A stretch of DNA of 63,431 nt, filler included, from Actinobacteria bacterium UBA7524 (GTDB taxonomy: Bacteria; Actinomycetota; Coriobacteriia; Anaerosomatales; UBA912), in NCBI GenBank assembly GCA_002478275.1. It is 3 parts of 3 records of this genome, joined end to end, with 100 filler letters (N's around TTAATTAATTAA, not from the genome) between each part and the next. Parts side by side here need not be neighbours in the genome. Positions count along the whole stretch, not along the records: positions 1 to 26,346 come from DLMY01000053.1; 2 more parts are not named here. One strand, 5' to 3'. Positions 1-63,431 of this stretch are shown here, piece after piece. Positions within the stretch are counted from its first letter, which is position 1. Every line of letters begins with the position of its first letter. The notes under the pieces are model-generated. The model worked only from the letters and a program-made list of their open reading frames with translations, did no database searches and had not been told where the DNA came from. Both the position numbers and the translations under genes were made by a program.

Positions 1-2
1 TC

Positions 3-1438
3 ATGGGGGCGGGCGGGGCAGTCGGTGCGACGCTGGTCGCAGTGAGTCTACGCTCCGAGCATGCCGTCATGAACGTCTGGCTGCGACTGCAGTCCATCTT
101 CGAGTTCGACAGGGGCAGCGCGCTCACGAGGTTCCAGATCTGGCGTGCTGCGACAGACGCGATCGCCGACAGGCCGATCCTCGGGTTCGGTGCCGATACG
201 TTCAGGCTGATCTTCCCCAAGTACAAACCGGTGGAGTACGTTGAGACCGCAGGCTATCTCTCTGTTGCCGACAACGTGCACAACTACCCNNNNNNNNNNN
301 NNNNNNNNNNNNNNNNNNNNNNNNNNNNNNNNNNNNNNNNNNNNNNNNNNNNNNNNNNNNNNNNNNNNNNNNNNNNNNNNNNNNNNNNNNNNNNNNNNNN
401 NNNNNNNACGTGCACAACTACCCGCTGCAGATCACCGCGGCGTTGGGGATACCGGGATTCTTGCTGCTCTACGGGCTGTTCGGTGCCGTGGCGTGGTTCT
501 CGGCGCCGCTCGTGTTCCGCCGTGCAGACGGATCGATCTCCGACCGCGTCATACTTGGCGGCTTGTGGGCTGCGTGCGCCGGCTACCTCGTCCATCTCGT
601 GTTCGGCCTCTCGGTCACGGGAACGACAGTCCTTCTGTGGGTGCTGATGGCGGCTGTCCTGGCGCCCCTCGCCCGGGCCGTCGACGTGAAAGCGCCGTCA
701 TGGGGAGCGGCAGCTGCCGTGGTTGCCGCAGGGCTCGCGGCTGTGCTCTTCGTGATGAACGTCGTCTACATCAGGGCGGACAATCACTACCTGCGCGGCC
801 GTGTAGTCGCGCGCGGGATGGAGCGCGTACAGGAGGCGGAGAGCGCGATCAAGCTCAACCCCTACAACGACATGTACCGGGCAGAGTACGGGATGGCCAA
901 TCTCGAGGTCTTCATGCAGTATGCGTCGATGCTTGCCAGCGAAAGCGACCCCGACGAGCTGACACGTCTACGATCGAGCGCACAGGCACAGTTCGGTGTG
1001 ACAGAGCGCGCGTTCCTCGACGTGATCGAATTCGTGCCCTGGGAGTACGACAACTACGTCTTCCTCACCAATCTCTATGTGGCGGCGGGCGATACCTTCC
1101 GCGATCGAATGTACTACGAGAAGGGCGTCGAGACGGCGGTCAGAGGCATTGAAGGTCAAGGTCTGGAGCATGGCCCGGCCCTGCGCATGCAGTACGCGCG
1201 GGCGCTGACCGCCCTGGGCCGGCTCGAGGAGGCTCGCGATGAGATCGCGTATGCCGTGGAGATGGATCCGCGCTACGTCGACGGGATGGTCATGTACGCA
1301 GGGCTGTCGGAACAGCTGGGCGACCCGGAGACCGCGCTGGAGCTCTACGAGAGGGTTCTGAAGCGAAACCCCGAGTATCCGCGCATCCCGGAGGCGGTCG
1401 AACGCCTCAGGACGGAACTTGGCGTACAGGAGGACTGA
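3..1438 (+). CDS. O-antigen ligase/O-oligosaccharyltransferase (Wzy_C)-family membrane protein with C-terminal TPR repeats; probably 5'-partial, interrupted by an artefactual N gap
   Basis: Motifs RFQIWRAA..IADRPILGFGADTF and VHNYPLQITAALGIPG. The 16-mer ACGTGCACAACTACCC occurs on both sides of the gap (274-289, 408-423), so the two ORF pieces join in frame. TPR-like C-terminus. Confidence 0.8.
290..407. other. Scaffolding gap (Ns) whose flanks overlap by 16 bp
   Basis: Identical 16-mer on each side of the N run. Confidence 0.9.
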
Positions 1439-1441
1439 TCA

Positions 1442-2170
1442 ATGGCCAGTTCATCGAAGGACGTATCCGAAACAGGCGACCGGTCGACCCGGGACACACC
1501 CGATCCCCAGGAGGCGAAGCCGGGCAAGACGAACGGTAACGCTGGCGTTCCGGCGATGACCGTCCAACGTCTTCCTGTCTACCTGCGCGTCCTCATCCAG
1601 ATGCAGTCGCAACGTGTCGAGGTCGCCAATTCCGTGCAGATTGCCGAGGCGGCCGGCTCCAACGCGGCTCAGGTGCGCAAGGACCTCTCATACCTGGGAG
1701 AGTACGGAGTCAGAGGGATCGGCTACGACGTCGGGAAACTGATCGTCCACCTTTCCGGCTGGCTCGGACTCCGTACCGCACGCAAGGTCGCTGTGATCGG
1801 TTACGGGCGGTTGGGTAGCGCACTGTGTAGCTACGGCGGCTTCCAGGACCGGGGTTTCAGCATAGTCGCGGTCCTGGACAGCGACCCTGACAAAGTCGGC
1901 ACGTCTGTCGCTGGTGATGTGGTCATCGAGCCGTTCGCACAGGCCACCGATGTGCTGAGGCGCGAAGGTGCAGAGATCGCCATACTCACCGTGCCGGCCG
2001 TGGCTGCGCAGGACGCCGCAGACAAGGTCGTGGGCGCGGGCGTCAAAGCGATACTGAACTTCGCCCCGATCGGCCTGAACGTGCCGGATGGCGTCGTTGT
2101 TCGCCAGGCCGATGTTGCTGCGGAATTGCAGATACTGTCGTATCACTTGAGTTCGGAAGCAGGAAGATGA
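1442..2170 (+). CDS. rex: Redox-sensing transcriptional repressor Rex
   Basis: RLPVYLR, QVRKDLSYLGEYGVRGIGY winged helix; Rossmann motif IGYGRLGSAL; GVKAILNFAP. Confidence 0.93.
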   Translation: MASSSKDVSETGDRSTRDTPDPQEAKPGKTNGNAGVPAMTVQRLPVYLRVLIQMQSQRVEVANSVQIAEAAGSNAAQVRKDLSYLGEYGVRGIGYDVGKLIVHLSGWLGLRTARKVAVIGYGRLGSALCSYGGFQDRGFSIVAVLDSDPDKVGTSVAGDVVIEPFAQATDVLRREGAEIAILTVPAVAAQDAADKVVGAGVKAILNFAPIGLNVPDGVVVRQADVAAELQILSYHLSSEAGR

Positions 2171-2877
2171 CCCAGGACAGCCCTGCCGGAAAGGACACCA
2201 TACCGGCCGAGGAGACCACCGGTCCCGGTACAACGCCCGACGCGGAAGAAGCCGAGCAACTGGTTCCCGCATGGCTCGCCGTACTCGTGCTCGTGCTGTT
2301 GCTCGCCGTCGTCGCGACGGGCGGGTACATCGTGCGCGGCATCTTCTCACCGGCTGATCCCGTGAACCAGGAGGAGCGCGACATCCGTAAGTGGGAGTCG
2401 TTGGCTGAACAGAGCCCGTACGACCCGTCTGTGCTGCTGTCTCTCGGTTCCGCGTATCAGCGTGCGGGCAGGCTGCGAGATGCCGTGACTCAGTACGACA
2501 AGGTGCTCGAGATCCAGCCGAACGACACGGCGGCGCTCTACAACAGGGCGGCGGTACTGATGGAGCAGGGGAAGGACAAGCTCGCTGTCGAGCAGCTATG
2601 GGACGTGCTCGAGCGTGATCCAGAACACGTTGCGGCAGCCAAGATGCTTGGCGAGTACTATGGCGACCGGGGGCAGTACCGCTCGCTCATAGCGGCTGTG
2701 CGTCCGGTGGTCGAGGTCAAGGAGTCCTCGGCCGACCTGCAGTACCTGATGGGTGTGGCCTATGAGAATCTGGGTCGTCTCGACTGGGCCGAGGCCCGTT
2801 ACCGTCTGGCTCTGCGCTACTACCCGGACATGCCCGAGGCGCATACAGCCATGGAACGGTTGGGTGTGGAGCCGTGA
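2167..2877 (+). CDS. Membrane-anchored tetratricopeptide repeat protein
   Basis: N-terminal TM helix then several TPR-like repeats; ATGA overlap with rex. Confidence 0.8.
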   Translation: MTQDSPAGKDTIPAEETTGPGTTPDAEEAEQLVPAWLAVLVLVLLLAVVATGGYIVRGIFSPADPVNQEERDIRKWESLAEQSPYDPSVLLSLGSAYQRAGRLRDAVTQYDKVLEIQPNDTAALYNRAAVLMEQGKDKLAVEQLWDVLERDPEHVAAAKMLGEYYGDRGQYRSLIAAVRPVVEVKESSADLQYLMGVAYENLGRLDWAEARYRLALRYYPDMPEAHTAMERLGVEP

Positions 2878-3941
2878 GGCTCGCGGGTCGCGAGGTGTCC
2901 CAAAGGCGCGTCTTCGTGACGATCGCCGTGTTGCTGGGACTGGCACTCGTCGCGTTACTGATATACCTGCTGTTCTTCATGGGAGACACCGCTGAACCGG
3001 TGGAACCCAGGGAAGTCGCAGGTATCCTCCCCATACTGTCGATCGAGGGTCCGGAGACCGGCGAGCGCCCCGAGTTCGACCGGCCGCTCGGTGCGGCTTT
3101 CGGGCCTGATGGCAGGATCTACGTCGCCGACACGGGCAACCACCGTGTCTGCGTGTTCGCGGCCGACGGAGCTTTCCTGTTCGAGTTCGGAGGTCATGGA
3201 GTCGTCAAGCCGGCGCCCCAGGTGGAGCCGACCTGGCAACCCGGTCTGATGAACTCGCCGGTGGCCGTCGATGTCTCCTCCGACGGCACGGTTCATGTCG
3301 CGGATTTCTACAACAATCAGATACAGGCCTTCGATGCGGAAGGTGTCTTCTTGCGCAGCTTCCCCGATCCCTTGCAGCGTGTCGGGCAGGGTGGTTCGGG
3401 TCAAGGAGGGACGGGGATAGCGGTCACTGACGTACATGCGGCCGGCGGCCGAGTGTACGCTACCGACCGCTATCAGGTCGTGGTGTTCGAGGAGGACGGC
3501 ACGTTCGTCACGCAGTTCGGTAAGCCCGGTGTGGGCAGTGGGGACCTCGACCATCCCAACGGACTGTTCATGACCGATGAGGGCACGCTCTATGTCGCCG
3601 ACTCCAACAACAACCGAGTGGTGGCGTTCGACGGCGACGGTCAGGTGCGGTGGGCGTTCGGAGCGTTCGTCTCACAGCTCGACAAGCAGGAGGAGAACCC
3701 GTTCGGTTTGCCCAGGGACGTGACGGTCACCGAGCGAGGCACCCTGCTCGTTGTGGACGCGTTCGAGTTCGAACTGGTCGAAGTCGATACCGAAGGCGAA
3801 GTGCTGGGCCGCTATGGCCGCCGAGGCGTCGCGCCGGGGGAGTTCAACTTCCCGAATTCGATCGATACCTATGGCGACCTGCTCCTTGTCGCCGACAAGG
3901 AGAACGACCGGGTGCAGGTACTCCGCCTGGTTCGTCGCTAG
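2874..3941 (+). CDS. Membrane-anchored NHL-repeat beta-propeller protein
   Basis: TM helix; repeats such as FDRPLGAAFGPDGRIYVADTGNHRV, LDHPNGL..LYVADSNNNRV, FNFPNSI. Confidence 0.88.
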   Translation: MRLAGREVSQRRVFVTIAVLLGLALVALLIYLLFFMGDTAEPVEPREVAGILPILSIEGPETGERPEFDRPLGAAFGPDGRIYVADTGNHRVCVFAADGAFLFEFGGHGVVKPAPQVEPTWQPGLMNSPVAVDVSSDGTVHVADFYNNQIQAFDAEGVFLRSFPDPLQRVGQGGSGQGGTGIAVTDVHAAGGRVYATDRYQVVVFEEDGTFVTQFGKPGVGSGDLDHPNGLFMTDEGTLYVADSNNNRVVAFDGDGQVRWAFGAFVSQLDKQEENPFGLPRDVTVTERGTLLVVDAFEFELVEVDTEGEVLGRYGRRGVAPGEFNFPNSIDTYGDLLLVADKENDRVQVLRLVRR

Positions 3942-4022
3942 AATCGTGTCGTTGCTGTCAGGGACGGCAAGATATCCCAGGTAAGCGGGGGTCTTGTTCT
4001 GCCGTTACGGCTGGCAGGACCC

Positions 4023-4051
4023 TTGCTTGTGAGGGTATCGTTAGCTAGGAT
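4023..4051 (+). promoter_or_regulatory. Putative sigma70-type promoter for the cytochrome at 4112
   Basis: TTGCTT-N17-TAGGAT in the intergenic region. Confidence 0.4.
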
Positions 4052-4111
4052 TAGGAGGGAGGATTGCGTCCTCTCTCATAAGGCTGCACTCTCGATTGGC
4101 AGGTTCACCTC

Positions 4112-5197
4112 TTGAACCGTCGGATAGCTGTATTCATAGTCGCATTCGCCCTGCTCGGCGCCGCGAGCGCCGTTCCTGCTCTCGCGTACGACGAGCTTGA
4201 CCCGCCCACGGGCAAGAGCTGCGACGAGTGTCACGGTCTGGATGAGGGAGAGTCGGGGAGCGGCGTAAACGACGTACGCCCGCGCAAAGGTCCTCATGGC
4301 GGTTACAGCACCGGGACTCAGAAGTGCCAGACGTGCCATACCGTCCACGCGGCGCCCCTCATGAGCGTCATCCTGCTGCCCGCCGCGACGATCCGTGACA
4401 CCTGCAACAGCTGCCACGACGGCACCGGAGGCAAAGGGGTCTACGGCGTACTCGAGTCCCAGGGAGTCACTGTGACGGCCGCCCACCGCATTGAGGAGAC
4501 CGACCTCGTGCCTGGCGGTTCGCAGGCCGGGACCGAGGAGACACGTACGTTCTCCGCCGATGGGTTGCTCACATGCAGCGACTGCCACAGCCCGCACGAC
4601 AACAACACGGTGGAACCTTTCACCGGCGACCGCATCCGCGAGTCCGAGGCCGCGTCGTTCCCGGCCGATCCGCCGAGTATGGCGGTCAAGACCAACCGTC
4701 TGCTCAAACAGCGGCCCACGAGTGGGACGACGGACACACCCGTTTACGGTTCGGATTGGTGCGGGGCGTGTCACACGGGGCGTCTGTACGGCTCTGCGGG
4801 TGTGTACAACCACCCCGTGGAGACCCAGACCGCCGGGGTCCACTATGACAGCATCTTGAGGGTCACCGGACCCAACACGAGCGACGTCCAGACCGGTACT
4901 CTCGGGGCATCCAACTACGGGTACGTGATGCCGACCTCGACACCCGATCCACCTGGTCGCCGCTACCCGATCTGCCAGCAGTGTCACGAAGATGCACGTT
5001 CAGTGGGCAACGACCCTGCTCAACCACAGCGCATCTCCACCCTCAATGGGTTCGACGAGGAATTCACCATCACGGCGGCTGATGGCTCCGTTACTTCCGA
5101 CAATCCGCGCTTCCAGGTGTTCCCGCACGAGTCTGGCACCTCCCGATTCCTGGTGGAGACCACAGACAGCCTGTGCACGAACTGCCACGACAACTGA
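4112..5197 (+). CDS. Secreted heptaheme cytochrome c with OmcS-like motif order
   Basis: Signal peptide ending ALA; 7 CxxCH (CDECH, CQTCH, CNSCH, CSDCH, CGACH, CQQCH, CTNCH); GPHGGY motif shared with the 18851 and 21202 genes. Confidence 0.88.
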   Translation: MNRRIAVFIVAFALLGAASAVPALAYDELDPPTGKSCDECHGLDEGESGSGVNDVRPRKGPHGGYSTGTQKCQTCHTVHAAPLMSVILLPAATIRDTCNSCHDGTGGKGVYGVLESQGVTVTAAHRIEETDLVPGGSQAGTEETRTFSADGLLTCSDCHSPHDNNTVEPFTGDRIRESEAASFPADPPSMAVKTNRLLKQRPTSGTTDTPVYGSDWCGACHTGRLYGSAGVYNHPVETQTAGVHYDSILRVTGPNTSDVQTGTLGASNYGYVMPTSTPDPPGRRYPICQQCHEDARSVGNDPAQPQRISTLNGFDEEFTITAADGSVTSDNPRFQVFPHESGTSRFLVETTDSLCTNCHDN

Positions 5198-5241
5198 GGT
5201 TGCGGCCGGTGACGTTTCTGGGCGACAGGACCCATCCGCGA

Positions 5242-5772
5242 ATGAAGGTCGGGCTACTTGGGACTTTCGTCTGCTTGCTTGTGCTGGCGCTCATCGCGGG
5301 GTGCACTCAAGCATCGCCCGATCCGGAAGCCGAAGGCCAGGACCAGGGCGAGATCGACCTGACCCGGATGCTGTTCACTGACTACTCCACGCCCGAGAAC
5401 GCCGTGCAGTCCTATCTCGACTGGATGTCGTACGCCTATCGAGTGACCGACTCCCAGGTCGCAACATCAGCGATGACCGACTGGGAGTGGGTGCGGGTTG
5501 ACGCTTACCTCGAGATGAACCGGCAGGAGGGGCGTGGCATCGACCAGAGCCTGATCGAGCTGGAGGTGCTCGGTGTCGAGGGAAGCGAGACCACCAGCAC
5601 GGTGAGGACGCATGAGCTGTGGACATACCGGTACTTCGGCCCCGACGCCGAGTACATCAGCGACGAGATGACGGCGACGTATTCGGTCGAGTACACGGTG
5701 ATCAGACCCGAGGGCACACCGAACTGGCTCGTCGATCGGGTCAAGGCGACACCTGAAGCTCCGGTGGAGTAG
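5242..5772 (+). CDS. Putative lipoprotein
   Basis: MKVGLLG...LIAGC lipobox; acidic soluble domain; start chosen at the signal peptide. Confidence 0.7.
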   Translation: MKVGLLGTFVCLLVLALIAGCTQASPDPEAEGQDQGEIDLTRMLFTDYSTPENAVQSYLDWMSYAYRVTDSQVATSAMTDWEWVRVDAYLEMNRQEGRGIDQSLIELEVLGVEGSETTSTVRTHELWTYRYFGPDAEYISDEMTATYSVEYTVIRPEGTPNWLVDRVKATPEAPVE

Positions 5773-5775
5773 TCT

Positions 5776-7155
5776 GTGGCCGTCAGCCGCGCATCGGCGA
5801 GACGCACTCTTGGCCAGACACTGAGGTCGCCGAGGTTGGCCGTTTGGCTGCTCGCCATCCTCATCGTGTACATGGCCGTCTCCACGATCGTCCCGCAGCG
5901 TTCCTATCGCGGAGAAGAGCTTTCGCAATGGGCAGAGCGCTACCCGGCTTTGGCTGCTGTCACTGGCTCACTGGGACTTCACGATGCTTACGTCAACATC
6001 TTCTTCCTTGCCTTGGTTGTTCTTCTCGCGGCCTCGACCGCGGCATGCGCATGGCAGCGCACGACCCGCGCAACGGGGATGCTGCGCCGACTCGGCACGA
6101 TCGACTCGGGGCGTGTCGGGTCGATCCGCTCTGCGCCTGTCGCGAGGATCCCCCTGACCGGCGAAGACGGGGGAGACACCGCCTATCGTGAAGCCGCTTC
6201 GGCTCTCAGGTCGCTCGGGCTCAGTGTCCGCACGGGCCCTCTTGTCACGGAAGCGTCCTCAGGGGCACTCGGTCTCCTCGGCAGTCCTGTGTTCCATTGG
6301 GCGCTCGTAGGTCTGATGCTTGCTATACCGGCAGGTCAGCTGGTCCGTGCGGAGGGACAGATCGGTATCGTGACCGGATACGAGAAAGCTGACGTCGCCG
6401 AGGAATACGGTGTCCTCGAGAGAGGCTTGTTCCACGGTGAGCTGAGTGGTCTGGTCATCGGTGTCGAGCCGGAAATGCCGCTGGAGTACATCGATGGCGG
6501 GGTCGACCGGGGGGCGGCTCCCGAGGTGTATCTGCGCGACGGAGAGAGTGTCGTGGCGCGCGGCCGGGTGTACCCGAACAAGCCGCTCAGGTACGGCGCG
6601 ATGACGATCCACATGTCCGAACACGGGCTGGGCGCCGTCGTATCGCTGGTGACCTCCGAGACGGCCGAGGAGAGCCAGTATCTGATAGACCGGGATGCAT
6701 CGTCACCGACCGGATGGGGCAAGGGCGTCCAGGGGCTGTACGATGAGGCCGGCCGGGAGCTGGCCGAGATCTCTGTCGAGCCCGATCCCGAGAGTACCGG
6801 GCGTGCCGTGGTGGAGATCGACCGGCCCGGCGAGCAGACGCTTCGCTCCTCCAGCCTGGGAGTGGGTGACACCGTCGAGCTGATGGATGGGGCGTCGCTG
6901 AGGGTGGAGTACCTGGGTTCGTACGCGAGGCTCTCGGTGGTGGAGGATCCTTCGGTCCCGGTCGTCTATCTGCTGCTCACCATCGCCTGTATCGCGGCGG
7001 CCGTCTCAGTGCTCGTTCCGTATCGGACCGTTTGGCTCGTGCGTGACGAGGTCGACGGGGAGCCGGTCGTTGCGGTCTCGATCAGGCACAGCAGGGGAGA
7101 GCGGTCGTTCCGCGAGCGGGTGCTGGAAGTCCTCGCCGGACAGGAGGAGCAGTGA
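5776..7155 (+). CDS. resB: Cytochrome c biogenesis protein ResB/CcsB (System II)
   Basis: N-terminal TMs (STIVPQ, ACAWQR), conserved FHWAL, large extracytoplasmic domain with VYPNKPLRY, DPSVPVVY; coupled to ccsA. Confidence 0.85.
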   Translation: MAVSRASARRTLGQTLRSPRLAVWLLAILIVYMAVSTIVPQRSYRGEELSQWAERYPALAAVTGSLGLHDAYVNIFFLALVVLLAASTAACAWQRTTRATGMLRRLGTIDSGRVGSIRSAPVARIPLTGEDGGDTAYREAASALRSLGLSVRTGPLVTEASSGALGLLGSPVFHWALVGLMLAIPAGQLVRAEGQIGIVTGYEKADVAEEYGVLERGLFHGELSGLVIGVEPEMPLEYIDGGVDRGAAPEVYLRDGESVVARGRVYPNKPLRYGAMTIHMSEHGLGAVVSLVTSETAEESQYLIDRDASSPTGWGKGVQGLYDEAGRELAEISVEPDPESTGRAVVEIDRPGEQTLRSSSLGVGDTVELMDGASLRVEYLGSYARLSVVEDPSVPVVYLLLTIACIAAAVSVLVPYRTVWLVRDEVDGEPVVAVSIRHSRGERSFRERVLEVLAGQEEQ

Positions 7156-7982
7156 ACTGGGAGATCATCTCGATGTGGGCGGCTGTGACGATGTATGCAG
7201 CCTCAGCGGTGCTGTTCGTTGTCGGTCTGGCTTTCAGCAGACCTCGTCTGGTCATGCTCGCCACGTGGCTCGCCCTTGCGGGTCTGATGCCTCACGCCGT
7301 AGGCATCGGCATTCGATGGGTCCGAGTGGGCCACGGTCCTTACCTCGGCTTCTATGAGGTCGTCTCGTCGTATGCCTTCATGGCGGTGGCAGGGTTCGCG
7401 CTGCTGGTGTGGCGTCGCAAGAATCTGGCCGCCGCGGGAGTCGTGCTCATGCCCGTTGCGTTCATCACCCTGGGCGCGGCCATGTTCACTCCGAAAGCGG
7501 AACTGGAGATCACCGGCACCCTTGCCAGCTGGTGGCTCAACCTGCACGTTGTCTTCGCGAAACTCTCATACGGGGCATTCATCGTGGCGTTCGCACTTGC
7601 GGCAGTCTACCTGTTCAGGGACCGGGCGAGTGGCATGTTGTCGGAGGTTCTGGCCAAGCTGCCTTCCCAGGTGACACTCGATGACCTGCAGTCGCGATTC
7701 GTGGGCGTCGGCTTCGTCTTCCTCGGCATAATGATCGTGACCGGGGCCATCTGGGCGGACCAGGCGTGGGGCCGGTACTGGGGATGGGACCCGATCGAGA
7801 CCTGGTCACTGGTCTCGTGGGTGGTCTACGCGCTCTACCTTCACGCGCGGCTTACGCTCGGATGGAGGGGGCGCCGCTCGGCCTGGTTCGCCCTGTTCGC
7901 GCTGCCGGTGGTCCTGTTCGCTCTCATCGGGGTGCCGCTGGTGTACAGCTCGATTCACGGAGCCTACCTGATAGGGTACTGA
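7152..7982 (+). CDS. ccsA: Cytochrome c biogenesis protein CcsA/ResC (System II heme lyase)
   Basis: WWD motif GAIWADQAWGRYWGWDPIETWS, YLHAR, terminal HG. Confidence 0.95.
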   Translation: MNWEIISMWAAVTMYAASAVLFVVGLAFSRPRLVMLATWLALAGLMPHAVGIGIRWVRVGHGPYLGFYEVVSSYAFMAVAGFALLVWRRKNLAAAGVVLMPVAFITLGAAMFTPKAELEITGTLASWWLNLHVVFAKLSYGAFIVAFALAAVYLFRDRASGMLSEVLAKLPSQVTLDDLQSRFVGVGFVFLGIMIVTGAIWADQAWGRYWGWDPIETWSLVSWVVYALYLHARLTLGWRGRRSAWFALFALPVVLFALIGVPLVYSSIHGAYLIGY

Positions 7983-8135
7983 CGGGGCGGTTTGAGTCGC
8001 GAAAAGCGCTGGTTTTCGTGCTTAAGTCTCGTTCAAACGGGCAGCTCGGCATGGTAGACTGTCTATGACGCTCCCGTGTGCGTCTATGAAGCATGCGAAA
8101 CGAAGCTGCTGAGCCTGGCAGCACCGGGAGGATTG

Positions 8136-9611
8136 TTGAACGACCCGGAGGTCGTCGTAGACGACATCGAAGCCATCCAGAATACTCCGGAGGCCGAACA
8201 GGACGGGCATGGATCGCGGCGGTGGCTTGTTGCCCTGCTGCTGATTCTTCTCCTTCTGTGTGGCGTCACTTCCGCTGTGGACACCCTGGTGAATCGCGGC
8301 CCGGACCAGGCCCGCTTCATCACGCGTAACCTCGAATGTCTGCAGTGTCACACAGAAGTCATCCCCGATCTGACCCGCGCTTCGGTGCACAACCCGTTCA
8401 TGCTGAAAGAGTGCCTCGTCTGCCACACCGAGCACGGGCAGGAGATCGAGCGCTCCGTGTTCTCGGGCGGCTCTCGAAGCGTCCAGCGGCTGCGCACGCT
8501 GGTCGAGTGGCTTCCGCTCAAGTGGATCCTCGCGGCCTACGACAGTGTGACCGGAGTGGAGCGGACCGAAGAGGGCGGGCGACTCAAGAGCGTGACCGTG
8601 CGCAGGGTCGCAGGTGCTGAGTCGCAGCTGATCGCGCCGATCGACGAGCTTTGCTGGATATGCCATGGAAGCATGGGCGCTCAGACCGCGCTGCCTTACC
8701 CGCACAGCCCGTTCGAGCGCGGTTACTGCATCACGTGCCACAAGCCGCATGCCTCAGACCACCGCGCGCTGCTGCTTCAGGACGAGCGCGAGCTGTGCGT
8801 CACGTGCCATCCGATCGGCCCGGAGCTGGCGCGCGAGCAGGTTCACCCCCCCGCGGGTAACCGGTACTGCACCAACTGCCACGACCCGCACGCGTCCGAG
8901 TGGAAAGGCATCCTGGTCAGCCGCCAGCGGGACCTGTGCTTCATGTGCCATCCGACGGTAGCGCCGCTCAGTAACAAGGCCGTCCAGCATCAGCCCTTCG
9001 AGTACGACAACTGCACGGGATGCCACGAGCCTCACGGCTCGGACTTCCGCCCGCTGCTCATCAAGGACCAGCCGCCGCTGTGTTACGACTGCCATCCCTC
9101 TATCGCCACGGAGTTCAGGCGAGCGAGCATTCACCCTGTCGGTACACTGCAGCTCAACTGCGCTGACTGTCATAACCCGCATGCAGCCGATTACTCGGCA
9201 CTGCTCATCGCACGGGACAACGGGCTGTGCTACGAGTGCCATACGCAGGCGATCAAGGTGCGCTACGAAGCGTCGGCCCACAACCGGACTTTGTGCCTGG
9301 CATGTCACACGCCGCATGGGTCGGCGTACCGTCCGATACTGCGCGGAGCCAACCCGGACCTGTGTCTGAGATGCCACAACCCCGCGTACTACGACGAAGC
9401 ATCTTCCGTCGTGTACCGCAACAACCATCCGGTACGACCGATCAGCTGGGACGTGAACGCTGGCAAGCCGTTGACGTGTACGTCTTCTTGTCACGATCCG
9501 CACGGGACGCGGTACACGTTCATGTTGAGATATACGAACTCGCCGTTCGACGCGAACTGCTTGATCTGCCACGCGGTCACACCTGGGAAGCGGGTAGGTG
9601 TAGACTTCTGA
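8136..9611 (+). CDS. Membrane-anchored multiheme cytochrome c (14 CxxCH + 1 CxxxCH; doubled-CxxCH repeat type); start uncertain
   Basis: One TM helix; repeating HxP..CxxCHxPH..LCxxCH units; CTSSCH near the C-terminus; GGGAGG before the TTG. Confidence 0.9.
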   Translation: MNDPEVVVDDIEAIQNTPEAEQDGHGSRRWLVALLLILLLLCGVTSAVDTLVNRGPDQARFITRNLECLQCHTEVIPDLTRASVHNPFMLKECLVCHTEHGQEIERSVFSGGSRSVQRLRTLVEWLPLKWILAAYDSVTGVERTEEGGRLKSVTVRRVAGAESQLIAPIDELCWICHGSMGAQTALPYPHSPFERGYCITCHKPHASDHRALLLQDERELCVTCHPIGPELAREQVHPPAGNRYCTNCHDPHASEWKGILVSRQRDLCFMCHPTVAPLSNKAVQHQPFEYDNCTGCHEPHGSDFRPLLIKDQPPLCYDCHPSIATEFRRASIHPVGTLQLNCADCHNPHAADYSALLIARDNGLCYECHTQAIKVRYEASAHNRTLCLACHTPHGSAYRPILRGANPDLCLRCHNPAYYDEASSVVYRNNHPVRPISWDVNAGKPLTCTSSCHDPHGTRYTFMLRYTNSPFDANCLICHAVTPGKRVGVDF

Positions 9612-9679
9612 CCCGAGGACCCTTGCCCCTGCGGTGAGGGTCTGTACGCCGAGATATCCCGAGAGGAAGATACCGAGTC

Positions 9680-10891
9680 ATGCCGCGCATATCGTTCGAT
9701 GGATTCAAGGACCCTGCCAGAAGGCCTCGCTTCGTCCTTTGGACCGGCACCGCAGTGCTGGGGTTGGTCGTGTTCGTCGTGGTGGCATTCGGGGTCACGT
9801 CCACGAAGTGGTTCTGCGCCGAGGTGTGTCACAACGTGCAGGCCGACACGATCACATCGCACGCCCGGTCTTCGCATTCGAACGTTTCGTGCATGGCATG
9901 TCATTCGCCGGTCAACGCCGATCCGATCACCTTCGCTTTCGGCAAGGCCAAGAAGCTGGGTGAGCTCTATCTGACCGCCACGGGCAACTATCACATCCCA
10001 CTGAACGCGACATCGCACTATGCGCTGACAGTGCCCGAGAAGCAGTGTACCCAGTGTCATTCGGCCAACAGACTGCCGACGCCTAGTATCGGCATCATCA
10101 TCGACCACGATATCCACTCTGAGAACGACGTGACGTGCACGATGTGTCACAACCGAGTAGCACATATCGAGGACTTCGAGTTGACGCTCACGGACCCCAA
10201 GACCGGAGAGCCGAGCTACAAGCACGATGACTGGATGCTGATGACCGCGTGTTTCCGTTGTCACAGCCACGATGACGACCCCAAGGCGCCCGGAGCTTGC
10301 GAAGCATGTCACCCGGCGGATTTCGAACTCAAGCCCGCGAATCACTTCGAGGAAGGCTTCTATCCCGCAGGACATGCGGAGATGGCACTCGCAGAGGTTG
10401 AGCGTGCCGCTGCCGCCGCAGCTGCGGCCGAGGAGCACGCGTCAGCGGCACGGAGCGCACGGTGGGCGGCCGGAGGGTCCGCGTATCTCCTTGGCATACA
10501 GCAGGCGCATGCTGCGGGCGGGGCCTCTGACAACCCGTGGGCGGAGTCCATCCCGAGCGTGGCTGAGATCAACTACTGCTCGACATGTCACGCCGAGAAG
10601 TTCTGCTCCGACTGTCACGGGCTGCCTATGCCGCACCCGGCGGACTTCCAGGAAGGGCACGGAGACTTGGGACGCAACGAGCCGGCGGTGTGTGCGACGT
10701 GCCACGCGAAGGGCGATGCGACAGGCACGCAGTTCTGCAACGCGTGCCATCACCCGGACGGCGATCCCACACTGCCGTGGATTCCTCAGCACTTCAATGC
10801 GGTCAAGGAGACCGGTGCCCAGGCGTGCTTCGATTGCCACGCACCCACGTTCTGCGCCGAGTGTCACGTGTCCACTTCACTAGGCCGGTGA
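9680..10891 (+). CDS. NapC/NirT-like membrane-anchored multiheme cytochrome c (11 CxxCH + 1 CxxxCH)
   Basis: TM helix followed by TSTKWFCAEVCH and SSHSNVSCMACH (NapC/NirT-like start), then further CxxCH motifs. Confidence 0.88.
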   Translation: MPRISFDGFKDPARRPRFVLWTGTAVLGLVVFVVVAFGVTSTKWFCAEVCHNVQADTITSHARSSHSNVSCMACHSPVNADPITFAFGKAKKLGELYLTATGNYHIPLNATSHYALTVPEKQCTQCHSANRLPTPSIGIIIDHDIHSENDVTCTMCHNRVAHIEDFELTLTDPKTGEPSYKHDDWMLMTACFRCHSHDDDPKAPGACEACHPADFELKPANHFEEGFYPAGHAEMALAEVERAAAAAAAAEEHASAARSARWAAGGSAYLLGIQQAHAAGGASDNPWAESIPSVAEINYCSTCHAEKFCSDCHGLPMPHPADFQEGHGDLGRNEPAVCATCHAKGDATGTQFCNACHHPDGDPTLPWIPQHFNAVKETGAQACFDCHAPTFCAECHVSTSLGR

Positions 10892-10904
10892 GCGGGCGAG
10901 CCGG

Positions 10905-11966
10905 ATGGGTGTGACGGACACTCCCCGCGGCGTACGGCCCCGTACGCTGTGGACCGCTATCGGCGTGATACTCGTGTGCGCGGCGCTTGCGTTCGCGTTA
11001 TGGTACCTCTCACAGCGCCGCAGCGGCCCGGCAGGTGTGGACTATAGACGCTTTCAGCCGGACTCCGTGGCAACGGTCTCGTTCGCGGGGCAGTTCCCGG
11101 ATGACGGGCGCCGGCTGCTCGAACGTCCTCTCGGTATCGACGGGGATGGCGATCGGCTGTATGTGGCACTCGCTGACTCTGGCACGATCGCTGTGTTCCG
11201 CTATGACGGGTCTGAGCTGGCGACACTCGTCGTCCCGCCCGCCGAAGGGGCTCCGGTCGCATATCCGGTGGACCTGCGCATCGATGACGACGGGTCGTTG
11301 CTGGTCGTGGATACCTCCGGACAGCGCGTCGTGAGGATGGATGCGCGGGACGGCAACGAACTCGCGGTACTCGGCGCACCGGCTGACGACGGTGCCGTCG
11401 GAGGTAGGGGCAGCTCTGCAAGCGGGCGCTCGGAGGGTACGCTCATCCAGCCCACAGCGATCGAGGTGCACGAGGGCACGGTCTTCGTGGCTGACGCGGG
11501 CGACTCGACAGTGAAGGTCTACGATTCTGGCGGGGAATTGGTCGGGGCCATCGGAGCGGGCATCGAACCTCCGTTGACGTTCGTGAGCGGGATGCGGGTC
11601 ATCGACGGAGTATTGTGGGTCTCGGACGCCAACGCAGGCAGAGCGATCGCGCTCGACCCGGGGAGCGGCTCGATGCAGGGTTCACTTCAGCGTCGCCTCG
11701 ACTTGCCCCGAGGAATCGCCGCCGACAGCGCTGGGCGGATCTTCGTGGTCGAGACGTTCGGCCGAGTCGTTCGGGTGTTCAGCCCCGAGGGCGATCGTGT
11801 GGTCGACGTGGTGGGAGATGCAGGCACCGAGGGCTACACTCGTGGAGGAGCCCTGAATTCTCCCGAGAAGGTTCTTTACGATGAGCGAAGCAACAGACTC
11901 TACGTGACCGATAGCGCTGCAGGCCGAGTGAAGGTCTACAACATCCGCAAGGAGGACGATCAGTGA
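10905..11966 (+). CDS. Membrane-anchored NHL-repeat beta-propeller protein
   Basis: TM helix; LERPLGI, LIQPTAI..VFVADAG, LDLPRGIAADSAGRIFV repeats. Confidence 0.85.
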   Translation: MGVTDTPRGVRPRTLWTAIGVILVCAALAFALWYLSQRRSGPAGVDYRRFQPDSVATVSFAGQFPDDGRRLLERPLGIDGDGDRLYVALADSGTIAVFRYDGSELATLVVPPAEGAPVAYPVDLRIDDDGSLLVVDTSGQRVVRMDARDGNELAVLGAPADDGAVGGRGSSASGRSEGTLIQPTAIEVHEGTVFVADAGDSTVKVYDSGGELVGAIGAGIEPPLTFVSGMRVIDGVLWVSDANAGRAIALDPGSGSMQGSLQRRLDLPRGIAADSAGRIFVVETFGRVVRVFSPEGDRVVDVVGDAGTEGYTRGGALNSPEKVLYDERSNRLYVTDSAAGRVKVYNIRKEDDQ

Positions 11967-12403
11967 AGCCACTATCGGCGCTCGGACTGCTGTTGACCGC
12001 AGCCTTCCTGGCCGTACTGGCGGCAGGGTGCTCCGAACCCGCCGCCCGTCAGCTGGATCCGCCTGCCGCATCGATCCAGGAGCTGCTCGAGCTTCGTGCT
12101 GAGCGATCGACGGACGCCTCGGCCTATGCTGAGTACTTCGCCTCCGTCGAAGTCGCCCAGGCGCTCGCGGAGTCCGCTGTCGAGGAGACCCAGGGTCCGC
12201 TCATACCCGAATGGGATGCGCCCTATGTCTCGCAGGAGGAGTCCGCCAGCGCAGATGTGGTCGTCGTGTGGCGCGATCTGGAGGACTGGCCGGACTGGCC
12301 TGTGGCGACGGTGTTTCGGATGACACTGCTTGACGACCGATGGGTCGCGGTCGATGCGACGGGCGTCGAAGGTACAGCCACCCCTCCGCCGCCGCGTGAG
12401 TGA
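11963..12403 (+). CDS. Putative lipoprotein
   Basis: Lipobox LAAGC; GTGA overlap with the upstream gene. Confidence 0.7.
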   Translation: MKPLSALGLLLTAAFLAVLAAGCSEPAARQLDPPAASIQELLELRAERSTDASAYAEYFASVEVAQALAESAVEETQGPLIPEWDAPYVSQEESASADVVVVWRDLEDWPDWPVATVFRMTLLDDRWVAVDATGVEGTATPPPPRE

Positions 12404-12603
12404 AGCCGTCTGTCACTGCGGTTGAGCCACCCATCCCTGAACGGGAATTAATGTCATCGCTGCTGTTTGTCACTCCGTGAACGAAGTATACTTGGGTTCA
12501 TAGAATGCCCGATTCCCAGCCTCTGTCGTGGAGTGTTCTGCAAGGGGATAGCGGGTACATCGCTTATACGACGGGTTTCGCGATCGAGCGAAGGAGCGCG
12601 AAG

Positions 12604-13266
12604 GTGACCGATTTCGCGAAAGTGCCTGAGGCGTCTATCTATAGGCTTGCCCTCTATCATTGCTTCGTGGGGGAGATGGTGCGCACCGGCGTGACCGGAC
12701 GCATCACGTCTCGTCAGATAGCCGAGGACCTGGGCATCAAGGAGGAGACAGTCAGGCGTGACCTGTCCTATATCGGCGGCGTCGGCCGCCCGGGCGCGGG
12801 TTACGAAGCAGGAGTGTTGTTCGACGCGCTCACGATCTTCCTGGGTCTGCACGACGATTACCCGATCGTCAAAGTGGGCACAGCGCAGATGCTTTCCGCC
12901 TTGCAGGTGGTCTTTCCCGCGCACGCTTATGGCGTGCGCCCGGCCGCGTACTACTCGGAGCTTCCAGAAGACGTCGGCAAAGTCGTCGACGATATCGAGA
13001 TCAAGCACATCACCGAGTTGCCGAAGATCGATCCTTCGCTGGGTGCCACGGTTGCGCTCGTGGCCTGTTCGCCGGGTTGGGTGCAGGTGATCATCGACAT
13101 GCTCTACGAGGGGGGCATTCGTGGCGTATTGCTGTTGACGCCGGCCATCCGTCTGGACAAACCGGAAGGTATGTACATCAACCAGGTGCGCATGCCGTGC
13201 GACATCAAGTCGTTGGCCTGCCGGTGTCAGGTGGTCCAGGGGTCCGTGGTGGAGTCCGGGGTCTAG
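12604..13266 (+). CDS. Divergent Rex-family transcriptional regulator
   Basis: VPEASIYRLALY...ITSRQIAEDLGIKEETVRRDLSYIGGVGRPGAGY Rex DNA-binding domain; C-domain lacks GxGxxG; AAGGAG RBS before GTG 12604. Confidence 0.8.
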   Translation: MTDFAKVPEASIYRLALYHCFVGEMVRTGVTGRITSRQIAEDLGIKEETVRRDLSYIGGVGRPGAGYEAGVLFDALTIFLGLHDDYPIVKVGTAQMLSALQVVFPAHAYGVRPAAYYSELPEDVGKVVDDIEIKHITELPKIDPSLGATVALVACSPGWVQVIIDMLYEGGIRGVLLLTPAIRLDKPEGMYINQVRMPCDIKSLACRCQVVQGSVVESGV

Positions 13267-13270
13267 CTCG

Positions 13271-13852
13271 CTATTCGGGCTTGAGCCAGAACCACTGCTC
13301 GAATACGTCTGCGGCGAGCTGCTCATCCGATTCCCAGCCGGACCCGGGGGACAGCGCGATAACGAGTACTTCCTTGCCCGAGGTCCGCACCAGGTGATAG
13401 GCGCCTGAGAACTCGGCTCCTTCGGAGTCCACCCCTTCGACCCCGATACGAGTTCCGGGTCGTCCGCCTATGGTGACTTCTTCGGGGTCGCTGGTTTCGT
13501 ACGACTCCCACTCGCGGTTCTCGGCCCTCAGGGCGATGATGTCGGTGACGCGGTCTTCGACCGGTGTCGACGTGTCTTCAGGCGTGCCGGAATACACAAG
13601 GATGGAAAGTGATTCGAGAGAGCCGCTTTCCGGCAACTCCTTCGCTGCATAGACAGCGATGAGGTCGGCGGTGACGTTGCTTTGCCATGAGCCCGGTACC
13701 TTGAAGTGGAACAGGCCACTGGGGTCAGTGACCGTCTTGGGCTGTTCTTGCTCGAAGAACGAGCACCCAGAGGCAAGGGAAAGAAGGAGGCCGAGGGCAC
13801 AAAGAGCGGCGATCGCCGCAACGGTACGAGGTCGTGAGAGGTGTCGCGTCAT
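13271..13852 (-). CDS. Putative lipoprotein (PsbP/DcrB-like)
   Basis: Lipobox LASGC; FHFKVPGSW, VTIGGRPG. Confidence 0.7.
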   Translation of the reverse strand: MTRHLSRPRTVAAIAALCALGLLLSLASGCSFFEQEQPKTVTDPSGLFHFKVPGSWQSNVTADLIAVYAAKELPESGSLESLSILVYSGTPEDTSTPVEDRVTDIIALRAENREWESYETSDPEEVTIGGRPGTRIGVEGVDSEGAEFSGAYHLVRTSGKEVLVIALSPGSGWESDEQLAADVFEQWFWLKPE

Positions 13853-13920
13853 CGGTCCTCCATACGGTATTGTTCAGTGACGAAGTGTCGTTTGTGGCAG
13901 GAAGTGCGACGTTCCGGCAT

Positions 13921-13949
13921 TTGACTGTGTCATGGTAGCAGAGTACGCT
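13921..13949 (+). promoter_or_regulatory. Putative sigma70-type promoter
   Basis: TTGACT-N17-TACGCT just upstream of the 13963 cytochrome. Confidence 0.45.
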
Positions 13950-13962
13950 CCCAGAGATAGAT

Positions 13963-14982
13963 ATGCAAATCACTAACTCCCCGCCCCAGGTCTCAAAGCC
14001 ACAGGTGAAGCGCACGCGCGTGCCTCAGCGAGCCTTCGCTGTTGTCGCGATGTCCCTCGTAGTCCTTGGCGTGCTGCTGCTCTCTGCGGGCGCTGCCGTT
14101 CGTGTCGTGGACTGCAGGTTATGCCACACTATGCGCCCGTACGTCGAGGCGCACGCGGACTCCGGTCACGCCGGTCTTGAGTGTGCCGACTGCCATGCGA
14201 ACCGTTCGTTCACGGGACTGTTGACTGACGGAGTCAGGGCTGCCAGATGGGTAGCGTTTGAGCCGTTCGTTCTCGAACCGCCGGTCGCCATGGGTTCGGA
14301 TGCGCGCTGTCGCGGATGCCATGCAGAAGTCCTCGAGCAGGTGATCGTCAGGTCGGTGAGGGTCCGGCATGCCGACTTCGCCGAGGAATCATGCGCGACC
14401 TGCCATAGCGGGAGCGCGCATGAGGTCGACACCAGACGTTACGTCGGTTCTCAGATGGACGACTGCATGTCATGCCACAGGGCGAGCATCCAGACCCCGG
14501 GAACCTGCGAGACCTGTCACCCCCCTGAGACCCAGAAGGGCAGACGCGACAGGCCCACCGCGTGGAGGGCAAGTCACGGGCCGGGATGGGAAAGCGCACA
14601 CGGCATGGGCGAGCTCACCGGATGTCCGGCGTGTCACACGCCGCCTATGTGCGCGAAGTGTCATGGCATGCCACTGCCTCACCCGCCGACGTGGTCCCGG
14701 GTGCACGGACGTGAACTCAGATCCGCTGACCGGGAGAAGTGCTACACGTGCCACGATTCAGAATGGTGTGCCAGCTGCCACGGGGTGGATATGCCGCACC
14801 AAGAGGGCTTCCTGCGCGTGCACGGACCTGAGGCGAAGGACAAGGAGCGGGTCTGCACCAAGTGCCATTCGGTCCAGAACTGCGATGCGTGCCATGCTGC
14901 TTCGGGACACCAGGAATACCATACGGTCGGGCAGAGTCCTGTCGGCCAGGGTGACGTCGGCGGTGATACCGATGCTCGATGA
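13963..14982 (+). CDS. Membrane-anchored dodecaheme cytochrome c
   Basis: N-terminal hydrophobic segment; 12 CxxCH; HGxxMPH repeats shared with the 9680 protein. Confidence 0.88.
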   Translation: MQITNSPPQVSKPQVKRTRVPQRAFAVVAMSLVVLGVLLLSAGAAVRVVDCRLCHTMRPYVEAHADSGHAGLECADCHANRSFTGLLTDGVRAARWVAFEPFVLEPPVAMGSDARCRGCHAEVLEQVIVRSVRVRHADFAEESCATCHSGSAHEVDTRRYVGSQMDDCMSCHRASIQTPGTCETCHPPETQKGRRDRPTAWRASHGPGWESAHGMGELTGCPACHTPPMCAKCHGMPLPHPPTWSRVHGRELRSADREKCYTCHDSEWCASCHGVDMPHQEGFLRVHGPEAKDKERVCTKCHSVQNCDACHAASGHQEYHTVGQSPVGQGDVGGDTDAR

Positions 14983-16105
14983 GCGGATCGCCGAGTTCCT
15001 GATGCGGATGCGTGCCGGGTTCGAGAGCCTGGCTGCTCAGATACCGCGGATACTGGCTGATCCGCGCGCCTATCAGCGTGAGTCGATGATGCTGGCCCTG
15101 GCGGCTGTGCTGTTGGTGCTCATGGTCGTCTTCATCCTCTATGCGCTCTACGATGCGATCGATACGTGGCGCACGCGCAGGCGGATGGGACTTTCGGTCA
15201 AGCGCAGGAACCGCTTCGTTCGCCTGGCGCCTCCGTTCGTGGTCCTGGTAGCCGCCGTCTTCCTGCTCGCTATCGCACCGCTGGTGCCGGCCACGGGCGC
15301 GGCGTGCGGTACGTGCCATGCGGTCAGCGAAGCGGTGGCGCGCTGGGAGTCGGGTAGCCACTCGGAGACGTCGTGTTACGGGTGTCATGCGGCCCCGGGG
15401 GTCAGTGGCGCACTCGCTGCCTCGTTCGCGGGCGTGCGCAACATAGGCAGAGCTTCCTCGGACGGTGCGGTCCGCTCAGGCGTCAACGACGCAGGTTGTC
15501 TGCAGTGTCACGTCTCGGTCCGCTCCGGGATCGTCGAGGGTGCGGTGAGGATGCGGCACTCGGATGTGATCGAGGCTCGCATGCAGTGCACGTCGTGTCA
15601 TTCGCGAGTGGGGCACGCCGAGAGCCAGGACGCGGGTCTTGGAGACCAGCGCATGACGCGGCATATCATGTCGATATGCCTGACATGCCACGACGGGGTC
15701 ACGGCTCGCTCCGACTGTGACATCTGTCATGACGGGCGTCCGCTCGATAGGGCGACGACCGTGAGTGGCGGCGTCACTCCTGTGCAAGTCGGCTGCAAGG
15801 GGTGTCATACCTCGACCACCGAGAGGGTCTGCGTGGATTGCCACGGACTCGAGTTGCCGCACCCGCCGGTGTTCATGCGGCGGCACGCGGCGATGTCCTC
15901 GGATGACCCCGGTCTGTGCGCGCGGTGTCACTCGGGCGCTTCGTCGAGGCTTATCTGTGCTTGCCACACCGAGACGAATGTACACGGTTCGTACAGTGTG
16001 TGGTTCCCTGTCCATGGACCGGCCGCAAGTTCGACAGGACCCGGAGGCTGCAACTGTCACCGCGGCGCGTTCTGCGGGAAGTGCCACGACAGACCACCGT
16101 TCTGA
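14972..16105 (+). CDS. Two-TM multiheme cytochrome c (10 CxxCH + 2 CxCH)
   Basis: Start MLDERIAEF overlapping the upstream stop; two TM helices; 10 CxxCH plus ICACH and GCNCH. Confidence 0.87.
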   Translation: MLDERIAEFLMRMRAGFESLAAQIPRILADPRAYQRESMMLALAAVLLVLMVVFILYALYDAIDTWRTRRRMGLSVKRRNRFVRLAPPFVVLVAAVFLLAIAPLVPATGAACGTCHAVSEAVARWESGSHSETSCYGCHAAPGVSGALAASFAGVRNIGRASSDGAVRSGVNDAGCLQCHVSVRSGIVEGAVRMRHSDVIEARMQCTSCHSRVGHAESQDAGLGDQRMTRHIMSICLTCHDGVTARSDCDICHDGRPLDRATTVSGGVTPVQVGCKGCHTSTTERVCVDCHGLELPHPPVFMRRHAAMSSDDPGLCARCHSGASSRLICACHTETNVHGSYSVWFPVHGPAASSTGPGGCNCHRGAFCGKCHDRPPF

Positions 16106-16181
16106 GCGGCACCATCGCGGATACCGCGGAATGGAGCTTGAGCTACGGCGTGGCAGTTGCTAGGATAGCGAACGGTAAGGA

Positions 16182-16199
16182 TTGTTAATCAATTAACGA
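16182..16199 (+). promoter_or_regulatory. Rex-like operator
   Basis: TTGTTAA-TCAA-TTAACGA; 13/14 match to TTGTTAA-N4-TTAACAA; AT-rich spot in a GC-rich region. Confidence 0.65.
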
Positions 16200-16261
16200 A
16201 GTTACCCCAGTGGGTATCGGTGGCGCCGATGAGCGGCGCCGTACAGAAGTGAGGTGTCGCG

Positions 16262-16975
16262 GTGAGTCCTGAAGTGCCCAAGGTGAAAGCGCCTAAGGTC
16301 AAAAGGGTCAAGACCACCACAAGCAAGGCGGTCTACGTATTGCTCGGGCTGATCGTCGTACTCCTCGGCGTCGTACTCGTCATGCTGTTCGGCAGCCCGT
16401 TGTTCGACACTCAGCCGCGTACCGACCTTGAGCGCGACTACCAGCAGCTGGTACAAGGTCTCAGGGACAACCCGGACAATCCCGCCATCCTCATGACGCT
16501 TGCCGAGGTCGAGTACCTGATGGGCAAGAAGGCCGACGCGTTCGATCACGCGGCCCGGGCCGCCGAGGTCGCCACTTCGAGTGCCGGCATCCCGATGCGC
16601 TATTCGCAGTTGCTGCTCCAGGAGGAGCGTTACGACGAAGCACTCGAATGGATAGACAAGGACATCGAGCTTCGCGAAGAGCATAAGTCCGCAGAGCCGA
16701 AATTCATCAAGTCGCAGATACTGTGGGCGACAGGCGAGCGCGAAGAGGCGATCGACCTCCTCGGCAGGGCTCTTGAGATCGGGTACGTCGCCGCCGACAT
16801 GCGCATCATCTACGCCGAGTGGCTTGCCGAGGAAGGGCGCGACGAGGAAGCCATCGAGCAGTACCGGCGCGCGTTACGGATGCTACCCGGTGATGAACGG
16901 GCGATAAAGGGGCTCGAGGCGCTCGGCGAGACGTACGAGGAGACCGACACGGTCGATCCGCACAGCGCGCCGTAG
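16262..16975 (+). CDS. Membrane-anchored tetratricopeptide repeat protein
   Basis: GAGGTG RBS; TM helix; TPR-like helices. Confidence 0.8.
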   Translation: MSPEVPKVKAPKVKRVKTTTSKAVYVLLGLIVVLLGVVLVMLFGSPLFDTQPRTDLERDYQQLVQGLRDNPDNPAILMTLAEVEYLMGKKADAFDHAARAAEVATSSAGIPMRYSQLLLQEERYDEALEWIDKDIELREEHKSAEPKFIKSQILWATGEREEAIDLLGRALEIGYVAADMRIIYAEWLAEEGRDEEAIEQYRRALRMLPGDERAIKGLEALGETYEETDTVDPHSAP

Positions 16976-17024
16976 CATACGATCCGCATCCGACCCTATC
17001 GAGCCGACCAAGGAGTCTTCGACC

Positions 17025-18530
17025 ATGAACAACAGCAAGCGCCTGTGGATCGTCGCGGCCATCGTCTTGCTTCTGCTGCTGGCTCTAGCCGCGTTCTTCT
17101 TCTGGCTGACCGGCGGTCAGGACCGCTCGGGAGAGAACGTGCCCGGGCGCGAGGAGGGCCTGATACACGTCAAGAGCATCTACGTGTTCGACACCAACCG
17201 TAACCTGGTCAAGCCGGTCGGTATCGGTGCGGACCGTAACGGCAACTTCTTCGTGACCCTGCGTGACTCTGCCGTAGTCGTCCAGTTCGACCGTAACGGC
17301 AACTACGTCAGCCATTTCGGAGAGCGTGGGCTTGCCGTGGGCAACATGATGGTCCCGCTCGGCACCGCAGTCGATTCGCTGGCCGGACACGTCTACGTGG
17401 TGGACCGCTCCCGCTTCAGACTGATCTGCTTCAGCACCCAGGGTGAGTACCTGTGGGAGGTCACGCTGCTCAATCCACTCAACGTCGTCGTCGGTCCGGA
17501 CGGGGATGTCTACGTCCTGACCTTCGGGCCGATAGTGCATCTGACCGCCCAGGGCGAGCTCGTGCAGGAAGTGGGGTCGCGCGGGTTCTCCGAAGGCCAG
17601 TTCGACTTCCCGAGAGGAGCGGTGGCGCTTGCCGATGATGAGCTGATCATCGCTGACACCAACAACACGCGATTGCAGCGCGTCAAGCTGTCCGGTGAAC
17701 TCACTGCCACAGTCGAATGGGTAGAGGGAACCCCTCCGCGCTTCCAGGACGACCCCAACACGCGGTTCGGCCTGCCGACGGGTGTGGCGGTCGACGGGCG
17801 AGGACGCATCGTCGTGATGGACGGATTCCGCCACACACTCGAGATGCTCGATCCCGAGACCCGCGAGGTACTCACCGACTTCGGCGGCGAACGTGAAGGC
17901 AACTCGGCCGGTATGTTCAACCTGCCGACGGGCATCGTGCGCCTCTACGGCGACACCTACGCCGTGACCGACACGTTCAACGACCGCGTTCAGATCATCC
18001 GCCTGATCGCTCCGGGTGACCGTAACCCGCTCACGCTCTATCCGTGGCTCAAGTGGCTGCTCCCGCTGCTTCTGCTCCCGCTGCTCCTGCTGTTCGGGCG
18101 CAAGCGCATCTTCGTCACCGAAGAGACGCTCGAACGTGCCCTCGACGAAGGCAAGGCACGCCTCGTGATCGGCGTGTATCGCAAGCTCCATGCGCTTCCC
18201 GAGGTGGTCGATCGATTCGCAGACACTATGGAAGTCGACGTGCGGATGGGCGACTTCCTGGTACCCGTCCAGATCGCCGAGGAGACCTCTGGGGACGTCG
18301 AGCCGGATGCCGCCGCGCCCGAGACCACGTCTGCCGAGGAGATGCTCGCCCGTGCGGCGGAGCGCAGCAGGATAGAGCGCTTGCTGCTCAGGCGTCATCT
18401 GATCGTATGCGCCGACCCTGCTCAGTGCACGCGGGTCGAGGAACTTAAGGGCAAGCCGGTTTCTTACGAGGAGCTGCTGGAGGAGTACGCCATTGCTGAG
18501 GAAGCTGCGGAGGCGCCTGCTCAGGAGTAG
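17025..18530 (+). CDS. NHL-repeat beta-propeller protein with two TM helices and a cytoplasmic C-terminal domain
   Basis: AAGGAG RBS; FDFPRG, FGLPTGVAVD, FNLPTGI repeats; second TM WLLPLLLLPLLLLF. Confidence 0.85.
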   Translation: MNNSKRLWIVAAIVLLLLLALAAFFFWLTGGQDRSGENVPGREEGLIHVKSIYVFDTNRNLVKPVGIGADRNGNFFVTLRDSAVVVQFDRNGNYVSHFGERGLAVGNMMVPLGTAVDSLAGHVYVVDRSRFRLICFSTQGEYLWEVTLLNPLNVVVGPDGDVYVLTFGPIVHLTAQGELVQEVGSRGFSEGQFDFPRGAVALADDELIIADTNNTRLQRVKLSGELTATVEWVEGTPPRFQDDPNTRFGLPTGVAVDGRGRIVVMDGFRHTLEMLDPETREVLTDFGGEREGNSAGMFNLPTGIVRLYGDTYAVTDTFNDRVQIIRLIAPGDRNPLTLYPWLKWLLPLLLLPLLLLFGRKRIFVTEETLERALDEGKARLVIGVYRKLHALPEVVDRFADTMEVDVRMGDFLVPVQIAEETSGDVEPDAAAPETTSAEEMLARAAERSRIERLLLRRHLIVCADPAQCTRVEELKGKPVSYEELLEEYAIAEEAAEAPAQE

Positions 18531-18557
18531 GCCCGCACGCGACAGCGGTACGCCACA

Positions 18558-18594
18558 AGGACGCCCGGGATCGAACCCGGGCGTCCTCTTCTTT
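18558..18594 (+). terminator. Intrinsic terminator
   Basis: AGGACGCCCGGG-ATCGAA-CCCGGGCGTCCT, 12-bp stem followed by CTTCTTT. Confidence 0.75.
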
Positions 18595-18678
18595 GCGGGA
18601 GGGGGGGCGTCGCAGTGCATAAGACAGAGTGATACAACGCATGGAGATTATGTATAGTTAGTGAAACTGAACGAAGAA

Positions 18679-18738
18679 TTGACGTCTGTTAGTGAATGCA
18701 CTAACATGGCAGTAAGTCGGAAGTGCGTTCATTCACAA
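18679..18738 (+). promoter_or_regulatory. Sigma70-type promoter with an overlapping palindrome and a downstream Rex-like box
   Basis: TTGACG(18679)-N17-TAACAT(18702); TGTTAGTG-AATG-CACTAACA at 18687-18706; AAGTGCG-TTCA-TTCACAA at 18721-18738. Confidence 0.6.
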
Positions 18739-18850
18739 GGGGTTGATTTCTTTCGACTGACCGGCGCCGTAAGGCGCTATCCAGGTCAGGGAGGGAGGTG
18801 TGCAACGAATGACCACCAGTATTCGAACAAACAACAAGGAGGGACACGTA

Positions 18851-20710
18851 GTGAAGAAGATCCTCGTGCTGGTCGTCTTGGCGACCGCGCTGATCGCAAT
18901 CACCGCAGCTCCCGCTATCGCTGAGGGTTACAACGAGTCCGGTGAATACACAAGGGCGAACGGGTACTTCTCGGGTCCTCACGGCGGCTACCAGACGACC
19001 ACGAACAAGTGTGCAGTCTGCCACTCGACCCACTATGCGACGGGCAGCTTCATGTTGTTGAGGGCGAACTCCCGCGAGGCCGCATGTGACTACTGCCACG
19101 GCGGCGGCGGCGGTTCGACCATCAACATCCAGATGGACAACGAGTACAAGGACATGTCCGATCCGACCACCCAGACCACGGGTATCGCAGAATTCGATGG
19201 CGGCTCTGGACTCGGAACGGGCCACACGCTCGGTTACGACGGTCTTGCGCCGGCTGACATCAAGCCCGCGTACGAGACCGGCGGCTTCGCATGCTTCGAC
19301 TGTCACAGCCCGCATGGCAACTCCGCCCGGATCATCGGCGTCATGGCCAACCCGGGTCGCGCGGTGGGCACCGACAACGTCGTCATCCCCATGAATCAGC
19401 CGCCGTATATCGGCAACTCGGTTGATGGTATCGTGAACAGCTCCGCTGAGTGGGGTATCGACCCCGTGTTCGGCAACTTCAAGTGGTTCGGCGATCCCTG
19501 GTCAACCAATCCTGCCGCTCGTCCCGCTGACGACATCGCAGGGGGCCGACTGATATACCGCCCGATCTATCCTGCGGGACGCTTCATGCTTCTGAAGGAC
19601 CCGCACAGCACGGCGAAGGAGGGTCAGCCTGACACGGCTACCCCGATCAGCGTCTACGGCGACGTGACCGCGCTTGCGACAGACGGCCTGAACAAGTTCG
19701 CCATCAACTGGGACGAGCCAATGGGTCCCGCTGACGGCGGATACGGTGGTGGCCAGGACAACGACAACGACAACGCGTTCCTGTTCGCTCCTGCCTCTGG
19801 CACGAGTCCGGACGGTACGGGTGGGTTCGGTTCTCTGTCTGAGTTCTGCACGGACTGTCACGACGGCACAGCCGGCGCTTCGACTCAGCCGGCCGAGGTC
19901 TATCACAGCACCGAGGGCACGTACACGATCGCGTACTCCCACGATGCTCAGCCTCGCCATTGAGCACGTCAGATGCCTCTCGGTACCGATGAGGATGGAA
20001 CTGACGACAACGAAGGCCCGCACTGCCGCAACTGCCACACCGGCGCGAATGATTGCTTCACGTGCCACACCAACGACGACCGCTTCCAGCCTGCAGCGTT
20101 CTCTGCGGCCGGTGTAGCGACGCGTGTCGATGTGTCCTCGGCTTACACCGCCGTGACCGACGCGCAGGTCGGCAACCGCAGCAACTGGACACCTCAGGCC
20201 TCTTACCGCCAGAGTGCGGTGGCTGGCTCAGCGATCTCCGATCCTTGCCTCGACGGAGGCTTCAGCTTCCCGCACCGCACCCTTGGCTACAACATGCTCA
20301 AGGACGAGCTGTGGGGTGTTGACTTCGACGGCCAGGCGATCGCTGCAGGTGTCGCTCGTACGGCGAACGGCAACACGCTCGACATGATGTCGGGTGTTGC
20401 AACGTCGACCGGTACTCCGCGTCCGGCTGACGCCAAGCAGGCGTACGTGACGTCTGACTGGTACTACTACGTCGAGACCCGCAACGACACCTCGATCATC
20501 CCTGCAGTCCAGGGTGACAACGGTGCGTTGGTCGGTCAGGCGGCCGAGAACCTCGACTCCGTCTGTATCGACTGCCACGGTGACGCTACGTACTGGAACG
20601 GCGACGACGATTCCCTGTACGTGGACAAGGCCGGCAAGGCTGTCCCGTACGGCACCTATGGCCATGGTGACACCTTCGGGTGGGAGCTCCTGCTCAAGGG
20701 CCTGCCGTAG
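18851..20710 (+). CDS. Secreted heptaheme OmcS-like cytochrome c, predicted selenoprotein (Sec at TGA 19961-19963; 619 aa from GTG 18851, alternative ATG 18809)
   Basis: The two ORFs are in the same frame, separated by one TGA that aligns with Cys of the paralog (HDAQPRH*AR vs HDSQSRGCAR); SECIS-like hairpin follows; 7 CxxCH; signal peptide MKKILVL...AIA. Confidence 0.85.
19967..20006 (+). promoter_or_regulatory. Bacterial SECIS-like hairpin
   Basis: CGTCAG/CTGACG lower stem, CCTC/GAGG and TCG/CGA upper stems with a bulged U; apical loop GUAC begins 20 nt after the UGA. Confidence 0.75.
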
Positions 20711-20754
20711 GCCTCTCGTAGCATCGCGAGTCTGCAAGTCAGACTCAGCACGGA

Positions 20755-20793
20755 AGAAGGGTCCCGGGTCGATCCCGGGGCCCTTCTGTGTTT
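20755..20793 (+). terminator. Intrinsic terminator
   Basis: AGAAGGGTCCCGGG-TCGAT-CCCGGGGCCCTTCT followed by GTGTTT. Confidence 0.7.
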
Positions 20794-21023
20794 CCGGAGC
20801 TCGCCGGGTGATCACAGACCGGCTTTCTCCGCAGTACGGAGCAGACATCGAAGGCAACGAAGGGAGCCGAGAACTGTGAGAGGGAGAGTGACCTTTGTTG
20901 CGTCCTAAGAACCGTTAAGGTGTCCTAATCTGCCGTTCATCGGATACCCAGAGGGGCATAAACGGCCCGGCATGACCGCTCGTCAGATACCCCTTGTGGT
21001 ATAGGTGCGAAGGCGTAGCATAC

Positions 21024-21041
21024 TCGTTAAGAGAATCACAA
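21024..21041 (+). promoter_or_regulatory. Rex-like operator
   Basis: TCGTTAA-GAGA-ATCACAA, resembling TTGT(G/T)AA-N4-TT(C/A)ACAA. Confidence 0.5.
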
Positions 21042-21201
21042 GCGGTGTTAAGTACCGCATATGCGTTAACGAACGTTCGGATATCGCGGCCACTGGCCGT
21101 AGAGATGTCCCCGGCTCTCAGAGACCGGGATTCCGTGTCGGAGGGGAGGTGGAACACGAATGACACGTAACCGAATGAACGCAATCAAGGAGGGTAATGC
21201 T

Positions 21202-23253
21202 GTGAAGAAGATCCTCGTGCTGATCGCTGCGGCGATCACACTGGTCGCTCTTACGGCTGTCCCGGCGTTTGCAGAGGGGTACAACACCTCGGGTGAGTAC
21301 ACCCGTGACAACGGGTACTTCTCGGGTCCGCACGGCGGCTACCAGACAACCACGAACAAGTGCGCCGTCTGCCACTCGACCCACTACGCCACAGGCAGCT
21401 ACATGTTGTTGAGGGCGAACTCCCGCGAGACCGCTTGCGACTTCTGCCACGGAGGCGGCGGAGGTTCGACCATCAACATCCAGATGGACAACGCATACAA
21501 GGATATGTCCGACCCCACCACCGCCACGACAGGTATCGCCGTGACGGATGGTGGATCCGGTATGGGTACGGGCCACACCCTTGGCTACGAGGGTCGCGCT
21601 CCGGCCGACATCAAGCCGGCGTTCACGACCGACGGCTTCGCATGTTTCGACTGCCATACCCCGCATGGCAACAGCGCGCGGGTGCTCGAGCCGTTCGGCT
21701 CACCTTCGAGGCCCGCGGGTGAGGGCTATATCACCGACATGTATGGCGCCAGCTTCATGACGACCCAGATGTACCGTATCCAGGAGATGTTCAAGGTCAA
21801 GTTCGATATGGGCGGCGGATACTACGTCATGCCTGGCGACTTCACCAAGATGCCTGGGACGCTCATCGAATCGACGACGACGCCTGCGCTGATCGATGAC
21901 TTCCAGGACCCGCCGTCGATCATGGCTCTGATGGGCGATTGGCAGACTGCAGGAATGCCGAAGGCCCCTGAGTTCAACGACATCTACGCATGGGCGATGG
22001 CAGTCTCTGCTGCGCCTGATGCGGACGGCTACCGCCCGGTCAGCGGACCGGAGATGATGGACCTGATGGGCTTGTTCCCGCCGACGCTCATGGACCTCAT
22101 GCAGAACTGGTACATCTACTGGGGTACCGACGTCGATGGCGGCAACATCGCCACGAAGTTCTGGAACATGGGTGACTGGCAGTACAACGGTGACGGTACG
22201 TTCACCGTTCCGGGAACCTACTCGCCCCAGGGTCCGCCTGTTGTAGAGGTCTGGCACAAGCCCCTCTTCCCCAAGGGCACGTTCCTGTTGCTCAAGAACC
22301 CGGACAGCAAGGACGATGTCGCTGACATCAATCCGATGACCGGAGCGCCTTACGGTGACACGCTCGTCGCAGGCGCAGGCGTTACAGCAACCGACGGCGT
22401 CAAGAAGCTCGCAGTCGACTGGGACTGGCCCCTTGGTCCTGCCGCTTCGTGGGGCCCGTTCTTCTACACAGACAACAGCGAGCGTTTCCCGCTCGCCTTC
22501 CCGTGGGCGCCCAAGGGTGTCGCGATGGAGAACGAGTTCTGCACGTCATGCCACGACGGTGCCGCCGGTCAGTCGAACCAGCCCGCCGAGGTCTGGATCG
22601 GCAGCGACGCGGATGCCTACTATGACGTTGTCTACAGCCACGATTCGCAGTCCAGAGGGTGCGCTCGCGCGCAGTATCTGAACCCGAACGACGGCAACAA
22701 CTTCGGTCCGCACTGCGCCAACTGCCACACCGGCGCGTCGGGCTGCTACACGTGCCACGACGATGCTGGTAATAACTGGAACAGTGGGTCGGCCCAGGGC
22801 GACGGCGTCCTCGTCGAGGCCGAGTCGACCTACCAGGCCCCTGCATCGCTCAGGGCCAGCGCGGTCTCCGGTGTCGGTGGGCAGTGCCTCGACGGAGGCT
22901 TCAGCTATCCGCACCGCACCCTTGGCTACAACATGCTCAAGGACGAGCTGTGGGGCGTCGACTTCGACGGCTCCGAAATCGCCGCGAACGAAGTCCGGAT
23001 GACCAACGCCGAGATCACGGCGCACTTCGCCGGCTCCGATCCTGCGTACAGCTTCACCGGCTTCGCGACCGACGATATCGTCGGCCAGGCGACGCACAAT
23101 CTCGACTCCGTGTGTATCGACTGCCACGGTGACGCCACGTACTGGAACGGCGACGATCCTAGCTACTTCGCCAACTTCAACAGTGGCAACCCGCTCGGTA
23201 ATGAGACGTGGAACGTTCAGGGTTGGGAGCTTCTGCTCAAGGGTCTCCCGTAG
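21202..23253 (+). CDS. Secreted heptaheme OmcS-like cytochrome c, Cys-containing paralog of the 18851 gene (683 aa; alternative ATG 21160)
   Basis: Signal peptide MKKILVL...AFA; 7 CxxCH; near-identical N-terminus and WELLLKGLP C-terminus to the upstream gene. Confidence 0.92.
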   Translation: MKKILVLIAAAITLVALTAVPAFAEGYNTSGEYTRDNGYFSGPHGGYQTTTNKCAVCHSTHYATGSYMLLRANSRETACDFCHGGGGGSTINIQMDNAYKDMSDPTTATTGIAVTDGGSGMGTGHTLGYEGRAPADIKPAFTTDGFACFDCHTPHGNSARVLEPFGSPSRPAGEGYITDMYGASFMTTQMYRIQEMFKVKFDMGGGYYVMPGDFTKMPGTLIESTTTPALIDDFQDPPSIMALMGDWQTAGMPKAPEFNDIYAWAMAVSAAPDADGYRPVSGPEMMDLMGLFPPTLMDLMQNWYIYWGTDVDGGNIATKFWNMGDWQYNGDGTFTVPGTYSPQGPPVVEVWHKPLFPKGTFLLLKNPDSKDDVADINPMTGAPYGDTLVAGAGVTATDGVKKLAVDWDWPLGPAASWGPFFYTDNSERFPLAFPWAPKGVAMENEFCTSCHDGAAGQSNQPAEVWIGSDADAYYDVVYSHDSQSRGCARAQYLNPNDGNNFGPHCANCHTGASGCYTCHDDAGNNWNSGSAQGDGVLVEAESTYQAPASLRASAVSGVGGQCLDGGFSYPHRTLGYNMLKDELWGVDFDGSEIAANEVRMTNAEITAHFAGSDPAYSFTGFATDDIVGQATHNLDSVCIDCHGDATYWNGDDPSYFANFNSGNPLGNETWNVQGWELLLKGLP

Positions 23254-23299
23254 GTCCTGATCCGTATTTCGTCTTGGCGATATGCCACGACGAGCAGGG

Positions 23300-23334
23300 G
23301 AGAGAGCCGTCCGAAAGGGCGGCTCTCTCGTATT
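23300..23334 (+). terminator. Terminator-like hairpin
   Basis: GAGAGAGCCGTCC-GAAA-GGGCGGCTCTCTC, 13-bp stem with a weak U tract. Confidence 0.6.
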
Positions 23335-23479
23335 CGCCGCACCTTCCATCAGGCAGGTATGTAAGCCGAAGCGTCGAACTGACCCACAGGGGCTCCTCGG
23401 CGCGTTCATGCAGTCTCTGTATGGGAGAGCACGCCTTGCCACTTTCAGGGCGCTACAGCCGCTTCTGCGGCACACTACA

Positions 23480-23488
23480 TGCTATAAT
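23480..23488 (+). promoter_or_regulatory. Extended -10 promoter element
   Basis: TGCTATAAT upstream of the radical SAM gene. Confidence 0.55.
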
Positions 23489-23570
23489 TGCGGCCGTTCG
23501 ACTCCGGTCGGCGCCATGCCGGTGGCGCGTTACCGACGACCGTCTGATGGACTGAAAGGCCTGGATCCCT

Positions 23571-25349
23571 ATGTCCCGAGTGGACCTTGTTCTGCTGCAT
23601 GCTCCGAGCGTCTATGACTTCCGCGAGCGATCGATCATGTTCGGCCCGGTGTCAGACATGGTGCCGTCCACCCCGGCGTTCGAGATGTACCCGCTCGGCT
23701 TCACGACGATGGCCGAGTACATGGAGCGTTGCGGACTGAAGGTGCGTATCGTCAACCTCGCCGTTCTGATGCTCAACCGCAAGGGTTTCGATGTCGAGGC
23801 GGCGATACGTGACATGAACCCCGTCGCGTTCGGCATCGACCTGCACTGGCTTCCTCACGCGCACGGCTCGATCGAGATCGCACGTATTGTCAAGAAGTAT
23901 CATCCTGAGACGCCGGTGATCTTCGGAGGGCTGTCCTCGACTTACTTCCACGAGCAACTGGTCGAATACCCCTGGGTGGACTACGTAGTGCGGGGTGACT
24001 CGACGGAGAAGCCCATCACCCAGCTCATGTACGCGCTTAAGCACAACGGCAATCTGGGGGGCATCCCCAATCTCACTTACAAGACACGCGAAGGTTCAGT
24101 CGTGGTCAACCCGCTCGAGTGGGTGCCCGATGACATGAACGACATCTCGCTCGACTACTCGTTCTCCATGAAGTCGGTGATCCGGTACCGAGATATGGCG
24201 AGCTCGGTGCCATTCCACGACTGGCTACAGTACCCCGTGTGCGCGTCTTTGACGTGCAGGGGCTGCACCCACAACTGCGCGACGTGCGGCGGCAGTGCGT
24301 ATTCGTTCCGCACGCACTTCGGTCGCAAGAAGGTCGCCTTCCGCGACCCGGAGCTGCTTGTCCGAGATATCGCGCACGTGCAGAAGTACATCCCGGGCCC
24401 GATCTTCGTACTCAACGACTTCCTGCAGGGTGGACGCGACTACGTCGCCGCGTTCATCCGTGGACTCTCGCGCATCAAGCTGCGCAACCCCATCGGCTTC
24501 GAGTTCTTCAAACCACCTGCCGAGGAGTTCTATCAGTTCCTGAACGAACACCTGCCCGACTACTCGGTCGAGATCAGCGCGGAGTCGCACGACGATGACG
24601 TCAGGGCGGCGTTCGGTAAGCACCACTACACGACCGCTCAGCTCGAAGAGTCCATCGCTGCCGCGCTGCGGAACGGTTGCTCGCGTTTCGACCTGTACTT
24701 CATGACCGGTATCCCGAAACAGACCGCAGCTTCAGTCCTCGAGACGGGCGCCTACATCGAGTCACTCTACGAGAAGGTAGGCAACGACAAGCGGCTGCTC
24801 GCGTTCTCCTCGCCCATGGCGCCTTTCCTCGACCCGGGCTCGATGGTCTTCGACGATCCGGCGAAGTACGGCTACACACTGCGCGCCAAGACGCTCGAGG
24901 AGCACCGTCAGCTGCTGGTGCAGCCCTCGTGGAAGCACATCATGAACTACGAGAGCGCCGCGATGAGCCGCGACGAGATGGTCGATGCGACGTATGAGGT
25001 CGGTCTGCAGCTCAATCGCCTCAAGGGACGCCTGGGCATCGTCGAGCCTGATGTGGTGGCGCGTACCGAGGAGCGCATCCACGAGGCACGCGTGGCCATG
25101 CAGCGCATCGACGAGATCATGGGCCTGGGGCCGGTCGAGAGGGACAGCGCACTGGGGGCACTCAAGTCCGAGTTCGAGCGCTTGTCTGAGTCCACCGTGT
25201 GCGAGAAGACCGAGCTCAACTGGCCTGCGAGAGCTACCGTGCGCCACGTCTGGAACGTGTTTCTGTTGTGGGCGACCGAGAATCTCGCTAACCTGTTGGG
25301 GCTGCGGCGGCCCGTGCCGCAACCCGTAGTTGAGTATTCGGAGGCCTGA
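23571..25349 (+). CDS. B12-binding domain/radical SAM protein (resembles the TIGR04190/Ta0216 family)
   Basis: DLVLLHAPSVYDFR, FEMYPLGF, FGIDLHWLPHAHG; CTHNCATC [4Fe-4S] motif. Confidence 0.85.
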   Translation: MSRVDLVLLHAPSVYDFRERSIMFGPVSDMVPSTPAFEMYPLGFTTMAEYMERCGLKVRIVNLAVLMLNRKGFDVEAAIRDMNPVAFGIDLHWLPHAHGSIEIARIVKKYHPETPVIFGGLSSTYFHEQLVEYPWVDYVVRGDSTEKPITQLMYALKHNGNLGGIPNLTYKTREGSVVVNPLEWVPDDMNDISLDYSFSMKSVIRYRDMASSVPFHDWLQYPVCASLTCRGCTHNCATCGGSAYSFRTHFGRKKVAFRDPELLVRDIAHVQKYIPGPIFVLNDFLQGGRDYVAAFIRGLSRIKLRNPIGFEFFKPPAEEFYQFLNEHLPDYSVEISAESHDDDVRAAFGKHHYTTAQLEESIAAALRNGCSRFDLYFMTGIPKQTAASVLETGAYIESLYEKVGNDKRLLAFSSPMAPFLDPGSMVFDDPAKYGYTLRAKTLEEHRQLLVQPSWKHIMNYESAAMSRDEMVDATYEVGLQLNRLKGRLGIVEPDVVARTEERIHEARVAMQRIDEIMGLGPVERDSALGALKSEFERLSESTVCEKTELNWPARATVRHVWNVFLLWATENLANLLGLRRPVPQPVVEYSEA

Positions 25350-26092
25350 TGAGCGAGGACAGCGCCGGGGACGGCCGGACACCGGCCCCCGGCGAAGCGA
25401 CGACCGACCGCGTGCGCGGCATATTCGGTCGCATCGCTGGCAGCTACGACGCCTTCAACCTTCTTTCGAGCATGGGTCTGGACCGGCTCTGGCGCCGCGC
25501 TGCGGTACGCGCCGCACATCTGAAGCCGGGCGCACGCGTGTTGGACCTATGCGCGGGCACGGGCGACCTGGCGTTCGCGCTTGCGGCGACCGGTGTCGCG
25601 AGCGCGGTCGTGGCCACCGATTTCGCTCCCGAGATGCTCGAGGTCGCCAGGCGCAAGGCGGCACGCTTCTCCGGCCCCACCGAGGTCACCTTCTCTGTGG
25701 CCGACGCGCAGTCACTGCCGTTCGACGACGAGAGCTTCGACGTCGTGACTGTGGCGTTCGGGGTACGCAACCTGCCCGACCGTGACGCGAACTTCGCAGA
25801 GGTCTTCCGGGTCCTCAAGCCCGGCGGACGCTATGTGGTCCTCGAGTTCTCTCGTCCGCCGTTCGCGCCCTGGCGAGCCTTGTATCACGTCTACCTGCGC
25901 TCGGTCATCCCGATCCTGGGTTCCATGCTCAGTGGGGGCGACCGGGCTTCCTTCCAGTATCTCAATGACTCCATCCGCCGCTTCCCGGACCAGGCGAAGC
26001 TCGCAGCCGAACTCAGGGCGGCAGGATTCACCGCCATCGGTTGGACGAACCACACCGGCGGCATCGTCGCCATCCACACTGCGGTAAGATAG
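25349..26092 (+). CDS. menG: UbiE/MenG demethylmenaquinone methyltransferase
   Basis: FGRIAGSYDAFNLLSSMGLDRLWR, VLDLCAGTGD, VAFGVRN, VLKPGG..LEFS; TGATG overlap. Confidence 0.9.
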   Translation: MSEDSAGDGRTPAPGEATTDRVRGIFGRIAGSYDAFNLLSSMGLDRLWRRAAVRAAHLKPGARVLDLCAGTGDLAFALAATGVASAVVATDFAPEMLEVARRKAARFSGPTEVTFSVADAQSLPFDDESFDVVTVAFGVRNLPDRDANFAEVFRVLKPGGRYVVLEFSRPPFAPWRALYHVYLRSVIPILGSMLSGGDRASFQYLNDSIRRFPDQAKLAAELRAAGFTAIGWTNHTGGIVAIHTAVR

Positions 26093-26126
26093 ACGCCTGT
26101 AAAGCGCGGTGACTGGAGGCTTCAGA

Positions 26127-26346
26127 ATGCTTCTTGCGGCACGCTATGTCCTACCCATCGCCACTCCTCACATCGAGCACGGTGCGGTGCTGGTCCAGGA
26201 CGGCAAGATCGTAGAGATCGGTGAGCTGGAGGTGCTCTCGGCGGCGCATCCGGACGAAGAGGTGCGTGATTTCGGTCTCGCGGCGCTGATGCCGGGCTTC
26301 ATCGACCTGCACACGCATCTCGAGTATTCGGTGATGCGGGGTCTAG
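26127..26346 (+). CDS. Amidohydrolase-family protein, 3'-truncated by the gap (possibly aminofutalosine deaminase-like)
   Basis: GAVLVQDGKIVEIG...LMPGFIDLHTHLE metal-binding HxH motif; GGAGG RBS. Confidence 0.75.
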
Positions 26347-26446
26347 NNNNNNNNNNNNNNNNNNNNNNNNNNNNNNNNNNNNNNNNNNNNTTAATTAATT
26401 AANNNNNNNNNNNNNNNNNNNNNNNNNNNNNNNNNNNNNNNNNNNN
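26347..26446. other. Artificial contig linker
   Basis: N run-TTAATTAATTAA-N run. Confidence 0.95.
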
Positions 26447-26488
26447 CCCCCCGAAACCTTACGCGCTCCGTGTTGCTGAGGGGGCTGT

Positions 26489-26998
26489 ATGGATGGCGTC
26501 AGGCAGATCGTAGTGCGTACTGCGCGGATAGATGATGCACAGGCGATCACCGATATCTATAACCACTACATCCGGGAGACTACCGTCACGTTCCACACGG
26601 AGCTTCTTGAGGTGCAGGATCGCCGGGAGTGGTTGTCCGGACGAAGTCCTGAGCATCCGGTGATGGTTGTCGAGTCCCAAGGAACGGTCGTTGCCTGGGG
26701 CGCGTTGTCTCCCTGGTCGGAGAGGGGTGCTTGGCGCCGTACCGTTGAGATCGCGGTCTATGTCGCACCTACCGAGCGTGGGCGGGGGATCGGCCCGCAG
26801 TTGACGGACAGGCTTCTGACAGAGGCACGGTCGGCCGGCCATCATGTTGTCATCAGTCAGGTGGTGGCCGACAATGCGGCCAGTATCTCCATGGTGGAGC
26901 GAGCCGGGTTCGAGAAGGTGGGCCGCCTGAGAGAGGTAGGCTGGAAGTTCGGACGCTGGCTCGACGTGGATCTCTACGAACGGATACTCGCGGATTGA
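26489..26998 (+). CDS. GNAT acetyltransferase (phosphinothricin/YncA-like)
   Basis: IYNHYIRETTVTF, RGRGIG, NAASI, VGWKFGRWLDV. Confidence 0.88.
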   Translation: MDGVRQIVVRTARIDDAQAITDIYNHYIRETTVTFHTELLEVQDRREWLSGRSPEHPVMVVESQGTVVAWGALSPWSERGAWRRTVEIAVYVAPTERGRGIGPQLTDRLLTEARSAGHHVVISQVVADNAASISMVERAGFEKVGRLREVGWKFGRWLDVDLYERILAD

Positions 26999-27170
26999 CG
27001 TGAGGAGCTGACGGAATCGATGCGACGTTCGGGAGAGATCGTGATCGTGGCGCACTGCATTCTGAATGCCTTGGGGGGTTGCTTTCATGTCGGTGGACGG
27101 ACGACAGCAGGAGGCGAGTACGGTTTCGGCGATCAGCGGGATCTTCGGCTAGGACCGCGCATACCGGCGC

Positions 27171-27407
27171 CTACTCGAGGGTGCCAAGACGGCGCGCCCA
27201 GCCATGTGCCGTGATCGCAGAGTTGAGTTGGTCGCACAACCTGCCTCGCGTGTACCGTGAGGGCGGGAGCAGCGATATGAGCGTCAGGACATCCGCAGGC
27301 AGGTCCAGTGACTCGGCGCGCAGGAGAACATCGAGTCGTGCGACGGTCTTGTTGTCGCGATACAACAGGTCGATCAGGCGTCTCAACTGCTCCTGCGAGT
27401 CATCCAT
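27171..27407 (-). CDS. Small hypothetical protein
   Basis: 78-aa ORF directly abutting the thrC stop. Confidence 0.55.
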   Translation of the reverse strand: MDDSQEQLRRLIDLLYRDNKTVARLDVLLRAESLDLPADVLTLISLLPPSRYTRGRLCDQLNSAITAHGWARRLGTLE

Positions 27408-28955
27408 CTAGGCGGGACCAAGCCACTCCTGGATCGCGGTCTCGATGCTGAGGCTTCCTGCGTCGACAACAGAGGAGAATCGCTCCTCGGCATCTCTGAG
27501 GCCAGCGAGTCCTGAGGGAACGCCCGATATGCCCTCGCCGGCCAGCGCCATGACCGCTTCGAGCTGTGCGGCTCCGTCGAGTGCTGCATACTCAGCAGGG
27601 AGATCGCTCGGGTAGTCGAGTTCGAGCAAGGACTTCAACACCGCCGTGCCGAACTTGGCCCAGTGCGCTGTGGAGACTACAAGGACAGGATCGTCCCCTC
27701 GCAGCCGTTCGGCGACCTCCCACGCTACGGCGGTGTGCGGGTCCATCAGGTAGCCCGTCTCCCGGAAGATCCGTCTGATAGTCGTCAGCGCGTCGTCGTT
27801 GCTGACCCAGTCGCCGACCAGAAGCTCCCGCATGGCCCTGAATGTCTCGCGATCGACCTGGAACCGGCGTTCCGAGGAAAGTCGGCCGATCCAGTCCTCG
27901 ACGCGGGAGGCTCCGGCAAGGTGATAGAGAAGTCGCTCAAGGTTGCTGGAGATCAGGATGTCCATGCTTGGACTGGGCGTGTTGACCAGTTCACGCGATG
28001 AGATATCGTACACGCCGGTTGCGATGAAGTCAGCCAGCACGTTGTTCTCGTTACTCGCACAGATCAGACGGCCTATCGGAACGCCGATGTGTCGAGCGTA
28101 ATAGGCACCGAGGATGTTTCCGAAGTTGCCGGTGGGCACGCAGACATCCATGGGCTCGCCAGGTCGTACTCCTCCGCTGGTGACCATGTCGGCGTAGGCG
28201 CTGATGTAGTAGACGATCTGTGGCAGGAGGCGGCCCCAGTTTATCGAGTTGGCCGAGGAGAGCCGAATGCCACGCTCGGCAAGCGCGGCGTTGAACGCCG
28301 GGTTGCCGAACACGCTCTTGACTGCGTTCTGGCAGTCGTCGAAATCACCCTTGACGCCGAACACGGCAACGTTGTCACCGTGTTGCGTGACCATCTGCTT
28401 GCGCTGCATCTCGGAAACGCCACCCGAGGGGTAGAAGACGACTATCCGCGTGTGATCCCGGTCCGCGAAACCTTCGAGAGCCGCCTTGCCTGTGTCGCCA
28501 GACGTGGCGACAAGGATGAGGTAGTCCTCGGTGGGGATGCCTCGTGCCCTTCGCACTTCGACAGCCTCGCTGAAGAAGAGAGGCATGCATTGCAGGGCCA
28601 TGTCCTTGAATGCGCTCGTCGGACCGTGCCACAATTCGAGCACGTGGATGTCGGGTCGCACTTCGGTGATCGGTGCGATGCGCGGATCGTCCCACTGCGA
28701 ACCGTAAGCGCGTTGCATCAGGATGTCTATGCGAGGGTCCTTGACATCGATCCCGAAGCGGGAGAACGTCGCCGCCGCTCGTCGCCAATAGGGCATGGTG
28801 CCGAATGCGAGCACTTCCTCCAATGAGAACGTCGGGAGCTCTTCAGGTACGTAGAGCCCTCCGCCCGGGGCGATGCCCTTGAGTACGGCTTCAAGGAACG
28901 TAGGCCGTGATGCGCCGACGCCCCTGGTGTCCAGATAACGAGTCTCATGTCTCAT
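27408..28955 (-). CDS. thrC: Threonine synthase
   Basis: LELWHGPTSAFKDMAL, ATSGDTG, SANSINWGR, VPTGNFGN, SPSMDILISSNLER. Confidence 0.95.
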   Translation of the reverse strand: MRHETRYLDTRGVGASRPTFLEAVLKGIAPGGGLYVPEELPTFSLEEVLAFGTMPYWRRAAATFSRFGIDVKDPRIDILMQRAYGSQWDDPRIAPITEVRPDIHVLELWHGPTSAFKDMALQCMPLFFSEAVEVRRARGIPTEDYLILVATSGDTGKAALEGFADRDHTRIVVFYPSGGVSEMQRKQMVTQHGDNVAVFGVKGDFDDCQNAVKSVFGNPAFNAALAERGIRLSSANSINWGRLLPQIVYYISAYADMVTSGGVRPGEPMDVCVPTGNFGNILGAYYARHIGVPIGRLICASNENNVLADFIATGVYDISSRELVNTPSPSMDILISSNLERLLYHLAGASRVEDWIGRLSSERRFQVDRETFRAMRELLVGDWVSNDDALTTIRRIFRETGYLMDPHTAVAWEVAERLRGDDPVLVVSTAHWAKFGTAVLKSLLELDYPSDLPAEYAALDGAAQLEAVMALAGEGISGVPSGLAGLRDAEERFSSVVDAGSLSIETAIQEWLGPA

Positions 28956-29098
28956 GTAGGCGATTCTACCCGACGAGGGGTGCTCGCGGTGTATTCGTTG
29001 CTGGAGTGGGTGGAGTTGCGGCAGCCGGGGGTCGGCTTCGGAAAGGTCGTGCTAATCTGGTCAGTGCGCCTGAGTGTGGTCTGGAGAGAGGGGCACCC

Positions 29099-30304
29099 GT
29101 GAGATACTGCGTCATCATCTTGGATGGAGCCGCCGGTTGGCCACTGCCGGAGCTGGGTGGCCGCACGACTCTGCAAGCTGCTGAGACGCCGAATCTCGAT
29201 CGGATGGCGAGATCCGGGACGGTGGGCCTCGCGCAAACAGTGCCGGCGGGCCTGGAGCCTTCATCTTCGGCGGCGTGTACGTCCATCCTCGGGTACGATC
29301 CCGTTGCCGATCACGTGGGCAGGGGCGCGATCGAGGCCGCCAGCATGGGTATCGAGCTTACCAGTGATGAGGTCGCACTACGCCTGAATCTGGTGACTGT
29401 GGCTGACGGCCTTATGAACAGCTACTCGGGGGGCCACATCGGGACCGAAGAATCTCACGCGATCGTAGCCGATCTGGCGCGGGCCCTCGACGATGAGACC
29501 TTCAGACTCTATCCCGGAGTGGCGTATCGCCATATCCTTGTCGTCAAAGGACACCCTGGGCTTACGGACCTCCTCTACACGCCTCCACACGACATTCCCG
29601 GTCAACCGGTTGCCGACCATCTTCCCAATGGTGCGGGAGCCGAACTACTGCTCGACTACATGCGAAGGGCGCAGCCGGTACTTGAGAACAACGCTGTGAA
29701 CCGCTGTCGCGTCTCGGATGGTTTCCTGCCTGTAACGGACGTGTGGCCTTTCTGGCCTGGAACCGCACCGAGAAGCATGATGCCGTTCTCTGCGCGATTC
29801 GGCTTGAGTGCGGGGCTCACTTCGGGGGTCGATCTTCTCAATGGGCTGGCCGTGCTCACCGGGATCGAGCGTCTCATCATCCCCGGCGTGACTGACGGTC
29901 CGGACAATGACTATCGTGCGCAAGCGGAGGGTGCGATCGCGGCGCTTAGCGACCATGACGTCGTTATCGTTCATGTCGAATCGCCGGATGAGGCCGGACA
30001 CTCTGGTGATATCGACGGCAAGATCGCCGCGATCGAGGCGATCGACCTGGAGGTCATCGCCCGATTCATGGATCTTGAGGGTGACGTCAGGATCCTCGCG
30101 ATGCCGGACCACCCGACTCCCATAGAGCTTCGCACCCACGTCGGCGAGCCTGTCCCATTCGTCTTGTGGGGTTCGGGCGTGATCGCGTCAGGGGCGTCGG
30201 CGTACGACGAAGAGTCGGCAGCCTCGACCCGGCTGATGGTCGATCCGGGTCGCGATGTGATGTCGATGTTGCTGGGTGTGGGCGAGATGGCGTCATCCCT
30301 GTAA
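29099..30304 (+). CDS. ApgM-type cofactor-independent phosphoglycerate mutase family protein (proposed homoserine kinase subgroup)
   Basis: IILDGAA, TPNLDRMA, GRGAIEAA, HVESPDEAGH, PDHPTP..TH; divergent from thrC. Confidence 0.85.
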   Translation: MRYCVIILDGAAGWPLPELGGRTTLQAAETPNLDRMARSGTVGLAQTVPAGLEPSSSAACTSILGYDPVADHVGRGAIEAASMGIELTSDEVALRLNLVTVADGLMNSYSGGHIGTEESHAIVADLARALDDETFRLYPGVAYRHILVVKGHPGLTDLLYTPPHDIPGQPVADHLPNGAGAELLLDYMRRAQPVLENNAVNRCRVSDGFLPVTDVWPFWPGTAPRSMMPFSARFGLSAGLTSGVDLLNGLAVLTGIERLIIPGVTDGPDNDYRAQAEGAIAALSDHDVVIVHVESPDEAGHSGDIDGKIAAIEAIDLEVIARFMDLEGDVRILAMPDHPTPIELRTHVGEPVPFVLWGSGVIASGASAYDEESAASTRLMVDPGRDVMSMLLGVGEMASSL

Positions 30305-30318
30305 CGACCTGGCGTACC

Positions 30319-30927
30319 TCAGATCTTACCTGCGAGGATACGTCCCAGGCTGGCGGCTTTGTCACGTTCCCAGTCGTGGACACCGGGCCGGCGCCAGGTG
30401 TCGGTGACAGCAAGGGAGCCGATCGTGCGGATACCACCTTGCCCGAGTGCGCTTCTCAGTTCACGCACGGGGCCGGTGGTGTAGCCGAAGAACGTAGCGA
30501 GTGGCTCAGGGGCTCCGCAGGCGGTGATCACTATGGCTCGTTTGGCTTCCTCCACACACCTGGATCTTGGGACATCACGCATGCCGAGACCTGGCAGGTG
30601 CATCTGTCCGCTTGCGGCGAAGTACCCCGCGAGCCTGTCAAGCAGCGCCCGGGTGACTTCGTCGGCGCGCCTGAAGTAGGAGGGCGTACCGAATATCACG
30701 CCGTCGGCATCCGAGATGCGTGAAGCGAGTTCGGGCAGGTCATCGTCGATCTTGCATGTTCCTGTAGCCATGCACATCCGGCAGCCGGTGCAATAGCGGA
30801 TCTCCATGTCGTAGAGACGAACCCGTTCGACCTCCGCACCCGCAGCTTCGGCGGCCAGGGCGGCCGTTTCGACGGATCGGCTCACGACACCTTGTCGTCT
30901 ACTGGCGTCTATCGCGATGATTCTCAA
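30319..30927 (-). CDS. Flavodoxin-like iron-sulfur flavoprotein / NADPH-dependent FMN reductase family
   Basis: CTGCRMC....C..DD, ADGVIFGTPSY. Confidence 0.85.
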   Translation of the reverse strand: MRIIAIDASRRQGVVSRSVETAALAAEAAGAEVERVRLYDMEIRYCTGCRMCMATGTCKIDDDLPELASRISDADGVIFGTPSYFRRADEVTRALLDRLAGYFAASGQMHLPGLGMRDVPRSRCVEEAKRAIVITACGAPEPLATFFGYTTGPVRELRSALGQGGIRTIGSLAVTDTWRRPGVHDWERDKAASLGRILAGKI

Positions 30928-31529
30928 CGGGTGTCTCCCTTCGGCGTGCGGGACTCAAAGAGCGTTCGTTGTGGCGGGGCCTGGGCCATGTGCGCCGAGA
31001 TGGTCTCAGAACAATCATCGAGCCAGTCGATCGTTGCCCGTGTGCGTGCGATCGCCCCGTCAAGGGTCATGCGGTGAACGAGACACGTACGCTCTGTCGC
31101 CTCGCAGCTTCCGGAGCCGAGCGTCGAGACGCGTGCCCGGAGATCATCCAGCCGGTCCTGGTGAGCCGAGCGTTCACGTGCGATCACGTCGAGGACCGTT
31201 TCGTCGTTGAGGTCCCCACTGAATTCCAGACGCAAGAGGAATGGGTCGCGCGCGGGTGGAAGGTGGGGTTTCGACACGATCCAGTCCGCGAGCTCTCTAC
31301 GACCGTTGTCGGTGATGGCGTACACCTTGCGATCTGGTTTTCTCGACTGTCGGACCGTGCGGAGAGTCACGAGGCGCTTGTCGTGTAGCCGCTCCAGAGT
31401 ACGGTAGACCTGGGCCTGGTCGGCGGTCCAGAAGTGACGGGCGCGGTCGTCGAAGCATCGGGTCTTGAGGTCGTACCCCGACAGGTCCTCGACGTTGAGG
31501 AAACCCAAGATCGCATGGTCCAGGGACAC
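30924..31529 (-). CDS. PadR-family transcriptional regulator
   Basis: SLDHAILGFL..SGYDL..FWTADQAQVYRTL..PDRKVYAITDNGR. Confidence 0.9.
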   Translation of the reverse strand: MSLDHAILGFLNVEDLSGYDLKTRCFDDRARHFWTADQAQVYRTLERLHDKRLVTLRTVRQSRKPDRKVYAITDNGRRELADWIVSKPHLPPARDPFLLRLEFSGDLNDETVLDVIARERSAHQDRLDDLRARVSTLGSGSCEATERTCLVHRMTLDGAIARTRATIDWLDDCSETISAHMAQAPPQRTLFESRTPKGDTR

Positions 31530-31704
31530 ACGAACCGCCCTCAGAGAGATATATGACAGAACAAGTATATGTGGAGACATATAACTTCGTCTAGTGTCGA
31601 GTCCAACTCCAGTTCTGCACCTATGTCCCATGCTCAGGATGCATTTTCGAAGTCTCAAGTCGTAGTTGACCCACGCTCAGGACAGGCTTTCACTTCAGGA
31701 CAAC

Positions 31705-31734
31705 TGAAACGGGGCCCTTGCGGGCCCCGTTTCA
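31705..31734. terminator. Perfect 13-bp hairpin, possibly a terminator
   Basis: TGAAACGGGGCCC-TTGC-GGGCCCCGTTTCA. Confidence 0.55.
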
Positions 31735-32022
31735 TGGGAGGGAGGTGAAGAAGACGTACGTATGGGTCCAGATCGACAGTATGAGCACTTCTTCGTACAC
31801 GCACAGTATCGGCCTTGGTGACGAAGCCGGCGTGAAGTGCATGTGGAGAATGCGTGTGTTCGAATGTGGCTCCGCGTTGGATCTCGCATTGCCGTTCACG
31901 CTCTCGAACGACCGCTCGGGTGGGACGGTACTGTTCTATTGGCACGTGACATGCTCCACTGTGGTGTAGTGGAATGAACGTGTGACGCTGAACGTGGCCA
32001 GTGTCGGAAGGAATCGCACACG

Positions 32023-32331
32023 ATGCCAGGACGAAGACTCAACTGCTGGGAGTATCAGGACTGCGGGCGCGGTCCTGGTGGAGAACGTGCGGCTGAGTTG
32101 GGTGAGTGTCCGACATCGACGGCCCAGGCGATGCACGGCAGCAACAATGGCGTGAACGCGGGTCGTGCGTGCTGGGTCGTCTCGGGTACGTTGTGCGATG
32201 GGGTCGTCGCGGGTGACTTCGAAGACAAGGTGAATGACTGTCGCAGGTGTGCTTTCTACCACCGCGTCGAGGTCGAGGAGGGGCTTGAGTTCGAGGGGAA
32301 CGACGCTCTCTTGTCCCGCTATCGCGGTTAG
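32023..32331 (+). CDS. Cys-rich two-CW-domain protein
   Basis: NCWEYQDCGR...GECP...GRACWVVSGTLC...CRRCAFY. Confidence 0.75.
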   Translation: MPGRRLNCWEYQDCGRGPGGERAAELGECPTSTAQAMHGSNNGVNAGRACWVVSGTLCDGVVAGDFEDKVNDCRRCAFYHRVEVEEGLEFEGNDALLSRYRG

Positions 32332-32403
32332 CTTCGTCTCGCCCCGTCACTGTTGACTGAAGACAGGTGAGTTCGACACTGAACCACCGGGTAGAATCTG
32401 TTC

Positions 32404-32850
32404 ATGCCTTTCTACGAACATCCTCTTGCCGCAGTCACGGCCGACGTCGCCCTGTTCGCTGGAGCGAGGTCCGAGCGACTCATCCTCCTTGTCCGCCGTG
32501 CGTTCGATCCGTTCGTGGGGTCGTGGGCTCTGCCCGGGGGGTTCGTCGAGGAGGGCGAGCGGATCGAAGACGCCGCTCGAAGAGAGCTGGCCGAGGAGAC
32601 CGGAGTGCTTTGGCGGCGTCATCTCCACATGGTCGGAGGTTACGGTGACCCGGGAAGAGATCCTCGCGGCTGGACGGTGAGTGTCGTCTATGCGGGCTGG
32701 GCCGGGGAGCGGATACTGCCGGTGGATGCCGGCGACGATGCGGCCGAAGTTGCGTGGCACGACGTAGCGGCCCTTCCCGACCTGGCGTTCGATCATGCGC
32801 GGATCATCTCTGATGCGATCGACGTGTTGCGCCTGCACAACGAGTGGTGA
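32404..32850 (+). CDS. NUDIX hydrolase
   Basis: WALPGGFVEEGERIEDAARRELAEETG, RDPRG, LAFDH. Confidence 0.92.
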   Translation: MPFYEHPLAAVTADVALFAGARSERLILLVRRAFDPFVGSWALPGGFVEEGERIEDAARRELAEETGVLWRRHLHMVGGYGDPGRDPRGWTVSVVYAGWAGERILPVDAGDDAAEVAWHDVAALPDLAFDHARIISDAIDVLRLHNEW

Positions 32851-32915
32851 TGTCGGCGTCTGCGTCGGTCGATCGTCCGGCGGAGCCGCTCGCTCGTATG
32901 CAGGTCGAGTGCGCG

Positions 32916-32945
32916 TTGACATGCACTTGCGCCCCCGCGTATCCT
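32916..32945 (+). promoter_or_regulatory. Sigma70 promoter of the T-box leader
   Basis: TTGACA-N18-TATCCT. Confidence 0.65.
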
Positions 32946-32965
32946 TGCCGGAACCGAACATGCGT

Positions 32966-33298
32966 GCCGTCGATGGGGATGAGTACGTGTGCCCAGTAGG
33001 ACCAGCAGAGAGCCGGGGTAGCTGAGAACCGGTGTCCGAAGAGCCGCGGAACATGGCCCCGGAGGTCTCCGGAGGAAACGCGCAAGCGGAGTAATGCCGG
33101 ACGGTCGCCCCCGTTACCATGGGCTATAGGAGCATAGACGCCGGCGGGTAAACCCCACCACCCCGCGTTCTTTCGATCGGCGTCGAGTGCTTGAGAGGTT
33201 CCGGAGATACATTCCCGGGATGAAGTCGGGTGGTACCGCGGAAGGCGCATGCGCTTCTCGCCCTGACACCGTACGTGTCGGGTGGGGAGCGTTTTTCT
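32966..33298 (+). ncRNA. T-box riboswitch, Met-specific, transcriptional type
   Basis: AGTA, AGAGAG bulge, GCTGAGA distal loop, specifier GAAC-ATG-G (33053-55), CCGTTA, T-box GGGTGGTACCGCG (33228-40), terminator 33252-33298 ending TTTTTCT. Confidence 0.9.
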
Positions 33299-33314
33299 AT
33301 TGGAGGTGAGTGTC

Positions 33315-34487
33315 GTGGCAAAGAGCTGGGAAGAGATCAACGCACGGATCGCGAACGGAGAAGCGGTCGTGATGACCGCCGAGGAGTTCGGGGATATTGC
33401 GGCCGAACAAGGTGTCTCGACCGCTGCGAAGCAAGTCGACGTCGTGACGACAGGGACGTTCGGACCCATGTGCTCCTCCGGCGCCTTCCTCAACTTCGGA
33501 CACTCGGACCCCCCGATCAAGATGGGGGAGATCACTCTCAACGACGTGCCCGCGAGCGGAGGGCTCGCGGCTGTCGATACGTATCTGGGCGCGACCGAGC
33601 CATCGAACGTGAGGGGCATCGAGTATGGCGGTGCGCATGTCATCGAGGATCTTCTGCGTGGCCGTGCCGTCAGGCTTCGTGCGACCGGCCCCGGGACAGA
33701 CTGCTATCCGCGCACCGAGATCGATACATGGGTCACGCTCGAGGACTTGAACCAGGCGTACCTGTTCAACCCTCGCAACGCGTACCAGAACTACGCCGTG
33801 GCCGTGAACAGTGGTGATCGGACGCTCTACACATATCTCGGTACACTCTTGCCGCGCCTGGCGAACGCGACCTACTGCTCTGCCGGCGCCCTGTCGCCCT
33901 TGCTCAACGACCCGACCTATCGGACAATCGGCGTGGGGACGAGATGCTTCGTGGCGGGCGCTCCCGGGTATGTCGCCTGGGAGGGAACCCAGCACAATCC
34001 GCATGGTGACCGGGACGAGCATGGTGTCCCGATCAAGCCCGCAGGCACTCTTGCGGTGATCGCGGACCTCAAGCAGGCGGACCCGGAGTTCTTCTCGGCC
34101 GCGACGTTCACGCGCTACGGGGTCTCGTGCTTTGTGGGGATCGGCGTCCCGATCCCCGTGCTCGACGAGGAGATCGCTGCGACACTGGCGCTGACCGACG
34201 CACAGTTGACGGCAACGGTGTTCGACTATGGTGTCCAGCGCCGTAGCCGCCCGGCTCTCGGCACGGTCACCTACGCGCAACTACGCAGCGGGCAGATCGA
34301 GATAGACGGCGTCAAAGTGCCTACCGGTCCGATCAGCTCGCTGCCTAAGGCCCGCCGTGTAGCCGAGGAACTCAAGTCCTGGATCACCCGGCACCGCTTC
34401 ACGATCGCGCCGCCGCTGCAACAGCTGCCCCAGGTCGGGGCCCAGGCATTCAAACCGCTCGAGGTTCGCACAGAGGAGGCGATCTGA
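33315..34487 (+). CDS. Homocysteine biosynthesis protein (DUF39; L-aspartate semialdehyde sulfurtransferase, MA1821-like)
   Basis: EINARI..GEAVVMTAEE, VDVVTTGTFGPMCSSGA, GLAAVD, LFNPRNAYQNY, LSPLLNDP. Confidence 0.9.
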   Translation: MAKSWEEINARIANGEAVVMTAEEFGDIAAEQGVSTAAKQVDVVTTGTFGPMCSSGAFLNFGHSDPPIKMGEITLNDVPASGGLAAVDTYLGATEPSNVRGIEYGGAHVIEDLLRGRAVRLRATGPGTDCYPRTEIDTWVTLEDLNQAYLFNPRNAYQNYAVAVNSGDRTLYTYLGTLLPRLANATYCSAGALSPLLNDPTYRTIGVGTRCFVAGAPGYVAWEGTQHNPHGDRDEHGVPIKPAGTLAVIADLKQADPEFFSAATFTRYGVSCFVGIGVPIPVLDEEIAATLALTDAQLTATVFDYGVQRRSRPALGTVTYAQLRSGQIEIDGVKVPTGPISSLPKARRVAEELKSWITRHRFTIAPPLQQLPQVGAQAFKPLEVRTEEAI

Positions 34488-34488
34488 C

Positions 34489-34896
34489 ATGGCCAAGAGA
34501 AGACTCGACTTGACGTTCCCTCCTCGGCAGGCCACCAAACCGATCACATATCACCTGGTGAAGGATTTCGATCTGACCCCCAATATCCTCAGGGCCCAGA
34601 TCCAGCCCGGGCAGGAAGGGCGGATGCTTCTGGAGGTGAGTGGTCCTCGAGAGGTGATCGACCAGGCCGTCGAGTTCCTGGAGGGGGAGGGAGTGGCTGT
34701 GCACGCCGCAGCCAGCGATATCTGCCTCGATGAACAACAGTGTGTCGTTTGTGGACTGTGCACCGCGGTCTGTCGCCCGGGCGCGCTCACGCTTGACCAG
34801 GACAGCGCCGAGCTCGTGTTTGACAAGGACAAGTGCGTGTATTGTGAGGCGTGTGTGGTCGCGTGTCCGCGCAGGGCGATCACCCTCACGTTCTAG
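34489..34896 (+). CDS. NIL-domain 2x[4Fe-4S] ferredoxin (MA1822-like)
   Basis: PITYHLVKDFDL..NILRA; CVVCGLC...CRP and CVYCEAC...CP. Confidence 0.9.
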   Translation: MAKRRLDLTFPPRQATKPITYHLVKDFDLTPNILRAQIQPGQEGRMLLEVSGPREVIDQAVEFLEGEGVAVHAAASDICLDEQQCVVCGLCTAVCRPGALTLDQDSAELVFDKDKCVYCEACVVACPRRAITLTF

Positions 34897-34919
34897 GGCT
34901 GAAGGAAAGGGAACCGTCG

Positions 34920-37433
34920 ATGCCTGATATCTTGATGCGTCTTGGACGTGATGTCCTGGTCGTCGACGGGGCGTTCGGGACGATGTTGCAGGGCTACGAA
35001 ATGCCGCCCGAGCAGTGTCCCGAACAACTCAACATAACGGCTCCGGAGATAATCAGGGAGATCCATCACAACTACGTCCTGGCGGGCGCCGACTGCATCA
35101 CGTCGAACTCGTTCGGCGGGACCAGGGCCAAGCTGGACGAGTACGGACTCGGGGATCAGGTCGAGGAGCTCAACCGGGCTGCCGTGCGCTTGGCTCGTGA
35201 GTCCGGCGTACAGCACGTCCTGGCCGACGTGGGGCCGACAGGACTGGTACTCGAGCCGCTCGGTGCGGCCTCCTACGACTACGTGTTCGAGTTGTTCGCC
35301 GAGCAGATATCGGCGCTTGCCCAGGAGAACCCCGACGCGATCATCATCGAGACCATGACCGATATCGCCGAGGCCCGCTGTGCGCTGCTTGCGGCACGCA
35401 GCGTGTGTGACCTCCCGGTCTTCGTGACATGCACGTTCGGTCTATCCGGGCGTATGGACCTGTCCGGCACGGATCCGGCGACGGCCGCGATCATTCTCCA
35501 GGCTGTCGGTGCTGACGCGGTAGGACTGAACTGCGGACTGGGACCGGAGCAGATGGAGCCTCTGGTGGCCGAGATGGCTGCTGCGACCTCCCTGCCCCTG
35601 ATCGTACAGCCCAACGCCGGGCTGCCGACTCTCGTCGATGGGCAGACGGTGTTCCCCGGGACCCCGGACGAGATGGGAGAGCACGCGGCTCGCTTCGTCG
35701 ATCTCGGTGCAGCCTTGGTCGGATCGTGTTGCGGCTCCCGCCCGTCGTTCACAGGCGCCATCGTCGACTTCGTTCGTGACAAGCCGCCGGCGCCAAGACG
35801 ACCCTTGCCGCCGGGGACGGTGCTGGCCGGTCCCCGTGGCGCGATACGCATCGGTGGCGGTGCTCCCATAGCAGTGGTTGGTGAGCGGATTAATCCGACC
35901 GGGAAACGTGCGCTTGCCGATTCGCTGAGGGAAGGCTCGATGTCGGTGGTTCGTCAGTATGCCGCCGAGCAGGCCGCCGCAGGTGCGGACCTTCTGGACG
36001 TCAATGTGGGAGCCGCCGGTGTCGATCAGGTATCGCGCTTGAGGGAGGCGGTGTCTGCTGTCGTCGCCAGTGTCGATACGCCCGTGGTGATCGACACCAC
36101 TGATCCCGGAGCCCTGGAAGCAGCCTTGAAAGCATATCCCGGGCGCGCCTTGATCAACTCGGTGAACGGTGGCACCGATTCGTTGGAGACGGTCTTGCCG
36201 CTTGCCGACACGTACGGTGCTGCGGTGGTCGTGCTTGCGCTCGACGACGAAGGCATCCCGGCCGATGTGGAGGGCCGCATCGCGGTGGTCGAGCGTGTGC
36301 GGGATGCGGCACACAAGGCGGGATTGCACGATGAGGACCTGGTCGTCGACACCTTGGTGATGACGGCGGCCACCGATGCATCGGCTCCGATCGTGACCGT
36401 GGATGCGCTTTCAGCTGTGAAAGGCCTCGGTCTGAGTACGCTTCTCGGCGTCAGCAATGTGAGTCACGGTCTGCCGCATCGCCCTGCGCTCAACGCGGCA
36501 TTCCTCACGCTTGCGGCCGCCAAGGGTCTTGATGCGGCCATCGTCGATCCCGGCGACCGGGTCGTCACCGAGGCGCTCAGGATCGCCAACCTCGGCCGTG
36601 CCGGACAAGAGGGAACAGCGCATCTCGATGTCCAGGCGGCGCGTCAGGGTTGGGAAGATGCGTACTCTGCCGCGATGGACATCGCCAGCGCAGGTACCGG
36701 GGCACCGGGAGGTGGCGACGTTGCGGGCGGATCGTCGTCCGTTGCCGGCCTGGATTCCGATGCCGAGGGGTCTGCCCTCTCCCCGGGTCCCGTCAAGAAG
36801 CTCTCCTCGGCGATAGACCGTGGTGACGCAGACGGAGCTCCCGCGCTTGTGGATGCGGTCATCGCTGAAGGAACGGCCCCCGGCGACGTCATCGCCACGG
36901 TGCTGACGCCGGCGATCCAGCGGCTTGGGGACGCGTTCGGGCGGGGCGAGGTGTTCCTCCCTCAGCTCATCGTCGCGGCGGACGCGATGCGCGCCGCCGT
37001 GGAACGTGTCAAGAGCCATCTTCCTGAGGGTGAGACGGCTACCGAAGGACGCGTCGTGTTCGCCACGGTCAAGGGCGACATCCACTCGATAGGCAAGGAC
37101 ATCTGCATATCGCTTCTCGAAAGCCAGGGCTTCGAGGTCGTCGATCTCGGCGTTGACGTCGATCCCGAGTCGATCGCGCAACAAGGTGCCGCGCCGGACG
37201 TCTCGGCGGTCTGCCTGTCCGCTCTGATGACGACCACGTTGCCCGCGATGCAGCGTTCGGTGACACTACTTGCCGAGGAGAACCCTGGTCTGCCGGTGCT
37301 CGTCGGTGGGGCTGTAGTGACCCAGGAATGGGCATCGCAGATAGGGGCAGGCTATGCAGCGGACGCTCCCGGATGCGTCACTGCGGTCAGGGAGGCCGTT
37401 CGGCAGTTCGCGGAAGGGGGTGGTCAGGCATGA
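34920..37433 (+). CDS. metH: Cobalamin-dependent methionine synthase core (Hcy-, pterin- and B12-binding domains; no reactivation domain)
   Basis: DGAFGTML, GLNCG, PNAG, GSCCG, GERINPTG, GDIHSIGK, SALMTTT. Confidence 0.9.
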   Translation: MPDILMRLGRDVLVVDGAFGTMLQGYEMPPEQCPEQLNITAPEIIREIHHNYVLAGADCITSNSFGGTRAKLDEYGLGDQVEELNRAAVRLARESGVQHVLADVGPTGLVLEPLGAASYDYVFELFAEQISALAQENPDAIIIETMTDIAEARCALLAARSVCDLPVFVTCTFGLSGRMDLSGTDPATAAIILQAVGADAVGLNCGLGPEQMEPLVAEMAAATSLPLIVQPNAGLPTLVDGQTVFPGTPDEMGEHAARFVDLGAALVGSCCGSRPSFTGAIVDFVRDKPPAPRRPLPPGTVLAGPRGAIRIGGGAPIAVVGERINPTGKRALADSLREGSMSVVRQYAAEQAAAGADLLDVNVGAAGVDQVSRLREAVSAVVASVDTPVVIDTTDPGALEAALKAYPGRALINSVNGGTDSLETVLPLADTYGAAVVVLALDDEGIPADVEGRIAVVERVRDAAHKAGLHDEDLVVDTLVMTAATDASAPIVTVDALSAVKGLGLSTLLGVSNVSHGLPHRPALNAAFLTLAAAKGLDAAIVDPGDRVVTEALRIANLGRAGQEGTAHLDVQAARQGWEDAYSAAMDIASAGTGAPGGGDVAGGSSSVAGLDSDAEGSALSPGPVKKLSSAIDRGDADGAPALVDAVIAEGTAPGDVIATVLTPAIQRLGDAFGRGEVFLPQLIVAADAMRAAVERVKSHLPEGETATEGRVVFATVKGDIHSIGKDICISLLESQGFEVVDLGVDVDPESIAQQGAAPDVSAVCLSALMTTTLPAMQRSVTLLAEENPGLPVLVGGAVVTQEWASQIGAGYAADAPGCVTAVREAVRQFAEGGGQA

Positions 37434-38110
37434 TCATCACTCGGCCCCGCGATTGGTCGCGGATCAAGGCCAATCTGGCTGAGATCGGTGCGAGGAGTGT
37501 GTTTCTTGTCGGGTGTGGCCAGTGCGCGACCGTGGCACACACCGGTGGCGAACAGGAGTTGCTGGAGGCGAAAGCCAGGTTTGAGAGCGAGGGCATCGCA
37601 GTGGCCGGCTGGGCTGTCGGCGAGGTGGCGTGTCACCTGGGCGGAACTCGCCTGACGACGCGCAAGCATCACGGCGAACTCGATGAAGCGGACGCGATAG
37701 TGGTCCTGGCCTGCGGTGCGGGCGTGCAGACGGTCGCGGATTCCACGAGCAAGCCGGTGTTCCCGGGACTTGATTCGGTGTTCCTCGGCAATGTGATCAG
37801 GCATGGAGTGTTCGAGGAGCGCTGTCAGATGTGCGGCGACTGCGTTCTGGACCTGACTGCGGGGATATGCCCGGTCACGACATGTCCCAAGGGGCTGCTT
37901 AACGGTCCGTGCGGTGGCATGTGGGAGGGCAAGTGCGAGGTGCTGACCGACCGCGATTGTACGCACGTGCGTATCCAGCGGCGGCTCGCCGAACAGGGAA
38001 GGCGGCAGACGGACGTGTTACCGCCGAAGGATTACTCGAAGAAGCTCAAGCCGGGTGCGATCAACTTGCGAGATGGCCGCACTACCCGGTCCGGCGGTGA
38101 GGGTCGATGA
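37430..38110 (+). CDS. metV: Methylenetetrahydrofolate reductase small subunit (MetV-like)
   Basis: GCGQCAT, LACGAGVQ, CQMCGDCVL..GICPVTTCPKGLLNGPCGG. Confidence 0.88.
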   Translation: MIITRPRDWSRIKANLAEIGARSVFLVGCGQCATVAHTGGEQELLEAKARFESEGIAVAGWAVGEVACHLGGTRLTTRKHHGELDEADAIVVLACGAGVQTVADSTSKPVFPGLDSVFLGNVIRHGVFEERCQMCGDCVLDLTAGICPVTTCPKGLLNGPCGGMWEGKCEVLTDRDCTHVRIQRRLAEQGRRQTDVLPPKDYSKKLKPGAINLRDGRTTRSGGEGR

Positions 38111-38964
38111 GCAAGCTGGCTGAAGCGCTGGGGCGCGGGGAGTTCGTGGTGACGGGTGAAGTCTCGCCACCCCTGGGGACCGATGTCACGGCGATGCTGG
38201 CGAGCGTTGCGACTCTGGGGCCGTCGTGTCATGCGCTCAACGTGACCGACAACCAGGGCGCGACACTGCATATGGCATCACTTGCCGCTGCGCGACTGGT
38301 GCTCGATGCCGGTCATGAGCCTATCTTCCAGCAGACCTGCAGGGACAGGAACCGGCTGGCTTTGCAGTCGGATCTGCTCGCAGCCTGGGCGATCGGCCTC
38401 GAGAACCTCCTGGTCGTCACCGGTGACGATCCGCGTGGGGGAGATCACCCGGAGGCGAAGGGTGTGTTCGACCTGGACTCCACCCAGCTGCTCGAGGTGG
38501 TCTCGGGGATGAATGAGGGACGCGACATGATCGGCCGCGAACTGACCGGCAAGACAGGCTTCTTCGCCGGTGCTGCGGCCTTCCCTGAGGCTGAGCCCTA
38601 TGAGGCGCAGATAGTGCGTGCGAAGCGCAAAGTGGCGGCGGGGGCGCGTTTCGTACAGACACAGGCGGTGTTCGACATGGACAAGCTCGCGCGTGCATCG
38701 CGGGACTTGAGGGCGGAGGGAGCAAGCGTCATCGCCGGTATCCTCTTACTCAAGAGTCCCCGGGTCGTCGATTTCATCAACAACAAGCTTGCGGGGCTGA
38801 TGGTTCCTACCCATATCGAACAGCGGGTACGTAAGGCGACAGACCCGGTCTCCGAGGCCATCGAGCTTGCAAGAGAGCAAGTCGCCGCGTGCCGTGAGGT
38901 GTGTGACGGCGTACACATCATGCCGCTCGGTCTCGACTCGGCCGTCGCGGAGATACTGCGCTAG
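38107..38964 (+). CDS. metF: Methylenetetrahydrofolate reductase
   Basis: NVTDN, TCRDRNRLALQSDL, TGD, FDLDS, QTQAVFD, GVHIM. Confidence 0.92.
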   Translation: MSKLAEALGRGEFVVTGEVSPPLGTDVTAMLASVATLGPSCHALNVTDNQGATLHMASLAAARLVLDAGHEPIFQQTCRDRNRLALQSDLLAAWAIGLENLLVVTGDDPRGGDHPEAKGVFDLDSTQLLEVVSGMNEGRDMIGRELTGKTGFFAGAAAFPEAEPYEAQIVRAKRKVAAGARFVQTQAVFDMDKLARASRDLRAEGASVIAGILLLKSPRVVDFINNKLAGLMVPTHIEQRVRKATDPVSEAIELAREQVAACREVCDGVHIMPLGLDSAVAEILR

Positions 38965-39152
38965 GCGTCTTCCGGCGCGGTCCTTCTGCGCTTGCGCGAC
39001 CTGTCGTGCGGTACCTCGGTGTAGGAGGTTCAGCGCACTGTATCAGCAGCTCATCACTGCGGGCAGCATTCCGTCCCTGATTCGGCCCAGTTTCTCTCCT
39101 TGCGTAACCGGTAGCGGCGCGCTCTCGTTATCATCGTTAAGGAGGCTGAATC

Positions 39153-39917
39153 ATGCTACTCGAACGCTACGAGAGACGGCCGGAAGACGCGACCTCTGGC
39201 TTGGGGACCGCCAAGCGGGCGGCGGTCTTCGGTGCCCTGTCGGAGCTCTTCTGTCCCGGCGACGTCGCAGTCCTTGCGGATTCCCTGGGGTCCGGCGCTT
39301 GTGTACAGCTGGCGCATACCGGCGACGACCGTCTGGATTCAGCCGTACCCGTTTCACCCGACGTTGACGGACTCGCCGCATACGTTCAGGCCATCGAACT
39401 CCTGGCGGAGTCGTGCTCGGCGGAAGGACGCTTCGACGACCCTCGTTACGGCCTCCGCGAGGAGACCCTGGACGCCGCCAGAGCGTGGCTGCTCAATGCG
39501 GGCAATATGGGTACGCTCTCTGCTGAGCACCGGCGGCTGTTCGGGGGGCGCTCCCTCGGAAACGGTTTACCCGAGATCGCTCCGTACGGTGCGTGGTACT
39601 TCGAGGATGCTGAGGGCACGGCCGCAGAGGTGAGCCGGCTGTACAAGTGGGCAGGCTATAGACCTGTATTGGCAGATACGTGCCCGACGCACATCGCGAA
39701 TGAACTCGGATTCATCGCGGCATGCTTCTCAGAGTCCGCCGACGACCGACTCAGAGCGGATGGATCACTGGACCGGTTCATGCGCAGTCATGTGATGAAC
39801 TGGGCGCTGCTGTTCGCTGCCGCCACCGCCGCTCGTGCCGATCATCCGGTGCTGAAGTTCGCGGGTCTGGCGCTTGAGGACACACTGTTCATCCAGTGGG
39901 AACGTCTGGGAGACTGA
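39153..39917 (+). CDS. TorD/DmsD-family molybdoenzyme chaperone-like protein
   Basis: APYGAWY, PTHIANELGF (PDH/ELxF-like), FMRSHVMNW; AGGAGG RBS. Confidence 0.65.
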   Translation: MLLERYERRPEDATSGLGTAKRAAVFGALSELFCPGDVAVLADSLGSGACVQLAHTGDDRLDSAVPVSPDVDGLAAYVQAIELLAESCSAEGRFDDPRYGLREETLDAARAWLLNAGNMGTLSAEHRRLFGGRSLGNGLPEIAPYGAWYFEDAEGTAAEVSRLYKWAGYRPVLADTCPTHIANELGFIAACFSESADDRLRADGSLDRFMRSHVMNWALLFAAATAARADHPVLKFAGLALEDTLFIQWERLGD

Positions 39918-39995
39918 GAGGTCAGAAGTACTCGTCTTGCCCTGCCCCATCAGGTATTATGAAACCTGAACGTCGGGCGGCAGGGCGAGGCGTCC

Positions 39996-40952
39996 ATGTC
40001 AAACATCGAGCACGGGCAGGATGTACGACCAGGGTCGAGAACCCGACCATCGAGTCGTTGGTTTGCTGCTGCAATGGCCGCAACACTGGTAGGCGTGCTT
40101 CTTGTTGCCCTGGCGCTTCGTTCGGAGGCCAAGGTGGACGCTGGAGTCGAGACGCCGCAGGCGTTCAGTCCGGGCGTGCCGGAATCCGAGGAGCCCCTCA
40201 CTATCATGGTCGCGCGCACGCCCGGCGGAGCGGGGGAGTGGGCGAACTGGGCGCGCGTCATCAAGTACCTCTCCGCCGAACTCGATACCCCGGTCAGGGT
40301 CCGGTACGTCGCCAAGGACCAGGAGTCCAGTGAGGTCATGGCAAGCGAAGAGGTGGACATCGCCTTCGTGTGTGCACACCAGTACCTGACCATGCTCGAT
40401 GAGGGCCTGGCGCGAGGATTGTGCACCCCTGTCGTCGACGGCGCCTCGACGACTCGGCAACTCCTGGTCGTCAGGGCAGAAGATGACGCGCAGACGATCC
40501 ACGACCTTGAGGGGGCCCAGGTCGCTTGCTCCGACTCCAGCGCTCTCGGGGGCATGTCGTTCCTCTATTACCATTCCCGGCAGTCGGGAATCGACCCCGA
40601 GGAGTTCTTCGGGTCGATACTCACCGGCGATACCCAGCAGCAGAACATCCACGACCTGCTGGCCGGTCGGGTGAGGGCCACCGTGGTCAGCTCGGTCCAG
40701 GCGCTGGACTACGACATGACGAAGATGAAGGTCGTTGAATCCTCGGAGCCCATCGGCCTTCCGCCGGTCGTGTGTTCTGCCTCGATGAGCGAGCACCTTG
40801 CGCAACGGGTCGTCGATGCGCTGGTGTCTTTCAATGCTGATGTCGAGCTGCCGGCGACGAGCCGGATAGACGGCTTCGTGGTGCTCGACCCTCTGGCATA
40901 CGAATACGCGGACCGTATTCGCGACGCATGCGGTCACCATGCCCATGAGTGA
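39996..40952 (+). CDS. PhnD-family oxyanion-binding protein (AioX/ArxX-like)
   Basis: TM/signal; YLSAELDTPV, DIAFVCAHQY, DLEGAQVA.SDSS..G, LPPVV; directly upstream of a kinase with no ABC permease nearby. Confidence 0.75.
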   Translation: MSNIEHGQDVRPGSRTRPSSRWFAAAMAATLVGVLLVALALRSEAKVDAGVETPQAFSPGVPESEEPLTIMVARTPGGAGEWANWARVIKYLSAELDTPVRVRYVAKDQESSEVMASEEVDIAFVCAHQYLTMLDEGLARGLCTPVVDGASTTRQLLVVRAEDDAQTIHDLEGAQVACSDSSALGGMSFLYYHSRQSGIDPEEFFGSILTGDTQQQNIHDLLAGRVRATVVSSVQALDYDMTKMKVVESSEPIGLPPVVCSASMSEHLAQRVVDALVSFNADVELPATSRIDGFVVLDPLAYEYADRIRDACGHHAHE

Positions 40953-42495
40953 GGTTCCCACATCACCGAGTCGCGAGCTTCGGACGGCCAGCCGTCGCTC
41001 ACTGTCGTTCAGATACGTGGCGCTCATAGTCGGCCTCGTGGTCACCGTCGGCATGCTGCTCGGTTTGGCCGGTACGGTCGCGTCGGTACGCATCGCTGCT
41101 GATGAGCGAAGCAAGAGCCTGCGGTACGGTGCTTCAGTGGTCGCGGCATCCTTGATCCCTGTTGTCGCGGATCAGGACAGCGGCAGGATTGAAGCACAGT
41201 TGGTGGAGATTCTCGGCGCGAGTTCAGACCACGCGATCGAGTGCATCGCCATCAAGGATGCGAGCGGAGCCACCATCGCCGAGATCGAGGGCGGTGATGG
41301 ATGGCGGCACCGCGGTCAGGGCGGGGCTTTGCTCGATGTGTTCACGGAACCTCAGGTGATCGTCGCACCGATAGTCGTCGATGGGTTGCCTGTCGCAGAG
41401 ACTTGGGTCCAGTACAAGCCGGTCGGCCTGACCGCCGCGTTGGAGCGCCCCGTCAGGGTGACAGGCATCATCGTGCTTGCCGCGATGGTGGCCTCGGGAC
41501 TGTGGGGCGGCTTCATGGTCTTGCGCACCGTGGTCGAGCCTATCGAGGAGCTGCGGGATGCCGCTGCCGAGATTGCGAACGGTCGTCGAGACGTCGTGCT
41601 GTCGAGCACCCGGTCTGACGAGATCGGTCAACTTGCAGCTGCTCTGGATGACATGACCCGCCAGCTTCGTCGTCAGGAGCAGGACCTGGTGGAGTCGTAC
41701 GAATCACTGCATAGGGCTTTCGAGGAGAAGACCGAGCTCGCGAAGGGCCTGGAGCGTACGATGAACGCCAAGTCCAACTTCGTAGCTGCGGTCTCTCACG
41801 AGCTGCGTAGTCCTATGGCGGTTCTAAGCCTCTACGGAGAGATGCTTCAGAGTGAAGAATTCGGTCGCCTCGATCCGCAGCTCGGGCAGGCGGTCGGCTC
41901 CATGGTGGCGGCTGTTTCAAGGCTTTCGAGTATCGTCCAGGGCCTGATCGATGTGGCGATGCTCGAACGCGGCGTGATCACACTGGAGTTCGCAGACGTA
42001 CCCCTGCACGATCTCGCCGCCCAGGCCGTGGCTGACGCCCTTGTCTTCGCACGCGAGCGCGAGGTAAGAGTCGAGCTGCTGCATCCGGTCCCTGAGCGAG
42101 TCGTCAGAGTGGATGGGGTCAGATTGCGTCAGGCGCTCGACAATCTCCTGTCCAACGCCGTCAAGTTCTCGCCTCCCGACTCGGTCGTTTCAGTGCATCT
42201 TCTCGATGACGAGAAGGATCTCGTCATCGAGGTCGCCGATGAGGGTCCCGGCGTCCCGGAGGACTTCGCCGGCTCGTTGTTCGATCTCTTCTCACGTGCG
42301 GACAATGAAGACAATGCGACCGCCAGCGGTCTGGGTCTGGGGTTGGCGATCGCTGACCGCATCATGAGAGCGCACGGCGGAAGCGTCTCCTTCAGGCCTA
42401 ACCCCCATGGAAGAGGAACCGTGTTCTCGTTGCGTCTACCGTCATCTGGTGTTCCTGCAAGGCAGAAACATGCATCGGTGAAGGTGGTATCGTGA
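40945..42495 (+). CDS. HAMP-domain sensor histidine kinase
   Basis: Two TMs, DEIGQLA HAMP, VSHELRSP H-box, NLLSNAVKF, DEGPG, GLGLGL. Confidence 0.93.
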   Translation: MSEVPTSPSRELRTASRRSLSFRYVALIVGLVVTVGMLLGLAGTVASVRIAADERSKSLRYGASVVAASLIPVVADQDSGRIEAQLVEILGASSDHAIECIAIKDASGATIAEIEGGDGWRHRGQGGALLDVFTEPQVIVAPIVVDGLPVAETWVQYKPVGLTAALERPVRVTGIIVLAAMVASGLWGGFMVLRTVVEPIEELRDAAAEIANGRRDVVLSSTRSDEIGQLAAALDDMTRQLRRQEQDLVESYESLHRAFEEKTELAKGLERTMNAKSNFVAAVSHELRSPMAVLSLYGEMLQSEEFGRLDPQLGQAVGSMVAAVSRLSSIVQGLIDVAMLERGVITLEFADVPLHDLAAQAVADALVFAREREVRVELLHPVPERVVRVDGVRLRQALDNLLSNAVKFSPPDSVVSVHLLDDEKDLVIEVADEGPGVPEDFAGSLFDLFSRADNEDNATASGLGLGLAIADRIMRAHGGSVSFRPNPHGRGTVFSLRLPSSGVPARQKHASVKVVS

Positions 42496-42526
42496 GTTCG
42501 GCGACTATTCGGAATCGGAGGTTGCG

Positions 42527-43273
42527 TTGAACACCGCAGCTGAGACACCAACGCGGGGCACTATCCTCATCGTGGACGACAGCGCCGATCTGGTGAGAGG
42601 ACTCAGCACCCTTCTCACGAACGAGGGCTACAGGGTCTCCTCGTTGCCTAGCGGAGCCGGAGTCGCTGAGATCGTAGCGATGCAGCGGCCGGATCTCATC
42701 GTCCTCGATGTGATGATGCCTGTGGTCGATGGCTGGGAAGCCCTGAAGCGGATTCGCGAGAATCCCGCAAACGCGAGATTGCCGGTGATGATGCTCACCG
42801 CCAAAGGGACAGAGGACGCGAAAGTCCAAGGCTTCACGCTAGGAGCCGACGATTACCTCGCCAAACCATTCTCCGTGCGCGAGTTCAAGTGCCGCGTCGA
42901 AGCGCTGTTGCGAAGGAGCAGGCCCGAGGAGTTCGCCGAGGAGTGCCCGTTGCCCATCGCCTCGGACGCGGGTACCGAGTTCATCGACGCGAAGGATGTC
43001 TTCTACATCGAGGGGATTCGCAACTACACATACTTGCACACGTATGACGCTCGCTTCCTGGGCAAGCTCTCTCTCGGGCAGCTTGAGGCGAAGGAGATCC
43101 CTGGGTTCGTGCGAGTCCATCGGTCCTATATCGTCAGGTTGAGTGCGGTGCGCGGATACGGGTGGGCAACCCGTTCGGCGTTCCGCCTTGTCATGAACGA
43201 CGCCGCAGGCACTTCCATACCTGTGAGCCGTTCGCTGATCACCGAGGTGAAGCGAAGCATAAACGAGCGGTGA
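42527..43273 (+). CDS. Response regulator with LytTR DNA-binding domain
   Basis: ILIVDD, LDVMMP, GADDYLAKPF; IEGIRNY, FVRVHRSYIV, IPVSR. Confidence 0.9.
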   Translation: MNTAAETPTRGTILIVDDSADLVRGLSTLLTNEGYRVSSLPSGAGVAEIVAMQRPDLIVLDVMMPVVDGWEALKRIRENPANARLPVMMLTAKGTEDAKVQGFTLGADDYLAKPFSVREFKCRVEALLRRSRPEEFAEECPLPIASDAGTEFIDAKDVFYIEGIRNYTYLHTYDARFLGKLSLGQLEAKEIPGFVRVHRSYIVRLSAVRGYGWATRSAFRLVMNDAAGTSIPVSRSLITEVKRSINER

Positions 43274-43370
43274 AACGGTCGGCTATGATGGTTTCAGGGC
43301 GTCATCCGGACGCGCGTTCGTCGAGCATGTGGGTGAGTCCGGTGCTCATTTGTACCTTTGGAGGTAGTAG

Positions 43371-44747
43371 ATGCGATTGGTCGTGATAGGTGGAGGCCCG
43401 GGCGGTTATGCGGCGGCCTTCGAGGCTGCAGGTCTCGGAGCCGACGTCACAGTGGTGGAGAAAGAGCGTCTTGGCGGTACATGCCTGAACTGGGGTTGCA
43501 TACCTACTAAGACTATTCTCCGCTCGGCCCGTATCGTAGCCGACACCCGTGAAGCCGAGGAATTCGGTCTCGACGCCGGCATCGCGAGTGTCGACGTGGA
43601 GCGGCTGCGATCTCGCAAGGAGGGCGTGGTAGACGAGCTCGTCGGGCAGGTCGAGGGTCAGGCCAGGCGACTGAAGGTCCGTATCGTCTCAGGGAGGGGG
43701 CGCCTGTCCGGCGGAGGCGTCGATGTGGCACTCAAGGACGGTGGCACCGAGCGGATCGACGCCGATGCGGTCATCCTCGCAACCGGTTCCACGGTTCTGC
43801 GGCTTCCGAATATCGACCATGAGCTACCCGGGGTCTGGACGAGCGACGACGCGGTCTCGCTAACGGAGATTCCCAAGGACATCGTGATCATCGGCGGCGG
43901 CGTGATCGGCTTGGAGTTCGCCTGTGCGTACGCAGCCTTCGGCTCCAGAGTGGTCGTTGTCGAGCTGATGGACCAGGTCCTGCCCGGCAACGATCGACGT
44001 GTCGCCCGGCTCGCACAGAGCAAGCTGGAGGAGCTCGGCGTCGAGTTCCTCATCGGCGACGCGATCGAGTCTGTCGAAAGAGCGGACGAGCGCATGTACT
44101 CGTCCTTGCGCAGCGGTGCCGTGCTCGAGAGCGAGATCGTCATGAGTGCTGTCGGCCGGGTTCCGAACTCAGAGGACCTCGGTCTGGCCAAGGAAGGTAT
44201 CGAGATGGATCGAGCCGCGGTCAAGGTCGACGAGTTCTTCCGGACCAACGTTCCCGGTGTCTACGCGATCGGGGACTTGATCGGCGGAATGATGCTCGCG
44301 CATGTCGCAGAGCACGAAGGCGTCGCCGCAGCGCGCAACGCGGTCGCCGCGCTCAGGGGCGAGGAGCCCAGCGAGACGGTGGACCTGAGCTGCATCCCGG
44401 CTTGCGTCTACACCTTCCCCGAGATCGCGGTCGTAGGTTCAAGCAGGGATTCGGCTAAGGCGGCCGGGATCGATGCGGTGCAAGCCGTGGCGAAGTTCTC
44501 TGCGAACGGCAAGGCGCTGGGCGAAGGCGAATCCGACGGGTTCGTGCAGATCGTCGCCGAGAAGGGGACCGGCCGGATCGTGGGGTGTCAGATAGTCGGG
44601 CCCCATGCGGTCGAGATCATCCATGAAGTCGCATTGGCGATGTGCCACGGCATCTCGGCGGGAGGCCTTGCTCATACCGTTCACGCGCATCCTACCGTGA
44701 GTGAGGTCATCAAGTTCGCCGCACTCGACGCTGCCAGCAAGGTCTGA
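43371..44747 (+). CDS. lpdA: Dihydrolipoyl dehydrogenase
   Basis: GGGPGGY, GGTCLNWGCIPTK, MLAHVA, HAHPTVSE. Confidence 0.93.
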   Translation: MRLVVIGGGPGGYAAAFEAAGLGADVTVVEKERLGGTCLNWGCIPTKTILRSARIVADTREAEEFGLDAGIASVDVERLRSRKEGVVDELVGQVEGQARRLKVRIVSGRGRLSGGGVDVALKDGGTERIDADAVILATGSTVLRLPNIDHELPGVWTSDDAVSLTEIPKDIVIIGGGVIGLEFACAYAAFGSRVVVVELMDQVLPGNDRRVARLAQSKLEELGVEFLIGDAIESVERADERMYSSLRSGAVLESEIVMSAVGRVPNSEDLGLAKEGIEMDRAAVKVDEFFRTNVPGVYAIGDLIGGMMLAHVAEHEGVAAARNAVAALRGEEPSETVDLSCIPACVYTFPEIAVVGSSRDSAKAAGIDAVQAVAKFSANGKALGEGESDGFVQIVAEKGTGRIVGCQIVGPHAVEIIHEVALAMCHGISAGGLAHTVHAHPTVSEVIKFAALDAASKV

Positions 44748-44784
44748 GTAAGCGGCATTCGAGAGGCTGCTCCCGAGCGGGTAC

Positions 44785-44845
44785 TTGCTTGCGACGGTCG
44801 ATACGGATATGGTTCGATACACGTCGAAGTTCGATATCCATCGAA
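44785..44845 (+). promoter_or_regulatory. Promoter with tandem palindromic operators (probable ArsR boxes)
   Basis: TTGCTT-N17-TATGGT, then TTCGA-N6-TCGAA twice (44813-28, 44830-45). Confidence 0.6.
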
Positions 44846-44894
44846 TTGCCCAGGTCTGCAGACTGATTCGCCATTACGCTACAAGGAGCGACAC

Positions 44895-46022
44895 GTGCCG
44901 GAGTTCCATCTCAAGAACGAGTGGCGTCGACTACTGATCGTGCTAGGCGGGTTTGCGGCCACCTACTTCATGCCGATGGGTTCTCCCCGCTTCACCGACG
45001 CGATACTCTCAGGCTTCGGACTGCTGCATGAATACGCACAAGAGCACGTGCTCACTTGCCTGGTCCCGGCGTTCTTCATCGCTGGCGCTATCTCGGTACT
45101 GGTGCGCAAGGATCTCGTCCTGCGATACCTGGGGAGTCAGGCGCATCGGGTCGTCTCGTATGGTCTTGCCGCCGTCTCCGGGGCCGTGTTGGCGGTGTGT
45201 TCATGCACGATCCTTCCCTTGTTCGCGGGAATCCGTAAGAGAGGCGCGGGGCTGGGGCCGGCGATCACGTTTCTCTTTTCGGGTCCGGCCATCAACATCG
45301 CAGCGATGTTCCTGACGCTCTCAGTGCTCGGCTTCAAGATCGGTATCGCCCGGATCGTCGCGGCCATTCTGCTGTCGGTGATCGCTGGTCTCACGATGCA
45401 GGCGCTGTTCCGTGAGCGCCCGGAAGAAGGCGGCCTGTTCATAGAGGAGCCGAATCAAGCCACTGTCGTCCCAAGGGTCCAGATTCCGTTCTTTGCGGCG
45501 ATGGTGGGAATCCTGGTCGTCAATGGGCTCGCTGTCGACCCCGCGTTGAAGTTCGGGTTGATCGGAGTGCTTGCGGCCACCGTTGCCCTTCTGGCGGTGT
45601 TCGGTCTGCGTGGAGATGCCGCAAGGGAATGGCTCACTGAGACGTGGTCATTCACCAAGACGCTCTTGCCGCTGCTGTTCATCGGCGTGTTCATCGCCGG
45701 TTTCGTCATGCCCTTCATCCCTGACGCATGGGTCGTGTCGCTTGTGGGCGCGAACGACCTGAGGGGTAACCTCGTCGCAGCAGTGTTCGGTGCGTTCATG
45801 TACTTCTCGACACTGACAGAGATTCCGATTCTGCAGGCACTGATCAGCAAAGGTATGGCGGACGGACCTGCCCTGGCCCTGCTACTCGCCGGTCCTTCGT
45901 TGAGCCTGCCGAACATGTTGGTTATCCGCAGAGTCTTGGGGACAGCAAAGACCGCAGCGTACGTGCTCATCGTCGTGGTGTACGCTACCGTTGGCAGCTG
46001 GCTTTTCGGCTTGCTGTGGTGA
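44895..46022 (+). CDS. ArsP-like permease (DUF318)
   Basis: HVLTCLVPAFFIAGAI, AVCSCTILPLF, FLFSGPAIN, MYFSTLTE, GPSLSLP. Confidence 0.88.
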   Translation: MPEFHLKNEWRRLLIVLGGFAATYFMPMGSPRFTDAILSGFGLLHEYAQEHVLTCLVPAFFIAGAISVLVRKDLVLRYLGSQAHRVVSYGLAAVSGAVLAVCSCTILPLFAGIRKRGAGLGPAITFLFSGPAINIAAMFLTLSVLGFKIGIARIVAAILLSVIAGLTMQALFRERPEEGGLFIEEPNQATVVPRVQIPFFAAMVGILVVNGLAVDPALKFGLIGVLAATVALLAVFGLRGDAAREWLTETWSFTKTLLPLLFIGVFIAGFVMPFIPDAWVVSLVGANDLRGNLVAAVFGAFMYFSTLTEIPILQALISKGMADGPALALLLAGPSLSLPNMLVIRRVLGTAKTAAYVLIVVVYATVGSWLFGLLW

Positions 46023-46047
46023 GTGAGCGGATCGAAAGGGCGTCTGT

Positions 46048-46374
46048 ATGAACGTAACGATACACAGCTTGCCCGAGAGTGACCCGCGGACGGATGCGGT
46101 GTTCAAGGCCCTAGCTTCTCACCAACGACGCGAGATACTGCGGATCTTGGGTGCCGAGGATCCAGACGACAAGAAGACATGTTGTGATCCGGGCGAGATC
46201 TGTGCCTGTAGATTGGGGGAGCGGCTGGGACTGGCGCCCTCGACCATCACGCATCATATGTCACTGCTGAGGCGTGCTGGATTGGTGCATATGCGGCGGG
46301 ATGCCCAGTGGGCCTACTACCGTATCGATCGAGAGCGTCTACGTGAGGTCGTGGCCGCACTCAAGCGCATCTGA
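46048..46374 (+). CDS. arsR: ArsR/SmtB-family regulator
   Basis: FKALA..RREIL, CC..EICAC, STITHHM..L..AGLV. Confidence 0.88.
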   Translation: MNVTIHSLPESDPRTDAVFKALASHQRREILRILGAEDPDDKKTCCDPGEICACRLGERLGLAPSTITHHMSLLRRAGLVHMRRDAQWAYYRIDRERLREVVAALKRI

Positions 46375-46411
46375 GCGGATGTCACGCCGTGTGATCGACT
46401 AGGAGGAGATC

Positions 46412-46669
46412 GTGATCATCAAGGTACTCGGGTCAGGATGCACCAACTGTACGAGGTTGGAGAAGGCTGCGCGGGATGCGGTTGCACAGCTTGGAATCGA
46501 GGCGACGGTCGAGAAGGTCACCGACCTTGGCGACATCGTGTCATACGGGATCATGACCACTCCCGCGTTGGTCGTCGATGAGAATGTGAAGTCGGCCGGG
46601 CGCGTCCTGACCACCGAGGAGATCGTGCGGATCCTTGAGCGGTCGAGTCAGGGAGATGTCTGTGACTGA
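46412..46669 (+). CDS. Small thioredoxin-like redox disulfide protein (MTH895-type)
   Basis: IKVLGSGCTNC, YGIMTTPALVVD; AGGAG RBS. Confidence 0.88.
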   Translation: MIIKVLGSGCTNCTRLEKAARDAVAQLGIEATVEKVTDLGDIVSYGIMTTPALVVDENVKSAGRVLTTEEIVRILERSSQGDVCD

Positions 46670-47207
46670 TACGCAGAGCACCAGATCGAAGATTGCGATC
46701 GTCATGGCGGTTGCGATCCTCTTCATTGCGGTCTTGATCGTGCGGAACGGCGACGGCACGAACGCAGGTCGACAGGGCGGTGTAGAAGCCCCGTCCATCG
46801 AGACGCGTGATCCGGTCGCGGCCTTCGAAGAGGCGCTCTTCTCGGGTAAGCCTATCTACGTACTCTTTCACTCGAAGACCTGTGCGCCGTGCGCTGAGAT
46901 CGAGGCCACGGCTCATGAGGTCCTGCCGGACTACTCTGCGGATGTGACGTTCGTCGATGTGATCACCGACGATCCTCGCGCGCGGCCTCTCTTGTCGCGT
47001 TTTCGCTTTCAGTACATACCGACATCCTTCTTTCTTGCGGCGGACGGCTCAGAGGTCGACAGCCACACAGGCGTTCTCGATGCCGATGAGTTGAGGCGCC
47101 GACTTGATGAGCTGGTCGTCGATACGGAGAATCACCTGGAGGCGAACCCGCCGCTGTACGCGGGCCACGTCGGTGGCGATGATGGATCCACAGGGACCAG
47201 GGACTGA
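46656..47207 (+). CDS. Membrane-anchored thioredoxin-family protein
   Basis: TM helix; CAPC motif; YIPTSFF. Confidence 0.8.
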   Translation: MSVTDTQSTRSKIAIVMAVAILFIAVLIVRNGDGTNAGRQGGVEAPSIETRDPVAAFEEALFSGKPIYVLFHSKTCAPCAEIEATAHEVLPDYSADVTFVDVITDDPRARPLLSRFRFQYIPTSFFLAADGSEVDSHTGVLDADELRRRLDELVVDTENHLEANPPLYAGHVGGDDGSTGTRD

Positions 47208-47212
47208 GCGGT

Positions 47213-47923
47213 ATGCTCGAAAGCCTTGCTCTTCACATGGGCGCACAGACGAGCGCATTGACAGCGGCTTCCTTTCCCCTTGCTTTCCTGGGTGGAGTGA
47301 TCGCAGGGTTCGGTCCATGCGTGTTGCCCATGATTCCCGCGCTATTCGCCTATCTGACAGGCCATCTACCTGAGGCGGAGACGGCCGATCTGCAGCTTGC
47401 GACTGCACGTTCCCTTGGGCTGGCGACACTCTTCGTGCTTGGGCTCGCGACCACTTCCGCTGGTATCGGCGTGATCGCCGCGCTCGTGGGTCATGCGGTA
47501 CTGATCGGTCGTTGGGCGTATTGGATCGTCGCCGGGATCTGCCTGCTCATGGGGTTGCAGTTGCTGGAGGTCATCAGCTTGAGGATATGGGGTCTCGACC
47601 GATGGGTCACTCACCGTCCACGGGCCGGCGGTACAGCCGGGGCGTTCTTGTTCGGGCTGCTGTTCGGATTGGTCGCCACTCCGTGCGCTACACCGGTTCT
47701 TGCAGTGATAGCGACGTTGGCAGCGATGAGTGGTGACGTGATCGTTGGTGCGGGGCTACTGTTCGTCTACGGTATAGGCAAGGGTGTTCCGCTGTTGCTT
47801 GTGGCGTTGTTCTCCGGATTCGTTTTGGGCATGAAGGGCTTTTCCCGTGTGACTGCGTGGATGTCGCGAGTCGGCGGCGCAGTACTGATAGGCCTTTCGG
47901 CGTACCTTGTTTGGATAGCCTGA
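47213..47923 (+). CDS. ccdA: CcdA/DsbD-family disulfide transporter
   Basis: GPCVLPMIP and TPCATPVL motifs; multiple TMs. Confidence 0.88.
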   Translation: MLESLALHMGAQTSALTAASFPLAFLGGVIAGFGPCVLPMIPALFAYLTGHLPEAETADLQLATARSLGLATLFVLGLATTSAGIGVIAALVGHAVLIGRWAYWIVAGICLLMGLQLLEVISLRIWGLDRWVTHRPRAGGTAGAFLFGLLFGLVATPCATPVLAVIATLAAMSGDVIVGAGLLFVYGIGKGVPLLLVALFSGFVLGMKGFSRVTAWMSRVGGAVLIGLSAYLVWIA

Positions 47924-47993
47924 TGTTGCCGGCTGAAGTGGAAGAGAGCGGTTCCTGAGCCACAGCAGGTCTTGCAGGGAGGGATCATCCAGG

Positions 47994-49103
47994 ATGTCTG
48001 ACCGAACCAGCACCACCGTCGAGACAACGTGCGATCTCGACAAGAAGCGTATGAGCTTCTTCGAACGTTACCTGACCGTCTGGGTCGCACTCTGTATCGT
48101 TGCGGGGACGATGATCGGGTCGCTGTGGCCAGGCACCGCCGAGTGGCTTGACGGCTTCACCGTCTCATCCATCTCATTGCCGGTCGCGGTGCTTATCTGG
48201 CTCATGATCTTTCCCATGATGCTCCAGATCGACTTCGCCTCGATACGGCGGGTCGGCGAGCGCAGGAACGGCCTTGTGGTCACGACCGTCGTGAACTGGC
48301 TGATCAAGCCATTCACCATGTTCGGTATGGCTTGGCTGTTCTTCAACGTCCTCTTCGAGCCATTCATCACGCCAGACCTCGCACAGGAATACCTGGCAGG
48401 CGCCGTGCTCCTGGGTGCGGCTCCCTGCACCGCGATGGTGTTCGTCTGGTCCTACCTTGCCGACGGCGACCCCGCATACACTCTCGTACAAGTAGCGATC
48501 AACGACCTGATCATGCTCGTCGCGTTCGTCCCCATCGTCTCGCTGCTCCTGGGCATCGGTGGGGTCCCCGTCCCTTGGGACACTATGGTGCTCTCGGTGG
48601 TGCTCTTCGTGGTCGTTCCGTTGGCGGCGGGTTGGTTCGCGCGCACCAGGCTCATCGCCACATGGGGCTTGGAGTGGTTCGAGAATCAGTGCCTGCCCAG
48701 ATTCGGCCCGGTCACGATGGGCGCGCTGCTGATCACCCTCGTGATCATCTTCATATTCCAGGGCCAGATCATCGTGGACAATCCTCTCCATATCGCGCTC
48801 ATCGCCGTGCCCCTGACGATACAGACGTTTCTGATCTTCGCGATCGCGTACGGATGGGCGTGGGCGTGGAGGATACCGCATCCGGTTGCCGCTCCGGCAG
48901 GCTTCATCGGGGCATCGAACTTCTTCGAACTCGCCGTGGCGGTAGCGATCGCGCTGTTCGGACTGACGTCAGGTGCGGCCCTGGCCACGGTGGTCGGCGT
49001 GCTTGTCGAGGTGCCCGTGATGCTCTCCCTGGTCTGGATCGCCAACAACTCACGTGGCTGGTTCGAGGGGCGCTCCACTGTCCGAAGTGGCCAGGGCGCC
49101 TGA
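47994..49103 (+). CDS. acr3: Acr3-family arsenite efflux transporter
   Basis: FFERYLTVWV, VNWLIKPF, AAPCTAMVFVWS, GASNFFELAVAVAI, VGVLVEVP. Confidence 0.95.
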   Translation: MSDRTSTTVETTCDLDKKRMSFFERYLTVWVALCIVAGTMIGSLWPGTAEWLDGFTVSSISLPVAVLIWLMIFPMMLQIDFASIRRVGERRNGLVVTTVVNWLIKPFTMFGMAWLFFNVLFEPFITPDLAQEYLAGAVLLGAAPCTAMVFVWSYLADGDPAYTLVQVAINDLIMLVAFVPIVSLLLGIGGVPVPWDTMVLSVVLFVVVPLAAGWFARTRLIATWGLEWFENQCLPRFGPVTMGALLITLVIIFIFQGQIIVDNPLHIALIAVPLTIQTFLIFAIAYGWAWAWRIPHPVAAPAGFIGASNFFELAVAVAIALFGLTSGAALATVVGVLVEVPVMLSLVWIANNSRGWFEGRSTVRSGQGA

Positions 49104-50038
49104 TGGAAGCATCCCATCCCCCTAGCCCCGACCGCCCTGAGCGCATGCCCGCATGGTTGCGCCGTCCGCTCGCCAGACCAGGGCAGTATGCGGCCGTGGA
49201 GGGGCTCCTCGGCGAGTTGAGGCTTAATACCGTGTGCCAGTCGGCCAAGTGCCCGAACCGGGGCGAGTGCTTCGCCAGTGGCACGGCGACGTTCTTGGTC
49301 ATGGGTGATGCATGTACGCGGGGGTGCCACTTCTGCGCGGTCGAGAATCGCGCACCAGCTGCGCTGGATCCGGACGAACCGCGCAGGGTCGCGAAGGCCG
49401 CGCGACAGCTTGAGCTCGCGCACGTCGTTGTCACGATGGTGACTCGCGATGACGTCGTGGACGGCGGCGCCGGCCATCTGGCAGCTGTCGTGGAAGCTCT
49501 GCGCGAGACGGTGCCGTCGGCCTCGATCGAGGTGCTCACGAGTGACTTCGCCGGCAGTCTCGACGCTGTCGATACCGTGGTGAGGGCGAATCCGGATGTC
49601 TTCAATCACAACGTGGAGACGGTGCCTCGACTGTACTCGCACGTCAGACCCGGCGCGGATTACGAGCGTTCCCTGGCCGTTCTCGCCCGAGCGGCACAGC
49701 CGCGTCACTCAGGCGCATCTGACATGCCCGTCAAGTCTGGACTCATGCTCGGTCTGGGAGAAACCGCCGAGGAGATCGTCGACGTGATGCGAGACCTTCA
49801 TGAGAGCGGGGTCAGGCTGCTGACTCTGGGCCAGTATCTGCGTCCGAGTCCTGAGAACCTGCCGGTCGAGTCGTTCGTGGAACCAGAGGTGTTCGAGGAA
49901 CTCGAGCGCAGGGCGTTGGCGATTGGTTTCCTCGGTGTCGCCAGCGCCCCGTACGTGCGGTCGAGCTATGCGGCAGGCGACCTTGCGGCCCGGGCGCGTC
50001 AGGTGTCTCCGAAGGCGGCAGGAAACGCCGCCACGTGA
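49103..50038 (+). CDS. lipA: Lipoyl synthase
   Basis: LNTVCQSAKCPNRGEC, CTRGCHFC, FNHNVETV, LGQYLRP, VRSSY; TGATG overlap with acr3. Confidence 0.95.
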   Translation: MEASHPPSPDRPERMPAWLRRPLARPGQYAAVEGLLGELRLNTVCQSAKCPNRGECFASGTATFLVMGDACTRGCHFCAVENRAPAALDPDEPRRVAKAARQLELAHVVVTMVTRDDVVDGGAGHLAAVVEALRETVPSASIEVLTSDFAGSLDAVDTVVRANPDVFNHNVETVPRLYSHVRPGADYERSLAVLARAAQPRHSGASDMPVKSGLMLGLGETAEEIVDVMRDLHESGVRLLTLGQYLRPSPENLPVESFVEPEVFEELERRALAIGFLGVASAPYVRSSYAAGDLAARARQVSPKAAGNAAT

Positions 50039-51051
50039 CCGACGCGCGCCTTTCCGTCCTGTTTGGCCTCGTACAGACTGCGGTTCGCCAGGGCGAGGAA
50101 CCCGTCCATGTCGTCGCCTGGTCCGTTAGCGGGGCTGAGCACCGCACCTCCGACGCTGATTCCTAGCGGTACCGCCGTGCCGTCCCAGTCCAGGAGCGCC
50201 AGACCGGCAACGCTGTCCACCAGCCGCTGTGCGAGCGCTGCCATCTCTATGTCGTCCGATTCGGGAGCCACGATCGCGAACTCGTCACCTCCATAGCGAG
50301 CCACGAAGTCCGATCCGCGGATGGCCTGCTCCAAAGCGGATGCGACCGCTTTGAGAGCGAGATCGCCGACGGCTTGACCGAAGTTGTCGTTGATCTTCTT
50401 GAAGTCATCGACGTCCACCAGCAGCAGTCCCAGGGGTCGCCGGTATCTGTCCGCCCAAGAGACCCATTGCTCCAAGTAGGTCATCAGGCCCCTGCGGTTG
50501 TGCAGGGCGGTCAGGGGGTCCCGGGTGGCGTACGTGGTGAGCGCGAGGTTGTCTCTCCAGGCACGCCTGATGACGCCAGCAAGGAAGCGGCCCAGGTCAG
50601 GTCTGCCGTAGTACATCTCGATGGCGTTCACGATCCGTTCGAGGTGCCTTGCGTAAGCTGCGCGGTGCGTGCGCGCTCCGCCGGGTTCGGTCAGTTCGAG
50701 CAGCTCACCGAAGACCGGGTCCGTCATGAGGAATTCCATCCGCGCGGCGATGTCGAGCATCATGTCGTCGGTGACTGCGGCCATATCATCGGGGACCAGT
50801 ACGGCGATCTCCGCGTGTATCTGCTTGAGATGCCGCTCCAGGCCCTCTGTGTCGTTGACGATGTCAGGTACCAGGCCACGGTCCCACGCTTCAATGAGGC
50901 CGGTCCACCATCCGAGGTGATCGCGCTCCTCGACCGCCAGACGTTCGAACACGGGGATGAGCTCAGGATTCGCGGCGTGGCGTGCCATCGACTCGTATGC
51001 CGTGCTGGTGAGCTCGTCCATTGCGATGCAGGTCTCAAGGATACTTCTCAT
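49999..51051 (-). CDS. Diguanylate cyclase with N-terminal ferritin-like domain
   Basis: DPLTALHNRR, DVDDFK, RGSD (RxxD), RYGGDEF; N-terminus FERLAVEERDH. Confidence 0.85.
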   Translation of the reverse strand: MRSILETCIAMDELTSTAYESMARHAANPELIPVFERLAVEERDHLGWWTGLIEAWDRGLVPDIVNDTEGLERHLKQIHAEIAVLVPDDMAAVTDDMMLDIAARMEFLMTDPVFGELLELTEPGGARTHRAAYARHLERIVNAIEMYYGRPDLGRFLAGVIRRAWRDNLALTTYATRDPLTALHNRRGLMTYLEQWVSWADRYRRPLGLLLVDVDDFKKINDNFGQAVGDLALKAVASALEQAIRGSDFVARYGGDEFAIVAPESDDIEMAALAQRLVDSVAGLALLDWDGTAVPLGISVGGAVLSPANGPGDDMDGFLALANRSLYEAKQDGKARVGHVAAFPAAFGDT

Positions 51052-51141
51052 GCGAAGGCCTCCTCCCACCTACTACGAGTATACTGCGGACAGCGCGGTT
51101 CGGTAGCCCCGTAAGGCGATTATGTGAGGCGGAATCGGAAG

Positions 51142-51864
51142 ATGACGTTCGAACCCAGGACGTATAGAGCTGCTGTCGCTCCGGAGGGGCTTACCTGCTT
51201 CGAGGTGGCGATCAGAGAGACTGACCTACAGATATGCGCCGAGTCCGATCTTACGGACATGGCCGAGGACCTGGCGGTTCAGGCCCGCTGGCAGATAGAG
51301 GAGTTCATCCGGGCACATCCTTACTTCGCCGAGACGCTCACGCCGATGGACGTGCCTGAGACGTCGCCGGAGATCGTCAAGCGCATGGCGGATGCAGGCC
51401 GTGTCGCCCGGGTCGGCCCGATGGCCGCTGTTGCCGGCGCCATCGCCGAACATGTCGCGCGCGGTCTTTCCGAGATCTCACCGGAGGTCATAGTCGAGAA
51501 CGGCGGTGACGTCTACCTCATGGGCAAGCGCGACCGCATCGTCTCGCTGTGGGCAGGCGAGGACGGCGTCAGCGGTGTCGGCATACGGGTCCCCGGGGCG
51601 TTGATGCCGGTTTCCGTATGCACGAGCAGCGGCATGATAGGGCATTCCCTATCGTTCGGCAGTGCTGACGCGGTCACCATAATCGCACGCAACGGGGCGC
51701 TGGCTGACGCGGTGGCGACCGCACTGGCGAATCGCGTGCGCGAGCCGGACGATCTCGAGAGAGCGGTGGAAGCTGCACGCAACGTACTGGGGGTACTTGG
51801 AGTGATCGTCACCGTGCGCGGACACATCGGAGCGTGGGGTAACGTTCACCTCGTGTCGCTCTGA
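51142..51864 (+). CDS. UPF0280/ApbE-like protein (COG2122)
   Basis: ETDL, VGPMAAVAGAIA, VENGGD, CTSSG..GHSLSFGSADAV..LADAVATA. Confidence 0.88.
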   Translation: MTFEPRTYRAAVAPEGLTCFEVAIRETDLQICAESDLTDMAEDLAVQARWQIEEFIRAHPYFAETLTPMDVPETSPEIVKRMADAGRVARVGPMAAVAGAIAEHVARGLSEISPEVIVENGGDVYLMGKRDRIVSLWAGEDGVSGVGIRVPGALMPVSVCTSSGMIGHSLSFGSADAVTIIARNGALADAVATALANRVREPDDLERAVEAARNVLGVLGVIVTVRGHIGAWGNVHLVSL

Positions 51865-51901
51865 CCCGTGAACGGTACCCGGCTCGCACGTCCGCGCGCG
51901 G

Positions 51902-53158
51902 CTACTGCACGTAGCCCAGGCGCTTGAGAGCCGCCTGGATGTCGTCCTCGCTCGTGACCGAAGAGTCGTACGATATCGCCAGGACGGGCGGCTCGAGCTG
52001 GATGGATGCTTCCACGACCCCGCCGATCGCCCGAAGCGCCGAGAACACCTGCTCGGATTCGGTCTCAGGGCTGCAGCCGCACCACGAGAACGCCGTCTGC
52101 ATGGTCGAGTCCGCTTTGCCCTGGGCGATCGCCCTCTTGATCTGACCGTCCTCGGCGCCTCCTGACGGGGCGACAAGTGCGATGACGAGAGCGATTCCGG
52201 CCAGGACCGCGCCGACGGTCAGAATGATCGGGGCCATCGAGCGCTTGGCGGGTCCGGCCGTGACTGACGTTCCAGCAAGGGCGTCGTCATCATCCGCATT
52301 CATGTCTACTTCGCCTGCAGCGTCGACACCTACGCTCTGCGGAGCGTCTTCGTCTTCGTCGTCGTCCAGAGCTTCGGTGTCGGGGTCGACCGTCCTCCGC
52401 CGTGCGCGGGAAGCGACCAGGAGTCCTCCAGCCAGCAGCAGACCACCCACTATCACGAGCGGGAAAAGAGCGGCAGTTCCGCCGCCGCCGGAGGTGCTGC
52501 CGAGCGGAGGAGCAGTACCGGGCGGGGCTCCGGCGGGAGCGGTGTACTCCACGCGAAGCTCTCTGATCTCACCGGCCGGGACATCGGTGGCCATCAAGGT
52601 GTAGTAGAGCGCGCCAGCGGGTCCGGGCTGTGCCTGTGCATCCGGAGTGAAGGTAGCGACTGTGGCACCTTGGGGTGTCGTTACCCCAAGTCGCAGGCTC
52701 GCCACCGGCTGTGGGGCCATCCACCTGTTCACCGCCTGGACGATGTCACCATCCGTGGTGAGCAGTCCTGAAGCATCCACTTCGACCTGCCCGATACGCG
52801 AGGTCTGAAGGGTGAACACGACCGTGTCGAACTCGCCCTCACCCTCCACGATCTCATAGTCGACCGTAGGATCGGCGTCGAGCGAGCCACCGAGGATCTC
52901 CCCGGCCCACAGCATCGAGGTGCCCTTCGGTATCGCGAGCGAGACTTCGGCGGGCAACACGGCCGCATCGCTCAGCGACCCGGTGATGATGATGATCGCA
53001 CCGCCGGCATGAGACACGGTGTCCAGGAGAACGTCCGCCCTTTCCCAGGCGGTTTCGGGTTGCGCCACAGCTGGCGTGGCGGGCGCGAAGCTTCCCGCGC
53101 CGAGCATGAGCGTGATGGCGAGCGCGGTCGCAAAGCGTACGAGGGTACTGATTCGCAT
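51902..53158 (-). CDS. Membrane protein with signal peptide, two TMs and a C-terminal HMA-like domain
   Basis: Signal AVA; TMs flanking an acidic linker; WCGC...GVVEASI...YD...IQAALKRLGY. Confidence 0.65.
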   Translation of the reverse strand: MRISTLVRFATALAITLMLGAGSFAPATPAVAQPETAWERADVLLDTVSHAGGAIIIITGSLSDAAVLPAEVSLAIPKGTSMLWAGEILGGSLDADPTVDYEIVEGEGEFDTVVFTLQTSRIGQVEVDASGLLTTDGDIVQAVNRWMAPQPVASLRLGVTTPQGATVATFTPDAQAQPGPAGALYYTLMATDVPAGEIRELRVEYTAPAGAPPGTAPPLGSTSGGGGTAALFPLVIVGGLLLAGGLLVASRARRRTVDPDTEALDDDEDEDAPQSVGVDAAGEVDMNADDDDALAGTSVTAGPAKRSMAPIILTVGAVLAGIALVIALVAPSGGAEDGQIKRAIAQGKADSTMQTAFSWCGCSPETESEQVFSALRAIGGVVEASIQLEPPVLAISYDSSVTSEDDIQAALKRLGYVQ

Positions 53159-53333
53159 GTCAGGTATCTCCGATGTCTCGACAGCGGGCATCGTCACGCC
53201 TGGGGCGTATCCGGCTATTCTACTGCAAGGCTTGTGCCGCGGGGGCGGAAATGGTCTTCGCGACCCGTCCCGCGCAGGCGGTGAGAAGTCGTTAGAATGT
53301 TCCTCGGCAATGAAACGGGTCTTGGAAGGGCTG

Positions 53334-53633
53334 ATGATGGACAGTATCGACGAGCTGGATATGTACGAGGCGGAGAAGCGCCTTGCTCTCTACAACGAGT
53401 ACCGCGATGCCGCGCGAGTGTTCACCTTCTACGTTGAGACCGAACTACGAGCGTATCTCGCCAACGAGGTCGACGTAGAGCCGGTCAGCGGTTCGGGTGG
53501 CGTCTTCTTCAAGGTCACGATGACCGACGTCTGGATCTACGAAGCAGAGCGCCTCAATCGATTCGTGCCCGAGACGGTGGTGTTCGCTGTTGGCGACGTG
53601 CACGTGCAGCGGCTCAAGAACGACGACGAGTGA
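53334..53633 (+). CDS. DUF2469-family protein
   Basis: LDMYEAE..LALYNEYRD, YVETE..YLAN, DVWIY. Confidence 0.8.
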   Translation: MMDSIDELDMYEAEKRLALYNEYRDAARVFTFYVETELRAYLANEVDVEPVSGSGGVFFKVTMTDVWIYEAERLNRFVPETVVFAVGDVHVQRLKNDDE

Positions 53634-55826
<2,193 letters not shown>

Positions 55827-55841
55827 TCCGGCGACGGGCAG

Positions 55842-56188
55842 ATGAAGCGCACGCCCGTACAGATCAGGCTGGACCCGGACAGGTGCGACCGCTGCAGGGC
55901 GTGCGTGGAGGTCTGCGAACCTGGTGCGCTCAAGGTGGGTCCCATGTACATCTACCTTGACTGGCGCGCTTGCGACGAATGCTACCGGTGCGTGGAAGCC
56001 TGTTCCACTGGGGCGATCACGCGCAGGGACACGTCACGCAAGGTCTCGACGGGCGGCCGGGGCTCAGACGCTGGGAAGCCGTCAGTGGGTCGCCGTGGTG
56101 TGCGCACCCTGCCTCGAAGACGCGCTTCATCGAGTGTGGGTCGCGGGAGGGGCGGGGGTTCCTCGGCGGGGAACGGAACGGGCACGAG
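55842..56188 (+). CDS. 2x[4Fe-4S] ferredoxin-domain protein, 3'-truncated by the gap
   Basis: CDRCRAC...C and CDECYRC...C. Confidence 0.7.
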
Positions 56189-56288
56189 NNNNNNNNNNNN
56201 NNNNNNNNNNNNNNNNNNNNNNNNNNNNNNNNTTAATTAATTAANNNNNNNNNNNNNNNNNNNNNNNNNNNNNNNNNNNNNNNNNNNN
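56189..56288. other. Artificial contig linker
   Basis: N run-TTAATTAATTAA-N run. Confidence 0.95.
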
Positions 56289-56645
56289 TACTACGGTCAG
56301 GCGCAGAAGGCCCGCACGCTCATCAAGCAGGATTTCGCGCGCGCCTTCGCCGACTTCGACGTGCTCCTCACCCCGACCAGCCCCACGGTGGCCTTCAGGA
56401 TCGGCGAGAAGTCGTCGGACCCGCTCGCGATGTACCTGTCCGACATCTACACCATCCCCGTCAACCTCGCCGGTATCCCGGCGATCAGCGTTCCCGCGGG
56501 GTTGTGCCCGTCGTCCGGTCTGCCGATGGGACTGCAGATCATGACCGATTACTTCGCCGAGGAGACCATGTTCCGTGCAGCGGCCGCGTACGAGGCCGCA
56601 CTGGGATTCGAGGGAGTGCCGAGTGTCCAAAGACCGTCTGAGTGA
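56289..56645 (+). CDS. gatA: Glu/Asp-tRNA amidotransferase subunit A, 3' fragment
   Basis: [41 protein letters not shown]. Confidence 0.93.
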
Positions 56646-58116
56646 AGTACTGGAAGACTGGGAAGCCGTCATCGGCCTGGAGATCCACACCGAGATCACC
56701 AGCAGTAAGACGAAGATGTTCTGCGGGTGCCCGGTCGATTTCGGCGGGGAGCCCAACACCCGCGTCTGCCCGGTCTGCCTGGGGATGCCCGGTGCGCTCC
56801 CGGTGCCCAATGAGTATGCCATCGAGGCGACGGTCCTGGCCGGCCTCGCCATCGACTGCGATATCGCGCAGTGGAGCCAGTTCCACCGCAAGAACTACTT
56901 CTATCCCGACATGCCGAAGGACTACCAGATCTCCCAGTATGACCTTCCCTTCTGCCACGGAGGCCACCTCGATATCGAGGTGGGCGATGGAGATGCGGCT
57001 TACACGACCCGCATCGGGATCACCCGCATCCACCTGGAAGAGGACACGGGCAAGATGATCCACGTGGGAGGATCGGAAGGGCGGATCTCAGGCGCGACCC
57101 ATTCGCTGGTCGACTTCAACCGGGCGGGCACCCCGCTCATGGAACTCGTGAGCGAACCGGACATCCGCACGCCGGAAGAGGCCCGCAGGTTCGCCCAGAC
57201 GCTTCGTTCGATCTGGCTGGCGCTTGGCGTCTCTGACTGCAACATGGAAGAAGGCTCGATGCGCGTAGACGCCAATGTGAGCGTTCGCCGCCGGGGAGAC
57301 ACCGAGTTCGGCACCAAGGCCGAGATCAAGAACATGAACTCGTTCAAGGCGCTCCATGACGGGGTCGCCTACGAGATCGTACGGCAGGCCGAACTCATAG
57401 AGAGTGGCGGCCGCGTCGTCCAGGAGACGCGCCACTGGGACGTCGGTGCTAAGCGGACCAGCGCACTGCGAAGCAAGGAAGAGGCGCACGACTACCGGTA
57501 TTTCCCTGAACCGGATATGGTCCCGTTCCAGTTCTCGGTCGAATGGATCGAGTCCATCCGTGCGCGGCTGCCCGAACTGCCGGCCGCCCGCAAGGAGCGA
57601 TACCGGTCGGACTATGGCTTGTCTGATTACGATGCCGGCGTCCTGGTCAACGACCCGGCTCTGGGCGTGTGTTTCGAGGATGCGGTAGAGATCGCCGGTG
57701 CGGCTCGTGCGAAGGCCGTGGCCAACCTGGTGATCAACGACCTGGCCGCGTTGCTGAACGCCGAGGGCGACGAGGGCGCGGCCGTGACTCCAGCCATGAT
57801 CGCCGAACTCGTCACGCTCGTGGACGACAGCGTGATCTCCAGCAAGCAGGCCAAGGAGGTCTTCGCCGAGATGGCGCAGACGGGTGAAGCACCTGGTGCG
57901 ATCGTCGAACTCAAAGGTATGAAGCAGGTCAGCGATGCGGACGCGATCGAGGCGGTCGTTGACGGCGTGCTGGCCGCTCACCCGGACGAGGTCGCGAGCT
58001 ACAGAGGCGGAAAGACGGGCCTGATCGGTTTCTTCGTCGGTCAGGTCATGCGCGAGATGAGAGGGCAGGGTAACCCCGCAGTGGTCAACGAAGTGCTGCG
58101 GCGCAAGCTCGGGTGA
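56623..58116 (+). CDS. gatB: Glu/Asp-tRNA amidotransferase subunit B
   Basis: [40 protein letters not shown]. Confidence 0.97.
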
Positions 58117-58157
58117 TACCCGAACCTGCGCCGCTCGGCACTGTGTATCCGGGACGG

Positions 58158-58691
58158 TTACTCCGAGGACTGGGTGACTTGTACCGCGATCGCTAGCGAG
58201 CCGTCGTCTTCCTCGGCGATCCAGATCGTGCTGTTCAGATCGCCCTTCGTCGCCACGAGCGAACCTGTCTTGACGCCATCTGACTCGAATACCATCTCGT
58301 TGTCGATGCTCCAGCCCTTCGACTCGAATTCGCCCTTCCACCAATCGAACACGGTGTCGAGGGGATCGTCTGTGGTCATCGAGACCGTGAAGTACGACTG
58401 TCCGCCGGTCTTGGTCGAGGTGGATCCGCTGATCTGCGCCTTGTCGTAGAGTGGGGCCTCGTCGGGCCACCCACTGGGCAGAGAGCCTTCCTTGCTCGAG
58501 ATCTCCATCTCGCCGTCCTCACCCTGGATGGTGACCTTGTCGCCGTCCTCCTCGACCTTGACGCCCGTGGCCTTCTCGACGGCCGACTGCGCCGCCTTCT
58601 CGGCGATGTTCCTGCATCCGGTCGCCCCGGCTATGAGGGCCGCGCCCAGAGCGAGCACGATGAGCGCGCGCAGGGTTCGAAAGCTACTCAT
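58158..58691 (-). CDS. Putative lipoprotein
   Basis: AGGAGG RBS; lipobox-like ATGC; AEKAAQSAVEKATG, LPSGWP. Confidence 0.75.
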   Translation of the reverse strand: MSSFRTLRALIVLALGAALIAGATGCRNIAEKAAQSAVEKATGVKVEEDGDKVTIQGEDGEMEISSKEGSLPSGWPDEAPLYDKAQISGSTSTKTGGQSYFTVSMTTDDPLDTVFDWWKGEFESKGWSIDNEMVFESDGVKTGSLVATKGDLNSTIWIAEEDDGSLAIAVQVTQSSE

Positions 58692-58805
58692 GATGTTCCT
58701 CCTTCTCTTCGGCACTTGTTCCGAGTATGCCACAAAGGAGATACCATCCCGCCTCCAGGTGGTACCATCCTGAGTATCAGGTTGCCGGGACTTCAGGAGA
58801 GCACC

Positions 58806-59666
58806 ATGTCTGCCGAAACGTTCAAGCGTTCCTTCGCGGTCGTCACCGACAGTACATCCGACATCTCGCCTCAGATCGCTGCGGAACGAGGAATCACGGT
58901 CGTGCCGCTGCAGGTCACGTTCGGCGAGGAGTCGATCGCGGACGGGGTCCTTGACCAAGAGGCTTTCTTCGCGAAGATGGCGTCCTCCCCGCAATTGCCC
59001 ACCACGTCACAGCCCTCAGTGGGAGCGTTCACCGACGTGTACGAACAGGTGCTCGAATCAGTCGAGGAGGTCGTTTCCATCCACATCTCCAATAGGCTGT
59101 CCGGAACGCTCGCGTCTGCACTGAAAGCGGCAGAGAGGTTCGAGGGCCGGATCCATGTGTTCGATTCCCTGAACCTGTCGGGCGGGCTCGCTCTGCAGGT
59201 CTACGAAGCTGCAGCGGCCGCCGCACAGGGCCTGACGCCGACCGCAGCACTCGAGCGGCTCGAGCGAGCGCGGGAGCGGGTGAAGATGATCGTCGGACTG
59301 GATTCACTGGACAACCTTGCCAAAGGCGGACGTATCGGCCGCGTCTCCGCGTTCCTCGGCTCCATGCTCAACCTCAAGGTCACGCTTACCGTAGACCCGG
59401 AGGGAGCGTTCCTTCCTGTGGCCCGGACGCGAGGGGAGAAAGCCGCGATAGCTCATACCCTGGAGTGGGTCGAGCAGCAGATGGGCGATGCTCGTCGTGC
59501 GGCGTTCGCGGTCGGACATGCGTTGTCGCTCGAGAGGGCGCTACGCCTTCGGGACGCGTTGGCAGAGCGCTACGAGGTCACCGAGATGCATGTCTATGAG
59601 GCTGGATCGGTCATCTCGACTCATACCGGCACCGGCTGGGGCGTGGCTCTTCTGCCCACCGAGTAG
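58806..59666 (+). CDS. DegV-family fatty acid-binding protein
   Basis: VVTDSTSD, PTTSQPS, ISNRLSGT, LAKGGRI, HTG. Confidence 0.92.
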   Translation: MSAETFKRSFAVVTDSTSDISPQIAAERGITVVPLQVTFGEESIADGVLDQEAFFAKMASSPQLPTTSQPSVGAFTDVYEQVLESVEEVVSIHISNRLSGTLASALKAAERFEGRIHVFDSLNLSGGLALQVYEAAAAAAQGLTPTAALERLERARERVKMIVGLDSLDNLAKGGRIGRVSAFLGSMLNLKVTLTVDPEGAFLPVARTRGEKAAIAHTLEWVEQQMGDARRAAFAVGHALSLERALRLRDALAERYEVTEMHVYEAGSVISTHTGTGWGVALLPTE

Positions 59667-59689
59667 CTCGCTCGTCGCGGCGATGAGGG

Positions 59690-60013
59690 TCAGTTGAGGC
59701 CCTCGACGACCCGCTCGGCCTGCTCGATGTCTGCTTCGCTGCGTTCGAGGTCGGTCTGTGCCTGGGTGAGCCAGTCAGTGCCGGCCTCCTCCATCTCGTC
59801 GATCTCGAGGAGAGTGAGGTAGACCATCGGTACGAGTACCCCTGAGTACCGTCTCGCGATCATCAGCGTGTCGTCCTCGTCCTCGTCCTGGGCGTCTACC
59901 ACCAGGATCGCGAATTCGGGAGCCGGGAATCTCTCCTCGGCGCGCTTGACGACGTCGAGCAATGACGGCGAGAAGCCCATGTCGGCGTCGTGTCCGGCCA
60001 TACGTACGAGCAT
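59690..60013 (-). CDS. Acidic hypothetical protein
   Basis: AAAGGA RBS; ORF fills the space between neighbours. Confidence 0.55.
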   Translation of the reverse strand: MLVRMAGHDADMGFSPSLLDVVKRAEERFPAPEFAILVVDAQDEDEDDTLMIARRYSGVLVPMVYLTLLEIDEMEEAGTDWLTQAQTDLERSEADIEQAERVVEGLN

Positions 60014-60187
60014 CGGCGTACATCCTTTCGTAAGTGACCGCCCGAAGCTGCACCAGGCGGTCGGCCTGGGTTGTTTGTGCCCGATGTGCGGGCTTCCCAA
60101 GCCCGCGCGGACGAGTCGGAGAGGTACCGTGCCGTTAGGCTACCATGAGTCAGTCGGACGATCGTCACGAACGAGAGTGGAGCGTGC

Positions 60188-61219
60188 ATGAAGGAGGAGT
60201 CCGTGCTGGAACATGCGGGTGCTCCGACGTCCACCACCGCAGCGGCTCACGGTGGTGACGGAGACACTGTCGAATGGGAGTTCGATATCCCGCTCCTGAC
60301 GAACCGGTTCATGGTGTGGGATTTCCTCCGCGTCACTGCATTCTCGGTCGCAGCCATGTGGCTGATCGTGGCTGCGATGGGATGGATCATCGAGGGGGAG
60401 CTGGTGCTCCTGCCGCTCGAGGTGCTGATCCTGACGGCGGGGATCCTCCTGGTGCTCTTCGCCCTGGCGTCATTGCTCCTGGGCAACCGCCACGGGGCTC
60501 GTTTCACCGTGGGCCCCGATGGCGTGCGGTACGCGGCGAGGCTACGAGAGCGGCGGATCAACACGCTTGTCACCGTACTGGGTGTGCTGGCCGGCAGCCC
60601 TACCGCCGCCGGTGCGGGCCTGCTCGCCAAGGGTCAGGAGCGTCTCGACGTCCCATGGACATCGATCGAGCGCCTGGTCATCCATCGCTCGGCTCGCGTG
60701 ATAGTCGTGCGAAACTCGTGGCGAGCGGTGCTGAGGCTGCATTGCCCGCCGGAACTGTTCGGACGGGTCCTTGATCTGGCCGAGGAGTACTGGAGTGCGT
60801 CACGGCCTGCGCACGAGGCCGCGCAGCGACGTGGCGCGGAGAACAAGACCCCCGTGAGATCCTGGTCCTCCAGGCTGGGTCTGGCCCTTGTCGTGCTGGT
60901 ACTCACTATCTGCGCACGGATATGGCCGTGGACGGAGCCTGAGATCGCGACGCGGATCGGGTCGTTGGGGGCCGCGGCGCTGGTACTGTCATCCCTCACC
61001 GAACTGGCCGGACGCCGGCTCTGGGCCTGGCTTGCGCTGCCTCTGCTGCTCTGGCACGCGGGTGCGACGGCATCATCCGCGCTCAAGCCTTTCGGCCTGG
61101 GTACGACTCAAGGCGTTACCTGGATGCTCGACACGCCCCTGCTCGCGCTGTCGGCCGCCGCTCTTCTCGGGTCGCTCGGCATCGCGGTATGGCGCGCCTT
61201 CGGGCGCTTGCCTGGCTGA
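60188..61219 (+). CDS. Multi-pass membrane hypothetical protein
   Basis: Several TM segments. Confidence 0.6.
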   Translation: MKEESVLEHAGAPTSTTAAAHGGDGDTVEWEFDIPLLTNRFMVWDFLRVTAFSVAAMWLIVAAMGWIIEGELVLLPLEVLILTAGILLVLFALASLLLGNRHGARFTVGPDGVRYAARLRERRINTLVTVLGVLAGSPTAAGAGLLAKGQERLDVPWTSIERLVIHRSARVIVVRNSWRAVLRLHCPPELFGRVLDLAEEYWSASRPAHEAAQRRGAENKTPVRSWSSRLGLALVVLVLTICARIWPWTEPEIATRIGSLGAAALVLSSLTELAGRRLWAWLALPLLLWHAGATASSALKPFGLGTTQGVTWMLDTPLLALSAAALLGSLGIAVWRAFGRLPG

Positions 61220-61267
61220 GTGGAAGCCGGGCACCCTCACCCATGGGTGGGTCCCTGCGGCGGATCC

Positions 61268-61933
61268 TCAGATCATCGCTGCGGCGATCAGCGCTTCGCG
61301 CGCCTGTCCCGTGCCACCCCTGAGCGTGAGTCTGTACTTCTTGCCCGTGGTCTTGATGATCAGGCGGTCCGGCGACTCGGCCCCGTTCTCATCCATCGTA
61401 CCGTGGACGATCTTCGCCTTGACTATCGTGCTGCGGTCGATCGCGAAGCTCTCCGCGGTCTCGGCCAGCGTCTGGTCGGGCGTCATCTCGTAGTAGCGCT
61501 GGGAGAACGCCGCGAAGGCCCCGAGTTGCGCTCCCCACTGCCCGAAGAACCCCTTGCCTTCGGCCTTCGCGCCCTCACGGGCGTCAGTGACCATCTTCTT
61601 CGTCATCTCCTTGGTCACGAACGCGAAGATGACGCGCCGGTCTGTAAGCACGAGCACATACGGTTTGCTTCCAACGCCGAGGAACCCGCTATTGAGCACG
61701 GCGTTCGGGATGAGGCCCAGTACACGTTCACCTGAAGCTGCCGGAGGTGTTGGCTGAGGGTCAGGCGTACTGGCCGGAGCCGCGAGCGGCTCAGGAGCCG
61801 CGACAGGGTCCGGCGTGGTGGACGATCCAGGCGCAGCCACTGTCGTTACGGCCGCTCCACATGCGGTACAGAATCGGGTGCCTTCGGTGAGACCTGCACC
61901 GCACTTCACGCAGAAACGGGCCTGCTCTGTCAT
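61268..61933 (-). CDS. Zinc-ribbon domain protein
   Basis: FCVKCG...FCTACG, Pro-rich linker, VLTDRRVI PH-like region. Confidence 0.75.
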   Translation of the reverse strand: MTEQARFCVKCGAGLTEGTRFCTACGAAVTTVAAPGSSTTPDPVAAPEPLAAPASTPDPQPTPPAASGERVLGLIPNAVLNSGFLGVGSKPYVLVLTDRRVIFAFVTKEMTKKMVTDAREGAKAEGKGFFGQWGAQLGAFAAFSQRYYEMTPDQTLAETAESFAIDRSTIVKAKIVHGTMDENGAESPDRLIIKTTGKKYRLTLRGGTGQAREALIAAAMI

Positions 61934-61969
61934 GGCGAGTGATCCTTTCTCGTGGGGGTGCAAACGCGA

Positions 61970-63431
61970 TCAGTAGTTGTCGTGGATCACCGCGTCGACC
62001 TTGGCCCGCCCATCTTCTTCGATGACGACGTACGTGACCTCTTCGGGACCTGAGTTCCATTCTTCTCTTGTGCGCACGATCCAGGTCGCTGCATCCGGGT
62101 AGTTGTCGGTCACCTCGAACTGGAAGAGCGCCCCGCCTGCAGGGTAGAGGAACCAGTCGTACTCCGTCTGGAAGTTGCGGGTCGTGTAGCTCGTAGCAGC
62201 GTCCACGTCGTTCTCTTTGAGTTCGTTGAGCAGATTGCCCACGGCATCGACCGCGGTCTCCGGGTTCACGACGGCTCCGCCTCCGGCGTCACCCTGCTGC
62301 TCGCTGTCGTCGATGGTCCAGTCATCGATCTTCCAGCCGTCCTCATCGACGAGGATGAACGTCACCAGACCTCCGAACATGCCCGCAGTGACGCCCCCGC
62401 CGGTCTCCTGCACCTGTACGTTGGCTATCCCTGGGCCGGGTTCGGTCGTCGCGATGATCTCGTAGTCCGGGTCTGACCAACCCTCGAAGAAGCCAGCGTC
62501 GATATAAGGCGCTGTCTCCTCGGAGAACAACGCTTTGACCGCATCGAGGTCTGCAGTGGAAACGGCCGCGTAGAAGTCCCGTACGGTGACTTCCGGTGCT
62601 TGTGTAGCTGGAGCATCCGGCTGGCTGGCGGGCGGTTCGGGTGTGGTGACCGGCGCAAGAGAGTCGATCCCCACCGAGGTGCCTGGACCTGCGGCGACTG
62701 CACGTGCGAACACGAAGCCCGCGATCGTGCTTCCGATCAGGTTCATCAGTATCGCGGCAACGAGGACGCCGATGGCAAGACCCCTCGCCCGGTTCACCGC
62801 TATGCCGCGCGCTTCGAGATCCGTCGCCCTGGCGACCTGTGTCTTCGCGGCCTTGTCGCCCACGCGTCTGCCCTCTTTGTCGACGAGGACCATGACCGGC
62901 TCGATGAGGCTACCTATCGCGGGGACGAGCCCGAGTGCGAAAAGGACCGCCTGGCGCAGGATGGTCGCTCCGGCAGAGGCCGGAGAACCGGTGGCCACTG
63001 AGGTCACGACGAGTCCCGTCATGCGTTTGCCGAATCCGGCGCCACCGGCGGCATCTCTGCCGAGCAGGTATCCGAGTTGCCATAGTCCACCGATAGTCGC
63101 CAGGGCGAAACCTGATATGGATGCCTGTCCTCGGGCGATCCCAGCATAGATCAGCAGGATGCCGGTGGGCAGGAGCGCTGATGCGATCAGGGAGTCGGCT
63201 ATCACCGCACCCAGTCTCGCGCCGATCGGGGCTTTCTCGTAGGGTGCATCGCCCACCACGGGCATCGGGATCGTGGGATCTGACGGCACAGAGGCGACCT
63301 CAGGGGCCTGGGCCGGTACCACAGGCACAGGAGGCGCTACGGGAGGCAGTGGCTCGGTGGGAGCCGCCGGGGGAGGCTCCACAGGCACAGGAGGCGCCAC
63401 GGGAGGCAGGGTTTCGGTGGGGGCCGCAGGG
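61970..63431 (-). CDS. RDD-family membrane protein with Pro-rich N-terminus and extracellular domains; 5'-partial
   Basis: ARLGAVIAD, GKRMTGL, RRVGDKAAKTQV; the frame stays open to the window edge. Confidence 0.8.
   Translation of the reverse strand, partial: PAAPTETLPPVAPPVPVEPPPAAPTEPLPPVAPPVPVVPAQAPEVASVPSDPTIPMPVVGDAPYEKAPIGARLGAVIADSLIASALLPTGILLIYAGIARGQASISGFALATIGGLWQLGYLLGRDAAGGAGFGKRMTGLVVTSVATGSPASAGATILRQAVLFALGLVPAIGSLIEPVMVLVDKEGRRVGDKAAKTQVARATDLEARGIAVNRARGLAIGVLVAAILMNLIGSTIAGFVFARAVAAGPGTSVGIDSLAPVTTPEPPASQPDAPATQAPEVTVRDFYAAVSTADLDAVKALFSEETAPYIDAGFFEGWSDPDYEIIATTEPGPGIANVQVQETGGGVTAGMFGGLVTFILVDEDGWKIDDWTIDDSEQQGDAGGGAVVNPETAVDAVGNLLNELKENDVDAATSYTTRNFQTEYDWFLYPAGGALFQFEVTDNYPDAATWIVRTREEWNSGPEEVTYVVIEEDGRAKVDAVIHDNY
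63320..63427. repeat. Imperfect 48-bp direct repeat, 60-bp period, encoding Pro-rich units
   Basis: 63320-63367 vs 63380-63427 (CACAGGCACAGGAGGCGC...GCCGC). Confidence 0.75.

Follow-up and report, generated by a model that had tools for sequence, protein, structure and literature searches.

A predicted selenocysteine-containing seven-haem cytochrome of Gram-positive Coriobacteriia, annotated as two genes because of an in-frame UGA

In the stretch of coriobacterial DNA analysed here (63,431 nt with filler, referred to throughout as the window), two adjacent ORFs are very probably a single gene, in which a UGA at 19961-63 is decoded as selenocysteine (Sec). This reading, which had been put forward in a preliminary description of the same DNA, has come out stronger from a follow-up that revealed a conserved TGA, a hairpin that co-varies, homologues with a Cys instead and Sec machinery in relatives. 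The window gene is almost certainly one member of a family of predicted Sec cytochromes from Gram-positive subsurface bacteria, which sits in databases in the form of truncated proteins and which has so far been seen only in Coriobacteriia of the Anaerosomatales type.

One reading frame with a single interruption

The region 18851-20710 is one reading frame, whose sole interruption is the TGA at 19961-63. An ORF starting at 18800 or 18851 stops at this codon (18800/18851..19963), while the next one (19973..20710) continues in the same frame, which bears out the arrangement originally described. Translation initiation at the GTG is preceded by an AGGAGG (18837-42) located 8 nt upstream, and read-through translation yields a 619-aa product with the sequence ...YSHDAQPRH-U-ARQMPLG... 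around the UGA. Both halves are intact, again as first described, since this translation contains seven CxxCH motifs in a 4+3 arrangement (residues 54, 79, 148 and 333, followed by 392, 402 and 572), the first pair of which matches the Pfam families Paired_CXXCH_1 and Cytochrome_C7. The signal-peptide layout is common to all the full-length homologues that were aligned, and the mature product would be a cytochrome of ~595 aa, exported by the general (Sec) pathway and carrying seven c-type haems. Outside the haem motifs, Cys466 is invariant in 51 of the 51 rows of our main alignment (A2), including those in which the Sec column has Tyr, His or Arg. The gene is preceded by a terminator-like hairpin (18558-87) and promoter-like sites (18629-58 and 18679-707). 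The features of the locus are listed in Table 1.

Table 1. Features of the locus, in window positions
Feature	Position	Strand	Basis or detail
Upstream multihaem cytochrome	14369-16105	+	Pfam
Upstream TPR protein	16262-16975	+	Pfam
Upstream NHL-repeat protein	17025-18530	+	Pfam
Gene for predicted secreted seven-haem c-type cytochrome, 619 aa, putative Sec codon 371	18851..20710	+	GTG 18851 to TAG 20708-10
Signal peptide MKKILVLVVLATALIAITAAPAIA, predicted cleavage before conserved EGYN	18851..18922	+	Read from translation
Haem motifs 1-4: CAVCH 19010-24, CDYCH 19085-99, CFDCH 19292-306, CTDCH 19847-61	19010..19861	+	
His370 codon CAT, then putative Sec codon UGA 19961-63	19958..19963	+	Site conservation
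SECIS-like hairpin	19967..20006	+	Fold; same place in TGA-type copies; covariation
Haem motifs 5-7: CRNCH 20024-38, CFTCH 20054-68, CIDCH 20564-78	20024..20578	+	Invariant in the 51-row alignment
Cys466 in CLDGGFSFPHRTLG, sole Cys outside CxxCH motifs	20246..20248	+	
Terminator-like hairpin, then T-rich tail, after TAG	20766..20783	+	
Tandem Cys-type paralogue P0008, 697 aa, Cys codon TGC 22660-62	21160..23253	+	

The UGA is conserved and aligns with Cys in homologues

Homologues break at the very same place. Among the 120 homologues listed (42-100% identity, the N-terminal half from the window included), 84 end exactly at ...QPRH, and in a library clustered at 50% identity the N-terminal halves end at profile position 386 while the C-terminal halves begin at 391-397. 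At the DNA level, the 31 stop-type sites that were found (29 of them distinct) all have TGA as the stop codon, invariably preceded by a His codon and followed by ARQM, ARSM or ARTM. In copies that are not cut by a contig end, the frame stays open after the TGA for another 179-249 codons, with three further CxxCH, and the genes concerned finally terminate with TAA (21) or TAG (8), never with TGA. The UGA is thus conserved in frame with coding sequence kept on both sides, which is one hallmark of selenoproteins.

Another hallmark, Cys in homologues at the aligned column, is there as well. In alignment A2, which has 51 rows, this column is occupied by Cys in 28 of the 35 non-Sec rows, and by Tyr, His or Arg in the remaining seven, so that the comparison with relatives proposed at the outset turned out in favour of Sec on both counts. 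His370, in turn, is invariant in the Sec forms only. In the tree, the window protein falls within a 13-row clade composed entirely of Sec forms (support 100), and a few lineages with Cys, or with Tyr, His or Arg, are nested among Sec forms. In the rest of the window, no second convincing TGA-bridged gene was found.

One of the Cys homologues is the tandem paralogue P0008, which had been singled out initially as the other member of a Sec/Cys pair. The gap-free alignment at the Sec site (YSHDSQSRG-C-ARAQ) and the TGC codon are indeed as claimed, but the paralogue belongs to a separate clade made up of Cys forms only, and it is missing from the adjoining position in most related loci. Searching the ESM Atlas with P0008 returned generic multihaem clusters only, with scores of 0.90 or less.

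A SECIS-like hairpin that follows the UGA

Bacterial SECIS elements, as sought by bSECISearch, are hairpins lying just 3' of the UGA, whose apical loop contains a G some 16-37 nt from that codon. In the window, the predicted fold consists of a lower stem (19967-72 paired with 20001-06) and an apical stem (19976-82 paired with 19987-94, U19990 being bulged) capped by a GUAC loop (19983-86), the G of which is 22 nt from the U of the UGA, close to the ~20 nt initially estimated. Taken by itself this fold is unremarkable, with a single-sequence MFE of -22.6 kcal/mol (z = -1.08) that is equalled by 28 of 200 shuffled sequences, and with an equally good apical hairpin in 73 of 100 synonymous recodings, which means that the window hairpin is supported by conservation rather than by its own energy.

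That conservation is extensive. Of the 20 TGA copies taken from genomes, all 20 have a hairpin of the bSECISearch type, which begins between +13 and +19 and whose loop begins between +19 and +26 (loci L006 and L007, as scored by best energy, are the exception with a loop start at +28), and 10 further metagenome TGA copies have the same apical hairpin. A G is present in every loop listed. In a first class of seven sequences, the stem is 100% paired, five of its seven pairs show compensatory changes and none of 500 shuffles reaches the covariation score, while controls slid along the same sequences give at most 49% pairing. The compensatory changes that were to be looked for are therefore there, although they are less clear in a second hairpin class, where pairing amounts to 82% in a gapless alignment and the covariation score is reached by 26 of 500 shuffles.

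Cys, Tyr and Leu homologues are mostly devoid of the hairpin, with the exception of the Cys copy of locus L029 (-9.0 kcal/mol). The paralogue P0008 has none in the same place (0 kcal/mol in +12..+44), in agreement with the preliminary description. A matched pair illustrates the point: the sequence encoding MILSPGGTATN in a TGA-type copy folds at -10.5 kcal/mol, which only one in 100 synonymous recodings equals, while that encoding MILNPGGTATN in a copy with Leu forms no hairpin. When the MFE of 48 nt is compared with synonymous recodings, the mean z is -1.36 for Sec loci vs -0.08 for non-Sec loci, with many single loci being unremarkable; because this measure separates the two groups on average only, the apical hairpin was scored alone. 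Rfam, searched with the whole window, reports no family at gathering score, and around the hairpin there are only chance-level matches (E 1.5-8).

Sec machinery in relatives

For the UGA to be decoded as proposed, tRNA-Sec and SelB would have to be recruited by the adjoining hairpin, through its apical stem-loop (19976-94). The genes required (tRNA-Sec, selA, selB and selD) are all present in five of the five genomes of relatives carrying the TGA form. The tRNA-Sec of these relatives score 69-74 bits and have a TCA anticodon, and their selD contains a TGA of its own, with hairpin loops (CGGGC, CGGGU and GGC) that resemble a CGGGU loop of the cytochrome. More broadly, selB occurs in 20 of the 21 genomes with a TGA-type match (none was seen in the fragmented assembly G263) vs 203 of 300 genomes overall, but this co-occurrence is a weak test because selB is common (68%) in the class. 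The 63 kb window contains no tRNA and no sel gene; the host organism presumably carries the machinery itself, like its relatives.

How else could the UGA be read?

Ribosomes could conceivably read through the UGA without inserting Sec, or not only Sec, either by near-cognate decoding as Trp or Cys or by inserting Cys via the Sec machinery at low selenium. In favour of this, Cys works at this position in the paralogues. Such decoding would be very improbable, however, for a codon followed by a hairpin at SECIS distance that is kept only where the TGA is kept, in genomes that carry Sec machinery. If Cys was what is wanted, TGC would be a cheaper solution, which is what the lineages that have switched to Cys have adopted, in most cases (L029 excepted) without the hairpin.

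We find it very improbable that the TGA is a true conserved stop, releasing a 370-aa secreted protein with four haems, with the downstream half made separately from the ATG at 19973 or not made at all. Admittedly, this is how gene callers and NCBI annotate the locus, TGA is the usual terminator in the organism (it ends 32 of the 45 genes in the window, which makes it a normal stop here), and the ATG, which encodes a conserved Met, follows at a distance of 12 nt from the TGA. But this Met, that of the RQM motif, is shared by full-length forms with Cys or Tyr, and its conservation therefore does not reflect use as a start. The ATG is not preceded by a ribosome-binding site, no promoter-like or terminator-like site was found between the two halves, and the C-terminal half has no signal peptide despite having three invariant CxxCH motifs that require export; it could thus not receive haem, or work alone. 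In addition, all 31 sites preserve frame and phase on either side of the TGA, a Cys occupies exactly this position in full-length homologues and the hairpin co-varies.

Finally, a pseudogene or an assembly error in the source organism, for which there is a precedent in a copy at position 5111 of locus L029 where the TGA is followed by frame breaks, is hardly credible when the same codon is found in 29 distinct contexts with 179-249 intact codons downstream (unless cut by a contig end), when a Logan contig of depth 22 (run X1, possibly the source sample itself) shows 0 differences over 19500-20299 and when 19961-63 is unchanged in a ~90%-identical Logan contig (run X4).

Comparison with known cytochromes

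Decoding of the UGA as Sec would not be without precedent among multihaem cytochromes, since Geobacter has one, as the preliminary description rightly stated. As set out in the passages on this enzyme in a 2026 study, MccSep/ExtKL (GSU2937-2936) of Geobacter sulfurreducens is a Sec-containing multihaem polysulfide reductase whose activity depends on Sec, and which has five CxxCH and a conserved Cys serving as a ligand of the active-site haem (PMC13510729). Judged from the same passages, the two systems have several features in common. Each is an exported multihaem c-type cytochrome whose gene contains a single UGA in frame (decoded as Sec, in the window, on our reading) with a hairpin downstream of it, each has relatives of the Cys type and was for a long time annotated as two genes, and each has a conserved free Cys besides Sec, which is a haem ligand in MccSep and is known from conservation in the window protein (Cys466). 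They differ in (i) the number of CxxCH, seven in the window protein vs five, (ii) the context of the Sec, RH-U-AR vs DG-U-P, and (iii) their hosts, Gram-positive Coriobacteriia vs mainly Desulfobacterota and Nitrospirota. The words Actinomycetota, Coriobacteriia and Bacillota are absent from one of the supplementary files of that study (PMC13510729).

Membership of the MccSep/ExtKL family was rejected, on account of the motif count, of the Sec context (QPRH-U-ARQM) and of the family model NF040886, which has no match at E<=1 to either the read-through protein (P0001) or P0008. A PDB sequence search gave no match to MccSep either, in a copy of the database possibly without 9WT8-9WTC. Other Sec-containing c-type cytochromes appear in the cytochrome passages of a 2026 selenoproteome review, namely the GSU2204 family (NF041027) and a tetrathionate-reductase-type octahaem family (TIGR04315) (PMC13188914); neither model gives a match to P0001 at E<=1.

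The protein had also been labelled 'OmcS-like' and 'nanowire-type', which our results do not bear out. OmcS of Geobacter (PDB 6EF8) is likewise secreted, multihaem and almost devoid of regular secondary structure, but it has six haems, and the window protein has seven haem motifs. Searches at E<=10 with the protein, with its N-terminal domain and with a 51-row profile gave no OmcS match. Two structure models were produced, one from 51 rows that was unusable (pLDDT 47.6) and one from 133 rows that was used (pLDDT 62.5, pTM 0.68). With the latter, middling model, OmcS (6ef8_A) was the sole chain out of 48,161 at Z>=2 (VIA-align wide), with a Z of 2.2 that is far below shared-fold level, an rmsd of 5.0 Å over 182 aligned residues and 16% identity. 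Foldseek against the PDB found nothing at E<=0.001, the top rows being unrelated.

Possible function

What would a selenocysteine do in such a protein? By analogy with MccSep, which pairs a Cys-ligated haem with Sec, we would give an even chance to Sec371 being a reactive residue beside a haem, acting together with His370 and the free Cys466, in which case the protein would not be a simple wire but a terminal reductase. It is a candidate for the terminal reductase of these organisms. Less likely, Sec371 and Cys466 might form a Se-S redox pair, which we regard as unlikely, or Sec might be an axial ligand of a haem, which is more doubtful still. Around residues 361-381 and 455-488, the structure model is too uncertain for the positions of Sec and Cys466 relative to the haems to be read from it.

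That a Gram-positive lineage has a predicted Sec cytochrome unrelated to MccSep suggests more than one origin of selenium-haem chemistry. On a more speculative note, this could tentatively be a second class of selenium-dependent multihaem enzymes with an evolutionary origin of its own, operating outside the Gram-positive membrane with a chalcogen site (His370-Sec371 and Cys466) on a c-type haem, and serving Anaerosomatales as the terminal enzyme that reduces sulfur, selenium or metal acceptors, and not as a passive wire. In the boldest version, Sec itself would be the axial ligand of the haem, for which we know of no example in any natural c-type cytochrome.

Annotation and gene neighbourhood

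As anticipated, annotation pipelines split the gene. NCBI records list the N-terminal half as a 'multiheme c-type cytochrome' or 'hypothetical protein' of 367-374 aa, and a cluster look-up names no cultured isolate. Since databases thus hold a truncated four-haem protein and an orphan fragment, haem counts and electron-transfer models would be off by three haems and one selenium, which would affect widespread subsurface Coriobacteriia. No published description of the family was found in the literature searched on selenoprotein and multihaem cytochromes, Coriobacteriia and Anaerosomatales, and the cytochrome and multihaem passages of the selenoproteome review name families other than this one (PMC13188914). 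In practical terms, the family also supplies 29 natural variants of a SECIS, for which its non-Sec members provide matched controls.

Homologue names indicate a lineage shared with Anaerosoma tenue and Parvivirga hydrogeniphila, cultured Anaerosomatales whose multihaem cytochrome clusters are described in passages of PMC9686372 that mention no in-frame UGA or selenoprotein cytochrome. The gene itself belongs to what appears to be a conserved envelope gene set, in which genes for a multihaem cytochrome, a TPR protein and an NHL-repeat protein come before that of the predicted Sec cytochrome; where the flank of a related locus is long enough, the TGA-type gene is in most cases preceded by genes in this order. 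Pfam also identifies Rex, ResB/CcsA and several multihaem genes in the window, which resemble the P. hydrogeniphila cluster as portrayed in those passages (PMC9686372).

A single gene with a conserved internal UGA

The gene at 18851-20710 (+) is a single gene with a conserved UGA, followed by a co-varying hairpin, with Cys homologues and with the selenocysteine (Sec) machinery present in relatives. It is one open frame from GTG 18851, which has the Shine-Dalgarno sequence AGGAGG 8 nt upstream, to TAG 20708-10, and its sole interruption is a TGA (19961-63). Read-through gives a 619-aa product with a signal peptide, four CxxCH motifs ahead of the TGA and three past it (seven in all). No sequence comparable to AGGAGG precedes the ATG of the C-terminal half (19973), and no promoter-like or terminator-like sites were found between the two halves (see the table for those found around the unit). 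The tandem paralogue (21160-23253) aligns gaplessly at the TGA site and, as the preliminary description had stated, has a Cys there (TGC 22660-62).

An exact end at ...SHDxQPRH is seen in 84 of the 120 protein homologues listed (42-100% identity), the window's own N-terminal half included, and the other 36 continue past this motif. In the DNA fetched around homologues (29 loci from species-representative genomes and 16 from metagenomes), the stop after the motif is TGA at 31 of 31 sites (29 distinct contexts), never TAA or TAG, and it is always preceded by His and followed by ARQM, ARSM or ARTM; all 29 sites not cut by a contig end have 179-249 more open codons with three invariant haem motifs. 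TGA or Cys at this column in relatives had been named beforehand as telling, and both occur. The true terminators of the TGA-type genes (n = 29; window 20708-20710, loci L001-L025 and L059-L072) are TAA in 21 and TAG in eight, never TGA. Only the one internal TGA is conserved. Since TGA ends 32 of the 45 Pfam-supported genes of the window, and TAA only two, TGA is the organism's ordinary stop. Selection on a UGA-recoding gene to terminate cleanly, or high expression, may lie behind the avoidance of TGA as true terminator here.

As for a sequencing error at 19961, the TGA stands in a Logan contig of run X1 (depth 22), which may be the source sample and is identical across 19500-20299, and a relative of ~90% identity in run X4 retains the codon. 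In one genome (L029:4001-5750), an intact Cys-type copy adjoins a TGA-type copy whose frame is broken several times, by gene decay or by indel errors of a long-read assembly. In two metagenome copies (L070:2413 and L074:762) the sequence is ...QPRD-L-C-R...: the Sec column has Leu and the next residue is Cys, a possible one-position shift of the reactive residue.

A SECIS-like hairpin downstream of the UGA

The minimum-energy fold of the window site is the very hairpin that the preliminary description proposed, with a lower stem (19967-72/20001-06) and an apical stem (19976-82/19987-94) with a bulged U and a GUAC loop. Its energy is ordinary (z = -1.08) and 73 of 100 synonymous recodings fold equally well, the peptide nearly dictating the palindrome, so the window hairpin rests on conservation, not energy. 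All 20 genome-derived TGA copies have a stem-loop of 6-9 pairs that starts 13-19 nt past the U of UGA, with a G in a loop that begins at +19 to +26 (+28 for loci L006 and L007 as scored), and ten metagenome copies are consistent with these. Two forms exist. In 7 sequences the form over the peptide LNPGGS (CUGAACC-CGGGU-GGUUCAG) pairs completely; five of its seven pairs show compensatory changes, none of 500 shuffles matches its covariation score, and slid controls are at most 49% paired. The form over PIGTDG (CCCAUCG-GNAC-CGAUGGG, with a bulged U in the window and L002) reaches 82% pairing when aligned without gaps, and 26 of 500 shuffles equal its weak covariation.

Seven non-Sec homologues have no hairpin at this site (three), a weak one (three) or one of -9.0 kcal/mol (the Cys-type L029). 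The cleanest control is a pair of matched peptides: MILSPGGTATN after a TGA folds at -10.5 kcal/mol, which one of 100 synonymous recodings equals, whereas MILNPGGTATN after a Leu codon has no fold. The lower stem encloses the apical hairpin with the same pairing and different sequences in the window and L012 (CGUCAG/CUGACG) and in L002-L005 and L009 (CACGCC/GGCGUG), and is absent in L001, L006 and L007.

Selenocysteine machinery in relatives

The 63 kb window holds no tRNA, no Rfam match and no sel gene. In relatives with the TGA form, tRNA-Sec (69-74 bits; anticodon TCA by ARAGORN), selB, selA and selD are present in five of five genomes, mostly close together. The selD of these relatives (L051-L055, G001-G005) is itself a selenoprotein gene, with an in-frame TGA before AAKWGP; its hairpin starts ~11-12 nt past the UGA, and its G-rich loop (CGGGC, CGGGU or GGC) resembles the CGGGU loop of the cytochrome. 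Across 300 sampled genomes of the class (family cut-off E<=1e-30), the cytochrome family occurs in 24, and 21 genomes have a match with one internal TGA; selB is above cut-off in 20 of these 21 genomes, the exception being a fragmented assembly, versus 203 of 300 overall, a co-occurrence that is consistent but weak.

Family and known systems

Pfam finds only generic doubled-CxxCH and c7 motifs in the protein, and NCBIfam nothing above E 0.01, with no match to ExtKL (NF040886), GSU2204 (NF041027) or octahaem tetrathionate reductase (TIGR04315), the cytochrome entries named in the accessible sections of a 2026 selenoproteome review (PMC13188914). Searching 1.84 billion representatives with a profile gave 60 proteins at E<=1e-30, and many are just an N- or C-terminal half, cut at the Sec position; judged by the names on homologues, the family is found in Coriobacteriia and Anaerosomatales. 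The split annotation forecast by the preliminary description is indeed what NCBI lists, with the N-terminal half entered as a 'multiheme c-type cytochrome' of 367-374 aa. Two groups separate (support 99) in a tree built from 51 full-length sequences: (i) an all-Cys clade of longer paralogues, the window's neighbour included, and (ii) the 16 Sec forms, among which four Cys forms and seven Tyr, His or Arg forms are nested, the window cytochrome lying within a 13-row all-Sec clade.

Sec-containing multihaem cytochromes as such are already known, e.g. MccSep/ExtKL of Geobacter. Of the known systems this polysulfide reductase comes closest in kind, but by its family model and its five CxxCH motifs the window protein does not belong to it, and we rate the window protein as a new family of such cytochromes in a new phylum and a new cell type. 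Our literature search found no paper on a Sec cytochrome in Coriobacteriia, and the accessible sections of the Anaerosomatales description (PMC9686372) make no mention of one.

Possible role of Sec371

SelB with Sec-tRNA would bind the apical hairpin while the ribosome sits at the UGA, selenocysteine would be inserted at position 371, and the C-terminal half, because it has haem motifs and no signal peptide, would mature only when exported within the full-length protein. Every Sec form has His370, and the other forms usually have Gly here, with Ser, Asp or another residue in some rows. Cys466, the sole Cys outside the haem motifs, is invariant in 51 of 51 rows, even with Tyr, His or Arg at the Sec column. 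No more than six non-motif His are fully or almost fully conserved (44, 61, 125, 155, 364, 475) versus seven haems. This pattern is compatible with our guess that one haem might lack a distal His, having another ligand or an open site there, with Sec371 adjacent, the design shown for MccSep in the accessible part of its description (PMC13510729).

Solved structures gave no match by sequence or profile. An initial AlphaFold model (pLDDT 47.6) was of no use, and one from a 133-row alignment (pLDDT 62.5, pTM 0.68) had no Foldseek match at E<=0.001. With VIA-align against 48,161 chains, the sole chain at Z>=2 was the nanowire cytochrome OmcS (6ef8_A; rmsd 5.0 A, 182 residues aligned), at a Z of 2.2 that is far under the level indicating a shared fold and was obtained with this pLDDT 62.5 query.

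The C-terminus GWELLLKGLP (20681-20707) keeps ...LLLKGLP at its extreme end in almost all forms, whether Sec, Cys or Tyr, G617 and L618 being invariant; no known motif matched, and it may serve as a signal for sorting, anchoring or assembly.

Gene neighbourhood

Most loci whose flanking sequence reaches far enough share one gene order: multihaem cytochrome, TPR, NHL-repeat protein, Sec cytochrome. The B12-binding radical SAM gene and ubiE, which may act in quinone methylation, usually lie directly downstream of the Sec cytochrome in related loci; the Cys paralogue separates them from it in few loci besides the window. The block with the Rex-type regulator resembles the Rex-plus-biogenesis cytochrome cluster of Parvivirga hydrogeniphila, as far as the accessible sections of its description go (PMC9686372).

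Other features of the window
Feature	Window position	Remark
Rex-type regulator, NHL and TPR proteins, four more multihaem cytochromes, ResB/CcsA (System II haem attachment)	1442-16105	
Terminator-like hairpin and promoter-like sites	upstream of gene 18851-20710	bracket the unit
Terminator-like hairpin	after TAG 20708-10	closes the unit on the 3' side
B12-binding radical SAM gene and ubiE	23571-26092	after the cytochrome genes, also in most related loci
Methionine/one-carbon block: HcyBio sulfur-insertion enzyme, NIL-ferredoxin, MetH-like methyltransferase, two-part MTHFR	33282-38964
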